Shown: piece after piece, positions 1 through 64,000 of the stretch
How positions within the stretch are numbered: position 1 is the first letter of the stretch
Layout: each line of letters opens with the position of its first letter
From: a virus
Strand: one strand, 5' to 3'
DNA length: 64,000 nt
IMG/VR virus record: IMGVR_UViG_2648501160_000003
Span: 7,251-71,250 of that record
Notes under the pieces: model-generated
Databases searched by the model: none
The model's input: only the letters and a program-made list of their open reading frames with translations
Told to the model about the DNA's origin: nothing
Translations under genes and position numbers: made by a program

Positions 1-80
1 CTTGAGATAACCGCGACAAGCGCGGAAAATCAATTCACTGTTTTGTTTACGTTTTTTTGTTGATAATTAATTAAAATAGA

Positions 81-608
81 ATGAATTTCATTGTGAAAGC
101 TGCTGATAGCAAGCTTTTTGTGTTTTTGTCATACTCCCTAAGCCCGATAGCTATAACTAGCACTTACGTGCTTTTTGTTTTTCTCGGAGCAGGTGTGTTG
201 GCTATTCCACCAGCGATAATCTGCATAGGTTTAGCGATCTTTGCTAACTACTGGATCGTTTCGAATGGCTTTGAATGGGAGAGACAGTCAGCAATCGCAT
301 GGCGTTTTCTTCCTCTGACTCCTATTAAAGAATCAGAAATCAGAGAAAAGATCAAAAAGGAATCGAGAGGATTTTCCGATGAGTGGGCTATTAAAATTGG
401 CAGTGATGAATGCGATAAAATCATTAATGATCTCAAAAACAGAATAGAATTTATGATGAATACCTTTGGTTTGTTGAATGAAATCTCACTTCTTATTGAG
501 CTTAACAAAGCTCATGAGATCGCTTATTCGTCATATTTAAAGAAGATCCAAATGGAAGACGATAAAGTATACGTCGAGTTTATTAGGAAATGGGGATGGC
601 AAGACTAA
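81..608 (+). CDS. hypothetical membrane protein
   Basis: 175-aa ORF with an N-terminal pair of hydrophobic helices. No recognisable catalytic motif. Confidence 0.4.
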   Translation: MNFIVKAADSKLFVFLSYSLSPIAITSTYVLFVFLGAGVLAIPPAIICIGLAIFANYWIVSNGFEWERQSAIAWRFLPLTPIKESEIREKIKKESRGFSDEWAIKIGSDECDKIINDLKNRIEFMMNTFGLLNEISLLIELNKAHEIAYSSYLKKIQMEDDKVYVEFIRKWGWQD

Positions 609-621
609 ACCAAACTAGAAA

Positions 622-646
622 CAAAGGGGGTTCCCCCCCTTTTTTG
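622..646. terminator. bidirectional rho-independent terminator
   Basis: GGGGG-TT-CCCCCC hairpin with A-run upstream and T-run downstream. It lies between convergent ORFs 81..608 and 647..1111. Confidence 0.6.
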
Positions 647-1111
647 TTATGCTGCTAATTGTTTTTTAGTTGCTTTCTTTACGTACTTAAAAAGAGAAGC
701 GAAAAGAATTAGCGGCGTAATTGCCAAACCAGCAGCTTCAATAATAGAGAAGTTTACTAGAAGGCTTTTCGGTAGCATTGATGTAATGCCTAGAGAGAAC
801 ATGAACGCTCCCAAACCCAACATTGACCATTTATCTTTGTAACCGATGAATTTTACAACATCGTCAGCGACAATGATTAAAGATACAAAACCTAAACTTT
901 TCAGGTATACAACATTTGTTGTGTAAGTAGGGTTTAGAGATAAGACAACCGAATATACAATAAGAAATACTGTTAAAACGGTTGCGCAATAGATGATGGT
1001 CGAAGACATGACCGCCATTGCTAATCGTGTGTTCATCATAAAAGTTTCCTCTTTAGTTATGTCTTTCCCCAAAGACGTAGTAATTATGCATCCATGCGAT
1101 TCAATTGTCAA
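647..1111 (-). CDS. hypothetical multi-pass membrane protein
   Basis: 154-aa ORF with several hydrophobic segments. Confidence 0.4.
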   Translation of the reverse strand: MTIESHGCIITTSLGKDITKEETFMMNTRLAMAVMSSTIIYCATVLTVFLIVYSVVLSLNPTYTTNVVYLKSLGFVSLIIVADDVVKFIGYKDKWSMLGLGAFMFSLGITSMLPKSLLVNFSIIEAAGLAITPLILFASLFKYVKKATKKQLAA

Positions 1112-1149
1112 TATAATTACAAAAGATATTGTCTATTTTTATAATATAT

Positions 1150-1177
1150 AAAAAAGAGGCTGTTGCCTCTTTTTTGT
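1150..1177. terminator. rho-independent terminator downstream of Sir2 gene
   Basis: AGAGGC-TGTT-GCCTCT hairpin flanked by A-run and T-run. Confidence 0.55.
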
Positions 1178-1975
1178 TCACTCAAACCTTAAGCAGTTTT
1201 CAAAAAACTCAGATGATGTCATCTTAGCTCTATAGTGAGGGATATCAGTCTGACTCAACACATCAAAAGCATCACTAGGCTCAACATAAATGATCTTAGC
1301 ATTGTAGGCTTTATGACAACCCCTTATTGGTTCTTCCATATACGGGAATTGAAGTGATGTTCCAATCACAAATACGTGACTGACAGGCTCTCTCAAGAAA
1401 TCTTCTAGTTGATAGATCTTTTCCATATCAAGCATACCATTGAACGGTACGATGTTTGGTCTCAAATCCGACTTGCAAAATGAACAAGCTGGAGCATTCC
1501 TTTTCGTCTTAACATTCAAGTCTATGTCACTTATTGGAATGTAGCCATGTTTGATTCCTCGAACATTAATGCAGTTTTTGCAATACACAACAGATAAGTT
1601 TCCGTGAATGTCAATGACGTTTTCCGACCCTGCTTTCTGGTGGAGGTTATCTACTTGCTGAGTGAATACACACGAGTCTTTGACTAGCTTTTGAATCTGC
1701 GCAATCTGTGTGTGAGCTATGTTAGGCTTGTAGCTTTCGTAACCCTTAAGTAGAGGCGAGATTACATCCCAAATCACTCCTGGTCTTTTATCCATGTTGA
1801 AGGCTGATAATAAATGCTCAATCTTTCCCTTCTGGTTTGTATAAAGACCTCCCTCACCTCTATAAGTAGGTAATCCACTTGCTACACTTATTCCCGCACC
1901 TGTAATGAACAAAACTCTATCTGAGTTTGAAATCTCAATCTCATTGTCATTTAGGCTTATTACTGCTTTTTTCAT
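1178..1975 (-). CDS. Sir2-family NAD-dependent protein deacylase (CobB-like sirtuin)
   Basis: GAGISVASGLPTYRG Rossmann/NAD motif, HG motif (DIHGNL), CKNC...CSFC zinc ribbon and a VIGTS motif. 265 aa, the typical size of short bacterial sirtuins. Confidence 0.8.
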   Translation of the reverse strand: MKKAVISLNDNEIEISNSDRVLFITGAGISVASGLPTYRGEGGLYTNQKGKIEHLLSAFNMDKRPGVIWDVISPLLKGYESYKPNIAHTQIAQIQKLVKDSCVFTQQVDNLHQKAGSENVIDIHGNLSVVYCKNCINVRGIKHGYIPISDIDLNVKTKRNAPACSFCKSDLRPNIVPFNGMLDMEKIYQLEDFLREPVSHVFVIGTSLQFPYMEEPIRGCHKAYNAKIIYVEPSDAFDVLSQTDIPHYRAKMTSSEFFENCLRFE

Positions 1976-2087
1976 AAATTATCCTATGGCTTATTTATGC
2001 TATCTATACACTATCTGAACCTCGCAATCAATACTTGACCCTACCTCAACTTTATGTATAATTATGATAGTTATCTAGGGGTGTTTT

Positions 2088-3059
2088 ATGTCATTCGAAA
2101 TCTACAAAACTAAGTATCAATACTGCATTTCATCAAAAAACCTACTTCATATCACAAAGCAGAATTTTGGGTATGTTCCTGGTTATGACGAATTTATGCG
2201 AAGTGAAGCTGAAACACTAATTCAGACAAATGACATTCTTGGTTATAAAACAGACGCAGAAGAGAATTACTGGATCAATAATGGTTGCCCTACAATCTTT
2301 GTTGAGGATAAAGATCTGATCAATGACCTGTTTATCGCCAAGTACAAGACTGGTTTGAACGCAATGCTAGCGGCTCCCTTCCCCATTTTCTCTTTTTCGT
2401 TTCCGAATAAGACTGTAATTAATGGAGTTGAGTTGCCACCTTGCTTAGTATGCTTATCAGGTGAAGCTAATATTTACGAAAACATGACTACTCCTTATGA
2501 CGAAAAATACTTAGGGGCTGAGTTTACTCCAAAGCCTTTAACTAATAGGACATACCTATCCATTAGTTATAGGACAAAGGATGGGTATTTAATGAATAAG
2601 TCTGTGATTATTGAAGAGGTCATGGACATCATTAATGACATGAATGAAATGGGTGATGCTAAGTGCTTCCTATACGATCAATCTTTGAATGAGCTTGAAT
2701 CAAAGATGATTCTAACCCTTACAAAGATTGTTGCAGGATTACTCATCTATCATTCAGCAACGGAAGGTAAAGGGCTTAGAAAGGGATTCCCATCAAAAAC
2801 GGTTAAACTTCCAAAGCAGACAACCAGAGTAAACTATATTGGTATGTCACTATCAAACTGCAATGAATACACTCCAAAGCAAAAAGGAAGCAGTAATTCG
2901 GGTGGATATAAAATCCTATCTAGAGAATCTTTCTTTAGAAACTTGCAGGCTGAACGCTATTATCAAGGAAAATTCCAAAATGAGCCTAAAGGTAGTCGAT
3001 GGGTTTACGTTAGTGGAATTAACCGCGATGTAGATGAGTACACTCAAGGAAAAGCATAG
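2088..3059 (+). CDS. hypothetical protein
   Basis: 323-aa ORF with no recognisable motif. Confidence 0.4.
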   Translation: MSFEIYKTKYQYCISSKNLLHITKQNFGYVPGYDEFMRSEAETLIQTNDILGYKTDAEENYWINNGCPTIFVEDKDLINDLFIAKYKTGLNAMLAAPFPIFSFSFPNKTVINGVELPPCLVCLSGEANIYENMTTPYDEKYLGAEFTPKPLTNRTYLSISYRTKDGYLMNKSVIIEEVMDIINDMNEMGDAKCFLYDQSLNELESKMILTLTKIVAGLLIYHSATEGKGLRKGFPSKTVKLPKQTTRVNYIGMSLSNCNEYTPKQKGSSNSGGYKILSRESFFRNLQAERYYQGKFQNEPKGSRWVYVSGINRDVDEYTQGKA

Positions 3060-3131
3060 GCTCACCACTTCTTTTAAGATTGGACATTCAATGCTAAAAT
3101 TATATTTAAAAATAAATATAAGGTGCATTAA

Positions 3132-3707
3132 ATGTCCAAATTTACTTATGTAACATCATGTGTTGGGGCTGATGGTGACGATATCAATGAAATGAAAGAT
3201 GCCCCACTATCAATTGAAATTGATAAATCCGATTTCTTCAGAACTATTGGCTCAGGTATAAAAGACCAAATCGTTGATATATTTGAATTAAACAACATTC
3301 AAGAATTTATAGATGACTGGCACACCAGTTCCTACACTTCTTGTTATCAAGGAATTCCTTGCTTATTCGTACAGCATAGCGGTATTGAACATGTTTTCGT
3401 TGACTCCAATAGAGTTCGAGAACTTAGACACGGTGAAGAGATTGAAGAGCGCCGCAATGCAATTTCCGATATAGAGGACTTGTTAGATGAGTATCAACCT
3501 TGGCAGGATGCACAAGGAAAAACCGAGTGGTTTAAAGCTCTCTCAAGCTTTGTAAAAGAGAATAAGGCTCAGTTCGATGCGCACAACATCTTGCTCAGTT
3601 CCATTTACACCAGCGGATACCCATACAGCGAAGTTATAGCTGAAATCGATAAAAAACTACTTATAGAACCCAGATCCAAGGAAAGAGAGTTTGGACTAAA
3701 TCTTTAA
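3132..3707 (+). CDS. hypothetical protein
   Basis: 191-aa ORF followed by a hairpin terminator. Confidence 0.4.
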   Translation: MSKFTYVTSCVGADGDDINEMKDAPLSIEIDKSDFFRTIGSGIKDQIVDIFELNNIQEFIDDWHTSSYTSCYQGIPCLFVQHSGIEHVFVDSNRVRELRHGEEIEERRNAISDIEDLLDEYQPWQDAQGKTEWFKALSSFVKENKAQFDAHNILLSSIYTSGYPYSEVIAEIDKKLLIEPRSKEREFGLNL

Positions 3708-3737
3708 TAAAAAGCCCATCATGATGGGCTTTTTTCT
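3708..3737. terminator. bidirectional rho-independent terminator
   Basis: AGCCCATCATGATGGGCT hairpin followed by TTTTTT. Shared by convergent genes. Confidence 0.6.
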
Positions 3738-4264
3738 TATGATGGACATAAGGTTTGTTCTCTTCTTAGAATTTTCTTCTGTTCTAGATCTGCCCTTGCA
3801 TCTTTAATTAAAGACGAATCGAAATCCCAATCGAATACTTGCAATACTATAGCTTCCTTACACATGTATTCCCACGCTGGATCCTCTGAAGCTTCACCAC
3901 ACCAGTACTTCAGTGCTGCTTCCTTAACAACATCACTTTCAACACAGAAGCCTGAATCCATTAACTCAGTCACCTTTGTGCTCCAATACATATCGTGTTT
4001 CGTAACATCTCCTTTCGGCACGACCAAAAAAGTGTATTCCTCACCGCCACCTGCGTATTCAAGGTCTTCAAGCTCTTTCACTAAAAACACACTATCTTTA
4101 TGTGCAGTGAACTTATTAGGTCTATGGTATTCCAACCCCCTATAAAATCCAGCAGTTCCCCACTTTCCTTCATAATCTACACAATTTCTTAGTTTTGTTC
4201 CTGGAGGAAGGTAATCATCTGAACCATGATAAAATATTTTAGACATATAAATTAATACGAACAT
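3737..4264 (-). CDS. hypothetical protein
   Basis: 175-aa ORF. Confidence 0.4.
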   Translation of the reverse strand: MFVLIYMSKIFYHGSDDYLPPGTKLRNCVDYEGKWGTAGFYRGLEYHRPNKFTAHKDSVFLVKELEDLEYAGGGEEYTFLVVPKGDVTKHDMYWSTKVTELMDSGFCVESDVVKEAALKYWCGEASEDPAWEYMCKEAIVLQVFDWDFDSSLIKDARADLEQKKILRREQTLCPS

Positions 4265-4446
4265 AAGATTTGTTATTTATTAAATAATATCATCATTAAG
4301 AATAGATATCTTTTCAAAAAAGAAAAAAGAAGATCTTTTTTGATCAAAATTCACATTGCATTGTACAATATGAATAAAACGTCTGAAAAATATAAATAAC
4401 ATAATATTCAGTCTGAAAAATTGATTAATAAAGAAATAAATGCAAC

Positions 4447-4995
4447 ATGATAAATCAAAAATACGCCACAAGTTATATAGAAGGTTTTGGAGCCGAGAGT
4501 GTGTTCTGCGAATTAGCTCAAAGTAAAGGTTTCAAGGTCATTCCTGCGTCAAAGAAAGAAAACATTGAGGATCATATAGATTTTTTTCTATATCGAGACG
4601 GGAAGCAATATTCGGTTGACGTTAAGGCAATGAAACGCATAAGCAGAAATTCTATAAATAAAGATGAAGATTCGATCTGGATAGAATTCAGAAATGTTCG
4701 CGGGAATAATGGCTGGATATACGGAAAACAAGATCTTGTAGCCTTTGAATTTAATAGTTATTTCGTTTTAGTAAAAAGAAAAGAGTTATTGGATTTTGTA
4801 ACAGTTAGCCTTAACTCATTTACCAAAGTTGTTTCATCGTCAAGACATGCATTGTTCAACTTGTATCAAAGAAGAGGAAGACAGGACTTGATAACAAGAA
4901 TTAAAAGAGATAATATTCTAGCTCTAAAAAATAAAATTTGGATTAAAAATGAAGGATTTAATCAAATCCCAGAAGCAGTTAATGCAGTCCATTAA
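4447..4995 (+). CDS. hypothetical protein
   Basis: 182-aa ORF. Its 3' end overlaps the next ORF, suggesting translational coupling. Confidence 0.4.
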   Translation: MINQKYATSYIEGFGAESVFCELAQSKGFKVIPASKKENIEDHIDFFLYRDGKQYSVDVKAMKRISRNSINKDEDSIWIEFRNVRGNNGWIYGKQDLVAFEFNSYFVLVKRKELLDFVTVSLNSFTKVVSSSRHALFNLYQRRGRQDLITRIKRDNILALKNKIWIKNEGFNQIPEAVNAVH

Positions 4996-5665
4996 TTCAA
5001 GCTTTGGCACAAATGAATCAGAAATTCTTGAATGGTACGATGGACCACTTTTCGTAAAAAGCAAGATTGAAGGCAAAGATTTCTATTACCACATTTTAAA
5101 TATTTCTAAGGGATACTTTGCAGCATTTAATCTAAAGCCAGGCATTGATGCTATTGAGGGTGAAACTTTAGACCCTGCTTTATCAAATGTATTTCTGAAT
5201 GAGTTATTTCACGGCAATAATACTTATGAGCATCTATATCTTTACGATTCTGTCTCAGGTAAAAATCAAGCTTTAGATTCAACGAACATAAAAGAATTCA
5301 TTACTCCTTGGGAAGAGCGGGTGTATGAAAGAGCTATTTATCAGTTCTTAGTTAATGGTATTTCTGATTTTTACGCTTCAATAGACAACAAGTCGGATTC
5401 ACTTACCCATTCAACCAGAATCGATATTGACACTAGCTATGATGAAGCACTTGTTGAACTTGTAAATGTCGCTAGGCTTTACGGATGTAGTGATACTTTA
5501 CCTAAAGCACAGCAAGTATGCTTAATGGTAAAGTCAGGTGAACAATTTAATGGCTGTTTCAACTATCGAATCACACAACAAAATTCTGTAAGATTTAACA
5601 TCTCGATTGGTAATGAAGTTATTAAACTGAACCTACATCTTGTTCAAGCAGAAGATGATGATTAG
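4949..5665 (+). CDS. hypothetical protein
   Basis: 238-aa ORF. Confidence 0.4.
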   Translation: MKDLIKSQKQLMQSINSSFGTNESEILEWYDGPLFVKSKIEGKDFYYHILNISKGYFAAFNLKPGIDAIEGETLDPALSNVFLNELFHGNNTYEHLYLYDSVSGKNQALDSTNIKEFITPWEERVYERAIYQFLVNGISDFYASIDNKSDSLTHSTRIDIDTSYDEALVELVNVARLYGCSDTLPKAQQVCLMVKSGEQFNGCFNYRITQQNSVRFNISIGNEVIKLNLHLVQAEDDD

Positions 5666-5684
5666 CAATCTTTAAATCGAATAA

Positions 5685-5714
5685 AAGCCCCACCGTTTAT
5701 CAGTGGGGCTTTTG
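5685..5714. terminator. bidirectional rho-independent terminator
   Basis: GCCCCAC...GTGGGGC hairpin followed by TTTTG. Confidence 0.55.
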
Positions 5715-6590
5715 CTAGAAAAGAGCTTTGAAAACCCTTTCTGTATAGATAGCATCACTGATAGCTCTATGCTCCTTTAGTTCGGACTCTAGACCTAAGT
5801 TCTTCACTGCTCTTTTAAGCCCCATAGTATCTCGACCATGAATTTTTGCGTAGATTGATTGGAGATCTAAAAAGCTATGTTTCAATTCAGGCTGGCTAAT
5901 TCTTCTTAACTCTCTATTAAACGCTTTTTGCTCGATACCACCCCAGTGAACAAAAAAACATTTTTGTTGTTTGTCGAGAAAGTTTTTTAATATTTCAAGA
6001 TAGAACGTTTCGAAGTTTGGCATACCCTGTAGCATTTCAGTGCTAATGCCTGTCTTTTCTTCACAGTATCTACCCATTTTCATCTCTGGGAATGGTAGAA
6101 TCAAAGAATCTAATTCAAATGCCGCTTCTAGGCTATCCGACCTTACCGCTACAAGGCCAAAATCTACAATAGATTCTGTAAACTTGTCCGATCCATCTAG
6201 CCTATATTGATTGTACTCAAAATCGATAAATAATAGCCACTCAAATTTTTCTCTTACTAGGTTAAGATGGTTTTTAGCATCTTCTGCACTTCTATAAGAC
6301 TGGGATTTGGAGTTAGTAGGAAGCCCTTGAATCAGCTTACATAAAAAATGCTCTAGATTAATCACGTCATTGCCTACAAATTCGGTCATTGTCGGAAGTT
6401 TGTGGTAAAAATCATCTAATGTGATTTTACTTGAGAAATAGTCAGGATTGCTCTGAATAAGTAAATTACATACAGATGAAACGCATTTTTTTAGGCTTTT
6501 AACTTGAGGTTTCCGATGCAAACCCTTTTCAGTTAACTTGTATTGATCGAGGTTGCTAAGCCATTCCAGCAATTTACTTACGTCATTCAT
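5715..6590 (-). CDS. DEDDh-family 3'-5' exonuclease (DnaQ/RNase T-like) with extra N-terminal domain
   Basis: Exo I motif FIDFEY (D-x-E) and Exo III motif HRAISDAIYTERVF (H-x4-D) near the C-terminus. Confidence 0.55.
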   Translation of the reverse strand: MNDVSKLLEWLSNLDQYKLTEKGLHRKPQVKSLKKCVSSVCNLLIQSNPDYFSSKITLDDFYHKLPTMTEFVGNDVINLEHFLCKLIQGLPTNSKSQSYRSAEDAKNHLNLVREKFEWLLFIDFEYNQYRLDGSDKFTESIVDFGLVAVRSDSLEAAFELDSLILPFPEMKMGRYCEEKTGISTEMLQGMPNFETFYLEILKNFLDKQQKCFFVHWGGIEQKAFNRELRRISQPELKHSFLDLQSIYAKIHGRDTMGLKRAVKNLGLESELKEHRAISDAIYTERVFKALF

Positions 6591-7026
6591 TTCAAATACC
6601 TTAATTTTATCTAGAATTTTCTCTTTTACACCATTCTAAGAATTCTTGATCTGATTGTATCTCTAAAGGAATTCCTACAGTTGTTATACATCATTACAAC
6701 CTTTGAGTAAATAATTGCCAGATCAAAAACATACAAAACTCGCTCCTTACTTAAGCGTTTTCACTTTCTAATTCTGTTTCACCATCTACTTCCTTCCAGC
6801 CATTCTCCCACTGAAGGAAAGCGTCACTTGGATTGTCCACGTATGTGTTTCTAAGAGGGTTTGCATGGATACTCATACCAGAAGCTCTACAGGTTTTACC
6901 ATTTTCATACGGGGTTTGATTATTGAGATTGTTCATATTATACACCGTTGCAATTATTGTAATTTAAAGATATATTGCCATTTGTTCTTACTTCTATCAA
7001 ATGTTTTGCATACATTTAGTTAAAAA

Positions 7027-7773
7027 GTGATAAAAATGAAAGAATTTTATTATGAAATAAAATGTCAGAAGCAGGACTCATTAGGTAGCTGGGCTTTCCC
7101 TCCTATGTATTCAGGACTATTGAAAGCTAAAGACAAAAATGCAGCCCGAAAAGCCCTTGAAGATGAGTTCGACGTTGAATTACCTTGCCGCGTTCTCAAA
7201 AAAGATTTTGAAAAAAGCCCATATTTGCTCAAATTAAGAGAGCATGACGGAACTGATGAATATCTAAATCGTTTATTTGAAAACAGGAAATGCAAGGAGT
7301 GCAGCAATTCCTTTAGGCGAATTGACCTTTACAATGACCACAACGAGCAATACAAGGGGATAGAGTTTTGCTCTAGAGAGTGTCAGCAGAAATACGGAAA
7401 GAAACACATTGGGTTCAATGCTTCCTGTATTGATAAGACAAAAGGAAATGCGCCTGTCATCTATAAGATCACTAATACGGCTGAAAATAAGCACTATATA
7501 GGCAAAACCTTGCAGGTTTTCACGTTACGCTGGTATCAGCATTTTTTTCAGGGTGGTGAATGCAAATTTCATAAAGCAATCAGAAACACCAAACTAACAG
7601 ATTGGGAGTTTAGTGTTTTAGAGATTATTGGAGAATCACCAGAAGGTATGCCTATAGAGGAATACGTTCTCTCTAGAGAAACCCATTGGATGAAAAAGTA
7701 CGATTCAATCGATAATGGCTACAATAGTCAAGTTTCTAGCATTACTGTACACGGGCATCAGGAAGAAGGTTGA
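7027..7773 (+). CDS. GIY-YIG endonuclease (homing-endonuclease-like) with N-terminal Cys-rich region
   Basis: VIYKITN...KHYIGKT GIY-YIG core with downstream conserved R, H, E and N (GYN). An upstream cysteine cluster CKEC...CSREC is present. Confidence 0.7.
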   Translation: MIKMKEFYYEIKCQKQDSLGSWAFPPMYSGLLKAKDKNAARKALEDEFDVELPCRVLKKDFEKSPYLLKLREHDGTDEYLNRLFENRKCKECSNSFRRIDLYNDHNEQYKGIEFCSRECQQKYGKKHIGFNASCIDKTKGNAPVIYKITNTAENKHYIGKTLQVFTLRWYQHFFQGGECKFHKAIRNTKLTDWEFSVLEIIGESPEGMPIEEYVLSRETHWMKKYDSIDNGYNSQVSSITVHGHQEEG

Positions 7774-7781
7774 GGTAAACG

Positions 7782-8507
7782 ATGTTCACTATATATATTA
7801 GAAAAGATCTTGGAATGACTAGAGGTAAGATGTTATCCCAAGTCTCACATGCAGCTATGAAATACACACTGTCGCTATTTGAGCAAAATGGTGGAGTTTT
7901 AACTACTAGTTTGAGCACTATCGAAAAACTAAACCATGTATTGACCCACATAGACAATGTTCTGAATATCCAATTTGTAAAAAGTGAAGAAGAACTTATC
8001 AATGTAAGTAATGCTAGTTCGAATCACTCAGTAAGTATTCTTGATAATGGACTTACGCAATTTAATGGCGTTAAATCACTAACTTGTGCCTTGGTTAATA
8101 CCGACCTTAGTCTTCCAACTATCAGAACCCCTGAATATGGTAAGAAAGAGAGTGATCATAAACAAGTACTCGTGTTTTATAGTAATGAGAGACTAAACAA
8201 GACCATCCAGATCAGATCAGCCATTAAAATGGCAATAGCGACTATCCTTGCTCATCTCTCTCATTGCAGTATTGACCTTGAATCTGAGAAAAATAGAGAT
8301 CTACAAATCTGGCTCGATGATTGCTTTAAGAAGGTTACATTAAAAACAAAAAGTATTGATGTATTGATGAATCTAAAAGAACAGTCAGAATCAAGAGGCT
8401 TATTATGCGTAGAGGATATTGACACATACTCAACAATTTCCCTCGCGATAGGACCAGGTAGCAACAGAATGTATCATGAGTTAACGGATAAGCTAACACT
8501 ATACTAA
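7782..8507 (+). CDS. PTH2-type peptidyl-tRNA hydrolase domain protein
   Basis: N-terminal IYIRKDLGMTRGKMLSQVSHAAM matches the PTH2 (PF01981) signature V-V-R-x-D-L-x-M-x-x-G-K-x-x-A-Q-x-x-H-A. The C-terminus carries the LAIGPG motif. Confidence 0.55.
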   Translation: MFTIYIRKDLGMTRGKMLSQVSHAAMKYTLSLFEQNGGVLTTSLSTIEKLNHVLTHIDNVLNIQFVKSEEELINVSNASSNHSVSILDNGLTQFNGVKSLTCALVNTDLSLPTIRTPEYGKKESDHKQVLVFYSNERLNKTIQIRSAIKMAIATILAHLSHCSIDLESEKNRDLQIWLDDCFKKVTLKTKSIDVLMNLKEQSESRGLLCVEDIDTYSTISLAIGPGSNRMYHELTDKLTLY

Positions 8508-8611
8508 TTGAAATTGCAGCCTATAGGCTGCTCTTTTCCAATTATCTACTAATAATGGTGCTTTTTCATACCTGATATACTTAAGCCAATCTAGGTAGAT
8601 TGGCTTTGATT

Positions 8612-9610
8612 TTATTTTTTAAGTTGTTGAATGGCTTTCTTAAAACTTCCGTATTCAGTTTGACCCGCTCTAATAGAATGGTCAAACCTACTCAATATGG
8701 CATCCATTTTTATCTTTAAAAAGTTCTCGTGCGATATAAAGAAACTGCCATTTTCAAGCTTATGGATGAAATTTACTCTTGATGAATATTCAGGAATGAT
8801 TAAATCTAAAAGCCAGCCTATATAAATTGAGTTCCGTATTTTTTTGTACAGTATTGGATCTTTTGAAATCAGAATATATGCATTTCTAATTATATCGAAT
8901 GCATTTCTATCATAATCAATGCAATAGACAAGCTGATCTTTATATTCGAATGAATCCAGGGTTATAAAATCAATGCCTAGATCTTCTGGGATTTCGCTGA
9001 TGAATTCATTTAGATTATTTAGAAGAGCCTTCTCTTCACCATCTTCGACACCCGACCCTAACGAAACATCAATTTCTTCAACAGCTTGCAAGCAATCTTT
9101 CAAGGCAGAAATTATATTTACTGATAGGCATATCTTAAACTTTGAAGGAAGTTTATTTATGTGATCGATTACTAATTTATCTTTCGCTCTCTTCGGGATT
9201 CGGTATTTTGATGTATTATTTAAACAAGAGTATTCAGAAGTTATTTGCTCAATTTCTAAAGTTAGTTCTTTATGCACATTTGTTTTCTTATCAGTAATTA
9301 CCTTTTCGAACTCAATTCCATTAACATCTTTGAGATTTGCGAAAAATCTTGATTTAACTATCTCTTTCTTCTTTGAGTCAATGACAACAAAAGTTATCGA
9401 ATCCATTAACGGGTTGTTCTGTCTAATGTAAATTCTATCTATTTTCAAAATTGTGTTTTTAGGAAGGGATATTGAATTCGAAACATTTACTGCTTCAGAT
9501 CCTAGGTAGGACTTAAGGAAGCTTTCATTTCTTCTTTCATTGATAACATTAAATGTAGTTTGGGATGCTAGCTTGATAGCATCCCCTATAGTTGGTATAT
9601 AAAAAATCAT
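8612..9610 (-). CDS. hypothetical protein
   Basis: 332-aa ORF, last gene of a minus-strand operon that starts with the TS-like fragment. Confidence 0.4.
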   Translation of the reverse strand: MIFYIPTIGDAIKLASQTTFNVINERRNESFLKSYLGSEAVNVSNSISLPKNTILKIDRIYIRQNNPLMDSITFVVIDSKKKEIVKSRFFANLKDVNGIEFEKVITDKKTNVHKELTLEIEQITSEYSCLNNTSKYRIPKRAKDKLVIDHINKLPSKFKICLSVNIISALKDCLQAVEEIDVSLGSGVEDGEEKALLNNLNEFISEIPEDLGIDFITLDSFEYKDQLVYCIDYDRNAFDIIRNAYILISKDPILYKKIRNSIYIGWLLDLIIPEYSSRVNFIHKLENGSFFISHENFLKIKMDAILSRFDHSIRAGQTEYGSFKKAIQQLKK

Positions 9611-9660
9611 CTTTAATCTCCATTTTTAGAAATTATAGCAATGATTATCTAATTTATATA

Positions 9661-19159: not shown

Positions 19160-21844
19160 ATGACACTTGAGCTTAATAAGACCATGATTATTATTGATGG
19201 TAATTCATTTTATCATCGCGCTTTCCACGCAGTCCCTGCTTTAAGCAACAAAGAGGGCTTCCCAACAAACGCCATTACTGGCTTCTGTAACATGGTGAAC
19301 CGCGCAATTAATTCAATTGCTCCAGACAAAACGATTGTCGCATTCGATCATAGCGGAAAAACATTCCGACACGATATGTACTCTGAGTACAAGGCGAATC
19401 GTGATAAGACCGACCCTGTCTTAAAGCAACAGGTTCAACCAATCAAAGATATTGTTGAGGCTTGGGGGATTCCTATTTTGTCCATTCCTGGTTATGAGGC
19501 CGATGACACCATCACCACTATGGCAGTTAAAGCATCGAAACTAGGTTACATGGTTTACATCCTAACTTCTGATAAAGATATGTACCAAGGGATCAATGAG
19601 CGAATCAACATCATTGATACGCAGCAGACCGAGCGAAGCACAAAGCTACTCGATGCCGCAATTGACAGAGATGGCACATTTAAGAAGTTTGGCGTGTATC
19701 CTGAGCAGATTATCGATTTCTTAGCTCTTCAAGGTGATAAATCAGATAACATTCCTGGCATTGAAGGTTGCGGAGATAAGACCGCTGCAAAATGGATCGC
19801 AAAATATGGCAGTCTCGAAGGTGTTTTAGATAATGTCAAACATATTGGTGGCAAGTCAGCAGATAAAATCGAAGCTGCCAAGTCTCACCTACCACTTAGC
19901 AAAGCCTTGGTTACTATTAATAGCGATGTTGATTTAGGGAAAGACGTAGAAGACTTTGTTGGTTGTCGCGACGAAGTCCGACTTTATGAGCTAACAACAA
20001 AGTACGGTCTCATGAATCTGAAGAAAGCGCTTGGACTTAAAAACCCAAATGCTGAAAAAATTGTTACTCATTACACTACTGATGAAGCAAAAATTCGCGA
20101 AATTCTATTCAATAAGTCTAATTCATCAATGTTAAATCATCCGATCCAGATCGACTTCTTCAAGTGTGAAGAAGGAGTGCAAGATTTGTTTAGCACACAA
20201 GGTAACGAGCACTTAGTGTTTAATATTGATGATGAGTATTTAGTCGTTGATGTTAAGCTGTACACAAATGAGTTAGCCACACTAGCGAAAACTCTAATTG
20301 AAAGCCCTGATTTTGTGATTGTCAGCCGAAACGCGAAAGATGTACTGAAAGCATTGTTGAATTGCTATGACTCAATGGATGTTTTCCGATTAAAAACACA
20401 TGATGTCAACGTGCTACATTATGTTGCTGTGGGTGGTCAGTCTAAGAAGCCATCAATTGAGTTTTTGAATAGCACATACTCTCAATTCAATCTCAATACA
20501 CTGAGGGAAAAGTACAAGCTAAATACAACTAAAGCTGATTGGAATAAAGTACCCTTCGCAGATGCAGCCTTAATTGTGCTTGAAGAAATGCAGGTTAGCG
20601 CGAAAGTGTACGAAGAGCTTACTGAACACTTAATGTCTAAAGAGTATGCTGTAGACTCTAAGATTACACCTATACTGGCATATATGGAGTTCATTGGGGC
20701 TAAAGTTAATCTAACTAACCTTAAAGCAATTGGTGCTGAGCTTCAGAATCGATTAACTGCGTTAGAAGATCTAATTTATAAAGAAGCTGGAAAACAATTC
20801 AATATTAATTCACCAAAGCAAGTTCAGGCTGTGCTATTTGATGATTTGGAAATCCCATCAAAGAATAAATCAACTGCTGAATCTGTTCTGACTGATTTAA
20901 TCGATATACATCCAATTATCTCAATGATTCTTGAGCATCGTAGTGTATCAAAATTGTTGTCAACGTATGTTACAGGTATTGAAAAGCGCACTACAGAAAA
21001 AGGTAGAGTGCATACAACATATAATCAGGATGTTACATTAACTGGTCGATTATCCTCTGAGGATCCGAACCTTCAGAATATCCCAATTAGATCGGAAGAT
21101 GGAAAACGTATTCGCTCGTGCTTTGATGCGGATACGGGTAACAAAATTCTTTCTATCGACTTTTCTCAGATTGAATTGCGCATTCTTGCTCATCGAGCAA
21201 ATGAATCTTTGTTTATTGATGTATTCAATGAAGGTGGTGATATTCATGAAGCTACAGCGAAACAAATTGTTGAAACTGATGAAGTGGATGAATCGCAGAG
21301 ACGAAGAGCAAAAACAGTAAATTTCGGTTTGATCTATGATATTTCAGCGAAAGGGTTAGCTAAACAACTTGGTATCGAGAAAAAAGCTGCTGAACAGTTT
21401 ATGGCTAAGTATTTCGAAAAATACGTATCTATCAAACCTTACTTTGAAAGTGAACTAGATTTTGCTAAAAGTAATGGATATGTAGAAACACTTGGTGGTC
21501 GAAAGATCAATGCAGGAGACTTAAATTCTCCAAACTCAATGGTTCGTTCACATGCCGAGAAATCAATCAAAAACGCAGGTATCCAAGCAACAGCATCGGA
21601 AGTGATTAAAGCGGCGATGATTGAAGTCTTCGACTATATCCTGAATGAAAGAAATGACATTAAACTCCTGATGCAAGTCCATGATGAACTAGTTTTTGAA
21701 GTTTCAGAAGCTAGACTCGAAGAAACTAAAGACACCCTCAAAAAGTTGATGGAAGAAGCATACAGTAAGGTTTACGAGATCACCCTAAAGGTTCCGCTGG
21801 TGGCAGATGCAAACTCTGGTGAAAACTGGAACGAAGCGCACTAA
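19160..21844 (+). CDS. polA: DNA polymerase I (5'-3' exonuclease + polymerase domains)
   Basis: N-terminal DGNSFYHRAFHA 5' nuclease motif, polymerase motif A DFSQIELRILAH, motif B RRRAKTVNFGLIYD, motif C QVHDELVFE. 894 aa. Confidence 0.9.
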   Translation: MTLELNKTMIIIDGNSFYHRAFHAVPALSNKEGFPTNAITGFCNMVNRAINSIAPDKTIVAFDHSGKTFRHDMYSEYKANRDKTDPVLKQQVQPIKDIVEAWGIPILSIPGYEADDTITTMAVKASKLGYMVYILTSDKDMYQGINERINIIDTQQTERSTKLLDAAIDRDGTFKKFGVYPEQIIDFLALQGDKSDNIPGIEGCGDKTAAKWIAKYGSLEGVLDNVKHIGGKSADKIEAAKSHLPLSKALVTINSDVDLGKDVEDFVGCRDEVRLYELTTKYGLMNLKKALGLKNPNAEKIVTHYTTDEAKIREILFNKSNSSMLNHPIQIDFFKCEEGVQDLFSTQGNEHLVFNIDDEYLVVDVKLYTNELATLAKTLIESPDFVIVSRNAKDVLKALLNCYDSMDVFRLKTHDVNVLHYVAVGGQSKKPSIEFLNSTYSQFNLNTLREKYKLNTTKADWNKVPFADAALIVLEEMQVSAKVYEELTEHLMSKEYAVDSKITPILAYMEFIGAKVNLTNLKAIGAELQNRLTALEDLIYKEAGKQFNINSPKQVQAVLFDDLEIPSKNKSTAESVLTDLIDIHPIISMILEHRSVSKLLSTYVTGIEKRTTEKGRVHTTYNQDVTLTGRLSSEDPNLQNIPIRSEDGKRIRSCFDADTGNKILSIDFSQIELRILAHRANESLFIDVFNEGGDIHEATAKQIVETDEVDESQRRRAKTVNFGLIYDISAKGLAKQLGIEKKAAEQFMAKYFEKYVSIKPYFESELDFAKSNGYVETLGGRKINAGDLNSPNSMVRSHAEKSIKNAGIQATASEVIKAAMIEVFDYILNERNDIKLLMQVHDELVFEVSEARLEETKDTLKKLMEEAYSKVYEITLKVPLVADANSGENWNEAH

Positions 21845-21857
21845 AATCTAAAACGAT

Positions 21858-21894
21858 AACTCACCAATTCTAACCCGATTGGTGAGTTTTTTTG
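21858..21894 (+). terminator. rho-independent terminator after polA
   Basis: AACTCACCAAT...ATTGGTGAGTT hairpin followed by TTTTTTTG. Confidence 0.65.
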
Positions 21895-21946
21895 TAAATG
21901 GTCACATGGTATAATTACTTAAATAATCTTCTTCTGGATAATAATA

Positions 21947-23545
21947 ATGAACAGAGTTAACGCGTTACATGTGATATTAGACAGGGTTTCAGCAAACTCA
22001 TGTGTTATAAATGACATATATGCTGGAAATAACTCTCCCATATCACCTTTGGGAATATTTGATTTTCACACTCAAGAAATTGATGAATTTTCTTTTCAGG
22101 ACTATGAAAGTAAAATTTATGAAAAGGAAGTTTATAGAATAAATGCAATTGACCTAGATTCTATTGAAACTTCATTTTTAAATTCTGTATATAACAAAAC
22201 TGATATGACAATCAGTGAAAAAAATATACTGGCTGGCTACAAATCTGGATTTATTGACATCATAAAAGATACGATCCATCTAGAGTCAGATGGATGGTAT
22301 AACAAAGATCAACAAAAGATTTGTGCGGCAAATGTAAGCGCTCATGAATTAAAAGAAATTTTATCTTGGTCAATAAAGATCCTACCTCATTTGGATACAG
22401 ATACAATAAAAGAAATGGACAATAATGGCGTTGTTACATTCGACGGAAAGCCTATTGCATTCAAAACAGACTCAAATTGGACATTTGTCGAAAATGGGCG
22501 ACAATTGTCTGGCGATGCTATGAGAGTTTTACATCACTCAGATTGCTCTTTCACATACTCAGAAGCCACTGACAACTTGGATCTATATCATGCTGTCACA
22601 ATGAGTGAAGACGAGTATTACAAAAGGGGTACAAATTTTTTCGGTTATGTAAGTAGAGGTAACTCAAAGCAGGGTGATGGACTATATTTAACTGGGAGTC
22701 TAAATGAAGCCGTTCGTGTATATGGCAATCCAGAATCCATTGAGCGTAAAAGTCATGCATACACAAATAAAGAAGACCATTTAGTACACCAAACTCAACG
22801 AGGGGTTTTGCATAAATTCTCTGTCTCAAATGCAAATATATATGATGCGTCATTTGATAATAACTACCCTACTTTGCTAATGGACTCAAAACCATCACCC
22901 ATTTTACTGAGAACTATTGCAAACAAATATGAAATTGAAGATAAAATCAAAGACATTGTTTTAGCTAAGACTAACTCAATGATCATTAACTCATCCAATC
23001 AATTTGATGTTTATCTAGCTATATATGAATTTGCAAACTCATTAGGCAACTATTCTGGTAATCCAGATTCAAGAAACGTTGTTAAACAAGTATTTTCAGC
23101 GATGGGCTATGATGGAATTAAAGTTACCACACCAAATGAAAAGAAACTAAACACAATAAATGAAATAGCATCTTTATATAAAGATTATTGTAGTGGTAGA
23201 ACAACAGAAATATTTTATGACGGGTTAAAAATTAAGCCTTTTGTTGCTAAGCACATTGCAAGCTACGCGGTAAAAGTTAAAGACGCGCAAATACCAAAAA
23301 TGGAAAATTTTCATGTTATTATGTTTTCACCCGATGATTTGTTATGCAAGATAAAAGAAAGCATCACTCTACCTAAGCATAAGAAGTACTTTGTAGAAAG
23401 AGGTAAAGAAAAAGAAGTTATTGATGATTTCTATGATTTGAATAAAGGAAGTCTAAATAAATTATCTTTTAAACAAATCATGTCAATAACTCATCAACGG
23501 GACAATGGTAATTTTGACAAGTCAGGAACTGAAATGACCATCTAA
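21947..23545 (+). CDS. hypothetical protein
   Basis: 532-aa ORF with no confidently recognised domain. Confidence 0.4.
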   Translation: MNRVNALHVILDRVSANSCVINDIYAGNNSPISPLGIFDFHTQEIDEFSFQDYESKIYEKEVYRINAIDLDSIETSFLNSVYNKTDMTISEKNILAGYKSGFIDIIKDTIHLESDGWYNKDQQKICAANVSAHELKEILSWSIKILPHLDTDTIKEMDNNGVVTFDGKPIAFKTDSNWTFVENGRQLSGDAMRVLHHSDCSFTYSEATDNLDLYHAVTMSEDEYYKRGTNFFGYVSRGNSKQGDGLYLTGSLNEAVRVYGNPESIERKSHAYTNKEDHLVHQTQRGVLHKFSVSNANIYDASFDNNYPTLLMDSKPSPILLRTIANKYEIEDKIKDIVLAKTNSMIINSSNQFDVYLAIYEFANSLGNYSGNPDSRNVVKQVFSAMGYDGIKVTTPNEKKLNTINEIASLYKDYCSGRTTEIFYDGLKIKPFVAKHIASYAVKVKDAQIPKMENFHVIMFSPDDLLCKIKESITLPKHKKYFVERGKEKEVIDDFYDLNKGSLNKLSFKQIMSITHQRDNGNFDKSGTEMTI

Positions 23546-23580
23546 TTAAAATACCTGGATGGGCTTTTTTAAGGTGTAAA

Positions 23581-24837
23581 ATGATAACCATTAAAAAATA
23601 TGGAAATGCATTCACAAGCAAAGATGTTGAAATGTTGACGAAGCATTTTAATTCTCTAATTGATAAGAATATTGAAATTCGAATTTCGTTCCATGAAATG
23701 GATGATAAGCCGTATCATGCTATGACTCATATATACAATGATGATAATAGGTTTAAGAGTAATTTTATAAACAGTGCATTCTCTAGTGAATCTATTATGG
23801 ATGCTATTCAAATTTCTATCGAATCCCATTTAAAATATAGCTATTGCAAGCACAGTGATCTTAAACCGCACAGAACAAGAGAAGGTGTCCTTGTTACAAA
23901 TGGTGTGATGGAGTGCTCCGAATGCGGAATGCTTACCCTCCCTTTAGTAGAAGAAAGATGTTCAGAGAGGAGAACAATACTTCTGTCCGCATTTGGAAGA
24001 GCTAAGGAGAGATACTATACGACATCGTTTAACTGGAGTGGCATTACTATTCAGGGATCTGATAGCGGAGTTGTAATTTCAACCTCGAAAGGCAAATCTT
24101 ATGCTACTTCATTTTTCGAAGCGTTCCCTACCATACACAATGTTAAGACATTCATTAGAGGCGAAGGCTCCACCTTGGTTGACGCTGAACGGGATGCATA
24201 CGAAAAATTAAATAAAATAATGAAATGCAAAGAGCATAATTGGGTAAGAAATGATGGTCGAGTTGAAAGAAAAGATGGATATGCAACTTGTACAGAGTGC
24301 GCCTTATCTGGTCATGCTCTTGAACCTACTACCAATTGTGCTGTATGTAAATCACCAGCAAGATTAACGAATCTCGATAAGTTTTATTGTGATACTCATT
24401 ACAACGAGCTTTCTTTTGATGAGCTATATGAAAATGATATCATGTTCAATACAGAAAGGTATGAAGATCCCGATTCGATAATACCTATTGAAACAGAAGA
24501 CGAACTTAAAAGTGAAAACTTCGAGAGTTATTTGAGCAATAAATTTTACGTGCTGCTGAGAGATCAGTCCTTACAATCAGGAACTATTCCTTCTAAAGAA
24601 GAGTCATTTTATCTCACAAGAACCTTTATTCAGATCGTCAAAGAACACATATACGAAATAAAAGGTTATGCAAACTTTAAAGAAATACCTGATATTAATA
24701 GTTTAGAATTCAAAAATAATATGAAATTATTAGAGAAGAATATGGTTGAATATTTGAATGAAAAATCAAAAAACAATGAATCATCATGCTTAGTTTTGCT
24801 CTTAGGCTGGGTGAGATTTGCTGGAATCAATAATTGA
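23581..24837 (+). CDS. hypothetical Cys-rich protein, tandem paralogue A
   Basis: 418 aa. Conserved blocks CKH...ECSECG, FFEAFP...FIRGEG, HNW...DGYA-C-EC...ALEPTT-C--C shared with the next ORF. Confidence 0.45.
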   Translation: MITIKKYGNAFTSKDVEMLTKHFNSLIDKNIEIRISFHEMDDKPYHAMTHIYNDDNRFKSNFINSAFSSESIMDAIQISIESHLKYSYCKHSDLKPHRTREGVLVTNGVMECSECGMLTLPLVEERCSERRTILLSAFGRAKERYYTTSFNWSGITIQGSDSGVVISTSKGKSYATSFFEAFPTIHNVKTFIRGEGSTLVDAERDAYEKLNKIMKCKEHNWVRNDGRVERKDGYATCTECALSGHALEPTTNCAVCKSPARLTNLDKFYCDTHYNELSFDELYENDIMFNTERYEDPDSIIPIETEDELKSENFESYLSNKFYVLLRDQSLQSGTIPSKEESFYLTRTFIQIVKEHIYEIKGYANFKEIPDINSLEFKNNMKLLEKNMVEYLNEKSKNNESSCLVLLLGWVRFAGINN

Positions 24838-24847
24838 GGAGTATTAA

Positions 24848-26104
24848 GTGATAAAGATAGAAAATGGGCTGACATCAGATTACCCTATAACCAAACATGC
24901 CTTGTTAGTGATACAGGAATTGGTTAACAAAAACCATAAAACAAATGAACAAATTAAGATTCTCATTAATAATGATGACTTAAGGATGGTAAAAGCAAAC
25001 ATTCGATATGTCTCAGACAATGAAAGTAAGATTCCAGATTTTTGGGTTTCTAGTGAAAAGAATTTAATCTTAAGTCAATGTATTGAAGATGTTTTGTTTA
25101 AATACACAAAATTTAGAAACTGTAAACACGAAAATTTTGTACCTGCGATTTCGCAGGAGGGTCGAATCTTTTCTGATGGTACTTGCACATGCACAAATTG
25201 CGGAATTAAAACTACATCTGGCTTTGGTGAGAAAATTGGCACTACCAATACATTTAAAGTTAACCTATCATCAAGAAAGTACGAAACTAGGTATGATTGG
25301 GGAAAATCACACCTTCAAGCTGGTGAAAGCGGTATTGTTATTTCAAGAAGAAAAGGTTCTTATATGACAGCGTTTTTTGAGGCTTTCCCGAAGGTTAGCG
25401 GATTTGGAACTTTCATTCGTGGCGAAGGTAAAGATATCGATGAAGCTGAGCAGAATGCATGGAGAAAATTTCAAAAGCAACTAGCATGTATGCAACATAA
25501 CTGGAATAGAAAAGTGAATGGTATCATAAGAACTGACGGTTATGCTCAGTGTGAATGTTGTGGTTTACGAGCATCTGCTCTAGAACCAACAACCAAGTGT
25601 AGCAAATGTGAAAAGAAGACCTCAAGAGCGTTTGCTGATGGATTTTTATGTGATGATCACTTATACGAATTAACTTTCCAAGATTTCTTAAACGAAGAAA
25701 ATCGAATAACTTTAGAATGGGATGACAAACTGAAAACAGAGAAGGAGATTCAGAACAAGAATTTTGAAAATTTTGTTCGCGCTCACTTTATGGTCTCGCT
25801 TAAGGATTCATTTATTGCTAACAATCACCGAGATGATGAGATTGATGATAAATTAATGAGATTTTCGATTCACTATTACAGCCAGTTCAAGAGACATGTG
25901 TTTGGAACAAGACCGTTTGAATATCTTCAAACAGTACCAGATACTGATAATCCCGATTTGATATATAATTTGAAAATAATGCAAGACAATGTAAATGACA
26001 TTGTCAAACAAGTTATGGATAAAGAGGAAAATATCAGCTTCGAGCGACTTATCAATGGTCTGACTCCAATGCCTGGTTACATAAAACCTAAAGATAAGGC
26101 TTGA
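24848..26104 (+). CDS. hypothetical Cys-rich protein, tandem paralogue B
   Basis: 418 aa, collinear with ORF 23581..24837 over its full length. Confidence 0.45.
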   Translation: MIKIENGLTSDYPITKHALLVIQELVNKNHKTNEQIKILINNDDLRMVKANIRYVSDNESKIPDFWVSSEKNLILSQCIEDVLFKYTKFRNCKHENFVPAISQEGRIFSDGTCTCTNCGIKTTSGFGEKIGTTNTFKVNLSSRKYETRYDWGKSHLQAGESGIVISRRKGSYMTAFFEAFPKVSGFGTFIRGEGKDIDEAEQNAWRKFQKQLACMQHNWNRKVNGIIRTDGYAQCECCGLRASALEPTTKCSKCEKKTSRAFADGFLCDDHLYELTFQDFLNEENRITLEWDDKLKTEKEIQNKNFENFVRAHFMVSLKDSFIANNHRDDEIDDKLMRFSIHYYSQFKRHVFGTRPFEYLQTVPDTDNPDLIYNLKIMQDNVNDIVKQVMDKEENISFERLINGLTPMPGYIKPKDKA

Positions 26105-26212
26105 TGTTGTTTTTTATTTGTTTTATTATTTTGTAAACCAATTAAATTGAGAGAAAATATGTATTATCTAAAAGACATCTTCTAGTAATAGTTACTCACT
26201 AGGAGATATAAG

Positions 26213-26611
26213 ATGGCAAATCGTCAACACACTGAGTTTTTTTGCAACCGCCCAGAGGCAAGAAAGAAATCGTATTTTGTTTATGAAGAACGAGTTACTA
26301 GTTTTTATGAATATGATGAAGATTTAGCTACTGGAGATATCGAAATTGACAAAGTTCTTTTTCGAAATTACAGCTACACGAACTACTTGGGCTTGAATCG
26401 CTCATATGGAAGAAAGCGTTCAGCTAAAGGCGTAATGCAAGATTTAAGAACCAGGCTGGGTCATGCGTTAGACTACCCTGAGTACAACTTCAAGCGTAAG
26501 AGAGTTTGTAAGTCATACTGGGATATTGCCGATGGAGACAGCTATGCATACAAGCTCCAAAATAACTGGAAAGGCAACAGTAAAAGAAAACACCAGTGGA
26601 TTGCTAAATAA
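26213..26611 (+). CDS. hypothetical protein
   Basis: 132-aa ORF followed by a strong terminator. Confidence 0.4.
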   Translation: MANRQHTEFFCNRPEARKKSYFVYEERVTSFYEYDEDLATGDIEIDKVLFRNYSYTNYLGLNRSYGRKRSAKGVMQDLRTRLGHALDYPEYNFKRKRVCKSYWDIADGDSYAYKLQNNWKGNSKRKHQWIAK

Positions 26612-26638
26612 AAAAACCGAGCCTGGCTCGGTTTTTTA
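26611..26638 (+). terminator. rho-independent terminator
   Basis: AACCGAGCC-TGG-CTCGGTT hairpin followed by TTTTTT. Confidence 0.65.
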
Positions 26639-26646
26639 TTTATTCA

Positions 26647-27006
26647 TTAAACTAAGTATCTCAGTGCATTTGTGTGAATTGACACTTCTTCACCATAGAT
26701 CTCTTGAAGAGCAACATCTTTAACAGACAATCCATTTGTAGCTAGCAATGAATCAAATCGCGATTTAAGTTGTCTATCTTCAATGATCATTTTTACAAAT
26801 TCCGATACATTATTGAAGAAAGTGCATTTATCTTCCTTAACAAGTTCAAACTTGTAATCCTCTATTCTGACTGGAATAAAGTTTCCATGTGAAGACATAC
26901 CCGAATAAGGATCTTGTATAGCTTGTGCTTTTAAGAAAAATGTCTCAACACCCACCTGAACTGCAAACACAAACTTTGTTTCTTTTCTAACCTTAAACTT
27001 TTCCAT
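26647..27006 (-). CDS. hypothetical protein
   Basis: 119-aa ORF. Confidence 0.35.
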   Translation of the reverse strand: MEKFKVRKETKFVFAVQVGVETFFLKAQAIQDPYSGMSSHGNFIPVRIEDYKFELVKEDKCTFFNNVSEFVKMIIEDRQLKSRFDSLLATNGLSVKDVALQEIYGEEVSIHTNALRYLV

Positions 27007-27887
27007 TTCTTTACCATATATATCTGAAGTATAAACTAAAAGTATTTTCCATAATTTGGGGTTTTATTTCAATATTTTTTGCTATAATACCGATGATTAG
27101 CTAAGAAATTTATCGACAACTTTTAGTAAAAAAGCAATCCAACCAAATCCTAAAATGGCTGAAATTAGAACATAAAATGCAAGTAATTTCCTTACATACA
27201 AAGTTTTGAAATTCATTAGTATGTATGATGTAAGAATTGCATTCAAAATGATTGCTGAGAATGACACACCTATTGGTATGCTTTGAAGTAAAATTGTCAC
27301 TTTAATAACCAATATCATTATTTAAACTAAGATTAACAAAATGAATGAACCGCATAAAGTAATTGCTAAACAATACTTACAGAAAATCAAAGCATTCAAA
27401 ACCTACGAGTGCAATCCAGAAGACCCTATGAGTAATAGTCACCTGTCATGGATGCTTCATGTAATTAGTTGTGAAATTTATGACCCTGCACAAGAATCAG
27501 AAACCAAAATGAATCGTTGGCTTGGGTATGTACAAGGGGTAATGGTTGCGAAAGGGATGATCCAGGTCAATCAAGAAAGAGACAGAACTAGAGCGATTTT
27601 CAACGGAAAATAAAGACTAATAAAAAATCATCTCAATCAATTTAATGTCTCTTGAAACCAATTTCGTCCAGATGCTTATGTAGAAAGAAGAACTCTGAAA
27701 AATGCTCAAGCAGCCCTAGCTCTAATGAGTTTATATCAGCATTTTTCGTTCTGATTTTTAGGATTTCATAAAAAGTGAACAGCGAGCCTGAATCGATCAT
27801 ATTGAAATCTGAGATGTACATGTTTTTTATAAATGCTATTGCTTCATCCTCTGTACTAGGAAGTCCTGCAAGTTCCTCTTCTAGTAT

Positions 27888-28220
27888 TTATCTTACTTTC
27901 TCACAGGTTTCCACGTAAAGGTTGAAATCACACTCATAATCTTCATCGTTTATGAGTTTTTGTGTATCAGGCTTAAGTCCTACAAAACCATTTTCAAAAT
28001 TAAAGACCCTTTCAAAAGTGGCTTCTTTAATGTTCTCTATAAATCTAAGATTTTGGTCAATAATCTCAAATTCTATTAATGTATTGTTTGGAGTTCCAGT
28101 AGCGTACAAAACCTTACATTCCATATGAAAAATAAATAGATTGCATAACTCTACAGAAAGCTTTCCGTAGCGCTCAAGAAGCTTTGCCAAAGAATACCAA
28201 TTCGCATGATTTCTATTCAT
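27888..28220 (-). CDS. hypothetical protein
   Basis: 110-aa ORF. Confidence 0.35.
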   Translation of the reverse strand: MNRNHANWYSLAKLLERYGKLSVELCNLFIFHMECKVLYATGTPNNTLIEFEIIDQNLRFIENIKEATFERVFNFENGFVGLKPDTQKLINDEDYECDFNLYVETCEKVR

Positions 28221-28362
28221 TTTTCATTCCATTTCATAATTGATTTGGGTAACATACTATCAATATTAATTAATTGAGTAAATAAAAATGAAAAGTCTAG
28301 TAGATAACTCTAAAAAGAAAGTTCCATGCTTCATAGATGAATTTAGCAACTCCGCCGTAAAC

Positions 28363-28384
28363 CCTCGCCCGATCAGGGCGGGGA
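28363..28384. repeat. subterminal hairpin upstream of TnpB copy 2 (IS200/IS605-like end)
   Basis: The CCCTCGCCCGATCAGGGCGGGG palindrome is related to the hairpin downstream at 29660..29686. Confidence 0.45.
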
Positions 28385-28473
28385 TATAAGGCGGTTATCT
28401 CGACAGAGATAATTATTTACATTTCTAGTTGTTTATAGGATATTCTTCAATAAATTCATAGTGTTTTATTGAA

Positions 28474-29602
28474 ATGTTACGAGCAACTAAGGTACGTATT
28501 TACCCAACGCTAGAGCAAGCTGAGTTTCTTGAAGCTCAGTTTGGTGCTGTTCGGTTTGCGTATAACAAAGCTTTACATATCAAAACTCACTTTTACAAAA
28601 AGAAAAACATTTCATTAAGCCTTAAAAAAAGAGATAAAACCATTGTTATCTCTTGGCAAGAAATCGAGAAAGTACTCCTGGTTAAGTCAGTTCGATTCCA
28701 TTTCTTTGCAGCAATCGATCATCAATCTTGATAAGGCTTTCTCGAACTTTTTCAACCCAAAACTAAAAGCTAAGCTTCCTAAGTTTAAGCGTAAACACGG
28801 TTATCAGAGCAGTTACCATTGCACTGGACTGAAAATCCTTGAAAACGCTATCAAAATCCCCAAATGTAAACCTATCAAAGCTAAGATACACCGAGAGATA
28901 AGTGGAACGCTAAAAAGCATAACCATATCGAAATCCAGCACTGGTAAATTTTATGCTTCAATACTGGTCGATTGCAGTAATGAGGCACCTGCCAAACCAA
29001 AACATATCACAAAACTATCAGGTTTCGATTTAGGGCTGACGGATTACGTCATTAGCGATACAGGTGAAAAGATTGCCAATCCTCGGTTTTTAATTAACGC
29101 ATATAAAAACCTAAGGCGGAAACAAAAAGCCCTGAGTCGGTGTAAAAAAGGCTCTAAAAATAGAGCGAAAGCAAGACTGCTGCTTGCTAAAGCGCATGAG
29201 CGTGTGGCTAACGCTCGGAATGATTTTCAGCACCAGCTTTCAAAACGAATTATTGACGAAAACCAAGCGATAATTGTTGGAACGCTAAAATCATCCAACA
29301 TGCTAAAAAACAAACGACTTGCGAAACATATTACTGATGCGGCTTGGGGAGCATTTATTTCTAAGCTGGCATATAAAGCTGATATGTACGGTAAGTGGTT
29401 GATTAAGTGCGATCAGTGGCTACCCTCTTCGAAGACCTGCTCTTGTTGCGGCTACAAGATGGATAAAATGCCGCTCCATATCAGAGTATGGACTTGCCCG
29501 AGTTGTAATGAAGTACACTGCCGAGATACCAACTCAGGCAAAAACCTGCGTAATGCAGGTGTAATTGAATTAAAAGCGGCTGGATTGACCGTTTCTGCTT
29601 GA
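28474..29602 (+). pseudogene. tnpB: TnpB-family gene, frameshifted and lacking RuvC-II Glu
   Basis: N-terminal KVRIYPTLEQAEFLEAQFGAVRFAYN and C-terminal CSCCG...CPSCN zinc finger. The reading frame shifts +1 within the A7 run at about 28622..28628. The canonical EDL of RuvC-II is replaced by GTL. Confidence 0.65.
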
Positions 29603-29659
29603 TGATGCCTGCGTAAATCCTAATCAAGAATTAGGTTGCGGCAAACGATTCAAGAATCC

Positions 29660-29686
29660 TAGCCCGATAGGGCGGTGAGTATCACC
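29660..29686. repeat. hairpin at 3' flank of TnpB copy 2 (GCCCGATAGGGCGGTGAGTATCACC)
   Basis: Imperfect palindrome sharing the GGGCGGTGAG motif with the flank of the intron-containing tnpB (49725..49747). Confidence 0.45.
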
Positions 29687-30020
29687 TATTCAAAATCAGA
29701 GCAATCTGCTTACTATAGAATGCGAATGCTGCTAACACTTACTAGCAACGGCTGGAATGTTGGAGAGGCATTCAATGACCGCTATATGACTATCGTTGGG
29801 GGAAATTGCACTTATTTAACAATGGGAAAAGACGGACAAACTCACACTAGTTATTCTGAGAGAGAGTCATCTATCTTTGATTCCGTTGAAAATACCTCAT
29901 ATTCAGCAAAAGAAGCTGCAACTATTCCTGCTCTTCATAGTTGCTTAGCAAGATTAAGAGAAAGAGAATACGTTAGAAATAAAGAAGCACATTGATATTG
30001 GAGAAACTATGTTTCTCCTT

Positions 30021-31031
30021 TTATCTGTCAAGACTACGTTCATTTGACAGTGTCATGCCAAACTCTGAGGTAATGATGATTTGGTCTTCGCTAAATACTA
30101 TGTAGCTATCTATACCTGTATCCTCTACTTCGTTTTTATATATGATGCCATCTATGCCCATATCGAGGAATATTCTCTTTAGCTGAGAGTACTTTTCCTC
30201 TAGATTCGACTGTGACATGATTTTATCAACCTGAAATGAATCTAATTTTGCTTCTCTAGCAATATCTAAAGGAGACCAAACACCAAGATCGCTCATCCTT
30301 ATGGGGTTCCGTAAAATCAAGTTTGCACGTTTAATAACGGATTCTTTCACAAGCTTGGCAGCACAAGATGCAACATTGCGATCTTCTGTGGAAAGTATTG
30401 TTGTTCCATTAGCTAACACGTTGAATTGAGGCTTTTTACCAATATTTACAAGCATCTCATTATACTTGTCAGTTATTGGAAGATTTGTGTAGCTATCAAC
30501 CTCATGCTGAAGCTCTTCATCTGACAATGAATTAATAATGTCTACTATGCCAGGCTTTGGGTGTCGTAGTCTTGGTATGATTACAGCTTTAGCTTTTACC
30601 CTTAGATCTGTAGAATTTTCGTCGCCTACTCTTATCCCAAATGGACTTTCAGAAGAAAACTCTTCTCTTTCAATTGATACATCCATTCTTGGAATGCTTT
30701 TTAGTCGCTGCAATGCGGCTGACTTTGTTCCAAAATGAAAACCAATATCAGATGAATGCTCAAAGCTAGAGAAGAATTCATTAGTTCCGTGGTACACATT
30801 TCTAATGTTCGCTAACTTACAATTTTCCTTCCATTTTTCTATATAGTCATTGGCTATATTAGATAGGTTACAATATATTACTGGGTTATCAGCATTTCCA
30901 CCTACTATAAGATCATATCCGATGTCTTTAGCAAGCTCCTTTATTTCCTCTGATACCGCATTTTTTATGAATAAAACTTTTGGCGCTGTCACTTTAAATC
31001 TCCAGTTTTGCATGTGTACATTATACCACAC
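30021..31031 (-). CDS. hypothetical protein
   Basis: 336-aa ORF. Confidence 0.4.
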   Translation of the reverse strand: MWYNVHMQNWRFKVTAPKVLFIKNAVSEEIKELAKDIGYDLIVGGNADNPVIYCNLSNIANDYIEKWKENCKLANIRNVYHGTNEFFSSFEHSSDIGFHFGTKSAALQRLKSIPRMDVSIEREEFSSESPFGIRVGDENSTDLRVKAKAVIIPRLRHPKPGIVDIINSLSDEELQHEVDSYTNLPITDKYNEMLVNIGKKPQFNVLANGTTILSTEDRNVASCAAKLVKESVIKRANLILRNPIRMSDLGVWSPLDIAREAKLDSFQVDKIMSQSNLEEKYSQLKRIFLDMGIDGIIYKNEVEDTGIDSYIVFSEDQIIITSEFGMTLSNERSLDR

Positions 31032-31101
31032 CTGATTAAGTCACGGTAAAGCATTTACCTTAATTCTTAATAGTGTATTATGTGATAAAGAAAATCATGA
31101 A

Positions 31102-32295
31102 ATGGATATTAAAATGAAATCAGTATATATACATAGTAAGTTGTCAGAAGATAACGACTCTAAGCTATTAAAAAGGCTCTTTTCATCAAACAACAAAAAC
31201 AAGCTAGAGAAGATAGATAGTGAAGAAAACTCTATTTATGTCTATAGCAAAACTCCAGAATCAAAATACAGGGCTATTTCGTATGCGATATCAAAGTCGT
31301 ATTCAAGGCAGCTAGATGCGCACTTTATTCTAGATTTTAACACAGATACTGACTTATTGTTTTCAGTTGCATTAGCAGCGTCAAGAAACTGTTCTAACCC
31401 AAAGAATGTTTTTTTGTTTGATCATTCAATAAGCGATCCTTTTAAATCTCATAAAGTAAACGGATTACCTTATGTATCATTTACTTCATTATTATGTTCT
31501 GATAAATACTCAAAAACGACCAATCAGTGGCTAGACTCATTTAATTCTCCACAAAGGGAGTTCCCTTTGCTTCTATCTGAGAATGAAGAAATTACAGATG
31601 TCGAGAAAATTGATATATTCAAAAATTATCTGGTTTTAAAAAATGAAAATATATCATCTTCATACTTTAATGAAAGTAATGAATCATGGGGTTATACTTT
31701 AAATGAATCTAAATCAATATATTTTATCCGAATGCCTTCATCAATAGAAGATTATGAAAAAAGAGATTTAATTAATCTAATGATTATTAACTTGATTGAA
31801 AGATTATCTAGAGTTAATGATTTGAAGATAGGATTAACTATTTATGGTTTTGATAGAGTTAGAAATCCACATTTAGAAAAGTCAGTCATTGATCTTAAGA
31901 CTCAATCAAAAACATTTATTGAGAGCGATATTGTATTAAGCGATGAGGAATACAATTCAATATTTTTTGATAGATTGATGGCAACCAGACCAGAAATACT
32001 TTTCGATAGTGTTGATGAGGTTCGTTTTATTAAATCTTGTGATAGATTGATGGCAGCCAGACCAGAAAGGCTTCTCGATAGGGTTGATGAGGTTTGCTTT
32101 ATTAAAAATCTTAACTTACCATGTTTATTCACACGTAATTCTATTGTAAAGCTCTATAAAAACGCCAATGATGCGGAAAAGTCAGTGTATAATATAAGCA
32201 AAATTAAAGAGTCAAAAATTCCTGTATATGACCCTAGAAATGCATATCTAAAGTTATTGACACCTATAGATCAGAATGAAGTAATAGAGTTATAA
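31102..32295 (+). CDS. hypothetical protein with internal 24-aa tandem repeat
   Basis: 397-aa ORF. Contains DRLMATRPEILFDSVDEVRFIKSC / DRLMAARPERLLDRVDEVCFIKNL. Confidence 0.4.
   Translation: MDIKMKSVYIHSKLSEDNDSKLLKRLFSSNNKNKLEKIDSEENSIYVYSKTPESKYRAISYAISKSYSRQLDAHFILDFNTDTDLLFSVALAASRNCSNPKNVFLFDHSISDPFKSHKVNGLPYVSFTSLLCSDKYSKTTNQWLDSFNSPQREFPLLLSENEEITDVEKIDIFKNYLVLKNENISSSYFNESNESWGYTLNESKSIYFIRMPSSIEDYEKRDLINLMIINLIERLSRVNDLKIGLTIYGFDRVRNPHLEKSVIDLKTQSKTFIESDIVLSDEEYNSIFFDRLMATRPEILFDSVDEVRFIKSCDRLMAARPERLLDRVDEVCFIKNLNLPCLFTRNSIVKLYKNANDAEKSVYNISKIKESKIPVYDPRNAYLKLLTPIDQNEVIEL
31969..32112. repeat. 2 x 72-bp in-frame tandem repeat
   Basis: The repeat beginning GATAGATTGATGGCA[A/G]CCAGACCAGAAA... 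occurs twice back to back at about 85% identity. Confidence 0.7.
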
Positions 32296-32333
32296 ATTGA
32301 AGCCTTTAACCTGATGGTTAAAGGCTTTTATTA

Positions 32334-32639
32334 TTAACAATGTAATTCAACTAGCTCATTCCATTCTGGATCATCATCAAACCAACCGTTACCGTCAAGA
32401 TCTAGCCCTGCCATATCTAGTTCATACAATATCTTACATGAAGAAATTTTGATTGCATCGTCACCATCTAAGTTTATCAGTTCGGATAAATCTGTTGGGT
32501 TATCAGCCCATCCATTACCATAAACAGATAACCCTTCATCTTCTAAGAGATCATAAATTTTTTCACTAATAACATCTTTTTGGACGTTTTCATGTGAGTT
32601 TTTCTTGATTAGCTCTTCAACTTTACTTCTTAAGTTCAT
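32334..32639 (-). CDS. small highly acidic protein with internal duplication
   Basis: 101 aa, rich in D/E, with repeated GNGW-x-D-x-P-x-x-ELI/V-xLD blocks. Confidence 0.4.
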   Translation of the reverse strand: MNLRSKVEELIKKNSHENVQKDVISEKIYDLLEDEGLSVYGNGWADNPTDLSELINLDGDDAIKISSCKILYELDMAGLDLDGNGWFDDDPEWNELVELHC

Positions 32640-32668
32640 TTTTATTAATCCATGCTTTGATATGATTT

Positions 32669-33322
32669 TTAATTAACACAATATTGTACACCAGTTACAT
32701 TTTCTATCCATTGAGCGACTTCATCAGTACAGACTGGTGTGAAAGAGGTTCTTCTCTCTGCTTCTTTCAGAGGTATTGAGCCTTGACTAAGCTCAACACT
32801 CCAGATAATAGATTGATTAATTCCTATTAATTCTTGGTTTGAATTATATACGGCTCCGCCAGACATTCCAGACCAAACAGGCGCGTTGCTTAAACCTAGT
32901 GTACAGTTATTTACCGTTAAGTATTGTAAGAACTCACCATTGCTTTTAGATGGGATTGCCAAAAAGCTTCCATACCCTTTATGAGTGACTTTCTCATTCT
33001 CATTTGCTAGTTTGAAATTTGCTGGGGCATCGATTTCTCCCTTGTCCTTGATTAGAGCAATATCGCAAAACGGATGTTCATAAACATCATCAAAAACAAT
33101 AAAAAATGCGTTATGTTTTGCGGTTAGAAGCCAATTTTCATCAATTCTTACTGCACTACCTTGCATTGCTAATACACCTGGAAAACCTAGAAATTTAAGA
33201 TCAACATTATCCATTTCTGTGGTTGGTGTAACTAAACCATTACCTGCACAACCTGCAAGAATAGAGCATGAAATGATTGGTATAGTATTTATTATACTTC
33301 TTAATTTTTTTTTAATTTTCAT
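32669..33322 (-). CDS. trypsin-like (S1) serine protease lipoprotein
   Basis: Lipobox LAGC in the signal peptide. Catalytic His in LTAKHNAF, Asp in CDIALIKD, Ser in GMSGGAVY. Confidence 0.6.
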   Translation of the reverse strand: MKIKKKLRSIINTIPIISCSILAGCAGNGLVTPTTEMDNVDLKFLGFPGVLAMQGSAVRIDENWLLTAKHNAFFIVFDDVYEHPFCDIALIKDKGEIDAPANFKLANENEKVTHKGYGSFLAIPSKSNGEFLQYLTVNNCTLGLSNAPVWSGMSGGAVYNSNQELIGINQSIIWSVELSQGSIPLKEAERRTSFTPVCTDEVAQWIENVTGVQYCVN

Positions 33323-33512
33323 AACCAGACTTTGTGTTGCGTATTTTTAATCCAATTATATTCCTAAAATATAATATTAAAAGCATTTTCTTTCTATTTT
33401 TTAATCACTTAAATATTTCCTAAAGAATATTGCTCAATTCGATTTATCGAGTTCTTTATTTTCAATGGGTTATCTGGTAAGTTATTATTCTAAATAAAAA
33501 ATGAGTTAAATA

Positions 33513-33848
33513 ATGCGACGAAAAAGTAAAATGAAATATCCTCTCTCAGGTGGTTATTATATTAATAAAGAAAATGATTCTCAGTTTAAGGTTAGAACCG
33601 TACTCTTCCACAAGCTATATAGAGTGTTTATCGAAAACAACAAGATTAGCATAGAAGAAACTCTAAATGATGGAACTATCGAACACGTTGGTGAGTTTAC
33701 AACTTCAGATTTTCTCAATCAGCTAACACCCTCAATCCCTATTGAATCTTCCTTCAGTAATCCAGAAATTGCAATGGCAGTACACCTTGCTATTCATGGA
33801 ATCCTGAGCGGTAAAGACTCACATGAGCGCATTGAAGGTTGGGTATGA
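33513..33848 (+). CDS. hypothetical protein
   Basis: 111-aa ORF. Confidence 0.35.
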   Translation: MRRKSKMKYPLSGGYYINKENDSQFKVRTVLFHKLYRVFIENNKISIEETLNDGTIEHVGEFTTSDFLNQLTPSIPIESSFSNPEIAMAVHLAIHGILSGKDSHERIEGWV

Positions 33849-33883
33849 AAAAGCCGCTCTAAGAGCGGCTCAAATCCAATAGC

Positions 33884-34783
33884 TTACGCTTTTTCATTGT
33901 AGATATTTCTTGATATCCCATCTGGAAACAGGGAAAGGAAAATAGACTCTTCTTCAGCAACTTTACATAACCCAAGCTCATGCTGAGTACTGAGGAACTC
34001 ATTAGGATCGTACTTTAAAACGTGTGTTAACGGTGTATAGTGGTATGACTTTTCACCCTTAATGATGCCAACAGCATGAGTTCTTTCAATATTCATATCC
34101 TGAACATCCACCACCGCAACTTGAGGAAGAAATTGTCTATTGTGAGCATGGTCATTGAACTCAATTTTGAATTCATGTCCTTTGTTGATGCTCTGTACGT
34201 GGTAAACAACAATGTCCTTTCGTGTAAACATTAAGTCTGAAAGGCTTAGATACGAACTTTCTAGATGTACGAGTGTTCCATACGCATAACGTAAATCTGG
34301 ATTATTCAACCTAATCGTTATCGAACGGTTTTTCTCATCAATATTTGTGACCAAAAAAAGGTTAGGAATCTCATAATTGTCTGCATAATTAATAATTTCT
34401 TCTGAGGCTTCTTTTAGACGATCAATAGATTCGTCAATAGCGGGATACCAGGATATCATTTCGATATACTTCAGGATTTCACCTTTAGCACTGTTATCAA
34501 TTTCCCCAAGTAGCGTTCTCTTGATCGAGTCCCTAATGTTTCGCCATTCTGAATTGGATTCCGCACAAAAACAGTCCATGAAAATTGGGGTTTCATTCTT
34601 TTTAGCATCAGCACTCAAATCGTTGAACGATCCAAATTTCAAGCCAACAGCAATACGATCTTGCAGCTCATTTAACTTTAGGGTTAACAATGGTTCATAT
34701 TGATGAAATTTGATTGCTTTTCTAAGTAGTTGAATACCACGTTTCAATGCAGGGATTTGAGAAGTTGAGTAGGATTTACGCAT
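33884..34783 (-). CDS. hypothetical protein
   Basis: 299-aa ORF. Confidence 0.4.
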   Translation of the reverse strand: MRKSYSTSQIPALKRGIQLLRKAIKFHQYEPLLTLKLNELQDRIAVGLKFGSFNDLSADAKKNETPIFMDCFCAESNSEWRNIRDSIKRTLLGEIDNSAKGEILKYIEMISWYPAIDESIDRLKEASEEIINYADNYEIPNLFLVTNIDEKNRSITIRLNNPDLRYAYGTLVHLESSYLSLSDLMFTRKDIVVYHVQSINKGHEFKIEFNDHAHNRQFLPQVAVVDVQDMNIERTHAVGIIKGEKSYHYTPLTHVLKYDPNEFLSTQHELGLCKVAEEESIFLSLFPDGISRNIYNEKA

Positions 34784-35159
34784 TTCAATACCTTTTAGCT
34801 ATGCGCGGCATTTTGATTTATACAGTTGCTAAGGAAACCGAAAGCCGCTAAATAAAAGATATAAAACGACTATTTAATGAACTTTGTATTCGCTATCATT
34901 CACTGACACCTTAACGCTAGACTTGTTCTAAAGCCTGTGAACATAATATAATGTAACAATCAAAAGTCAACACAAAGAAAGAATAAATTGAATGAAATCA
35001 AGAAGATTATTGATGAATTTGAGGATAATCAATCAATCTCATTAAGAAAATTAGAATTGTTGGCATCAGAGTCTAGAGAGACTATCAAGCCTGTATAGAG
35101 TAGGCTTGTTATATCGAAAATTCTTTTTGGTTTGGTGTGTTAAGGGCAACCATGTGAAA

Positions 35160-35399
35160 TTAATGTTCTTGTCCGCATGGGCAAGAGTACCATCCCGCTT
35201 TATCTGGAGTCATATCAGGCTCAACTTCCATCTTGTCTGAAAGGAACATTGCTGCTTCAATAATAATATCAGATATTGAAGGTTTATACTCAACAGAGTA
35301 GTCGCCATGAGCTGCGACAGCGGCATCGGCTTTATAAGATGGCAAGTGAGTCCATAGGTCGTATCCAGCATTCTCCTGACGGTCAAAGTCCTTTGCCAA
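35160..35399 (-). CDS. hypothetical small protein
   Basis: 79-aa ORF with a CPCGQEH C-terminus. Confidence 0.3.
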   Translation of the reverse strand: MAKDFDRQENAGYDLWTHLPSYKADAAVAAHGDYSVEYKPSISDIIIEAAMFLSDKMEVEPDMTPDKAGWYSCPCGQEH

Positions 35400-35479
35400 G
35401 TCAGAAAATTGATTTTTAGCTTCTTGACCAGATTCGTCAAGTCTTTTAACAGTATCGACATTTTTCCATTATCTAATCC

Positions 35480-35746
35480 TTAGATATTTTTCAATTCAGG
35501 AGGTAGATTCGCTATGACAGCTTGTTCTCTTCCATGTACGGTGCTCAGATCAAACTTCGGTCTTTTTGAAAGTTCCGAAATTTGATCCTGTTGAATACAG
35601 TACAGCTCTGCAAGCTCTTTTACAACATCCTCAATATTTTCTGATTTCAATTGACAATTCAATGAGTTGTCTTCAGCTCTTGAGATCGTTATTTTGTCTG
35701 TGTTTAAAACTATGCTCTGTGATTTTGCGATTGTAATTGAAGACAT
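35480..35746 (-). CDS. hypothetical small protein
   Basis: 88-aa ORF. Confidence 0.3.
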   Translation of the reverse strand: MSSITIAKSQSIVLNTDKITISRAEDNSLNCQLKSENIEDVVKELAELYCIQQDQISELSKRPKFDLSTVHGREQAVIANLPPELKNI

Positions 35747-35759
35747 TTATTACCCTTAA

Positions 35760-36602
35760 TTATTTATGTTTTCTACGTTTTTTAGTTCCTGGTCTTGTTT
35801 TGAACGATTTACCATCAAAACCTTTTGCATCTCTCAAGTGCTCATCTGCAATTTGAATAATTTCTTCCTGAGTTGAACCTAGAACTCCACAGCAAAACAT
35901 TTCAATCTCTTGGTAAGCTTGCTGAGGGTAAAATTGCTTTTGGAATTGTAGTAATCTCAGGTTTGTATTGGTTTCAATATTCAATGAGCATGACTGGAAA
36001 TTATAGTTAATTCGATGTACTTTTAGGTATGGCGTATTGTAGTTTACAAGCAATTGGCGATAGAAATCACTATCATTTGTAGGTTTAAAAGCATTGAAAA
36101 TTCGCTCAATGATATCAAGCCAATATACTTCGCCATAATCTGTATTCTTGAAAGCGCCAAGATTGCTAATATTGGTGATAAATCGCTTTGCCGATACAGA
36201 GTCGTAAAAGGTTAGATAAGGCATTTTTCGCTCTGATTTAACGCCATTTAGCGACATGTATTCAATGACCTTTTCAAATCCAGTTCTAGCAGTATTGAAT
36301 TGATGAAATGCTTCACTACAGAATGTGATTAACGGGTAATTCTTTCCGCAAAAAATCAAAACTCCGATGTCAATAAAGGGATCAGGGTATCTAGTCCCAT
36401 AATGATTACTTCTTGTGATATCGCGGAAAATTTTTCTAAGTTCCTTTGCTTCAAGTTGCATTAACTTGCAGATAACTTCAATCGCTGGCTCTTCCTGTAG
36501 CAGGTGCGTTTTCTTATTACGTGCAAAGACGTAGCTATCATCTGACTGACCAAAAGCTGTACAAGAATCGTAATAGTCACTATCTTTAGAAATGATTTTC
36601 AT
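35760..36602 (-). CDS. hypothetical protein with basic C-terminal tail
   Basis: 280-aa ORF ending KTRPGTKKRRKHK. Confidence 0.4.
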   Translation of the reverse strand: MKIISKDSDYYDSCTAFGQSDDSYVFARNKKTHLLQEEPAIEVICKLMQLEAKELRKIFRDITRSNHYGTRYPDPFIDIGVLIFCGKNYPLITFCSEAFHQFNTARTGFEKVIEYMSLNGVKSERKMPYLTFYDSVSAKRFITNISNLGAFKNTDYGEVYWLDIIERIFNAFKPTNDSDFYRQLLVNYNTPYLKVHRINYNFQSCSLNIETNTNLRLLQFQKQFYPQQAYQEIEMFCCGVLGSTQEEIIQIADEHLRDAKGFDGKSFKTRPGTKKRRKHK

Positions 36603-36976
36603 TTTTAAATTCCTTATTAATTGTTCTTATTATACACGCCGCGCATCAGTCGTCAATTTGTTTTACAAATAAAAACCCTCTTGCTTTAAGAGGGATTGAT
36701 GTTTATTTCTCTATCTTAAAAGGCACTCTTAGAGACTTGGCAGTTTGAGCAACATGAGAAAGTGGAGATCCATTTTTCACTATAATTGCAGCAGCGTTCA
36801 TGCAATTGTAGGAGAGTAATAAACAATCATACTCACACCACTAGAAACGAAGATAGATCAATGAGCGTTTGATGGATTCAGGAAAAACAGATTCATACTG
36901 AAATAACTATCAACGTAGGAACTACATAATTAATTATTAATAAAGATTCATACTCGATTAGATAGGACGATATTTT

Positions 36977-37261
36977 ATGAAAAAATCGGAATTCAACTGT
37001 CCTGAGTGCGGCAGTGCGATCAAGGCTTGGGCTGATGTTGATGCACAAATGAGCTTTGTTATTTCTAAAACAGGCAAGTTAACCAAACAGGTGATCGAAA
37101 ACAGCTTTCAATCAGATGGTCGCTGCGGCGTAGAGTGTACTGAATGTGACTGGAATCTTCATTCTGATGATATGGAAGATAATCACCCGTTTCATGCTCT
37201 TGCATTGGAAGCATTAGAGCGACAAAGCATGATTGATGAATTTTCGAAAAAGCGTAATTAG
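36977..37261 (+). CDS. small zinc-ribbon protein
   Basis: CPECG...CTECDW pair of CxxC motifs in 94 aa. Confidence 0.4.
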   Translation: MKKSEFNCPECGSAIKAWADVDAQMSFVISKTGKLTKQVIENSFQSDGRCGVECTECDWNLHSDDMEDNHPFHALALEALERQSMIDEFSKKRN

Positions 37262-37293
37262 TATGATTCTATATTACTAAGTATGCATCTTTA

Positions 37294-40200
37294 TTACTTA
37301 GTGTGATGCATTAATACTCTCCTACAGCAATTCATCATATATGAGATAGGTATAAAATCATCTTTAATCACAGCCCTTACCTGATCGGTTTCGGAAAGCA
37401 TTAAGAACTCATCAACAGAATATGTTTCACCAGAAAATGAACCTTCTACTACGACTATCATTTCATTCATATTATTAGTTTCAGTGGTATCTTCAATGAA
37501 GATTTTTTCATCCAGTTGTGAAATTGTACTACCAGCTACTCGACTAATATCTATAAACTCTGAGCAAAGTTCATTTCTCAGCCTAATCAAAGCAATAGAT
37601 ACGATTAAGTGCAATACATCTTTATATGTTGTGGAACTCAAGTTACTATTTTCTGTACTTACTTGTACAGGCTTATCAGCGAGATCATATCCTGGCAATT
37701 CACCAAACTTAGAAACCGCACTGGTAACGCAATTCAGTATGATACTGTCTCGAACTGTTTCAAAGAGTATACTGCTACCACTAAAGTACAAAGTTATGAT
37801 TGGGTCAATAATCTGTTTAATCAAATTAACCTTAGCATTTATAGTGATCGAGTTAGACAGGTCAATTTCAGACAATTCTTTAGTGATCGCGACAAGACGG
37901 GTTTGTGTCGCAATATAGCTTAAACTTTGGTTAGGCTCGACAACCTTAAGCATTGACATGCTTCCCTTTGCCAAGACAATCCTACCTTCACTCAGGCTGC
38001 TCAATACAGATGCCCCTAAAATAGATGAACTCTCATTAAACACAACAGAGTATCGACCATTCAATGCATTACGCGTCTGTTCGTGAGAATATTCTACACA
38101 TTGATGTCTAACTTGAAAAATTTCAATTTTTCCAAATCTGGTAATGCCAAATTCAACTATTACTGGAAAACCTTCAATAGCTTCGATTTCTTTCAGTTTT
38201 TTGAGTAATCTAGCCTTTGTAATTTTTGAATCTGACCAATTCTTGCAGTTACCTGCCCTATCTATTTCATAGTAAGAGCTAGAAGTCCCAAGCGTAACCG
38301 AATCATTAGCGCCCAAGGATATTCCAACTAACCCTATGTTTGTACCAATTGACTGCATTACACCTTTAAGTATTGTCTCCACGTAAGGAACAAGCCAAAA
38401 TTGGATATCATCTTGCTTTAGCAAGATGTTTGCATCCTTAATAGCTGCATCATAGACTTGCATTGCGTCTTCTTTTCCGCTTATCAAGTAACTTTCAAAT
38501 TTTCCAGAAACGTCCATTTCTTCTTTAGTTAAATGATTAGATCTCAACAGATATTTTTTGTTTTTTATATGTCGAAGTAAGTCCTCCTTGTTTTCAATTA
38601 TCCAGCCAGCTTTACAGTTTGCAAGATGCTTTACTGTTAATAGATATTTCTCACCTATACGAGCCTTATCTTCTTTAACTTTCTTACAGCTAAATGCAAT
38701 GGCAAGAACACCACCTATTGAATAGAATGAAAGCACGTAATTAATCATACTACTTACACTTATGAAGCTATAAGCTAGCCAGTACGCGATAAGAGAAAAT
38801 ATCGCATATTTGCACTTATCTGTGGTCACATAAATGTACGTTGCTAACAGTGGTGCAGCAAATAACACACCAAAAATCTCTAAATCTATCAACTTAGGAT
38901 TCAAGTGGAAAAAGTTTACAAGAATGTATGAAATTACAATAAAACCAATACTTGATGTTTTAGAAACATTTCCGTTTTTAGATACCGATAAAGCACCAAA
39001 AATCAGGCTAATAACTATCAACGCATAAATATTAATCTCTCTGTCTTTATCTAAAAACTCATAGTTTATAACTGATAGTAGTTTAGTTAACGGCTGAAGA
39101 ATATTGTCATCGTAACTAGCTATATGCTCACCATTTATAACTGATCTTTCAAATGCTCCAAAGTACATAGAGTAATGGTAAGTGAATCCTTTGAATTTAA
39201 ATCCGTTGTCAGCAAGATTCTTAGCTAAAAGTTTTCCTAATAATGAACTGAACAGATCATGCGAGGCTATAACCAATTTATCATTTTTGTATCTTTTCAA
39301 TGGTTCAAGGTTAACTAGCAAAGAACCATTTAAACTGAAAATGTTTAGTTTCGATGCGTTGATAGAATTGTCTCTACCCATTGTGTCAACGCATTGATCA
39401 GTAAAACAAATGTAAGTAAAATAATCGAAATTGCTATAGCTTCTAGCATGAATCTCTATAGGTGAATAAAATCTATTTTCATTTATATGTGATTTCGTTA
39501 CAACAGGGTCATCACTTCTTAATGAAATCTCACGGATTAATTCAGAATTGCTTGTAACATAAAAATCCTTAACCCCTGTTTGCTCTGAAAGAATATTCAG
39601 TAAACCATTCTTATAATTGTAAAAACTCTCAGAGCTTGAAAAGTTATCATTTTTATTTATTAAAACAATCGTTTTTTTGTTTCGATTAATCTTGGTAGAT
39701 ATTGAAGACCAGTATTTATCTCCATACGCGTAAGCTAGATCTACATCTAAATAAATCATATCTTCTTTATATATCTGAGAAATAGAAGAAATGAATCTAG
39801 AGGCTACAATAATATTAAAATCATCGAGAAGCTTTGCTCTTCTCGCATTAAATTTTTCAATAATCGGAAAATCATAATCTTCAAAGTCATATTCTCTGAA
39901 ATTTTTGGCGCAAGTTTTTTGCTCACAATTAAATGTTGCCAACTCAGGCTTAACTAACATAACTCTGGCATTTGCATTCTTAGCCACCATCTCACCGAAA
40001 TCGAGTAAGGTTTGATAGGAGTGCGATCTTAATAATACATAGTCAAACTTATTAGCATTAATGTAATCAATAGCTTTGTTGTACTCAGCGTAACCATATG
40101 TATTATTGTTATTTAAGTAAATATTTCGGACATCTTGAATTTTTATTAAGCTTACTCGCTTACCAGAGTTGATGACTTCAGGAACCATTGCTATAGGTAA

Positions 40201-40506
40201 GAACTTGTCGGAGTTGATTTGAACACTTTTACTTGATTCGAAATATTTTTGCTTTAAGCTGAATTTTTCTACTCTATGATCGACTACGTTTTCAAAGATG
40301 AAATAAGTAAGTAGCACCAACATTCCAACCATTGCAAAAAGCATGTGTTTCTTATTTCTTATACCCACCCCACCAGAAACAATAGCAAGAAGTATTGGAA
40401 CTAAATAGCCAATGCTGTTGATCGCCATAATCGGAAATGCGGAAGCGTTAAAGCTTACTGCCAATAGAGAGCTTCCTGCAATGACGTTGCGTAAGACTGT
40501 ATTCAT
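37294..40506 (-). CDS. large polytopic membrane protein of unknown function
   Basis: 1070-aa ORF with N-terminal and central clusters of hydrophobic helices. Confidence 0.45.
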   Translation of the reverse strand: MNTVLRNVIAGSSLLAVSFNASAFPIMAINSIGYLVPILLAIVSGGVGIRNKKHMLFAMVGMLVLLTYFIFENVVDHRVEKFSLKQKYFESSKSVQINSDKFLPIAMVPEVINSGKRVSLIKIQDVRNIYLNNNNTYGYAEYNKAIDYINANKFDYVLLRSHSYQTLLDFGEMVAKNANARVMLVKPELATFNCEQKTCAKNFREYDFEDYDFPIIEKFNARRAKLLDDFNIIVASRFISSISQIYKEDMIYLDVDLAYAYGDKYWSSISTKINRNKKTIVLINKNDNFSSSESFYNYKNGLLNILSEQTGVKDFYVTSNSELIREISLRSDDPVVTKSHINENRFYSPIEIHARSYSNFDYFTYICFTDQCVDTMGRDNSINASKLNIFSLNGSLLVNLEPLKRYKNDKLVIASHDLFSSLLGKLLAKNLADNGFKFKGFTYHYSMYFGAFERSVINGEHIASYDDNILQPLTKLLSVINYEFLDKDREINIYALIVISLIFGALSVSKNGNVSKTSSIGFIVISYILVNFFHLNPKLIDLEIFGVLFAAPLLATYIYVTTDKCKYAIFSLIAYWLAYSFISVSSMINYVLSFYSIGGVLAIAFSCKKVKEDKARIGEKYLLTVKHLANCKAGWIIENKEDLLRHIKNKKYLLRSNHLTKEEMDVSGKFESYLISGKEDAMQVYDAAIKDANILLKQDDIQFWLVPYVETILKGVMQSIGTNIGLVGISLGANDSVTLGTSSSYYEIDRAGNCKNWSDSKITKARLLKKLKEIEAIEGFPVIVEFGITRFGKIEIFQVRHQCVEYSHEQTRNALNGRYSVVFNESSSILGASVLSSLSEGRIVLAKGSMSMLKVVEPNQSLSYIATQTRLVAITKELSEIDLSNSITINAKVNLIKQIIDPIITLYFSGSSILFETVRDSIILNCVTSAVSKFGELPGYDLADKPVQVSTENSNLSSTTYKDVLHLIVSIALIRLRNELCSEFIDISRVAGSTISQLDEKIFIEDTTETNNMNEMIVVVEGSFSGETYSVDEFLMLSETDQVRAVIKDDFIPISYMMNCCRRVLMHHTK

Positions 40507-40621
40507 AAGTTGATAATGTATTTATTGATATTTAAATTGGAATTCATCGAAATATAACACATAAATTCATAAAAAAAGAGGGCATAAAGCCCTCAATATC
40601 AATATTATTTTTGTCCACTTA

Positions 40622-41740
40622 CTATTTCTTTCTGCGACTGTAAGCAGTGGCTCCTAAAGCAATCAGAACACCTAAACCAAAACTGCCACCAGATTTATCT
40701 CCTGAATCACCATTACCGTTTGTAGCATTGTCGTCATCACCGACAAAGTCTGGGTCTTCTCCTGAGTTACCACCCACTTCACCCTTGTCAGTGTATGAAG
40801 GCATATTCTCATCAGCAAGAGGATCATAGCTAAACACGGTCATTTGAGCTAATTGGTTAACTACATATTCTTCACCAATCTCAGCAGTGATTGTGTTTTT
40901 AATCCAGTCTACATAGTCAGCAATATTAGTAAATTCAGAGTAGTGATTGTTGTCACAGTTATCCTTGCCGATAGAGGCAATGCCAGCTAGTCGCAGACCT
41001 TTGTTGTTATCCCCTGCATTATTTGGGTTTTTCCAAATTAGTGGAGCGCCAAGATCTCCGTAACACATGCCTTGTGTGTATTCAGGATGTGGAGTAGTAC
41101 CACAATGTGTCAAACGAGTATTGTAACCGTCACACTTATCATTTGGCACACCAGATAGGTAGTCACGCTTTAAAGCGCCATCTAGCGAGCCTTGATAACC
41201 AGTTGTTACAAACAACGGTAAACGCTCCTGGTTCTCTACCCAGAAATCTGATTTTTGCTGTGTTAAAATATTTTCATCTTCGTCAGCGGTCATTAATTGG
41301 ATTACACCGTTCATTGGGAAGCTGCTTTCATTGAACTTGACCAGTGCAATATCGTTTGCATCAGAAGGGTTTCCAGTAGCGCTTGAGTGTACGAAGAACT
41401 TATCGATATTTAGTGTTGCTAGACCTTCACCATCATAATCTGGGAATGATACTTGCACACTTTCGATGTCATTCTTATCAAGACCCTTTGACACATCAAA
41501 GAAACACTGAGCAGAAGTTACAGCCCACTGAGTGTCAATGATTGCACCGCCACATACTTTTGCTTCTTCAACGCCATTCATTGTAGTGATTACCTTAACT
41601 TGCCAAGGGTAATTACTTTCAAGAACTTCAACGCCGCCAGTAGTGACTTGTTCTGTTCCATTAGTGGTGCTTGCTAAAGCAAGAGGGCTTGATACAGCAG
41701 TCATTGCAAGAATAGCAGATAGTAATTTTTTACTTTTCAT
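40622..41740 (-). CDS. secreted trypsin-fold pseudo-protease with GlyGly-CTERM sorting signal
   Basis: Signal peptide. VCGGAIID...WAVTSAQCF carries Gln in place of the catalytic His, NDIALVKF keeps the Asp, and CYGDLGAPL carries Leu in place of the Ser. The C-terminus SGGSFGLGVLIALGATAYSRRKK matches the GlyGly-CTERM/rhombosortase pattern. Confidence 0.55.
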   Translation of the reverse strand: MKSKKLLSAILAMTAVSSPLALASTTNGTEQVTTGGVEVLESNYPWQVKVITTMNGVEEAKVCGGAIIDTQWAVTSAQCFFDVSKGLDKNDIESVQVSFPDYDGEGLATLNIDKFFVHSSATGNPSDANDIALVKFNESSFPMNGVIQLMTADEDENILTQQKSDFWVENQERLPLFVTTGYQGSLDGALKRDYLSGVPNDKCDGYNTRLTHCGTTPHPEYTQGMCYGDLGAPLIWKNPNNAGDNNKGLRLAGIASIGKDNCDNNHYSEFTNIADYVDWIKNTITAEIGEEYVVNQLAQMTVFSYDPLADENMPSYTDKGEVGGNSGEDPDFVGDDDNATNGNGDSGDKSGGSFGLGVLIALGATAYSRRKK

Positions 41741-42478
41741 AAAAACTCCGTTACGGCGTTAAAGCCTTAATAAACTCATTAAAATCAAGATGTTAATCAT
41801 TTTGTATGTTTCGAATTATACTCTTGCAGGATTAGGTGTCAATAATATTTAATGAAATAAGATCAATTTCAAAACTTAATTTGATTTGAATCAATTTCTT
41901 CTTTGGTTCCTAACTTTATGTTTTATTTTATTAACTGTTTTATAGCGGCATGTTACAATATTATAAAAATAATACTGGAAACGGCAATGAACATCATAAA
42001 TCGCTTACAAACTGAATTTTAGTTTTTTTATGAAATAAGTGAGTCACACATTAGACTAAGAAGTGGCCTAGAAATAAAACTTACTGATTGGTACGGAAGT
42101 CCTTTGAGGAATTTTTTAATTCAAATTCTAAAATGGAGAAGATCAAAACCATTCTGAATATGGATAATGTCACTTATCCCGATGGAAATTCATTCGTGAA
42201 CGGTGAAGACAGACTCTTAGTTCCATTGAGCTGTATACGTCGATAAAACTTAGTCATACGGTTTTCCAAAAGGAACAGATGGAGAGATATTGATCGGTTT
42301 GACTTTAAAGAGTGGAAGCATCATTCAGATAGAGAGGAGAAATCCCGAACCACGACTGTCTCAGGGGATTGATTTTTAATCAGTTTAAGCGGGCTTTGCC
42401 TGCTTTATTTTTTTATTGATATTTAAAACATCTAATGTATCATGGTAAAAATAAACAATTAAATAAATAAAAAATTTT

Positions 42479-43504
42479 ATGAATGATATAATAAAAAGAT
42501 TGCGATCTGATTTCGGCATATATCGACAATCTCCTGTTGGAAAAAGGATAGGTTACAGTTTTTGGTTTCATGTCTCTTATGCAGACCGCTTTGGTGTTGA
42601 AATTGAGAAATTCTTAAATTCACCAAAAATTGATTTCATGCCGACTATAATCAAAATTAACTTTAAAACAAATGCAATATCATTGATTCAATGCGATGGA
42701 TTTGACAGTGAAGATTGCCCTGTAATTGGCAAGGTTTTAACCTTCAAACAAGACGGATCTTGTAAGCTAACTCAACAAAGCGAAAATCCTTTTATCTACC
42801 ATCATAAATGGCTTTTTGTAGCCGATGATTACAATGGCTTTGACATAAATCAATCAAAATTGTACTCATATGTATGGAAGTCCCTATTAGGTGTTGATTC
42901 GTCAGTATCCAGCATAATAGGCAGATATAACTGTTGGTGTGAAATCTTAAAAAAACACAAAATTGAAAATTTAACAAAGCTCTGGCTTGACTATGACCAA
43001 ATAGTATCATCAAAAAAAACATCTATGAATTCGAGAAATAAACCGAAAATTTTTGGACTTGGGTGTGATTTGGGCTTGTTTAGAGATAACACTGTCAATT
43101 TGGATATAGGGGGCGGTAAGTTTGAGACAGGTACAGCGTATCTATCTAAGATTGGAGTAACAAACTTAATTATCGATCCGTTTAACCGCCCTGTAATTGA
43201 TAACGCAAATTCCATTATTCAATCCAAAAAACACGGTGTTGACACAGTTACAATTAGCAACGTGCTTAATGTAATAATTGAAGATACTGTGAAGCTAAAA
43301 CTTATAGAACAAGCATTCGACGCTTTAAATGATGATGGAACGCTTTTGGTTACATGCTATGAAGGAAATCGCAGTGGTGTTGGTTGCTTTTCTTCTAAAG
43401 ATAGCTGGCAGGAAAACAAAAAAACTGCTGAATACTTGCCCCTCATACGTAAGATTTTTCCGAAATCTCACATTAAAAAGGGGTTAATCATAGCTAAAAA
43501 GTGA
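42479..43504 (+). CDS. hypothetical protein (possible Rossmann-fold methyltransferase)
   Basis: 341-aa ORF. LDIGGGKFETG resembles SAM-binding motif I, which is weak evidence. Confidence 0.35.
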   Translation: MNDIIKRLRSDFGIYRQSPVGKRIGYSFWFHVSYADRFGVEIEKFLNSPKIDFMPTIIKINFKTNAISLIQCDGFDSEDCPVIGKVLTFKQDGSCKLTQQSENPFIYHHKWLFVADDYNGFDINQSKLYSYVWKSLLGVDSSVSSIIGRYNCWCEILKKHKIENLTKLWLDYDQIVSSKKTSMNSRNKPKIFGLGCDLGLFRDNTVNLDIGGGKFETGTAYLSKIGVTNLIIDPFNRPVIDNANSIIQSKKHGVDTVTISNVLNVIIEDTVKLKLIEQAFDALNDDGTLLVTCYEGNRSGVGCFSSKDSWQENKKTAEYLPLIRKIFPKSHIKKGLIIAKK

Positions 43505-43528
43505 GCCTCAATTGAGGCTCATCTATCA

Positions 43529-44431
43529 TTATAAATCATAGTCGAATAGAAGATTATAGTCGTGCGTATATATTACGGATTTTAGAATACATATTTCTTT
43601 TTCATTGACGCAGTCAAGTTGTAAAAGTGACTCGTAAATACTCATAAGAACATCACTGGTCTCAAGAGCTGTTAATTCAATCAGACCATTTTTATCTGTG
43701 TTTCGATAGACTTCAAAATCATCAGATGAATATTTGTCAGCAATGATTAGTGGAATGTAGAGTTTAATATTATCGAGCAGCGTTTTCATGAAGTTGCTTC
43801 TATTCGTCGCAATTTCAATTGTTTCTAGACTAAAAAATAATTCACTCAAAGACTCATGAGTACAATGTGAAATGGATTTAGAAATAATTGATTTAGCTAT
43901 CTTTATTAAGTATTTAGAGCGTGTTGATTGAATTGTTAATTCAGAGATTCGCTCATAAGATTCTTTTAAAGCGATTAAGATTTTATCTTCTGAGTCAATG
44001 AGAGCATACTTAATATTGCGGGAAAGTTTTGATGCTAATACGCTATATTGTTCTTCTTTGTGCATTAACAGATCAATGTTCTTTTGAGAATATCCGACTT
44101 TATCATTACTTATTTGAGAACCATAAACCTTTGAAATTGCATTAAGTTCCCTTATTACCTTAGCTTCCAACTCAGAAATTTTATAAATAACATCTGTTTT
44201 AAAAAACTTACCATCTGGTTTGTATGCTTTTATTGTTTCTATTAAGTTCAGCTCGGCTTGTTCTATTACCTGGCTCACTAAGCATTTCGAGTTCACATCA
44301 ATTTTTGTAAGTCGAAAGTCTGACTCATGAAGATGGAATGATTTGGATAGCGCAATAAATTGACTAATTTTACTGTTCATAGTGTTTTTACCTTTATTTA
44401 TTATTGTTATTTGAAACATCGATAGTAACAA
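43529..44431 (-). CDS. hypothetical protein
   Basis: 300-aa ORF. Confidence 0.4.
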   Translation of the reverse strand: MLLSMFQITIINKGKNTMNSKISQFIALSKSFHLHESDFRLTKIDVNSKCLVSQVIEQAELNLIETIKAYKPDGKFFKTDVIYKISELEAKVIRELNAISKVYGSQISNDKVGYSQKNIDLLMHKEEQYSVLASKLSRNIKYALIDSEDKILIALKESYERISELTIQSTRSKYLIKIAKSIISKSISHCTHESLSELFFSLETIEIATNRSNFMKTLLDNIKLYIPLIIADKYSSDDFEVYRNTDKNGLIELTALETSDVLMSIYESLLQLDCVNEKEICILKSVIYTHDYNLLFDYDL

Positions 44432-44816
44432 TTACTGGTTTAAAGGTAAAACCAAAAACACGATATTGAATTTAACAACTCATAAATTACACAGTTAATA
44501 AAATAATTAATAAAAAGTGTTGTATTATTTTAAAAATACTTGTATATTTTATTTAATGTATATCGGAACGCGGTTACATTTCTTTGTTGTTTCATTTCTT
44601 TTCCAAGAGTTGGTCTTGTTGCTTAGCAGCAAGACTTTACTCTTTCTAAATGACTAAATATTCAATTCCTTGCACAGCGATAAGAGACGTATTTATCTTA
44701 AACCTTTATCAGAATTGCCCAGTTTCCTTTACATGCATGATAAACAAAGAACGTTTGACCATTAAATTGTTTAGGCATATACTCGATGATTATCAACTCA
44801 TATCAAACAAGGGTAT

Positions 44817-45482
44817 ATGATGATTTTGCATACATATGATCTCCTACGGAGTATACATGCTGTTAACGCAGCGTCTAAAGCAACTCTCAAGAACCCTTCC
44901 GAGATGACTGGTTTTCATAGAAAAGCAATCCAGTTAATGGATGAGCTAGACATTGACTTCAATGACTTATACACATTGAAAAATCGAGGGATTGCTTTCG
45001 CATTACAGGAAGGGATACTTCAATACCTATATCATCACAATGGCAAGCCTGTATACGCTGGTGTAGAGGATGGGTTTAAGTTTTTCTTTCATACCCCAAC
45101 GGAAATGACACCAGATCCAAAATTGGACTTTGATGAAAACCTACACTTGAATCTGATTGAAAATCAACAGAACAACACATTTACCCCTGTGTCTTTGATA
45201 ACTGCTATCAAAAACCTACAAAGCCTGCCTTCTGGACGAACCAATACGTCAATGGACGATTTCAAACCAAATCCAGTCCGATACGAAGGTCAAGGTAAGC
45301 ATAATATTGAAGCCGTAAACAAAAAGGTCATCAAAGAATATATGGTAAATGGATTTAGTTTTTCTCAATTACTTGAGGAAAATGATCTTGAACCAACCAG
45401 TTTCTACTCGGGGGAAACGAAACCTGGTCTTTATGGTCAGCACAGAGCGGGTCAGATCAGGAATAGAAAGTATAACAATTAA
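44817..45482 (+). CDS. hypothetical protein
   Basis: 221-aa ORF followed by a terminator at 45484..45512. Confidence 0.4.
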   Translation: MMILHTYDLLRSIHAVNAASKATLKNPSEMTGFHRKAIQLMDELDIDFNDLYTLKNRGIAFALQEGILQYLYHHNGKPVYAGVEDGFKFFFHTPTEMTPDPKLDFDENLHLNLIENQQNNTFTPVSLITAIKNLQSLPSGRTNTSMDDFKPNPVRYEGQGKHNIEAVNKKVIKEYMVNGFSFSQLLEENDLEPTSFYSGETKPGLYGQHRAGQIRNRKYNN

Positions 45483-45841
45483 TAAAAGAGCCTGCTTAGC
45501 AGGCTCTTTTATTAGAACCATATGTAATGGTTCACTTTATCGAATTCAACATTGTACACCAAAATCGCGGGAAGATAGCGCTCGTATAACAAAAATGCGA
45601 GCGCGTAGCTCCGTCCTTTAGGTCGGAGGAGCGAGCACTACTTGGAGTCACGTTTAAGCTTTTCTTCGCAGGCTTGCTTTACCCAAGCCGCAAATGGTGT
45701 TTTGCCTCTAGCTTTGTTAATTCGTTCTAGCAGGTCGCCAAAGCGTATTTGCTTTCTGTCTGTATTATCGCGTTTCTTCTCTTGCAATGGTACGTACCGT
45801 TAGTTAATATCTGGTACGTACCTTATCACTGAGTTGTTATC

Positions 45842-46728
45842 GTGAAAATAGAAAAAGCCTACAAATTCAAATTAGAACCAACGTCAGAGCAAGCAGGAAA
45901 ACTGGCTCAAATGACGGGGTGTGGGCGTGTGGTTTTCAATGACAGCCTTGAGTATGTGCTTAACATCATTAAAAAGTCGATTCCAATTACAGATAAAAAA
46001 GCACTTTATAAGCATCTTAATGATTTAGCGTTCAAAGAACGCAAGTTGCTTAAAAAGTCTTTTCCTAATTCTGCTTTTTTAAACAAACAATTAACGTCAT
46101 GGAAAAAGCTCAATCATCGGTTATGGTTAGATAATGCGTTTACGGATTGTTTGCAGCAGCGCCAGCGTGATTTTGTCAAAGCGTTGGATGAATGGTCGAA
46201 AGGGAAGCGCGGATTTCCCGTATTTAGGGCACGAAAAATTGCTCATCACTCAACAATGCGGTTTCCCGCACCTAAAAAACAGATCAGCATTCAAAATAAG
46301 CACATCAAATTACCTAACGGTCTTGGCTTGGTTCGTTATCACAATAGCCAACCTGTAATTGGTGAGTTGCGTAATGCTACCGTATCGCTTAATGCCGTTG
46401 GTGAGTGGTATATCTCTATTATGTGTTTGGTTGAGATTGAGCCACCAACGCACGTACAGGGTGAAATGACAGGTATTGATATGGGTATCGCCAAGAACAT
46501 GACCTTATCCACGGATTTTTGTGGAAATGAGGGTGTTTTTGAGGGTATCCATTCTTTCAGGGCTTATCAAGATAAGATAGCCATCGAGCAACGCAAATTA
46601 TCTCGAAAGGTGTTGGGTTCAGAGAACTGGAAGAAACAAAAACTCAAAGTAAGCAAGCTGCATCAACGCATTACCAACATTCGCAAAGACTACCAACATA
46701 AAGCTACATCTGAAATCAGCAAGAACCA
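45842..46728 (+). CDS. tnpB: TnpB-family endonuclease, exon 1 (interrupted by group II intron)
   Basis: KAYKFKLEPTSEQAGKLAQMTGCGRVVFN N-terminus and RuvC-I GIDMGIA. Homology ends at ...SEISKNQ, exactly where GTGCG begins. The remainder of the 468-aa ORF is read-through into the intron. Confidence 0.7.
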
Positions 46729-49252
46729 GTGCGCCTCTGTGGCGACACAAACCGTAACTCAAGGAATGAGTCACCCTATGGTAAACGGGTGTAAAGCACT
46801 ATACCTACCTGAGAGGGAAACCTCGAAAGGGAAAAAAGCATGTATAGAAAAAATGCGTGAGGGGAAGTTGTCATCTCCAATATGCGTAGAAGCTAAGATC
46901 GATATGGCAAAGCCTGATTGGTTGAATCCTAGACAAGATTGGGACAATGCTGACCCTATACCCACGACAACTAACGGGTATGTCTGCACATCTGAAGTAT
47001 ACGTGGTTTGTACTCCAGAATACCATTGTGCGGAAATCATACGTGATAAGCGTAATAGTCGAACGGGATGCCTAAGTCGGTCACGGAACGGTTGTGCCGT
47101 AACTGGGGGATCATCTAAGGGGAGCAATCCCTATGATGACGGAGTTTCCATAGTAGCCGATGACCTCACGGTCTATACGGGGCATGTAATGATGCCAGAA
47201 GGTAAAGGGAAGCAGGATAAACTTCGAAAGGAAGGTGAGTTATGGTGAAGTGCCATAAAGGGCTTGCCCGAATAGAGAAAATTCGTGAAATTAATGAATC
47301 CAAGACCAATTGGGTCAATAAAAACCTCTACAAGCTACTACTTGACCGTGAGCTACTTATCACCGCCTACGAATCAATTAAGAGTAAGCAGGGCAATATG
47401 ACCCAAGGCGTGGACGGGAAAACCCTCGACGGCTTTTCTATGGGAGTAATCGACAACATCATCGCTAAACTCAGCGACGAAAGTTTCATCTTCTCCCCTG
47501 CCAGAAGGGTTCTGATACCCAAAGCAAATGGGAAAACCAGACCGCTAGGTATCGCACCGCCAGTGGAGAAAGTGGTACAAAAGGCAATTGAAATAATACT
47601 CACCGCCATATACGAACCATCATTCTCCGCACACAGTCACGGCTTTCGACCAGAGCGTGGATGCCATACAGCACTCAAAGAGATCAAAGATACTTGGACG
47701 GGTACAGTGTGGTTCGTGGAAGGAGACATTAAGAGCTACTTTGACGAAATTAACCATCACAAACTGATCGAAATACTTAGAAAGAGAATCAACGACGAAA
47801 GATTCCTAAATCTTATATGGAAATCCCTAAGAGCTGGATACCTAGTAACCAGTGGAGTTCAAGCGAAAAGTAAACCGCAAATGCGATTAAGCACCAAAGG
47901 TCTACAATTCCGTGCTACGAGCGAAGGGACACCACAAGGGAGCATTATTAGCCCTATTCTGGCAAACATCTACCTACACGAATTCGATACGAAAGTAGAA
48001 GAGTGGTGTATGGAGCTTCGCCAAGGAGAAAGCAAAAGTGCACCTAAATCCAAGATTTATGGGAAGATGGCTGACCGATGCTCCAGACTCAGAATGAAAC
48101 TGGACGGAAAGGTCAAGATGATGAGAGGGGAAACCCGAACATCCGTACTAGAAGAACTCTCTAGGTTAAAAACAGAAATGCTAAACACTAAATCATCCGA
48201 AGATGGTTGGGTGAGAGTAAAGTACGTGCGATACGCCGATGACTGGATAGTCGGAATCAATGGGGATAAACAAGTGGCAACCGAATTCAAGCGTCGGGCG
48301 ACCAAATGGTTAGCCGACAACCTTGATCTAACGTTGTCACCCGAAAAGACCCAAATAACGCACGCTGTAAGAGGAAATGCCAAATTCTTAGGGACAACCA
48401 TTCGCACAAGCAAGGGTTTCCTCAAGAAACGCATAGCCAACGGTAGACCAACCATGATGAGAACAGGGGTAGGTTCAATACACCTCAAAGCTCCAATGAG
48501 TGAAATCATCCGTAAGCTTGCTGAAAAAGGATTCTGTCGAATGGCGGATAAACGACCGACCGCAAAACGCGAGTGGTTAGTGTACAAAGAGTGGGAAATA
48601 GTAGAGCGATACAACTCAGTATTGAGGGGGATACTCAACTACTACTCTTTTGCGTATAACCGAAGCGAACTACAGAGTGTACATTACATTCTCAAGTTCT
48701 CACTCGCACACACGCTCGCCAACAGACGACGCACCTCTATTAGTAAGGTACTAAAAGCAGGTAAAGGTAGTCCTACAGCCTACAAGGAAACCAAAGAAGG
48801 AACCAAGGTGGTTAAATTTGAAGCCCCAAGCTTCAAGGTAAACACCAAAGATTTCAGAACTGGTGCCTCACTAAGCAATGTAGCTTACACATACTTCAAC
48901 AAGCGAAGTAGAAGTAAACTAGGGGCGCACTGCGTAATCTGTCGTGAAACGGAGGGGGTGGTAATGCACCACGTCCGACATGTAAGAAAAATGGGCGAAA
49001 AGGTTAAAGGATTCAACAGACTGATGGCTGTATTAAACAGGAAGCAAATACCAGTATGCTCGGAATGCCACCATTCTATACATACAGGCAAATATGACGG
49101 GATGCCCCTGAGTAGCTTCGCTGATTATGCACTGGCATCTGCATAACACGAATGTTTATCTGGAGAGCGCAGTGCGTTGAAAGGCGCACGCTGCGTTCGG
49201 AGGCAGGTTATTGATATCCATAACTGGAGTTGGTAATCGAGCCTACCGCAAT
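46729..49252 (+). mobile_element. group II intron (about 2.5 kb) with intron-encoded RT/maturase/HNH protein
   Basis: 5' GTGCGCC start. About 510 nt of domains I-III lie before the ORF. Domain V GAGCGCAGTGCGTTGAAAGGCGCACGCTGCGTTC is at 49165..49198. The 3' end ...CCGCAAT directly precedes the resumption of TnpB homology in frame. Confidence 0.75.
47242..49146 (+). CDS. group II intron-encoded protein (reverse transcriptase, maturase X, HNH endonuclease)
   Basis: RT motifs TPQGSIISPILANIYLHEFD and YVRYADDWIVG (YADD). C-terminal HNH: CVICRE...HHVRHV...CSECHHSIH. Confidence 0.85.
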   Translation: MVKCHKGLARIEKIREINESKTNWVNKNLYKLLLDRELLITAYESIKSKQGNMTQGVDGKTLDGFSMGVIDNIIAKLSDESFIFSPARRVLIPKANGKTRPLGIAPPVEKVVQKAIEIILTAIYEPSFSAHSHGFRPERGCHTALKEIKDTWTGTVWFVEGDIKSYFDEINHHKLIEILRKRINDERFLNLIWKSLRAGYLVTSGVQAKSKPQMRLSTKGLQFRATSEGTPQGSIISPILANIYLHEFDTKVEEWCMELRQGESKSAPKSKIYGKMADRCSRLRMKLDGKVKMMRGETRTSVLEELSRLKTEMLNTKSSEDGWVRVKYVRYADDWIVGINGDKQVATEFKRRATKWLADNLDLTLSPEKTQITHAVRGNAKFLGTTIRTSKGFLKKRIANGRPTMMRTGVGSIHLKAPMSEIIRKLAEKGFCRMADKRPTAKREWLVYKEWEIVERYNSVLRGILNYYSFAYNRSELQSVHYILKFSLAHTLANRRRTSISKVLKAGKGSPTAYKETKEGTKVVKFEAPSFKVNTKDFRTGASLSNVAYTYFNKRSRSKLGAHCVICRETEGVVMHHVRHVRKMGEKVKGFNRLMAVLNRKQIPVCSECHHSIHTGKYDGMPLSSFADYALASA

Positions 49253-49613
49253 GGTTATCTGTGAGGCTTTAAAAGTTGCGAATATGAGTAAATCAGCGAA
49301 AGGTGACAGCGAAAACCACGGCAAGAATGTCGCAGCTAAATCGGGATTGAATAAGTCCATTCTAGATCAAGGTTGGCACGAATTACGTCGCCAGCTTGAG
49401 TATAAGATGCGCTGGAAGGGCGGGATTTATGGAGAAGTAAATCCACGCAATACCAGCCGTGAATGTGCTTCCTGTGGTCATACTGAAAAGGAAAACCGCA
49501 AAACTCAGGCAGAGTTTATTTGCCAGTCCTGCGGTCATTCAGATAATGCCGATAAAAACGCTGCTAAAGTGATCTTAAATCGCTATTTACGCGAGTTAGA
49601 ACAAGCGGCATAA
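49253..49613 (+). CDS. tnpB: TnpB-family endonuclease, exon 2
   Basis: VICEALKVANM (RuvC-II E), zinc finger CASCG...CQSCG, RuvC-III SDNADKNAAKVI. The frame is continuous with exon 1 if the intron spans 46729..49252. Confidence 0.65.
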
Positions 49614-49724
49614 GCAATTAATCAGGTTCGGGCAGAGCCGTAGCGTCTGTGAAGTGAATTGCATTAGTGATCAGCAGCAGAAAGTTGATGATAGAGTGAT
49701 TTGTCATCGCCTGTATTCAGGAAT

Positions 49725-49747
49725 CACCGTCCTTCAGGGCGGTGAGC
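49725..49747. repeat. hairpin 3' of intron-containing tnpB (CACCGTCCTTCAGGGCGGTGAGC)
   Basis: The palindrome shares its CCTTCAGGG loop with the hairpin upstream of TnpB copy 1 (12385..12406), and its GGGCGGTGAG arm with the hairpin 3' of TnpB copy 2. Confidence 0.45.
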
Positions 49748-50069
49748 ATGTCAAAAAGCCCTCGGATGTTGAGACGTCCACAGCCAGAACAGGATCTATA
49801 ATGTAATCCCCTATTACTATCCATTTTCTGTCTATAAGTCCCATTTCCGTTATCACTTTTCCGCTAACAATTTTCGTTACACTTAACAGTTCGAGACTTA
49901 AAGATTTCTTGAGATTATATCCAATTATCTCTACTGCATTTTTTGCAACGATATCTTGTGCGCTTTTTAATGATATTAATTGTTAATTCTTCTAGCTTCT
50001 TTTTAATGCTCTTTCCTAAAATAGAAAAGCGCCAGCGATTAACTGGCGCTCTGATTTTAAATAATAAAA

Positions 50070-51317
50070 TTAGTACAGAAATAGCTTGTCAAGCTGATCA
50101 ACTGTTAGGGCTTCGTTATAGAAACCTTCTAGTTGAGCTTCTTTGCCATTTTCATAGATATAATTAGGTGATTCACTATTTGCACCTGAACCAACCAATC
50201 TATAAACAGGGTAGTATTTAAACATTTCATCACGATTGAAGATCCCTACTTTGCGTTTTATGGCATATACAAATCCTGACAATTCATAGCTATTTGCTGT
50301 TTTAAGAGTTGATGGCTGATTACTCGGGAACACTGGATTACAGTCAATTTCGTTGTTGTGATACAATCCCGAATTATTAGTCAGTTTTTCACAGCTACTA
50401 AACTCACGGAAAACATGATAGTTATATGAGTTTCGTGGACCTTTATCATTCGATTTAGATTTCTTAACTAATTTATGGTTTACTACCTTAGTAGTATTTA
50501 CTCCACTATCTAATTGCTCACTCTCAATATAGCTTCTTACTTTTCCCAGATCTGTTTCTTTTATTTTTACGTCATATGGAAAGAAGTCCACCTCTTTACC
50601 ATAGAACTTGCTCAACATCTGTTCAAAATCCATTCCGTGCTTCTTGTAATAATAGAATCCAGAATCTTTTGTGCTTTGTTGACTTGCATGATAGTAAATA
50701 CCATTTACACCCTTTTTCTTATAAATAGGGAAATAGTAATGATGTTCTTCATTTGATACTTGCCCTCTCATGAAAACCATAACAAAGCCTGATTTTAGCA
50801 TTGTAGGATCATTTGAGAGTGAGTCCGAACCTTCAATTTCTACATTACATGAACCACCAATTCGACCAAATTCTTTGCCAAATGATTTGTAGCAATCTTC
50901 GATTTCATTGAATAGATAGAAGTTAAATGTTTTACGATCACTGAAAGCAAATTTCGTTTTTGAGTCTGCAATAACAACATCTACTGGTTTAACTGCCTTC
51001 GTCTCTTTAATTGGCTTAACAATCTGTGGAGATACAGAAGGCTTCTTAGTTTCAGCTTTTAACTCTGTTATTTCAGGCTTAATCTCTTCAGATTGAACTT
51101 TACTATTCAGCTTTTCATTGTTCTCAGGTTTATCAAAGAAGGTGTTGATAAATAACCCAAGAATAACTGCTAAAATGCAGGTTGCTGCAACAGAAGCTAT
51201 TACCTTCCCATTACCCTTAAAAATCAATCTTCCAAGGATATCGTGTGATTGTTTCTCCCCATCTATTAATCTAAGAGGGATGAGTAAAACCCAAATAATA
51301 AATAATGCGAAATTCAT
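50070..51317 (-). CDS. hypothetical membrane-anchored protein
   Basis: 415-aa ORF with two N-terminal hydrophobic segments. Confidence 0.4.
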   Translation of the reverse strand: MNFALFIIWVLLIPLRLIDGEKQSHDILGRLIFKGNGKVIASVAATCILAVILGLFINTFFDKPENNEKLNSKVQSEEIKPEITELKAETKKPSVSPQIVKPIKETKAVKPVDVVIADSKTKFAFSDRKTFNFYLFNEIEDCYKSFGKEFGRIGGSCNVEIEGSDSLSNDPTMLKSGFVMVFMRGQVSNEEHHYYFPIYKKKGVNGIYYHASQQSTKDSGFYYYKKHGMDFEQMLSKFYGKEVDFFPYDVKIKETDLGKVRSYIESEQLDSGVNTTKVVNHKLVKKSKSNDKGPRNSYNYHVFREFSSCEKLTNNSGLYHNNEIDCNPVFPSNQPSTLKTANSYELSGFVYAIKRKVGIFNRDEMFKYYPVYRLVGSGANSESPNYIYENGKEAQLEGFYNEALTVDQLDKLFLY

Positions 51318-51328
51318 TGCGGCTCCAT

Positions 51329-51649
51329 TTATTTCATCATTAATAACTTAATACATTTCAAATTAGCTAAAATTTTTTTTTGTTCTTCGCTTAATTCAAA
51401 TTCAGAAATGACAATGTATTCAGTGTCAGGCTCCAGGGATTCCGTAATTGATTTGACATCATCAGGATTGGTTAGGACAAGAAGGTGTTGAGTACATTGA
51501 GATACCTTAACACCATGCTTCACACCAAGCTTATACAGTTTGTAAAGCTCATTGCAGCTATACCCTACACCCACCTGAACTTCTTCATGAGCGCCTGAAA
51601 CTATTGCATTAGCAGCCTCTGTTTTCTCGTTCATATTAAAACGTTTCAT
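51329..51649 (-). CDS. hypothetical protein
   Basis: 106-aa ORF. Confidence 0.35.
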   Translation of the reverse strand: MKRFNMNEKTEAANAIVSGAHEEVQVGVGYSCNELYKLYKLGVKHGVKVSQCTQHLLVLTNPDDVKSITESLEPDTEYIVISEFELSEEQKKILANLKCIKLLMMK

Positions 51650-51829
51650 GATTAACCTTTTTTATTCTTTTTAATAAAATCCTTGATGAGCAGATGACCA
51701 TCTTTACAATGAAAATTGATGAAAAGAGTGTAATGAAAGCTAGCCAGATAATGCATTTCAAAGGAAAAATTAGTTGCTTAGTGTTCATGACTATTTAAGC
51801 CCTTGCAGAAGCAAGGGCTATACCTTTAT

Positions 51830-52039
51830 TTATTCTTTATCAGCAGATTCAGGCACTTCTTCAACTTCACTTTCTGAATTAGAAGATTTTTGAGCTTTCT
51901 GAAGTTGCGATGTTACTTTAGCTTGCAATCCCATTTCATTTGAAGCTTGGTTTGTACCCAATAGAACCAGGTTGCCATAACGTGCTGCCGTTGTAACAGA
52001 GTCGCGAGCATCCATTGCTTCCATTGACATCATCAGCAT
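51830..52039 (-). CDS. Band-7 C-terminal tail, detached from SPFH domain by an in-frame stop
   Basis: Translating across the TAA at 52112..52114 gives ...ARYGNLVLLGTNQASNEMG, which matches the N-x-VLLP-x-N-x-S-x-MG tail of stomatin/QmcA-type proteins. Same frame as ORF 52112..52795. Confidence 0.45.
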   Translation of the reverse strand: MLMMSMEAMDARDSVTTAARYGNLVLLGTNQASNEMGLQAKVTSQLQKAQKSSNSESEVEEVPESADKE

Positions 52040-52111
52040 ATTAATTTCTGATGCGTCAGTTGTTGACTGTTTGAACTTCTTCAGGTTATCTACACATACC
52101 TGAGCGTAAGA

Positions 52112-52795
52112 TTATCTTGATTTAACAGCAGCTTTGGTGCGCTCTTCAAGCGCTCCAGCATCTGCGCGAGCATCTGCCATTTTAAGTTCGAATTTAGCCT
52201 CTTTTTCAATTATTGCCGCTTCTAGTGTGCGCTTAGCAGCTACGACACGGTTTGAAGCATCACGTACTTCAGTAGGTAGTTTAGGGTCATCGATTTTAAC
52301 ATCAGTGATCTCATATCCGTACTGATTGTAGTTTTTGTTCAGTTTGTCGATTAGATTCTCGGTCATTTTACCTTTACTACTGTAAATTTCTTTTGTTTCC
52401 AAGGAATCACATTCGGCACAAGTCATTTGACGCAAATCAGACTTAATCAGAGATTGAGGATTGTCAAGGTCATAGCAAGCCTCTTGCATTTTATTCTTCA
52501 TTACGCGAACTGAAGCGTTAACTGTCATCCCAAGGACAACTTCATCTGCTGTTTTGACAGAGCAATCTTCTGTGATTTGGAAAATGTCAAAAGACACCTT
52601 GTCAGCAACACCATGAATTGGAGCTGGAAGTTTAAAATAAATGCCTGGCTCAGAGATTTCACGGACAATTCGACCACCAAAGAAGTTGATTAACACACCT
52701 TGCTTTGGTTTTACAATCACGATCATTGAGGATAGAAGTGCAAAGACAGCAACACCAATTGCGCCAAACATCAAAATATTAGATAGCGTATCCAT
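52112..52795 (-). CDS. SPFH/band-7 (stomatin/prohibitin-like) membrane protein
   Basis: N-terminal transmembrane helix, IVKPKQGVLINFFGGRIV...GIYFKLP SPFH core and an A/E/K-rich coiled-coil. Confidence 0.7.
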   Translation of the reverse strand: MDTLSNILMFGAIGVAVFALLSSMIVIVKPKQGVLINFFGGRIVREISEPGIYFKLPAPIHGVADKVSFDIFQITEDCSVKTADEVVLGMTVNASVRVMKNKMQEACYDLDNPQSLIKSDLRQMTCAECDSLETKEIYSSKGKMTENLIDKLNKNYNQYGYEITDVKIDDPKLPTEVRDASNRVVAAKRTLEAAIIEKEAKFELKMADARADAGALEERTKAAVKSR

Positions 52796-52910
52796 TTTAT
52801 TTCCTTTATTTAATTGATTAAATTTTTTATCCCAGTGTTATCACAAGGTTTTTCATTTGATTTGGTCGCATATTATAGGCCAGACTGCATCATGTCAATA
52901 TTTTTTACAA

Positions 52911-52936
52911 ACATAAAAAAGGAGGCTTAAGCCTCC
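52911..52936 (-). terminator. rho-independent terminator downstream of ndk
   Basis: GGAGGC-TTAA-GCCTCC hairpin with a T-run on the minus strand. Confidence 0.55.
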
Positions 52937-52953
52937 TAAAGTAATAGTTACTC

Positions 52954-53379
52954 TTATACAAAGAGCTTGGTTTTGAATAACTCAATCTCACGATTTGCTG
53001 ACTCATCGCTATCAGAGCCATGTACGGAGTTTTCACTTTTAGTTTGAGCGTACTTAGCTCTCAACGTGCCAGATTCTGCTTCTTGTGGGTTCGTAGCACC
53101 CATAAGACCACGGTATTTTAAAACAGCGTTTTCAGCTTCAATCACATACCCTACAACTTCGCCACTAGTCATGAATTCAATAAGTTCACCAAAGAAGGGC
53201 TTTTCCTTATGTTCCGCATAGAACGTTTCCGCAGCATGTTTGGTCATAACACCACGCTTTAGTGCAACGAGCTTAAAGCCAGCATTTAAGATATCGGCCA
53301 GGATCGCAGAATCAAGATTTTCTTTTGTTGCATTTGGCTTAATCAAGCCGAAAGTTAAGATACTTTTCATATATTTCAC
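52954..53379 (-). CDS. ndk: nucleoside diphosphate kinase
   Basis: GLIKPNA...NSVHGSDS active-site His motif. 141 aa. Confidence 0.85.
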   Translation of the reverse strand: MKYMKSILTFGLIKPNATKENLDSAILADILNAGFKLVALKRGVMTKHAAETFYAEHKEKPFFGELIEFMTSGEVVGYVIEAENAVLKYRGLMGATNPQEAESGTLRAKYAQTKSENSVHGSDSDESANREIELFKTKLFV

Positions 53380-53492
53380 TTTTTATTACTTATTAAAATT
53401 ACGTTTTGATGTTATATCTTTTGATCTAAAGGATCAATCCATAGAGTCGATCTACGTAAGAATCAATGTTTAAGTGATTCATATTTAGGCAA

Positions 53493-55130
53493 TCAAAGCG
53501 AATTCTGCACTTCTTGCTCTAAAATTTTACTTTGAATTTCGCCACCATCACCAAATAGAAATTCATGTTGCTTATTCAATACACTTACGAAATCAAAGTT
53601 ACTTCCTTGTTCATAACCACAGATCTTTAGTCCATTTTCCTTAAGAATTCCAACCAACGAAGGTGATACATTTTTTGGAACAATCGCAACAGAGAAATCG
53701 TTTAATCGAATAGGATTACTCATTTTTAACTCGAAGTAGGTATACGGAGCAACAATTAAACTATTTCTTAAATCATCGATTCTAGTTATAAGTTCATGCG
53801 GCAACTGGTCAACGAAAAAGCTATCACGTAGTTCATCGTTAACTTCACACCGAGATTGAACAAGTGCCTCTGTAGCTGCATTATTGTAAATTGATGACAC
53901 ATTTCCATTTGGATCTTTGAATTTGTAGTAAGCAGCTAATTCTTCGATTATCGCACTCAGTTCAACTTTAAGGCTCATGAAATACTCATTTACTTCTTCT
54001 TCAGATTTTAACTGGTCTATGTGATTCTCGATTTCTCCTAGAGAGTGTAATCGCTCTTTTACTGATGCAGCAATCTTAACTATCGAAGTTGAAAACAAAC
54101 TATCACATGTAATCAATTTTCTATTCATTTCTTTTGACAGGTTATCTAGAGTCGCTAACTCTCTTTCTACTCCGTAGATCTCATCATGCGAAATATCTTC
54201 TTTGTCGTAATCTACATCATGCTCAGATGTTTTAAAGAAAAAGGCTTTTCCAAAGCCAGGCTCAATTGTCTTTGATACCCAGTCTTCAAAAGTTCCGCGT
54301 GGCACATGATTTTTGAAGTATTCCTCAAGATCGCTTATGTATTTCGACTCGTCAATTGAAGATGTTCTTCTAAGGTGTTCTTTTAAATCATTCCTTGCAT
54401 TGTCAAAATAGCTTACATAGAGCTTTGGAATCCCGTCATCAAAGTACATGCTGTTTTCTATGAATGCATTTAACTTCCTAAGTTCAATCCTGTTTTTTCT
54501 TGAGTTGCCATCGCTTCCACCTGTACTGCTTAGCATTTTCATTTTTAACTGCACGTCAGCCAGAAGGAGTTTTGATATTTCTTTATTAGCATCATCATCA
54601 GGAAGATCTAACACATTGTTATCAATAAGAGCTTCAATTGATTCATTAGATAAAAAAGGTATCTTTTTCTCCTTAGGGATCTCCTTAGGCTTACAGGGGT
54701 TGAGTATATTTTTTTCTTTCAAATAGAGTAATTTTACAGCAGGATTCTTAACCAACAAGTTTCTTGCTGAAATAGCTCCTTTTAATAGCTCAGGATGTAT
54801 AACTGTTTGGGTTTTATATTTCTCGCCAACATTAACCTTATTTGCTTGCAGGGCTGAATCTAACCGATCATTTAATTGATCCCAGAATGAGTGATTCAAT
54901 TCAAAAGATACATCTGGTAATACTGAGCTGTACACATCAATAGATGAAGCGTAATTATTGTTGAAATCAATTTTTTTAGGGTCAAGAAGCAGTACGCAAG
55001 AGCCATACTTAAAGAACTCTTGGTTTGAAGGGATGAAGCCAAGTGAAGGATTTGGAAGCCCACCGATTAGGTTTGCGAACTCTAAATCACTTTCTGTTAA
55101 AGCGTGTGCTAATGCTATTCTTTTTTTCAT
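53493..55130 (-). CDS. hypothetical protein
   Basis: 545-aa ORF. Confidence 0.4.
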   Translation of the reverse strand: MKKRIALAHALTESDLEFANLIGGLPNPSLGFIPSNQEFFKYGSCVLLLDPKKIDFNNNYASSIDVYSSVLPDVSFELNHSFWDQLNDRLDSALQANKVNVGEKYKTQTVIHPELLKGAISARNLLVKNPAVKLLYLKEKNILNPCKPKEIPKEKKIPFLSNESIEALIDNNVLDLPDDDANKEISKLLLADVQLKMKMLSSTGGSDGNSRKNRIELRKLNAFIENSMYFDDGIPKLYVSYFDNARNDLKEHLRRTSSIDESKYISDLEEYFKNHVPRGTFEDWVSKTIEPGFGKAFFFKTSEHDVDYDKEDISHDEIYGVERELATLDNLSKEMNRKLITCDSLFSTSIVKIAASVKERLHSLGEIENHIDQLKSEEEVNEYFMSLKVELSAIIEELAAYYKFKDPNGNVSSIYNNAATEALVQSRCEVNDELRDSFFVDQLPHELITRIDDLRNSLIVAPYTYFELKMSNPIRLNDFSVAIVPKNVSPSLVGILKENGLKICGYEQGSNFDFVSVLNKQHEFLFGDGGEIQSKILEQEVQNSL

Positions 55131-55195
55131 TAATAATGACCATTATATTTATTTCTTCTAAAATTATAACATAATGGTCATTGGCAATTAAATAA

Positions 55196-56032
55196 TTAAA
55201 GTTCTATAGATAGGCTGGTGCAACCTTCCTCAAGTTGACTTAATACCAAGGTAAAACAGTCGCTATCGTTCACGTTGAATTCATGCCTTTTTAAGGCTGC
55301 GTATCCAAGTAAAATAGACTTTGCATCTCTTACTGTGTTTTTCTCAAGTGCAACATCTACAGCCGCTCTAACTATCATGTTAGGGTTATCTTCGAATCCT
55401 TTAACATCTAAATCAGATATAACTTTTCTGGAGGTTATTTTATTCAAGCTTTCGCCACTAGGACATACGAATTCTGAAGATATCAAGTGTGATTCATAAT
55501 CTTCAAAAAGCACTCTAACCATGAAATCATTATCATTAAGAATTCTTACTCGAATATCATCATAATAAACAAAATTAGGGTGTTCTCCAGTTCTATAGTA
55601 TTTAATAAGATCTTCAAACACAGAATTCCAGTCTGGTGCTTGCGATGATTCAGTAATTACATCAACGGGACACTCTATGAATTCAATTGGAAGTAAAGGA
55701 GCATCATCAATATGGCGGTTGATCATAAACAAATGCTTATGACAAGTGATAGAGTCTTTAGCTATAAGTTTAAGGTATTCATTGGGTTTGTTTCGCTGTA
55801 GCTTGAATAAGCTACTTGCTATCATGGATTCAGCTAAATCTTTAAGATCTTTGGTTCCCATCAATACTGACTTGGTATTAATTAAGTTCAAATCTTTCTT
55901 GCATTTGCTCGAAGTGTGCTTTTCAATTGCATGGTATTTTGAAAGCAGGCAATCGATGTCGATATCAACTGATGTGCTAACTCTAGCTTCATCTGATGAG
56001 TAGATAATCAGATTTAAAATCATAAAAAACAT
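55196..56032 (-). CDS. hypothetical protein
   Basis: 278-aa ORF. Confidence 0.4.
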   Translation of the reverse strand: MFFMILNLIIYSSDEARVSTSVDIDIDCLLSKYHAIEKHTSSKCKKDLNLINTKSVLMGTKDLKDLAESMIASSLFKLQRNKPNEYLKLIAKDSITCHKHLFMINRHIDDAPLLPIEFIECPVDVITESSQAPDWNSVFEDLIKYYRTGEHPNFVYYDDIRVRILNDNDFMVRVLFEDYESHLISSEFVCPSGESLNKITSRKVISDLDVKGFEDNPNMIVRAAVDVALEKNTVRDAKSILLGYAALKRHEFNVNDSDCFTLVLSQLEEGCTSLSIEL

Positions 56033-56080
56033 CCCTTTGCTTTCTTGAAAGGGATATTTATATCATAATATTAATCAGTT

Positions 56081-56602
56081 TCAAGAGTACTCGACTGAAA
56101 TTTCATTAGTTTTTTCTCTTCTTACAAACTCAATACGTTTTTCAAGTGGGTAACTTTGCGAATATGGTGAAACAATTCCATCATGACCTAGCCAAGACCA
56201 AAGACGAGGATTTCCATATCTTGTTATTATTTCTGTTTTGTCATTACTATCTTGTAAATCGTAAACAAGCTCATTTTCCCCTTTGTTATGAAATATCCAT
56301 AAATCAACGATAAATCTCTTATCTACTACAGCAAAGTAATGTTGATTTTCATCAGTTACGTTTGGATTCGAAACTATAGGGTTGTCGCCTCTAAAAAATC
56401 CGTAAACTTCGGCTTTACCTTTAAGCTTGTTTGCGACAAAACACGCACATTTAACACTGTCCGCGATATCATCCCCAGATGATAAGTTTTTTGTCGCACT
56501 CACATTATCTGAACCTAGCACTGGTTCGCCACGCAAATTTCCAAAATAGATACCTATTGATTCTGGAGATTGAAACTGTTCTTTTAGGAATTTTTTATCC
56601 AT
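56081..56602 (-). CDS. hypothetical protein
   Basis: 173-aa ORF. First gene after a 480-bp AT-rich divergent intergenic region. Confidence 0.4.
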   Translation of the reverse strand: MDKKFLKEQFQSPESIGIYFGNLRGEPVLGSDNVSATKNLSSGDDIADSVKCACFVANKLKGKAEVYGFFRGDNPIVSNPNVTDENQHYFAVVDKRFIVDLWIFHNKGENELVYDLQDSNDKTEIITRYGNPRLWSWLGHDGIVSPYSQSYPLEKRIEFVRREKTNEISVEYS

Positions 56603-57081
56603 TTTGTCATCTCCTAATCACACAAAAAATGTGACGAATATCTTTATTTAACTATAGCATGACAAATACAATATAAAAACAAAGTTGAATATTTTTATAA
56701 TAATATTCTAGTGATCGAGATCACATTTCTGCTACTTTATGATAATTTTGATTTGCTTTTATTTGCCATATGTTTTTTATAGTTTGCTTTTTTTATAAAA
56801 AAACTAAATCGTGAATTTTTTATTTTTTAACTCAAGTTGTTGATTTAACTCAGCTAATTTAAATCAGGCTAAGTTTTGTTTTTATATTTATGCGATTATT
56901 AGTTTAATTATAACTTTATTTATAAGAGCAAGCCAGATATGTTGCGCCAATGTTAATGGAGAGTTTAAGTTAAATTTTACTTGATTTTCTGTGTTCTTAG
57001 TTATACATTGATAAAAATTAAGTAATGATTATTTATTAAACTTAATTTGTTTTTATTTACTATTAATTTATAGGTTCGCAA

Positions 57082-58266
57082 ATGAAAAAAGTATTACTTA
57101 CATTGGCTGTCTCTGCCACATTCTCATCACAAGCTTTTTCAGCAACAACATTTGACGCTCGTTCAGTAGGTATGGGTGGAATCGGTGTTTCTACTTCAAA
57201 CTACCTTATGGCACCATTCCACAACCCAGCCCTTGTAGCAAAATATGGCGATAGCGATGACGTGGGTATCTTGCTACCTTCTATCGGCGTCAATCTACAA
57301 GATAAGGGCGAAATGGTAGATGGTATTGATAGTGCTGTTGATGCCATTGACGCTTTAGAAGCGAACCGCACACAACATAACGCTTCAAATGTTGTTGATG
57401 CTCTTTCAGCGTTAAATCGTGATAGCGCTTATGTGCAAGCTGGCGTTGGTATGGCAGTAGCGATTCCAAATCAATGGGTCTCTGTGAATTTGTTCACTCA
57501 AGGCTATGCAGACGCATTTGTTTACGCAGATGTCGCTGATAGTGATTTGAATGAATCTGATCTTCTTAACCCTTCTCACACATATGAATCTACAGCAACT
57601 GTCGCTGGTATCGCTGTTGTTGAATTTGGCGCAGCTCTAGCTAAAGAGTACAAACTAGAAAATAGTGTAATTTACTATGGTCTAACACCGAAAATCCAAC
57701 AGGTGAAAACCATCAACTACGTTGCAGATATCAACAACTTTGAGTTTGATGATATGACAGATGATCAGTATCAGAATTCTGAAACAAGTTTCAACCTGGA
57801 TGCTGGCGTTGCATATACAATGAATAACGGCTTGTCTCTTGGTCTTGTTGGTCGAAACTTAATTTCACAAAGTTTTGATACCGTTGAGCTAGATGGTGTT
57901 AAAGCAAGCTATTCGATTAATCCTGTTTTCGTAGCAAGCGCAAGTTACAACTATAGCTGGTTCACAGTTGGTGCAGATATTGAGCTAAATGAAACAGAGC
58001 GATTCGAAGATATGTCTGGATTCATGAATTCAATTGATTCTTCATCAGATAACACTCAGCTAGCTGGAATTGGTATTGAACTAAATGCTTGGGACTGGGC
58101 GCAACTTCGTGCAGGCTACCAAACTGACATTGCCAACAATCTTGACGATCAATTCACAGCAGGTATCGGGATTTCTCCATTTGGTACAGTTCGAATTGAC
58201 CTAGCTGGCTCTTATGCTGGTGAAAATCAATTGGGTGTTTCACTACAAACATCTATGACATTCTAA
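57082..58266 (+). CDS. outer-membrane beta-barrel protein (FadL/TraF-like pattern)
   Basis: Signal peptide, a DARSVGMGGIG...NPALVA N-terminal block, alternating amphipathic strands and a C-terminal Phe. Confidence 0.5.
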   Translation: MKKVLLTLAVSATFSSQAFSATTFDARSVGMGGIGVSTSNYLMAPFHNPALVAKYGDSDDVGILLPSIGVNLQDKGEMVDGIDSAVDAIDALEANRTQHNASNVVDALSALNRDSAYVQAGVGMAVAIPNQWVSVNLFTQGYADAFVYADVADSDLNESDLLNPSHTYESTATVAGIAVVEFGAALAKEYKLENSVIYYGLTPKIQQVKTINYVADINNFEFDDMTDDQYQNSETSFNLDAGVAYTMNNGLSLGLVGRNLISQSFDTVELDGVKASYSINPVFVASASYNYSWFTVGADIELNETERFEDMSGFMNSIDSSSDNTQLAGIGIELNAWDWAQLRAGYQTDIANNLDDQFTAGIGISPFGTVRIDLAGSYAGENQLGVSLQTSMTF

Positions 58267-58295
58267 AAGAAATCTCAATAAGTCTAATTTGTAAT

Positions 58296-58322
58296 AGCCT
58301 TACATTGTTAAGGCTTTTTTGC
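58296..58322 (+). terminator. rho-independent terminator
   Basis: AGCCTTA-CATTG-TTAAGGCT hairpin followed by TTTTTT. Confidence 0.6.
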
Positions 58323-58460
58323 TCTATAAACTTAAACTAACTAAACACTAAGACTTTCAGACTTCCTCTGGTACAATAATATCATCTACAATTTTTAAGT
58401 ATCTAATCATTTTGAATTCCGATATAGCGTATTCAGTAACGATTAAATGAGATAAGTTTT

Positions 58461-59300
58461 ATGAATGAATTTGTCAAACAACTGGATTTAAGCTCAGCGG
58501 AGAATATCTATATACCAGGAGATATTCACGGGGAGTTTAATTTTCTACAATTAGCCCTCAATGAATTGGGGTTCTCTAATAAAGATCATTTACTACTGGT
58601 AGGTGATAATATTGACCGTGGCTCACAGAACTTGGAAATGATTACTTATTTACTAAGCATTGAAAATGGTCACTCCGTTGAAGGTAATCACGAAAGAATG
58701 GCTATCAACGCCTTTGTAAACAACGATAGAGCAAGTTATCATGCATGGTATCAAAGCGGTGGCGATTGGATTGATAAATATCCTGACTGCATGACCAAGT
58801 ACATGCTTTCTAAGCTCAATGGTCAATTACCATATTGTATTGAATTCGAGTTCTTAGGTAAAAAGATTGCAGTTTCTCACGCTTCAATTCCTGATTACGA
58901 CTACTTAGAGCTTAATAAACAGGGCGCATCCAAGAGAAATATTGACTTGTTAACAAGCCATCACGAAGAGTTTGTTGAATACGGTGTTTTAAAGAACGAA
59001 CATCATAACGTTCCTGTAAAGGGCTTGGATCTTGCAATTCATGGTCATACTGGGGTTTCTAAACCTGTAATGGTTCATAATCGAATTTACCTGGATACAG
59101 GCTTGAGCAAAGACGCTGGTATTGGCGAAGGTTCGAAGAACTTCCTCAGCATTTTATGTTTCAATAAGACCAAGGGTATATCACTCGTACACTTCAAAAG
59201 AAACCTTTTTATGAAAGGGATTGAGTGGCTGGAAGATGTTGATAATAAAACGACATACGAACAACTACAGAATCTAGGTTTTAAGGTAGATTCAAAATGA
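58461..59300 (+). CDS. PPP-family metallophosphoesterase (lambda-phosphatase/ApaH-like)
   Basis: GDIHGEF, VGDNIDRGSQ and EGNHE motifs in the canonical order. Confidence 0.75.
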   Translation: MNEFVKQLDLSSAENIYIPGDIHGEFNFLQLALNELGFSNKDHLLLVGDNIDRGSQNLEMITYLLSIENGHSVEGNHERMAINAFVNNDRASYHAWYQSGGDWIDKYPDCMTKYMLSKLNGQLPYCIEFEFLGKKIAVSHASIPDYDYLELNKQGASKRNIDLLTSHHEEFVEYGVLKNEHHNVPVKGLDLAIHGHTGVSKPVMVHNRIYLDTGLSKDAGIGEGSKNFLSILCFNKTKGISLVHFKRNLFMKGIEWLEDVDNKTTYEQLQNLGFKVDSK

Positions 59301-59451
59301 ATCTTTGATTGAGAAGTAATTTTCGAAGCAAGATGATGGAAAATCTGTTTTTATGGATAATTAAGCCTCTAAAGAAATCATGATTCAGAAAAAGTCAGAA
59401 ATAAAACAAAAGAAGAGTAAAAAAATAAGTGGAGCTATGCTCCACTTATTG

Positions 59452-64000: not shown

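Follow-up and report, generated by a model that had tools for sequence, protein, structure and literature searches.

The window, a 64,000-nucleotide stretch of DNA belonging to Vibrio cholerae chromosome 2 (CP007655.1), contains an IS200/IS605-type, tnpB-only element at 45560..49754, and its tnpB is interrupted by a group II intron. The parts of the locus are as follows.

45556..45559, plus strand: ACAC, the four bases immediately 5' of the element
45560..45841, plus strand: left end (LE) of the element; similarity between copies starts at 45560
45842..46728, plus strand: tnpB exon 1, by Pfam and NCBIfam matches and by alignment with intact 417-aa homologues
46729..49246, plus strand: group II intron of 2,518 nt, LtrA-like (IIA type), delimited by the intron-less allele L011, intact homologues and the end of the Rfam model
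47242..49146, plus strand: intron-encoded protein of 634 aa, in domain IV, with RT (YADD), maturase/X and HNH endonuclease regions
49165..49198, plus strand: intron domain V by RF00029 alignment, a 34-nt hairpin with AGC triad and GAAA loop
49201..49244, plus strand: intron domain VI, by RF00029 alignment and reading of the sequence
49247..49613, plus strand: tnpB exon 2, from the last base of His296 to codon 417 and the stop
49520..49547, plus strand: promoter-like site in exon 2, TTGCCA, 16-nt spacer, GATAAT (10 of 12 positions in a consensus scan)
49614..49754, plus strand: right end (RE) of the element; similarity between copies stops at 49754

The ends of the element were set by four copies in differing flanks, with LE and RE hairpins alike. 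Two imperfect hairpins can be read off the LE sequence (45578..45604 and 45609..45628), the second of which is similar to the right-end hairpin, a terminal structure at 49724..49745 that shows two compensatory pairs in a second copy on the same chromosome (L002); on the right the element terminates in ...GAGCATGTCAA, with TCAA as its final bases. The ACAC tetranucleotide precedes four independent copies (those of the window, of L002, of L013 from another V. cholerae assembly and of L011) whose left flanks are otherwise unrelated, and by analogy with the mechanism of IS200/IS605 elements it is probably both the insertion target and a TAM-like motif. The left end leaves a gap of only 282 nt before tnpB, and no match resembling TnpA (the Y1/HUH transposase) was found anywhere in the window. 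The element that harbours the intron is a tnpB-only, non-autonomous element of IS200/IS605 type rather than an autonomous IS605 with tnpA and tnpB; at the related locus L004, tnpA adjoins tnpB. The omegaRNA scaffold is probably formed by the RE and the end of exon 2, a candidate region that is predicted to be structured and varies little between copies; an Rfam match to HgcC at 49668..49761 is weak and below threshold (21.6 bits against 50). This predicted guide-RNA region lies wholly 3' of the intron and is uninterrupted, and the promoter-like site in exon 2, a consensus match without statistical support, could give a separate guide-RNA transcript.

The intron lies in sense orientation relative to tnpB and begins with GUGCG at 46729, where a first-pass annotation of this DNA had already placed its start, after an exon 1 running from 45842 to 46728. 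The same annotation put the 3' end at 49252, which is six nucleotides too far, as the intron ends in ...CCUAC (AC, fitting AY) at 49246 and exon 2 begins at 49247. Allele L011, which lacks the intron, shares 99.7% identity with the window over 1,681 nt and aligns gap-free only with 46729..49246 removed, its junction reading ...AAGAACCA|CGCAATGG. RF00029, the sole gathering-level Rfam match in the whole window, covers 49163..49246 with its full model (1-77) at 56.3 bits (gathering 40), and the model end falls exactly on 49246. An intron of 46729..49252 does keep the frame continuous and has an AAT that can be read as its end, but its removal would take away CGCAAT, a hexanucleotide that the intron-less alleles L011 and L012 both possess, and the residues H-A-M stand at the junction in all intact homologues. 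Since 49246 is where both the AY 3' end and the Rfam model place the boundary, the longer intron and its 415-aa product (...SKNQ-VICEAL) are refuted, and we leave them next to no probability; the Q at that junction arose because the first G of the intron was read as a codon base.

The group II domain structure that had been predicted was recovered by structure search along the intron. At the 3' end, domain V occupies the previously assigned coordinates inside the RF00029 match, which covers domains V-VI, and domain VI carries a bulged branch-point A at 49240, the seventh nucleotide from the intron 3' end. At the 5' end, RNAalifold applied to four related introns gives a domain I with a long-range closing stem followed by two more domains, with compensatory change at 62 of the 113 predicted pairs of domains I-III. 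That a complete group II intron lies at 46729..49246 within tnpB is, in our judgement, virtually certain.

Removal of the intron restores a tnpB that starts with GTG at 45842 and stops at 49611-49613. Exon 1 comprises codons 1-295 and the first two bases of His296, so that the intron sits between the second and third base of this codon (CA|C). The L011 junction and the intact homologues, which are 417 aa long, read ...SKNHAMVICEAL and are up to 99% identical (P0001), give a product of 417 aa instead of the 415 first proposed. As had been anticipated, the conceptually spliced protein aligns end to end with a TnpB profile (NF040570, guided_TnpB, 1-389/389; 263 bits, cut-off 100), and it is matched by the Pfam families HTH_OrfB_IS605, OrfB_IS605 and Cas12f1-like_TNB and by the ISDra2 TnpB structures (7e-31). 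Exon 1 encodes the HTH, the OrfB_IS605 region and RuvC-I (GIDMG, D213), while RuvC-II (E302), a CxxC...CxxC zinc finger and RuvC-III (D398) are encoded by exon 2. By homology, D213, E302 and D398 would be the RuvC D-E-D catalytic residues; among the aligned intact homologues D213 never varies and E302 and D398 almost never do, and in the zinc finger C372, C388 and C391 are invariant and C369 nearly so. The earlier reading that the RuvC residues are reunited only by splicing therefore stands with the corrected junction, and a complete TnpB should be obtainable only by this route.

The intron-encoded protein bears out its initial description as a 634-aa RT/maturase/HNH product, with profile matches to RVT_1 (1e-32) and Intron_maturas2 (2e-26) and an end-to-end alignment with LtrA (2.6e-90). 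Its match to TIGR04416 (6e-80, 269 bits) falls under the equivalog cut-off of 300, and the Pfam match to HNH is weak (20.5 against a gathering value of 23), although a CxxC/HH/N/CxxC motif can be recognised in its sequence. CP007655.1 holds 100% identical proteins as AKO77651 and AKO78113. Substitutions in this ORF are distributed over the codon positions as 144/102/370, a strong third-position bias that indicates purifying selection.

The DNA around the insertion can be matched to the intron by base pairing between the following segments.

46716..46721, plus strand: IBS2, TCAGCA, exon positions -13..-8, complementary to intron nt 220-225
46723..46728, plus strand: IBS1, GAACCA, exon positions -6..-1, pairing with EBS1
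46948..46953, plus strand: EBS2, TGCTGA, intron nt 220-225, in the loop of a GGG...CCC hairpin (6-bp pairing)
47002..47009, plus strand: delta (CG) followed by EBS1 (TGGTTT), in a hairpin loop

Introns of type IIA have delta directly 5' of EBS1. Here CGTGGTTT (intron nt 274-281) pairs with GAACCA|CG, exon positions -6..+2, over 8 bp with one G-U in EBS1-IBS1, delta' being the first two bases of exon 2 (CG, +1/+2); by our estimate, an 8-bp delta-EBS1 match is expected by chance about 0.03 times in 520 nt. The targeted DNA is the coding sequence of I-S-K-N-H-A, a conserved TnpB motif that precedes the RuvC-II glutamate by six codons. Introns occupy the same codon of tnpB at L004 (intron protein 71% and TnpB 44% identical), at the Idiomarina locus L026 (intron 92.4% identical in nucleotides, TnpB 45% identical) and at L019, the hosts of these diverged introns being Idiomarina and metagenomes. 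The EBS1 and EBS2 pairing segments are kept in L004 and L026, and the EBS2 position of L019 reads GGCTGA. Relatives whose intron proteins are 44-50% identical occupy other targets, and it is this small intron lineage that targets the one conserved spot in tnpB. The lineage is rare, with no true matches among 185,579 species-representative genomes or in plasmid, phage and viral collections.

Within V. cholerae, the intron and its surroundings have diverged to very different degrees. Between the window and L002 the exons are 90.6% and 91.3% identical and the RE 90.8%, with 0 differences over the 2,518 nt of the intron; between the window and L013 the exons are 93.5% and 96.2% identical, with two differences in the intron. 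Introns only 0-2 nt apart in three tnpB alleles that are 4-9% apart in their exons indicate recent homing. IS200/IS605 elements are able to transport cargo placed between LE and RE, and the copies all have the same IS termini and ACAC on the left, with LE 99% identical between copies, as would be seen if the transposon had moved or recombined with the intron as passive cargo and without independent homing. Cargo-only spread predicts equal divergence, however, and is contradicted by the segment-wise identities (exons differing by 4-9%, intron by 0-0.08%); with the same intron lineage also present in tnpB genes that are only ~45% identical, we consider it highly improbable.

A second route would be DNA-level homologous recombination or gene conversion, with no part played by reverse splicing or reverse transcription. 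Around the intron, identity between the window and L002 extends from -15 to +62, beyond which the rest of exon 2 differs at about 1 nt in 10, and their LE is 99.3% identical against 90.6% for exon 1, a patchwork which implies that the IS copies are recombinant mosaics and hence do recombine; L013 has four differences in +1..+62. Gene conversion could thus have moved the intron in the window/L002 pair. As a general account it is unlikely, since the identical upstream flank extends just 15-35 nt and the tract common to all three copies around the intron spans only -15 to +18, a length comparable to that of a group II target site and below that of usual conversion tracts. Moreover, the identical codon is occupied in hosts whose flanks (~45% amino acid identity) are too diverged to recombine, and RT, HNH domain and EBS-IBS pairings are all intact.

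It could also be argued that the insertion simply killed the gene, that splicing has been lost and that tnpB is a pseudogene in pieces of 468 aa and 120 aa. Public annotation does list three separate ORFs, and there are defects in two further host genes, an in-frame stop near codon 58 in the tnpB of L004 and a frameshifted 3' part in that of L026. Against this, all splicing elements are present and conserved with covariation, the intron ORF is under purifying selection, the near-identity of the intron copies marks them as recent, and the exons remain 99.7% identical to an uninterrupted allele with D213, E302, D398 and the zinc finger kept. The pseudogene reading is therefore doubtful, and from its sequence the intron is probably still capable of splicing and of retrohoming mobility. 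The L004 and L026 host genes nevertheless look damaged, so that the splicing dependence of TnpB may be moot in some copies, and a working TnpB is not needed by the intron.

A further feature of the intron concerns the reading frame that enters it from exon 1.

46729..47248, plus strand: open continuation of the exon-1 frame, 171 sense codons, closed by TGA at 47246..47248

Over intron nt 1-513, the tnpB frame contains no stops, compared with 20 and 12 in the other two frames, and stops turned up in every one of 20,000 dinucleotide shuffles (mean 10.7). The frame is open also in L004, L019 and L026 and absent from five related introns. Its stop overlaps the start of the intron protein, the UGA following 4 nt after the AUG, and both sit within a conserved 7-bp hairpin. 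The novelty of this locus is the stop-free tnpB frame that overlaps the intron protein start, seen in this lineage alone. The openness of the frame in all four lineage members and the shuffling result would also suit a functional domain of 171 codons appended to the first 296 residues of TnpB as an alternative product. Such a domain is very improbable, given that substitutions in the open frame are spread evenly over the codon positions (32/38/39), that its amino acid identity of 65% is not above that of the two closed frames (63% and 61%), and that a peptide search found no relative beyond this intron lineage. Translational coupling or anti-polarity is the reason we would offer for the open frame, with the chances evenly balanced; because the intron protein is provided with a Shine-Dalgarno-like sequence of its own (AAGGTGAG), it need not rely on coupling to be expressed.

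We favour, as the likely explanation of the whole locus, the invasion of a tnpB-only element by an LtrA-like (mitochondrial-like, IIA) retrohoming intron, a scheme in which we infer splicing, RT-dependent retrohoming, translational coupling and the omegaRNA location. The intron RNA would recognise tnpB DNA through EBS2-IBS2 (-13..-8), EBS1-IBS1 (-6..-1) and delta-delta' (+1, +2). Transcription from the tnpB promoter would yield a precursor, from which the ribozyme would excise itself as a lariat with the aid of the 634-aa protein (RT, maturase, HNH), and the joining of the exons at CA|C would give the 417-aa TnpB, making the full-length nuclease dependent on splicing. Since no stop interrupts the tnpB frame in domains I-III and its UGA comes 4 nt past the AUG, ribosomes from exon 1 probably reach this codon; they would be delivered to it by coupling and/or shield the RNA from premature termination. 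The particle of excised intron and protein may then reverse-splice into unoccupied tnpB alleles and be copied to DNA, a route that could have led to the three diverged V. cholerae alleles as well as to distantly related tnpB genes of other genera. The transposon would thereby offer a multi-copy, dispensable and horizontally mobile landing site, to which the intron lineage may have adapted at a single site and in a single reading frame.

The closest parallel in anatomy is Ll.LtrB/LtrA of Lactococcus lactis (mitochondrial-like, IIA), which shares the RT, maturase and HNH regions, IBS2 at -13..-8, IBS1 at -6..-1, a delta directly 5' of EBS1 that pairs with +1, and an ORF in domain IV whose start codon lies in a small hairpin. 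The host gene differs, being a conjugative relaxase in Ll.LtrB and tnpB here, and we know of no description of an Ll.LtrB exon frame that is open through domains I-III to the intron protein start. In the yeast mitochondrial cox1 introns aI1 and aI2, the frame of the upstream exon is continuous through domains I-III and serves expression of the intron protein. The exon frame runs on through the same domains here but, unlike the in-frame fusion of aI1 and aI2 that is then cleaved, it ends in a UGA 4 nt past a separate AUG in another frame, so that re-initiation rather than fusion is to be expected.

The first-pass annotation regarded a mobile element nested within another as unusual, which overstates the case, since homing of group II introns into IS genes is widespread (PMC4238363, PMC3522654). 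RmInt1 in ISRm2011-2 of Sinorhizobium meliloti (PMC4238363) and E.c.I4 in transposase genes of the IS629/IS911 type (PMC3522654) likewise sit at a fixed position of an IS gene, occur as near-identical, recently spread copies and place expression of the IS gene under the control of splicing. Their hosts are DDE transposase genes, whereas TnpB is an RNA-guided nuclease and not a transposase; they are assigned to a different class in the literature, RmInt1 using EBS3-IBS3 (PMC4238363), and the present intron protein differs from theirs in having an HNH endonuclease. The same pairing of elements has been described for cyanobacteria rather than V. cholerae, namely RT-HNH group II introns inside IS605 transposons of Anabaena and Nostoc, including PCC 7107 (Kapitonov, Makarova and Koonin 2016; PMC4810608), in an account that consists of one sentence and a supplementary figure. 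Introns in transposon genes are thus an already known habit, and by this description group II introns in IS605 have been reported before.

IStrons, in which a group I intron is fused to an IS605/IS607 element with TnpB, also combine a self-splicing intron and a TnpB transposon in one locus, and their RNA processing interacts with the expression of TnpB and omegaRNA (PMC10690162, PMC4227781). No group I intron family was matched in the Rfam search, and the ribozyme here is a group II intron inside tnpB. In an IStron the IS lies within or is fused to the group I intron, and it is this entire unit that is spliced out of a host gene, whereas here a group II retroelement is inserted in the IS's own gene.

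The group II intron that splits tnpB is real, and the first-pass annotation had read its boundaries, ribozyme, intron protein and restored TnpB largely correctly. The ORF that starts at GTG 45842 encodes the N-terminal part of TnpB before running into foreign sequence, with its stop at 47248, and is followed by the 634-aa ORF of the intron protein (47242..49146) and by a C-terminal TnpB piece that ends at 49613. The earlier placement of the 3' boundary at 49252, with a spliced product of 415 aa, nevertheless needs to be revised. When four in-frame 3' boundaries were compared, only an exon 2 start at 49247 gave the reading ...SEISKNHAMVICEALKVANM... of the intact homologues, which come from a collection of 5.8 billion proteins, are 417 aa long and are up to 99% identical (P0001). 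The same start is given by L011, an intron-less copy of the element (GCA_963908535.1; junction AAGAACCA/CGCAATGG), which matches the window at 99.7% identity over 1,681 nt and is gap-free after deletion of exactly 46729..49246, so that the intron measures 2,518 nt. An intron of 46729..49252 is thereby rejected, and the product becomes 417 aa. L012 is a second intron-less copy of the same element. The intron splits codon His296 as CA/C, begins with GUGCG and ends in ...CCUAC, and the predicted ligated-exon junction is ...ATCAGCAAGAACCA joined to CGCAATGGTTATC....

The conceptually spliced 417-aa product covers the NCBIfam guided_TnpB profile in full (positions 1-389 of 389, 263 bits), and it matches the ISDra2 TnpB structures (7e-31). 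Exon 1 encodes RuvC-I, and exon 2 encodes RuvC-II, the zinc finger and RuvC-III. Across the homologue alignment D213 is invariant and E302 and D398 are nearly so. Three of the four zinc-finger cysteines (C372, C388 and C391) likewise never vary in it, and the fourth, C369, is nearly invariant.

The covariance-model search bears out the ribozyme, since the sole Rfam gathering-level match in the 64-kb window is to group II domain V/VI (49163..49246, 56.3 bits against a cut-off of 40). The model ends at 49246, and the bulged A (49240) is the seventh nucleotide counted back from the end of the intron. In domain I, CGTGGTTT (intron nt 274-281, window 47002..47009) is complementary to exon positions -6..+2 (GAACCA/CG) and TGCTGA (intron nt 220-225, window 46948..46953) to -13..-8 (TCAGCA). 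Both exon-pairing segments fall in hairpin loops of a consensus structure made from four related introns, in which 62 of the 113 predicted domain I-III pairs display a compensatory change. The position of delta directly 5' of EBS1, pairing with +1/+2, corresponds to the IIA (LtrB-like) layout and agrees with the LtrA-like protein. The latter has RVT_1 and type II intron maturase matches and a weak HNH match, its YADD and HNH motifs are readable, and the solved LtrA protein aligns with it end to end (2.6e-90). As far as can be judged from sequence, the intron is apparently an active member of the LtrA type.

The limits of the host element, 45560..49754, are set by copies in four different flanks (the window, L002, L013 and L011). 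Each copy has ACAC directly in front and ...GAGCATGTCAA at its end, and the left and right ends carry imperfect hairpins that resemble each other, with two compensatory changes in the right-end hairpin of L002. No tnpA was found within the element or elsewhere in the window, making the element a tnpB-only, non-autonomous IS200/IS605 member. The guide RNA is expected from the last part of the ORF and the right end, wholly 3' of the intron. An E-value search for an omegaRNA family in Rfam returned, in this expected region, only a sub-threshold, weak HgcC match. One further site might drive the guide RNA separately, with a predicted omegaRNA 5' end downstream of it, near 49555:

49520..49547, promoter-like site, a consensus match only

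The window was compared with two further intron-bearing copies, L002, at 778-790 kb of the same chromosome, and L013, from another V. cholerae assembly.

Divergence of exons and intron from the window copy
L002: exon 1, 90.6% identity; exon 2, 91.3% identity; intron, 0 differences in 2,518 nt
L013: exon 1, 93.5% identity; exon 2, 96.2% identity; intron, 2 differences in 2,518 nt

Had the intron been carried along with the transposon as one unit, exons and intron should have diverged equally; instead, near-identical introns sit in diverged exons, which argues for a separate, recent entry of the intron into these alleles. The tract around the intron common to all three copies spans only -15..+18, a length close to that of a group II target site. 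Between the window and L002, the 3' intron flank is identical out to +62 and the left ends (45560..45841) are 99.3% identical next to an exon 1 (45842..46728) of 90.6% identity, indicating that the IS copies are recombinant mosaics. For this pair, DNA-level conversion may have moved the intron.

The 90% cluster of the intron protein holds several V. cholerae assemblies and Idiomarina sp., and distant hosts share the splice site. In Idiomarina (L026), an intron of 92.4% nucleotide identity lies within a TnpB only 45% identical, at the site QISKNH/AMIAIEDL. Two metagenomic introns, each with a 71% identical intron protein, lie at TISKNH/AMIVIEDL (L004, TnpB 44% identical, tnpA adjoining tnpB) and at SIISKNH/AMVVIEDL (L019). 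These sequences suggest a lineage deeply tied to one tnpB codon. In L004 the host tnpB carries an in-frame stop near codon 58 (around 3690..3865) and in L026 its 3' part is frameshifted (5010..5282), with intron and ORF intact in both, so the intron can do without a functional TnpB.

Relatives with 44-50% identical intron proteins occupy targets other than this tnpB site. Those of L007-L010 have an 82-aa ORF on one side and a RecT-like gene on the other, and that of L006 (V. parahaemolyticus) lies downstream of a polA-type gene. In L006, the 24 nt before the intron 5' end (GTAGGGTACAGAGGTAAGATGTTC, about 2385..2408) recur after the intron 3' region, downstream of 4869, which could mean that the target was duplicated or that the 3' end is unusual. 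Three others, from V. fluvialis, V. vulnificus and Halomonas (intron proteins 44-47% identical to that of the window), interrupt a tRNA(CAU) gene (L023 1712..4521, L024 1734..4583, L025 1828..4454). Insertion is in the anticodon loop (...GACTCATAA/intron/TCGATTGG...), and after intron removal ARAGORN finds a 76-77-nt tRNA in all three. The interrupted gene, just downstream of rpoD in both Vibrio loci, is presumably tRNA-Ile2 (ileX). Group II introns in bacterial tRNA anticodon loops have already been shown by a 2026 survey (PMC13011429).

The lineage is rare. Among 185,579 species-representative genomes, a back-translated scan for the intron protein gave no match, and the exon-intron junction pattern gave five, none with TnpB or intron-protein homology and hence due to chance. 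In metagenomes the same pattern led to L019, a true new member, and to three chance matches. The viral contig collection held no member by pattern or by protein, and the whole element had no megablast match among plasmids or phages. A search of the read-through peptide against 5.8 billion proteins added a single protein, so the lineage is small.

One surprising feature of the intron is that the exon-1 frame, continued into intron nt 1-513, meets no stop, while the other two frames have 20 and 12. Dinucleotide-shuffled sequences have 10.7 stops on average, and none of 20,000 was stop-free. L004, L019 and L026 are alike, with 0 stops against 12-21 in their other frames, and from the window to L004 those frames differ by 8 and 12 stops gained or lost. 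In five relatives inserted at other targets, every frame contains 5-21 stops. Substitutions in the stop-free stretch fall about equally on the three codon positions (32/38/39), compared with 144/102/370 in the intron-protein ORF, and the amino-acid identity of the open frame does not exceed that of the closed ones. It is thus the openness of the frame, rather than a peptide, that is conserved, and on the codon-position analysis we reject the idea that the read-through encodes a functional domain fused to TnpB. The frame closes with UGA 47246-47248, which follows the intron-protein AUG at 47242 by 4 nt (ATGGTGA), and UGA and AUG both lie within a conserved 7-bp hairpin.

We read the stop-free frame as an adaptation of the intron to one site and reading frame. 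Ribosomes from tnpB could be passed on to the intron-protein start, or translation along the RNA could let it escape premature termination. In the mechanism that we tentatively propose, ribosomes from exon 1 would translate through domains I-III and terminate inside the hairpin that hides the intron-protein AUG, and tnpB translation would thereby gate intron-protein synthesis and, through it, splicing, TnpB production and intron mobility. That the lineage has co-adapted to the tnpB frame in this manner, with all four steps gated by tnpB translation, is a proposal we hold with more doubt than conviction; if true, the intron would switch an RNA-guided nuclease, through translation and splicing, from within the nuclease gene itself. 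Our literature search returned no description of an exon-continuous frame of this kind for bacterial group II introns. Analogous to it are the yeast mitochondrial group II introns aI1 and aI2, in which the frame of the upstream exon is likewise open through domains I-III.

The nesting itself had been called unusual, which overstates its rarity. Group II introns homing into IS genes are well documented, for example RmInt1, whose splicing in ISRm2011-2 has been argued to limit spread of the IS (PMC4238363), and Kapitonov et al. reported RT-HNH group II introns inside IS605 transposons of Anabaena and Nostoc (PMC4810608). IStrons differ in that their intron belongs to group I and either contains the IS or is fused with it. 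The Vibrio/Idiomarina lineage was not described in the literature we searched. Public annotation (AKO77650/AKO77651 and AKO78113/AKO78114 of CP007655.1; other V. cholerae and Idiomarina assemblies) presents tnpB as separate ORFs: an N-terminal piece of 468 aa (438 aa in Idiomarina) named 'TnpB family' or hypothetical, the 634-aa protein as 'hypothetical' or 'reverse transcriptase domain-containing', and a C-terminal TnpB fragment of 120 aa or 90 aa. Those ORF calls and protein names show neither the intron nor the 417-aa product, and our reading corrects the annotation in V. cholerae and Idiomarina. This is not a new element type, and by itself it does not change the understanding of TnpB or group II introns. 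It provides a clean natural example of an apparently active LtrA-type intron targeting a conserved catalytic-core motif of TnpB, and a ready-made system in which to study the mutual influence of a retroelement and an RNA-guided transposon nuclease on expression and spread. Its two additions, the tie to one tnpB codon and the stop-free exon frame, the latter a testable sequence-level sign of an intron adapting to its host gene's frame, make for a good experimental system, not a new principle.

The window matches V. cholerae chromosome 2 (CP007655.1, assembly GCA_001045415.1), where positions 384896..396800 correspond to window 42242..54146 at 100% identity. Its G+C of 36% is low by comparison with the approximately 47% of V. 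cholerae, and no attC-like repeated units were found in it; on both grounds a superintegron context is rejected. Most large ORFs adjoining the element, including one of 1,070 aa (37294..40506), have no Pfam match, and the window looks like a horizontally acquired island. The following features were recorded:

40622..41740, trypsin-like gene
52112..52795, Band_7 gene
53493..55130, PBECR5 nuclease-like gene
12526..13902, plus strand, uninterrupted TnpB-family gene (OrfB_IS605 and Cas12f1-like_TNB matches)
28643..29602, plus strand, uninterrupted TnpB-family gene (OrfB_IS605 and Cas12f1-like_TNB matches)
45480..45514, perfect 16-bp palindrome, TAATAAAAGAGCCTGC-TAA-GCAGGCTCTTTTATTA, just 5' of the IS left end, after a 221-aa ORF

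The split TnpB is 24-30% identical to the products of the two other TnpB-family genes. The palindrome was picked up by a scan on the minus strand only; because it is perfect, it could be a bidirectional terminator.
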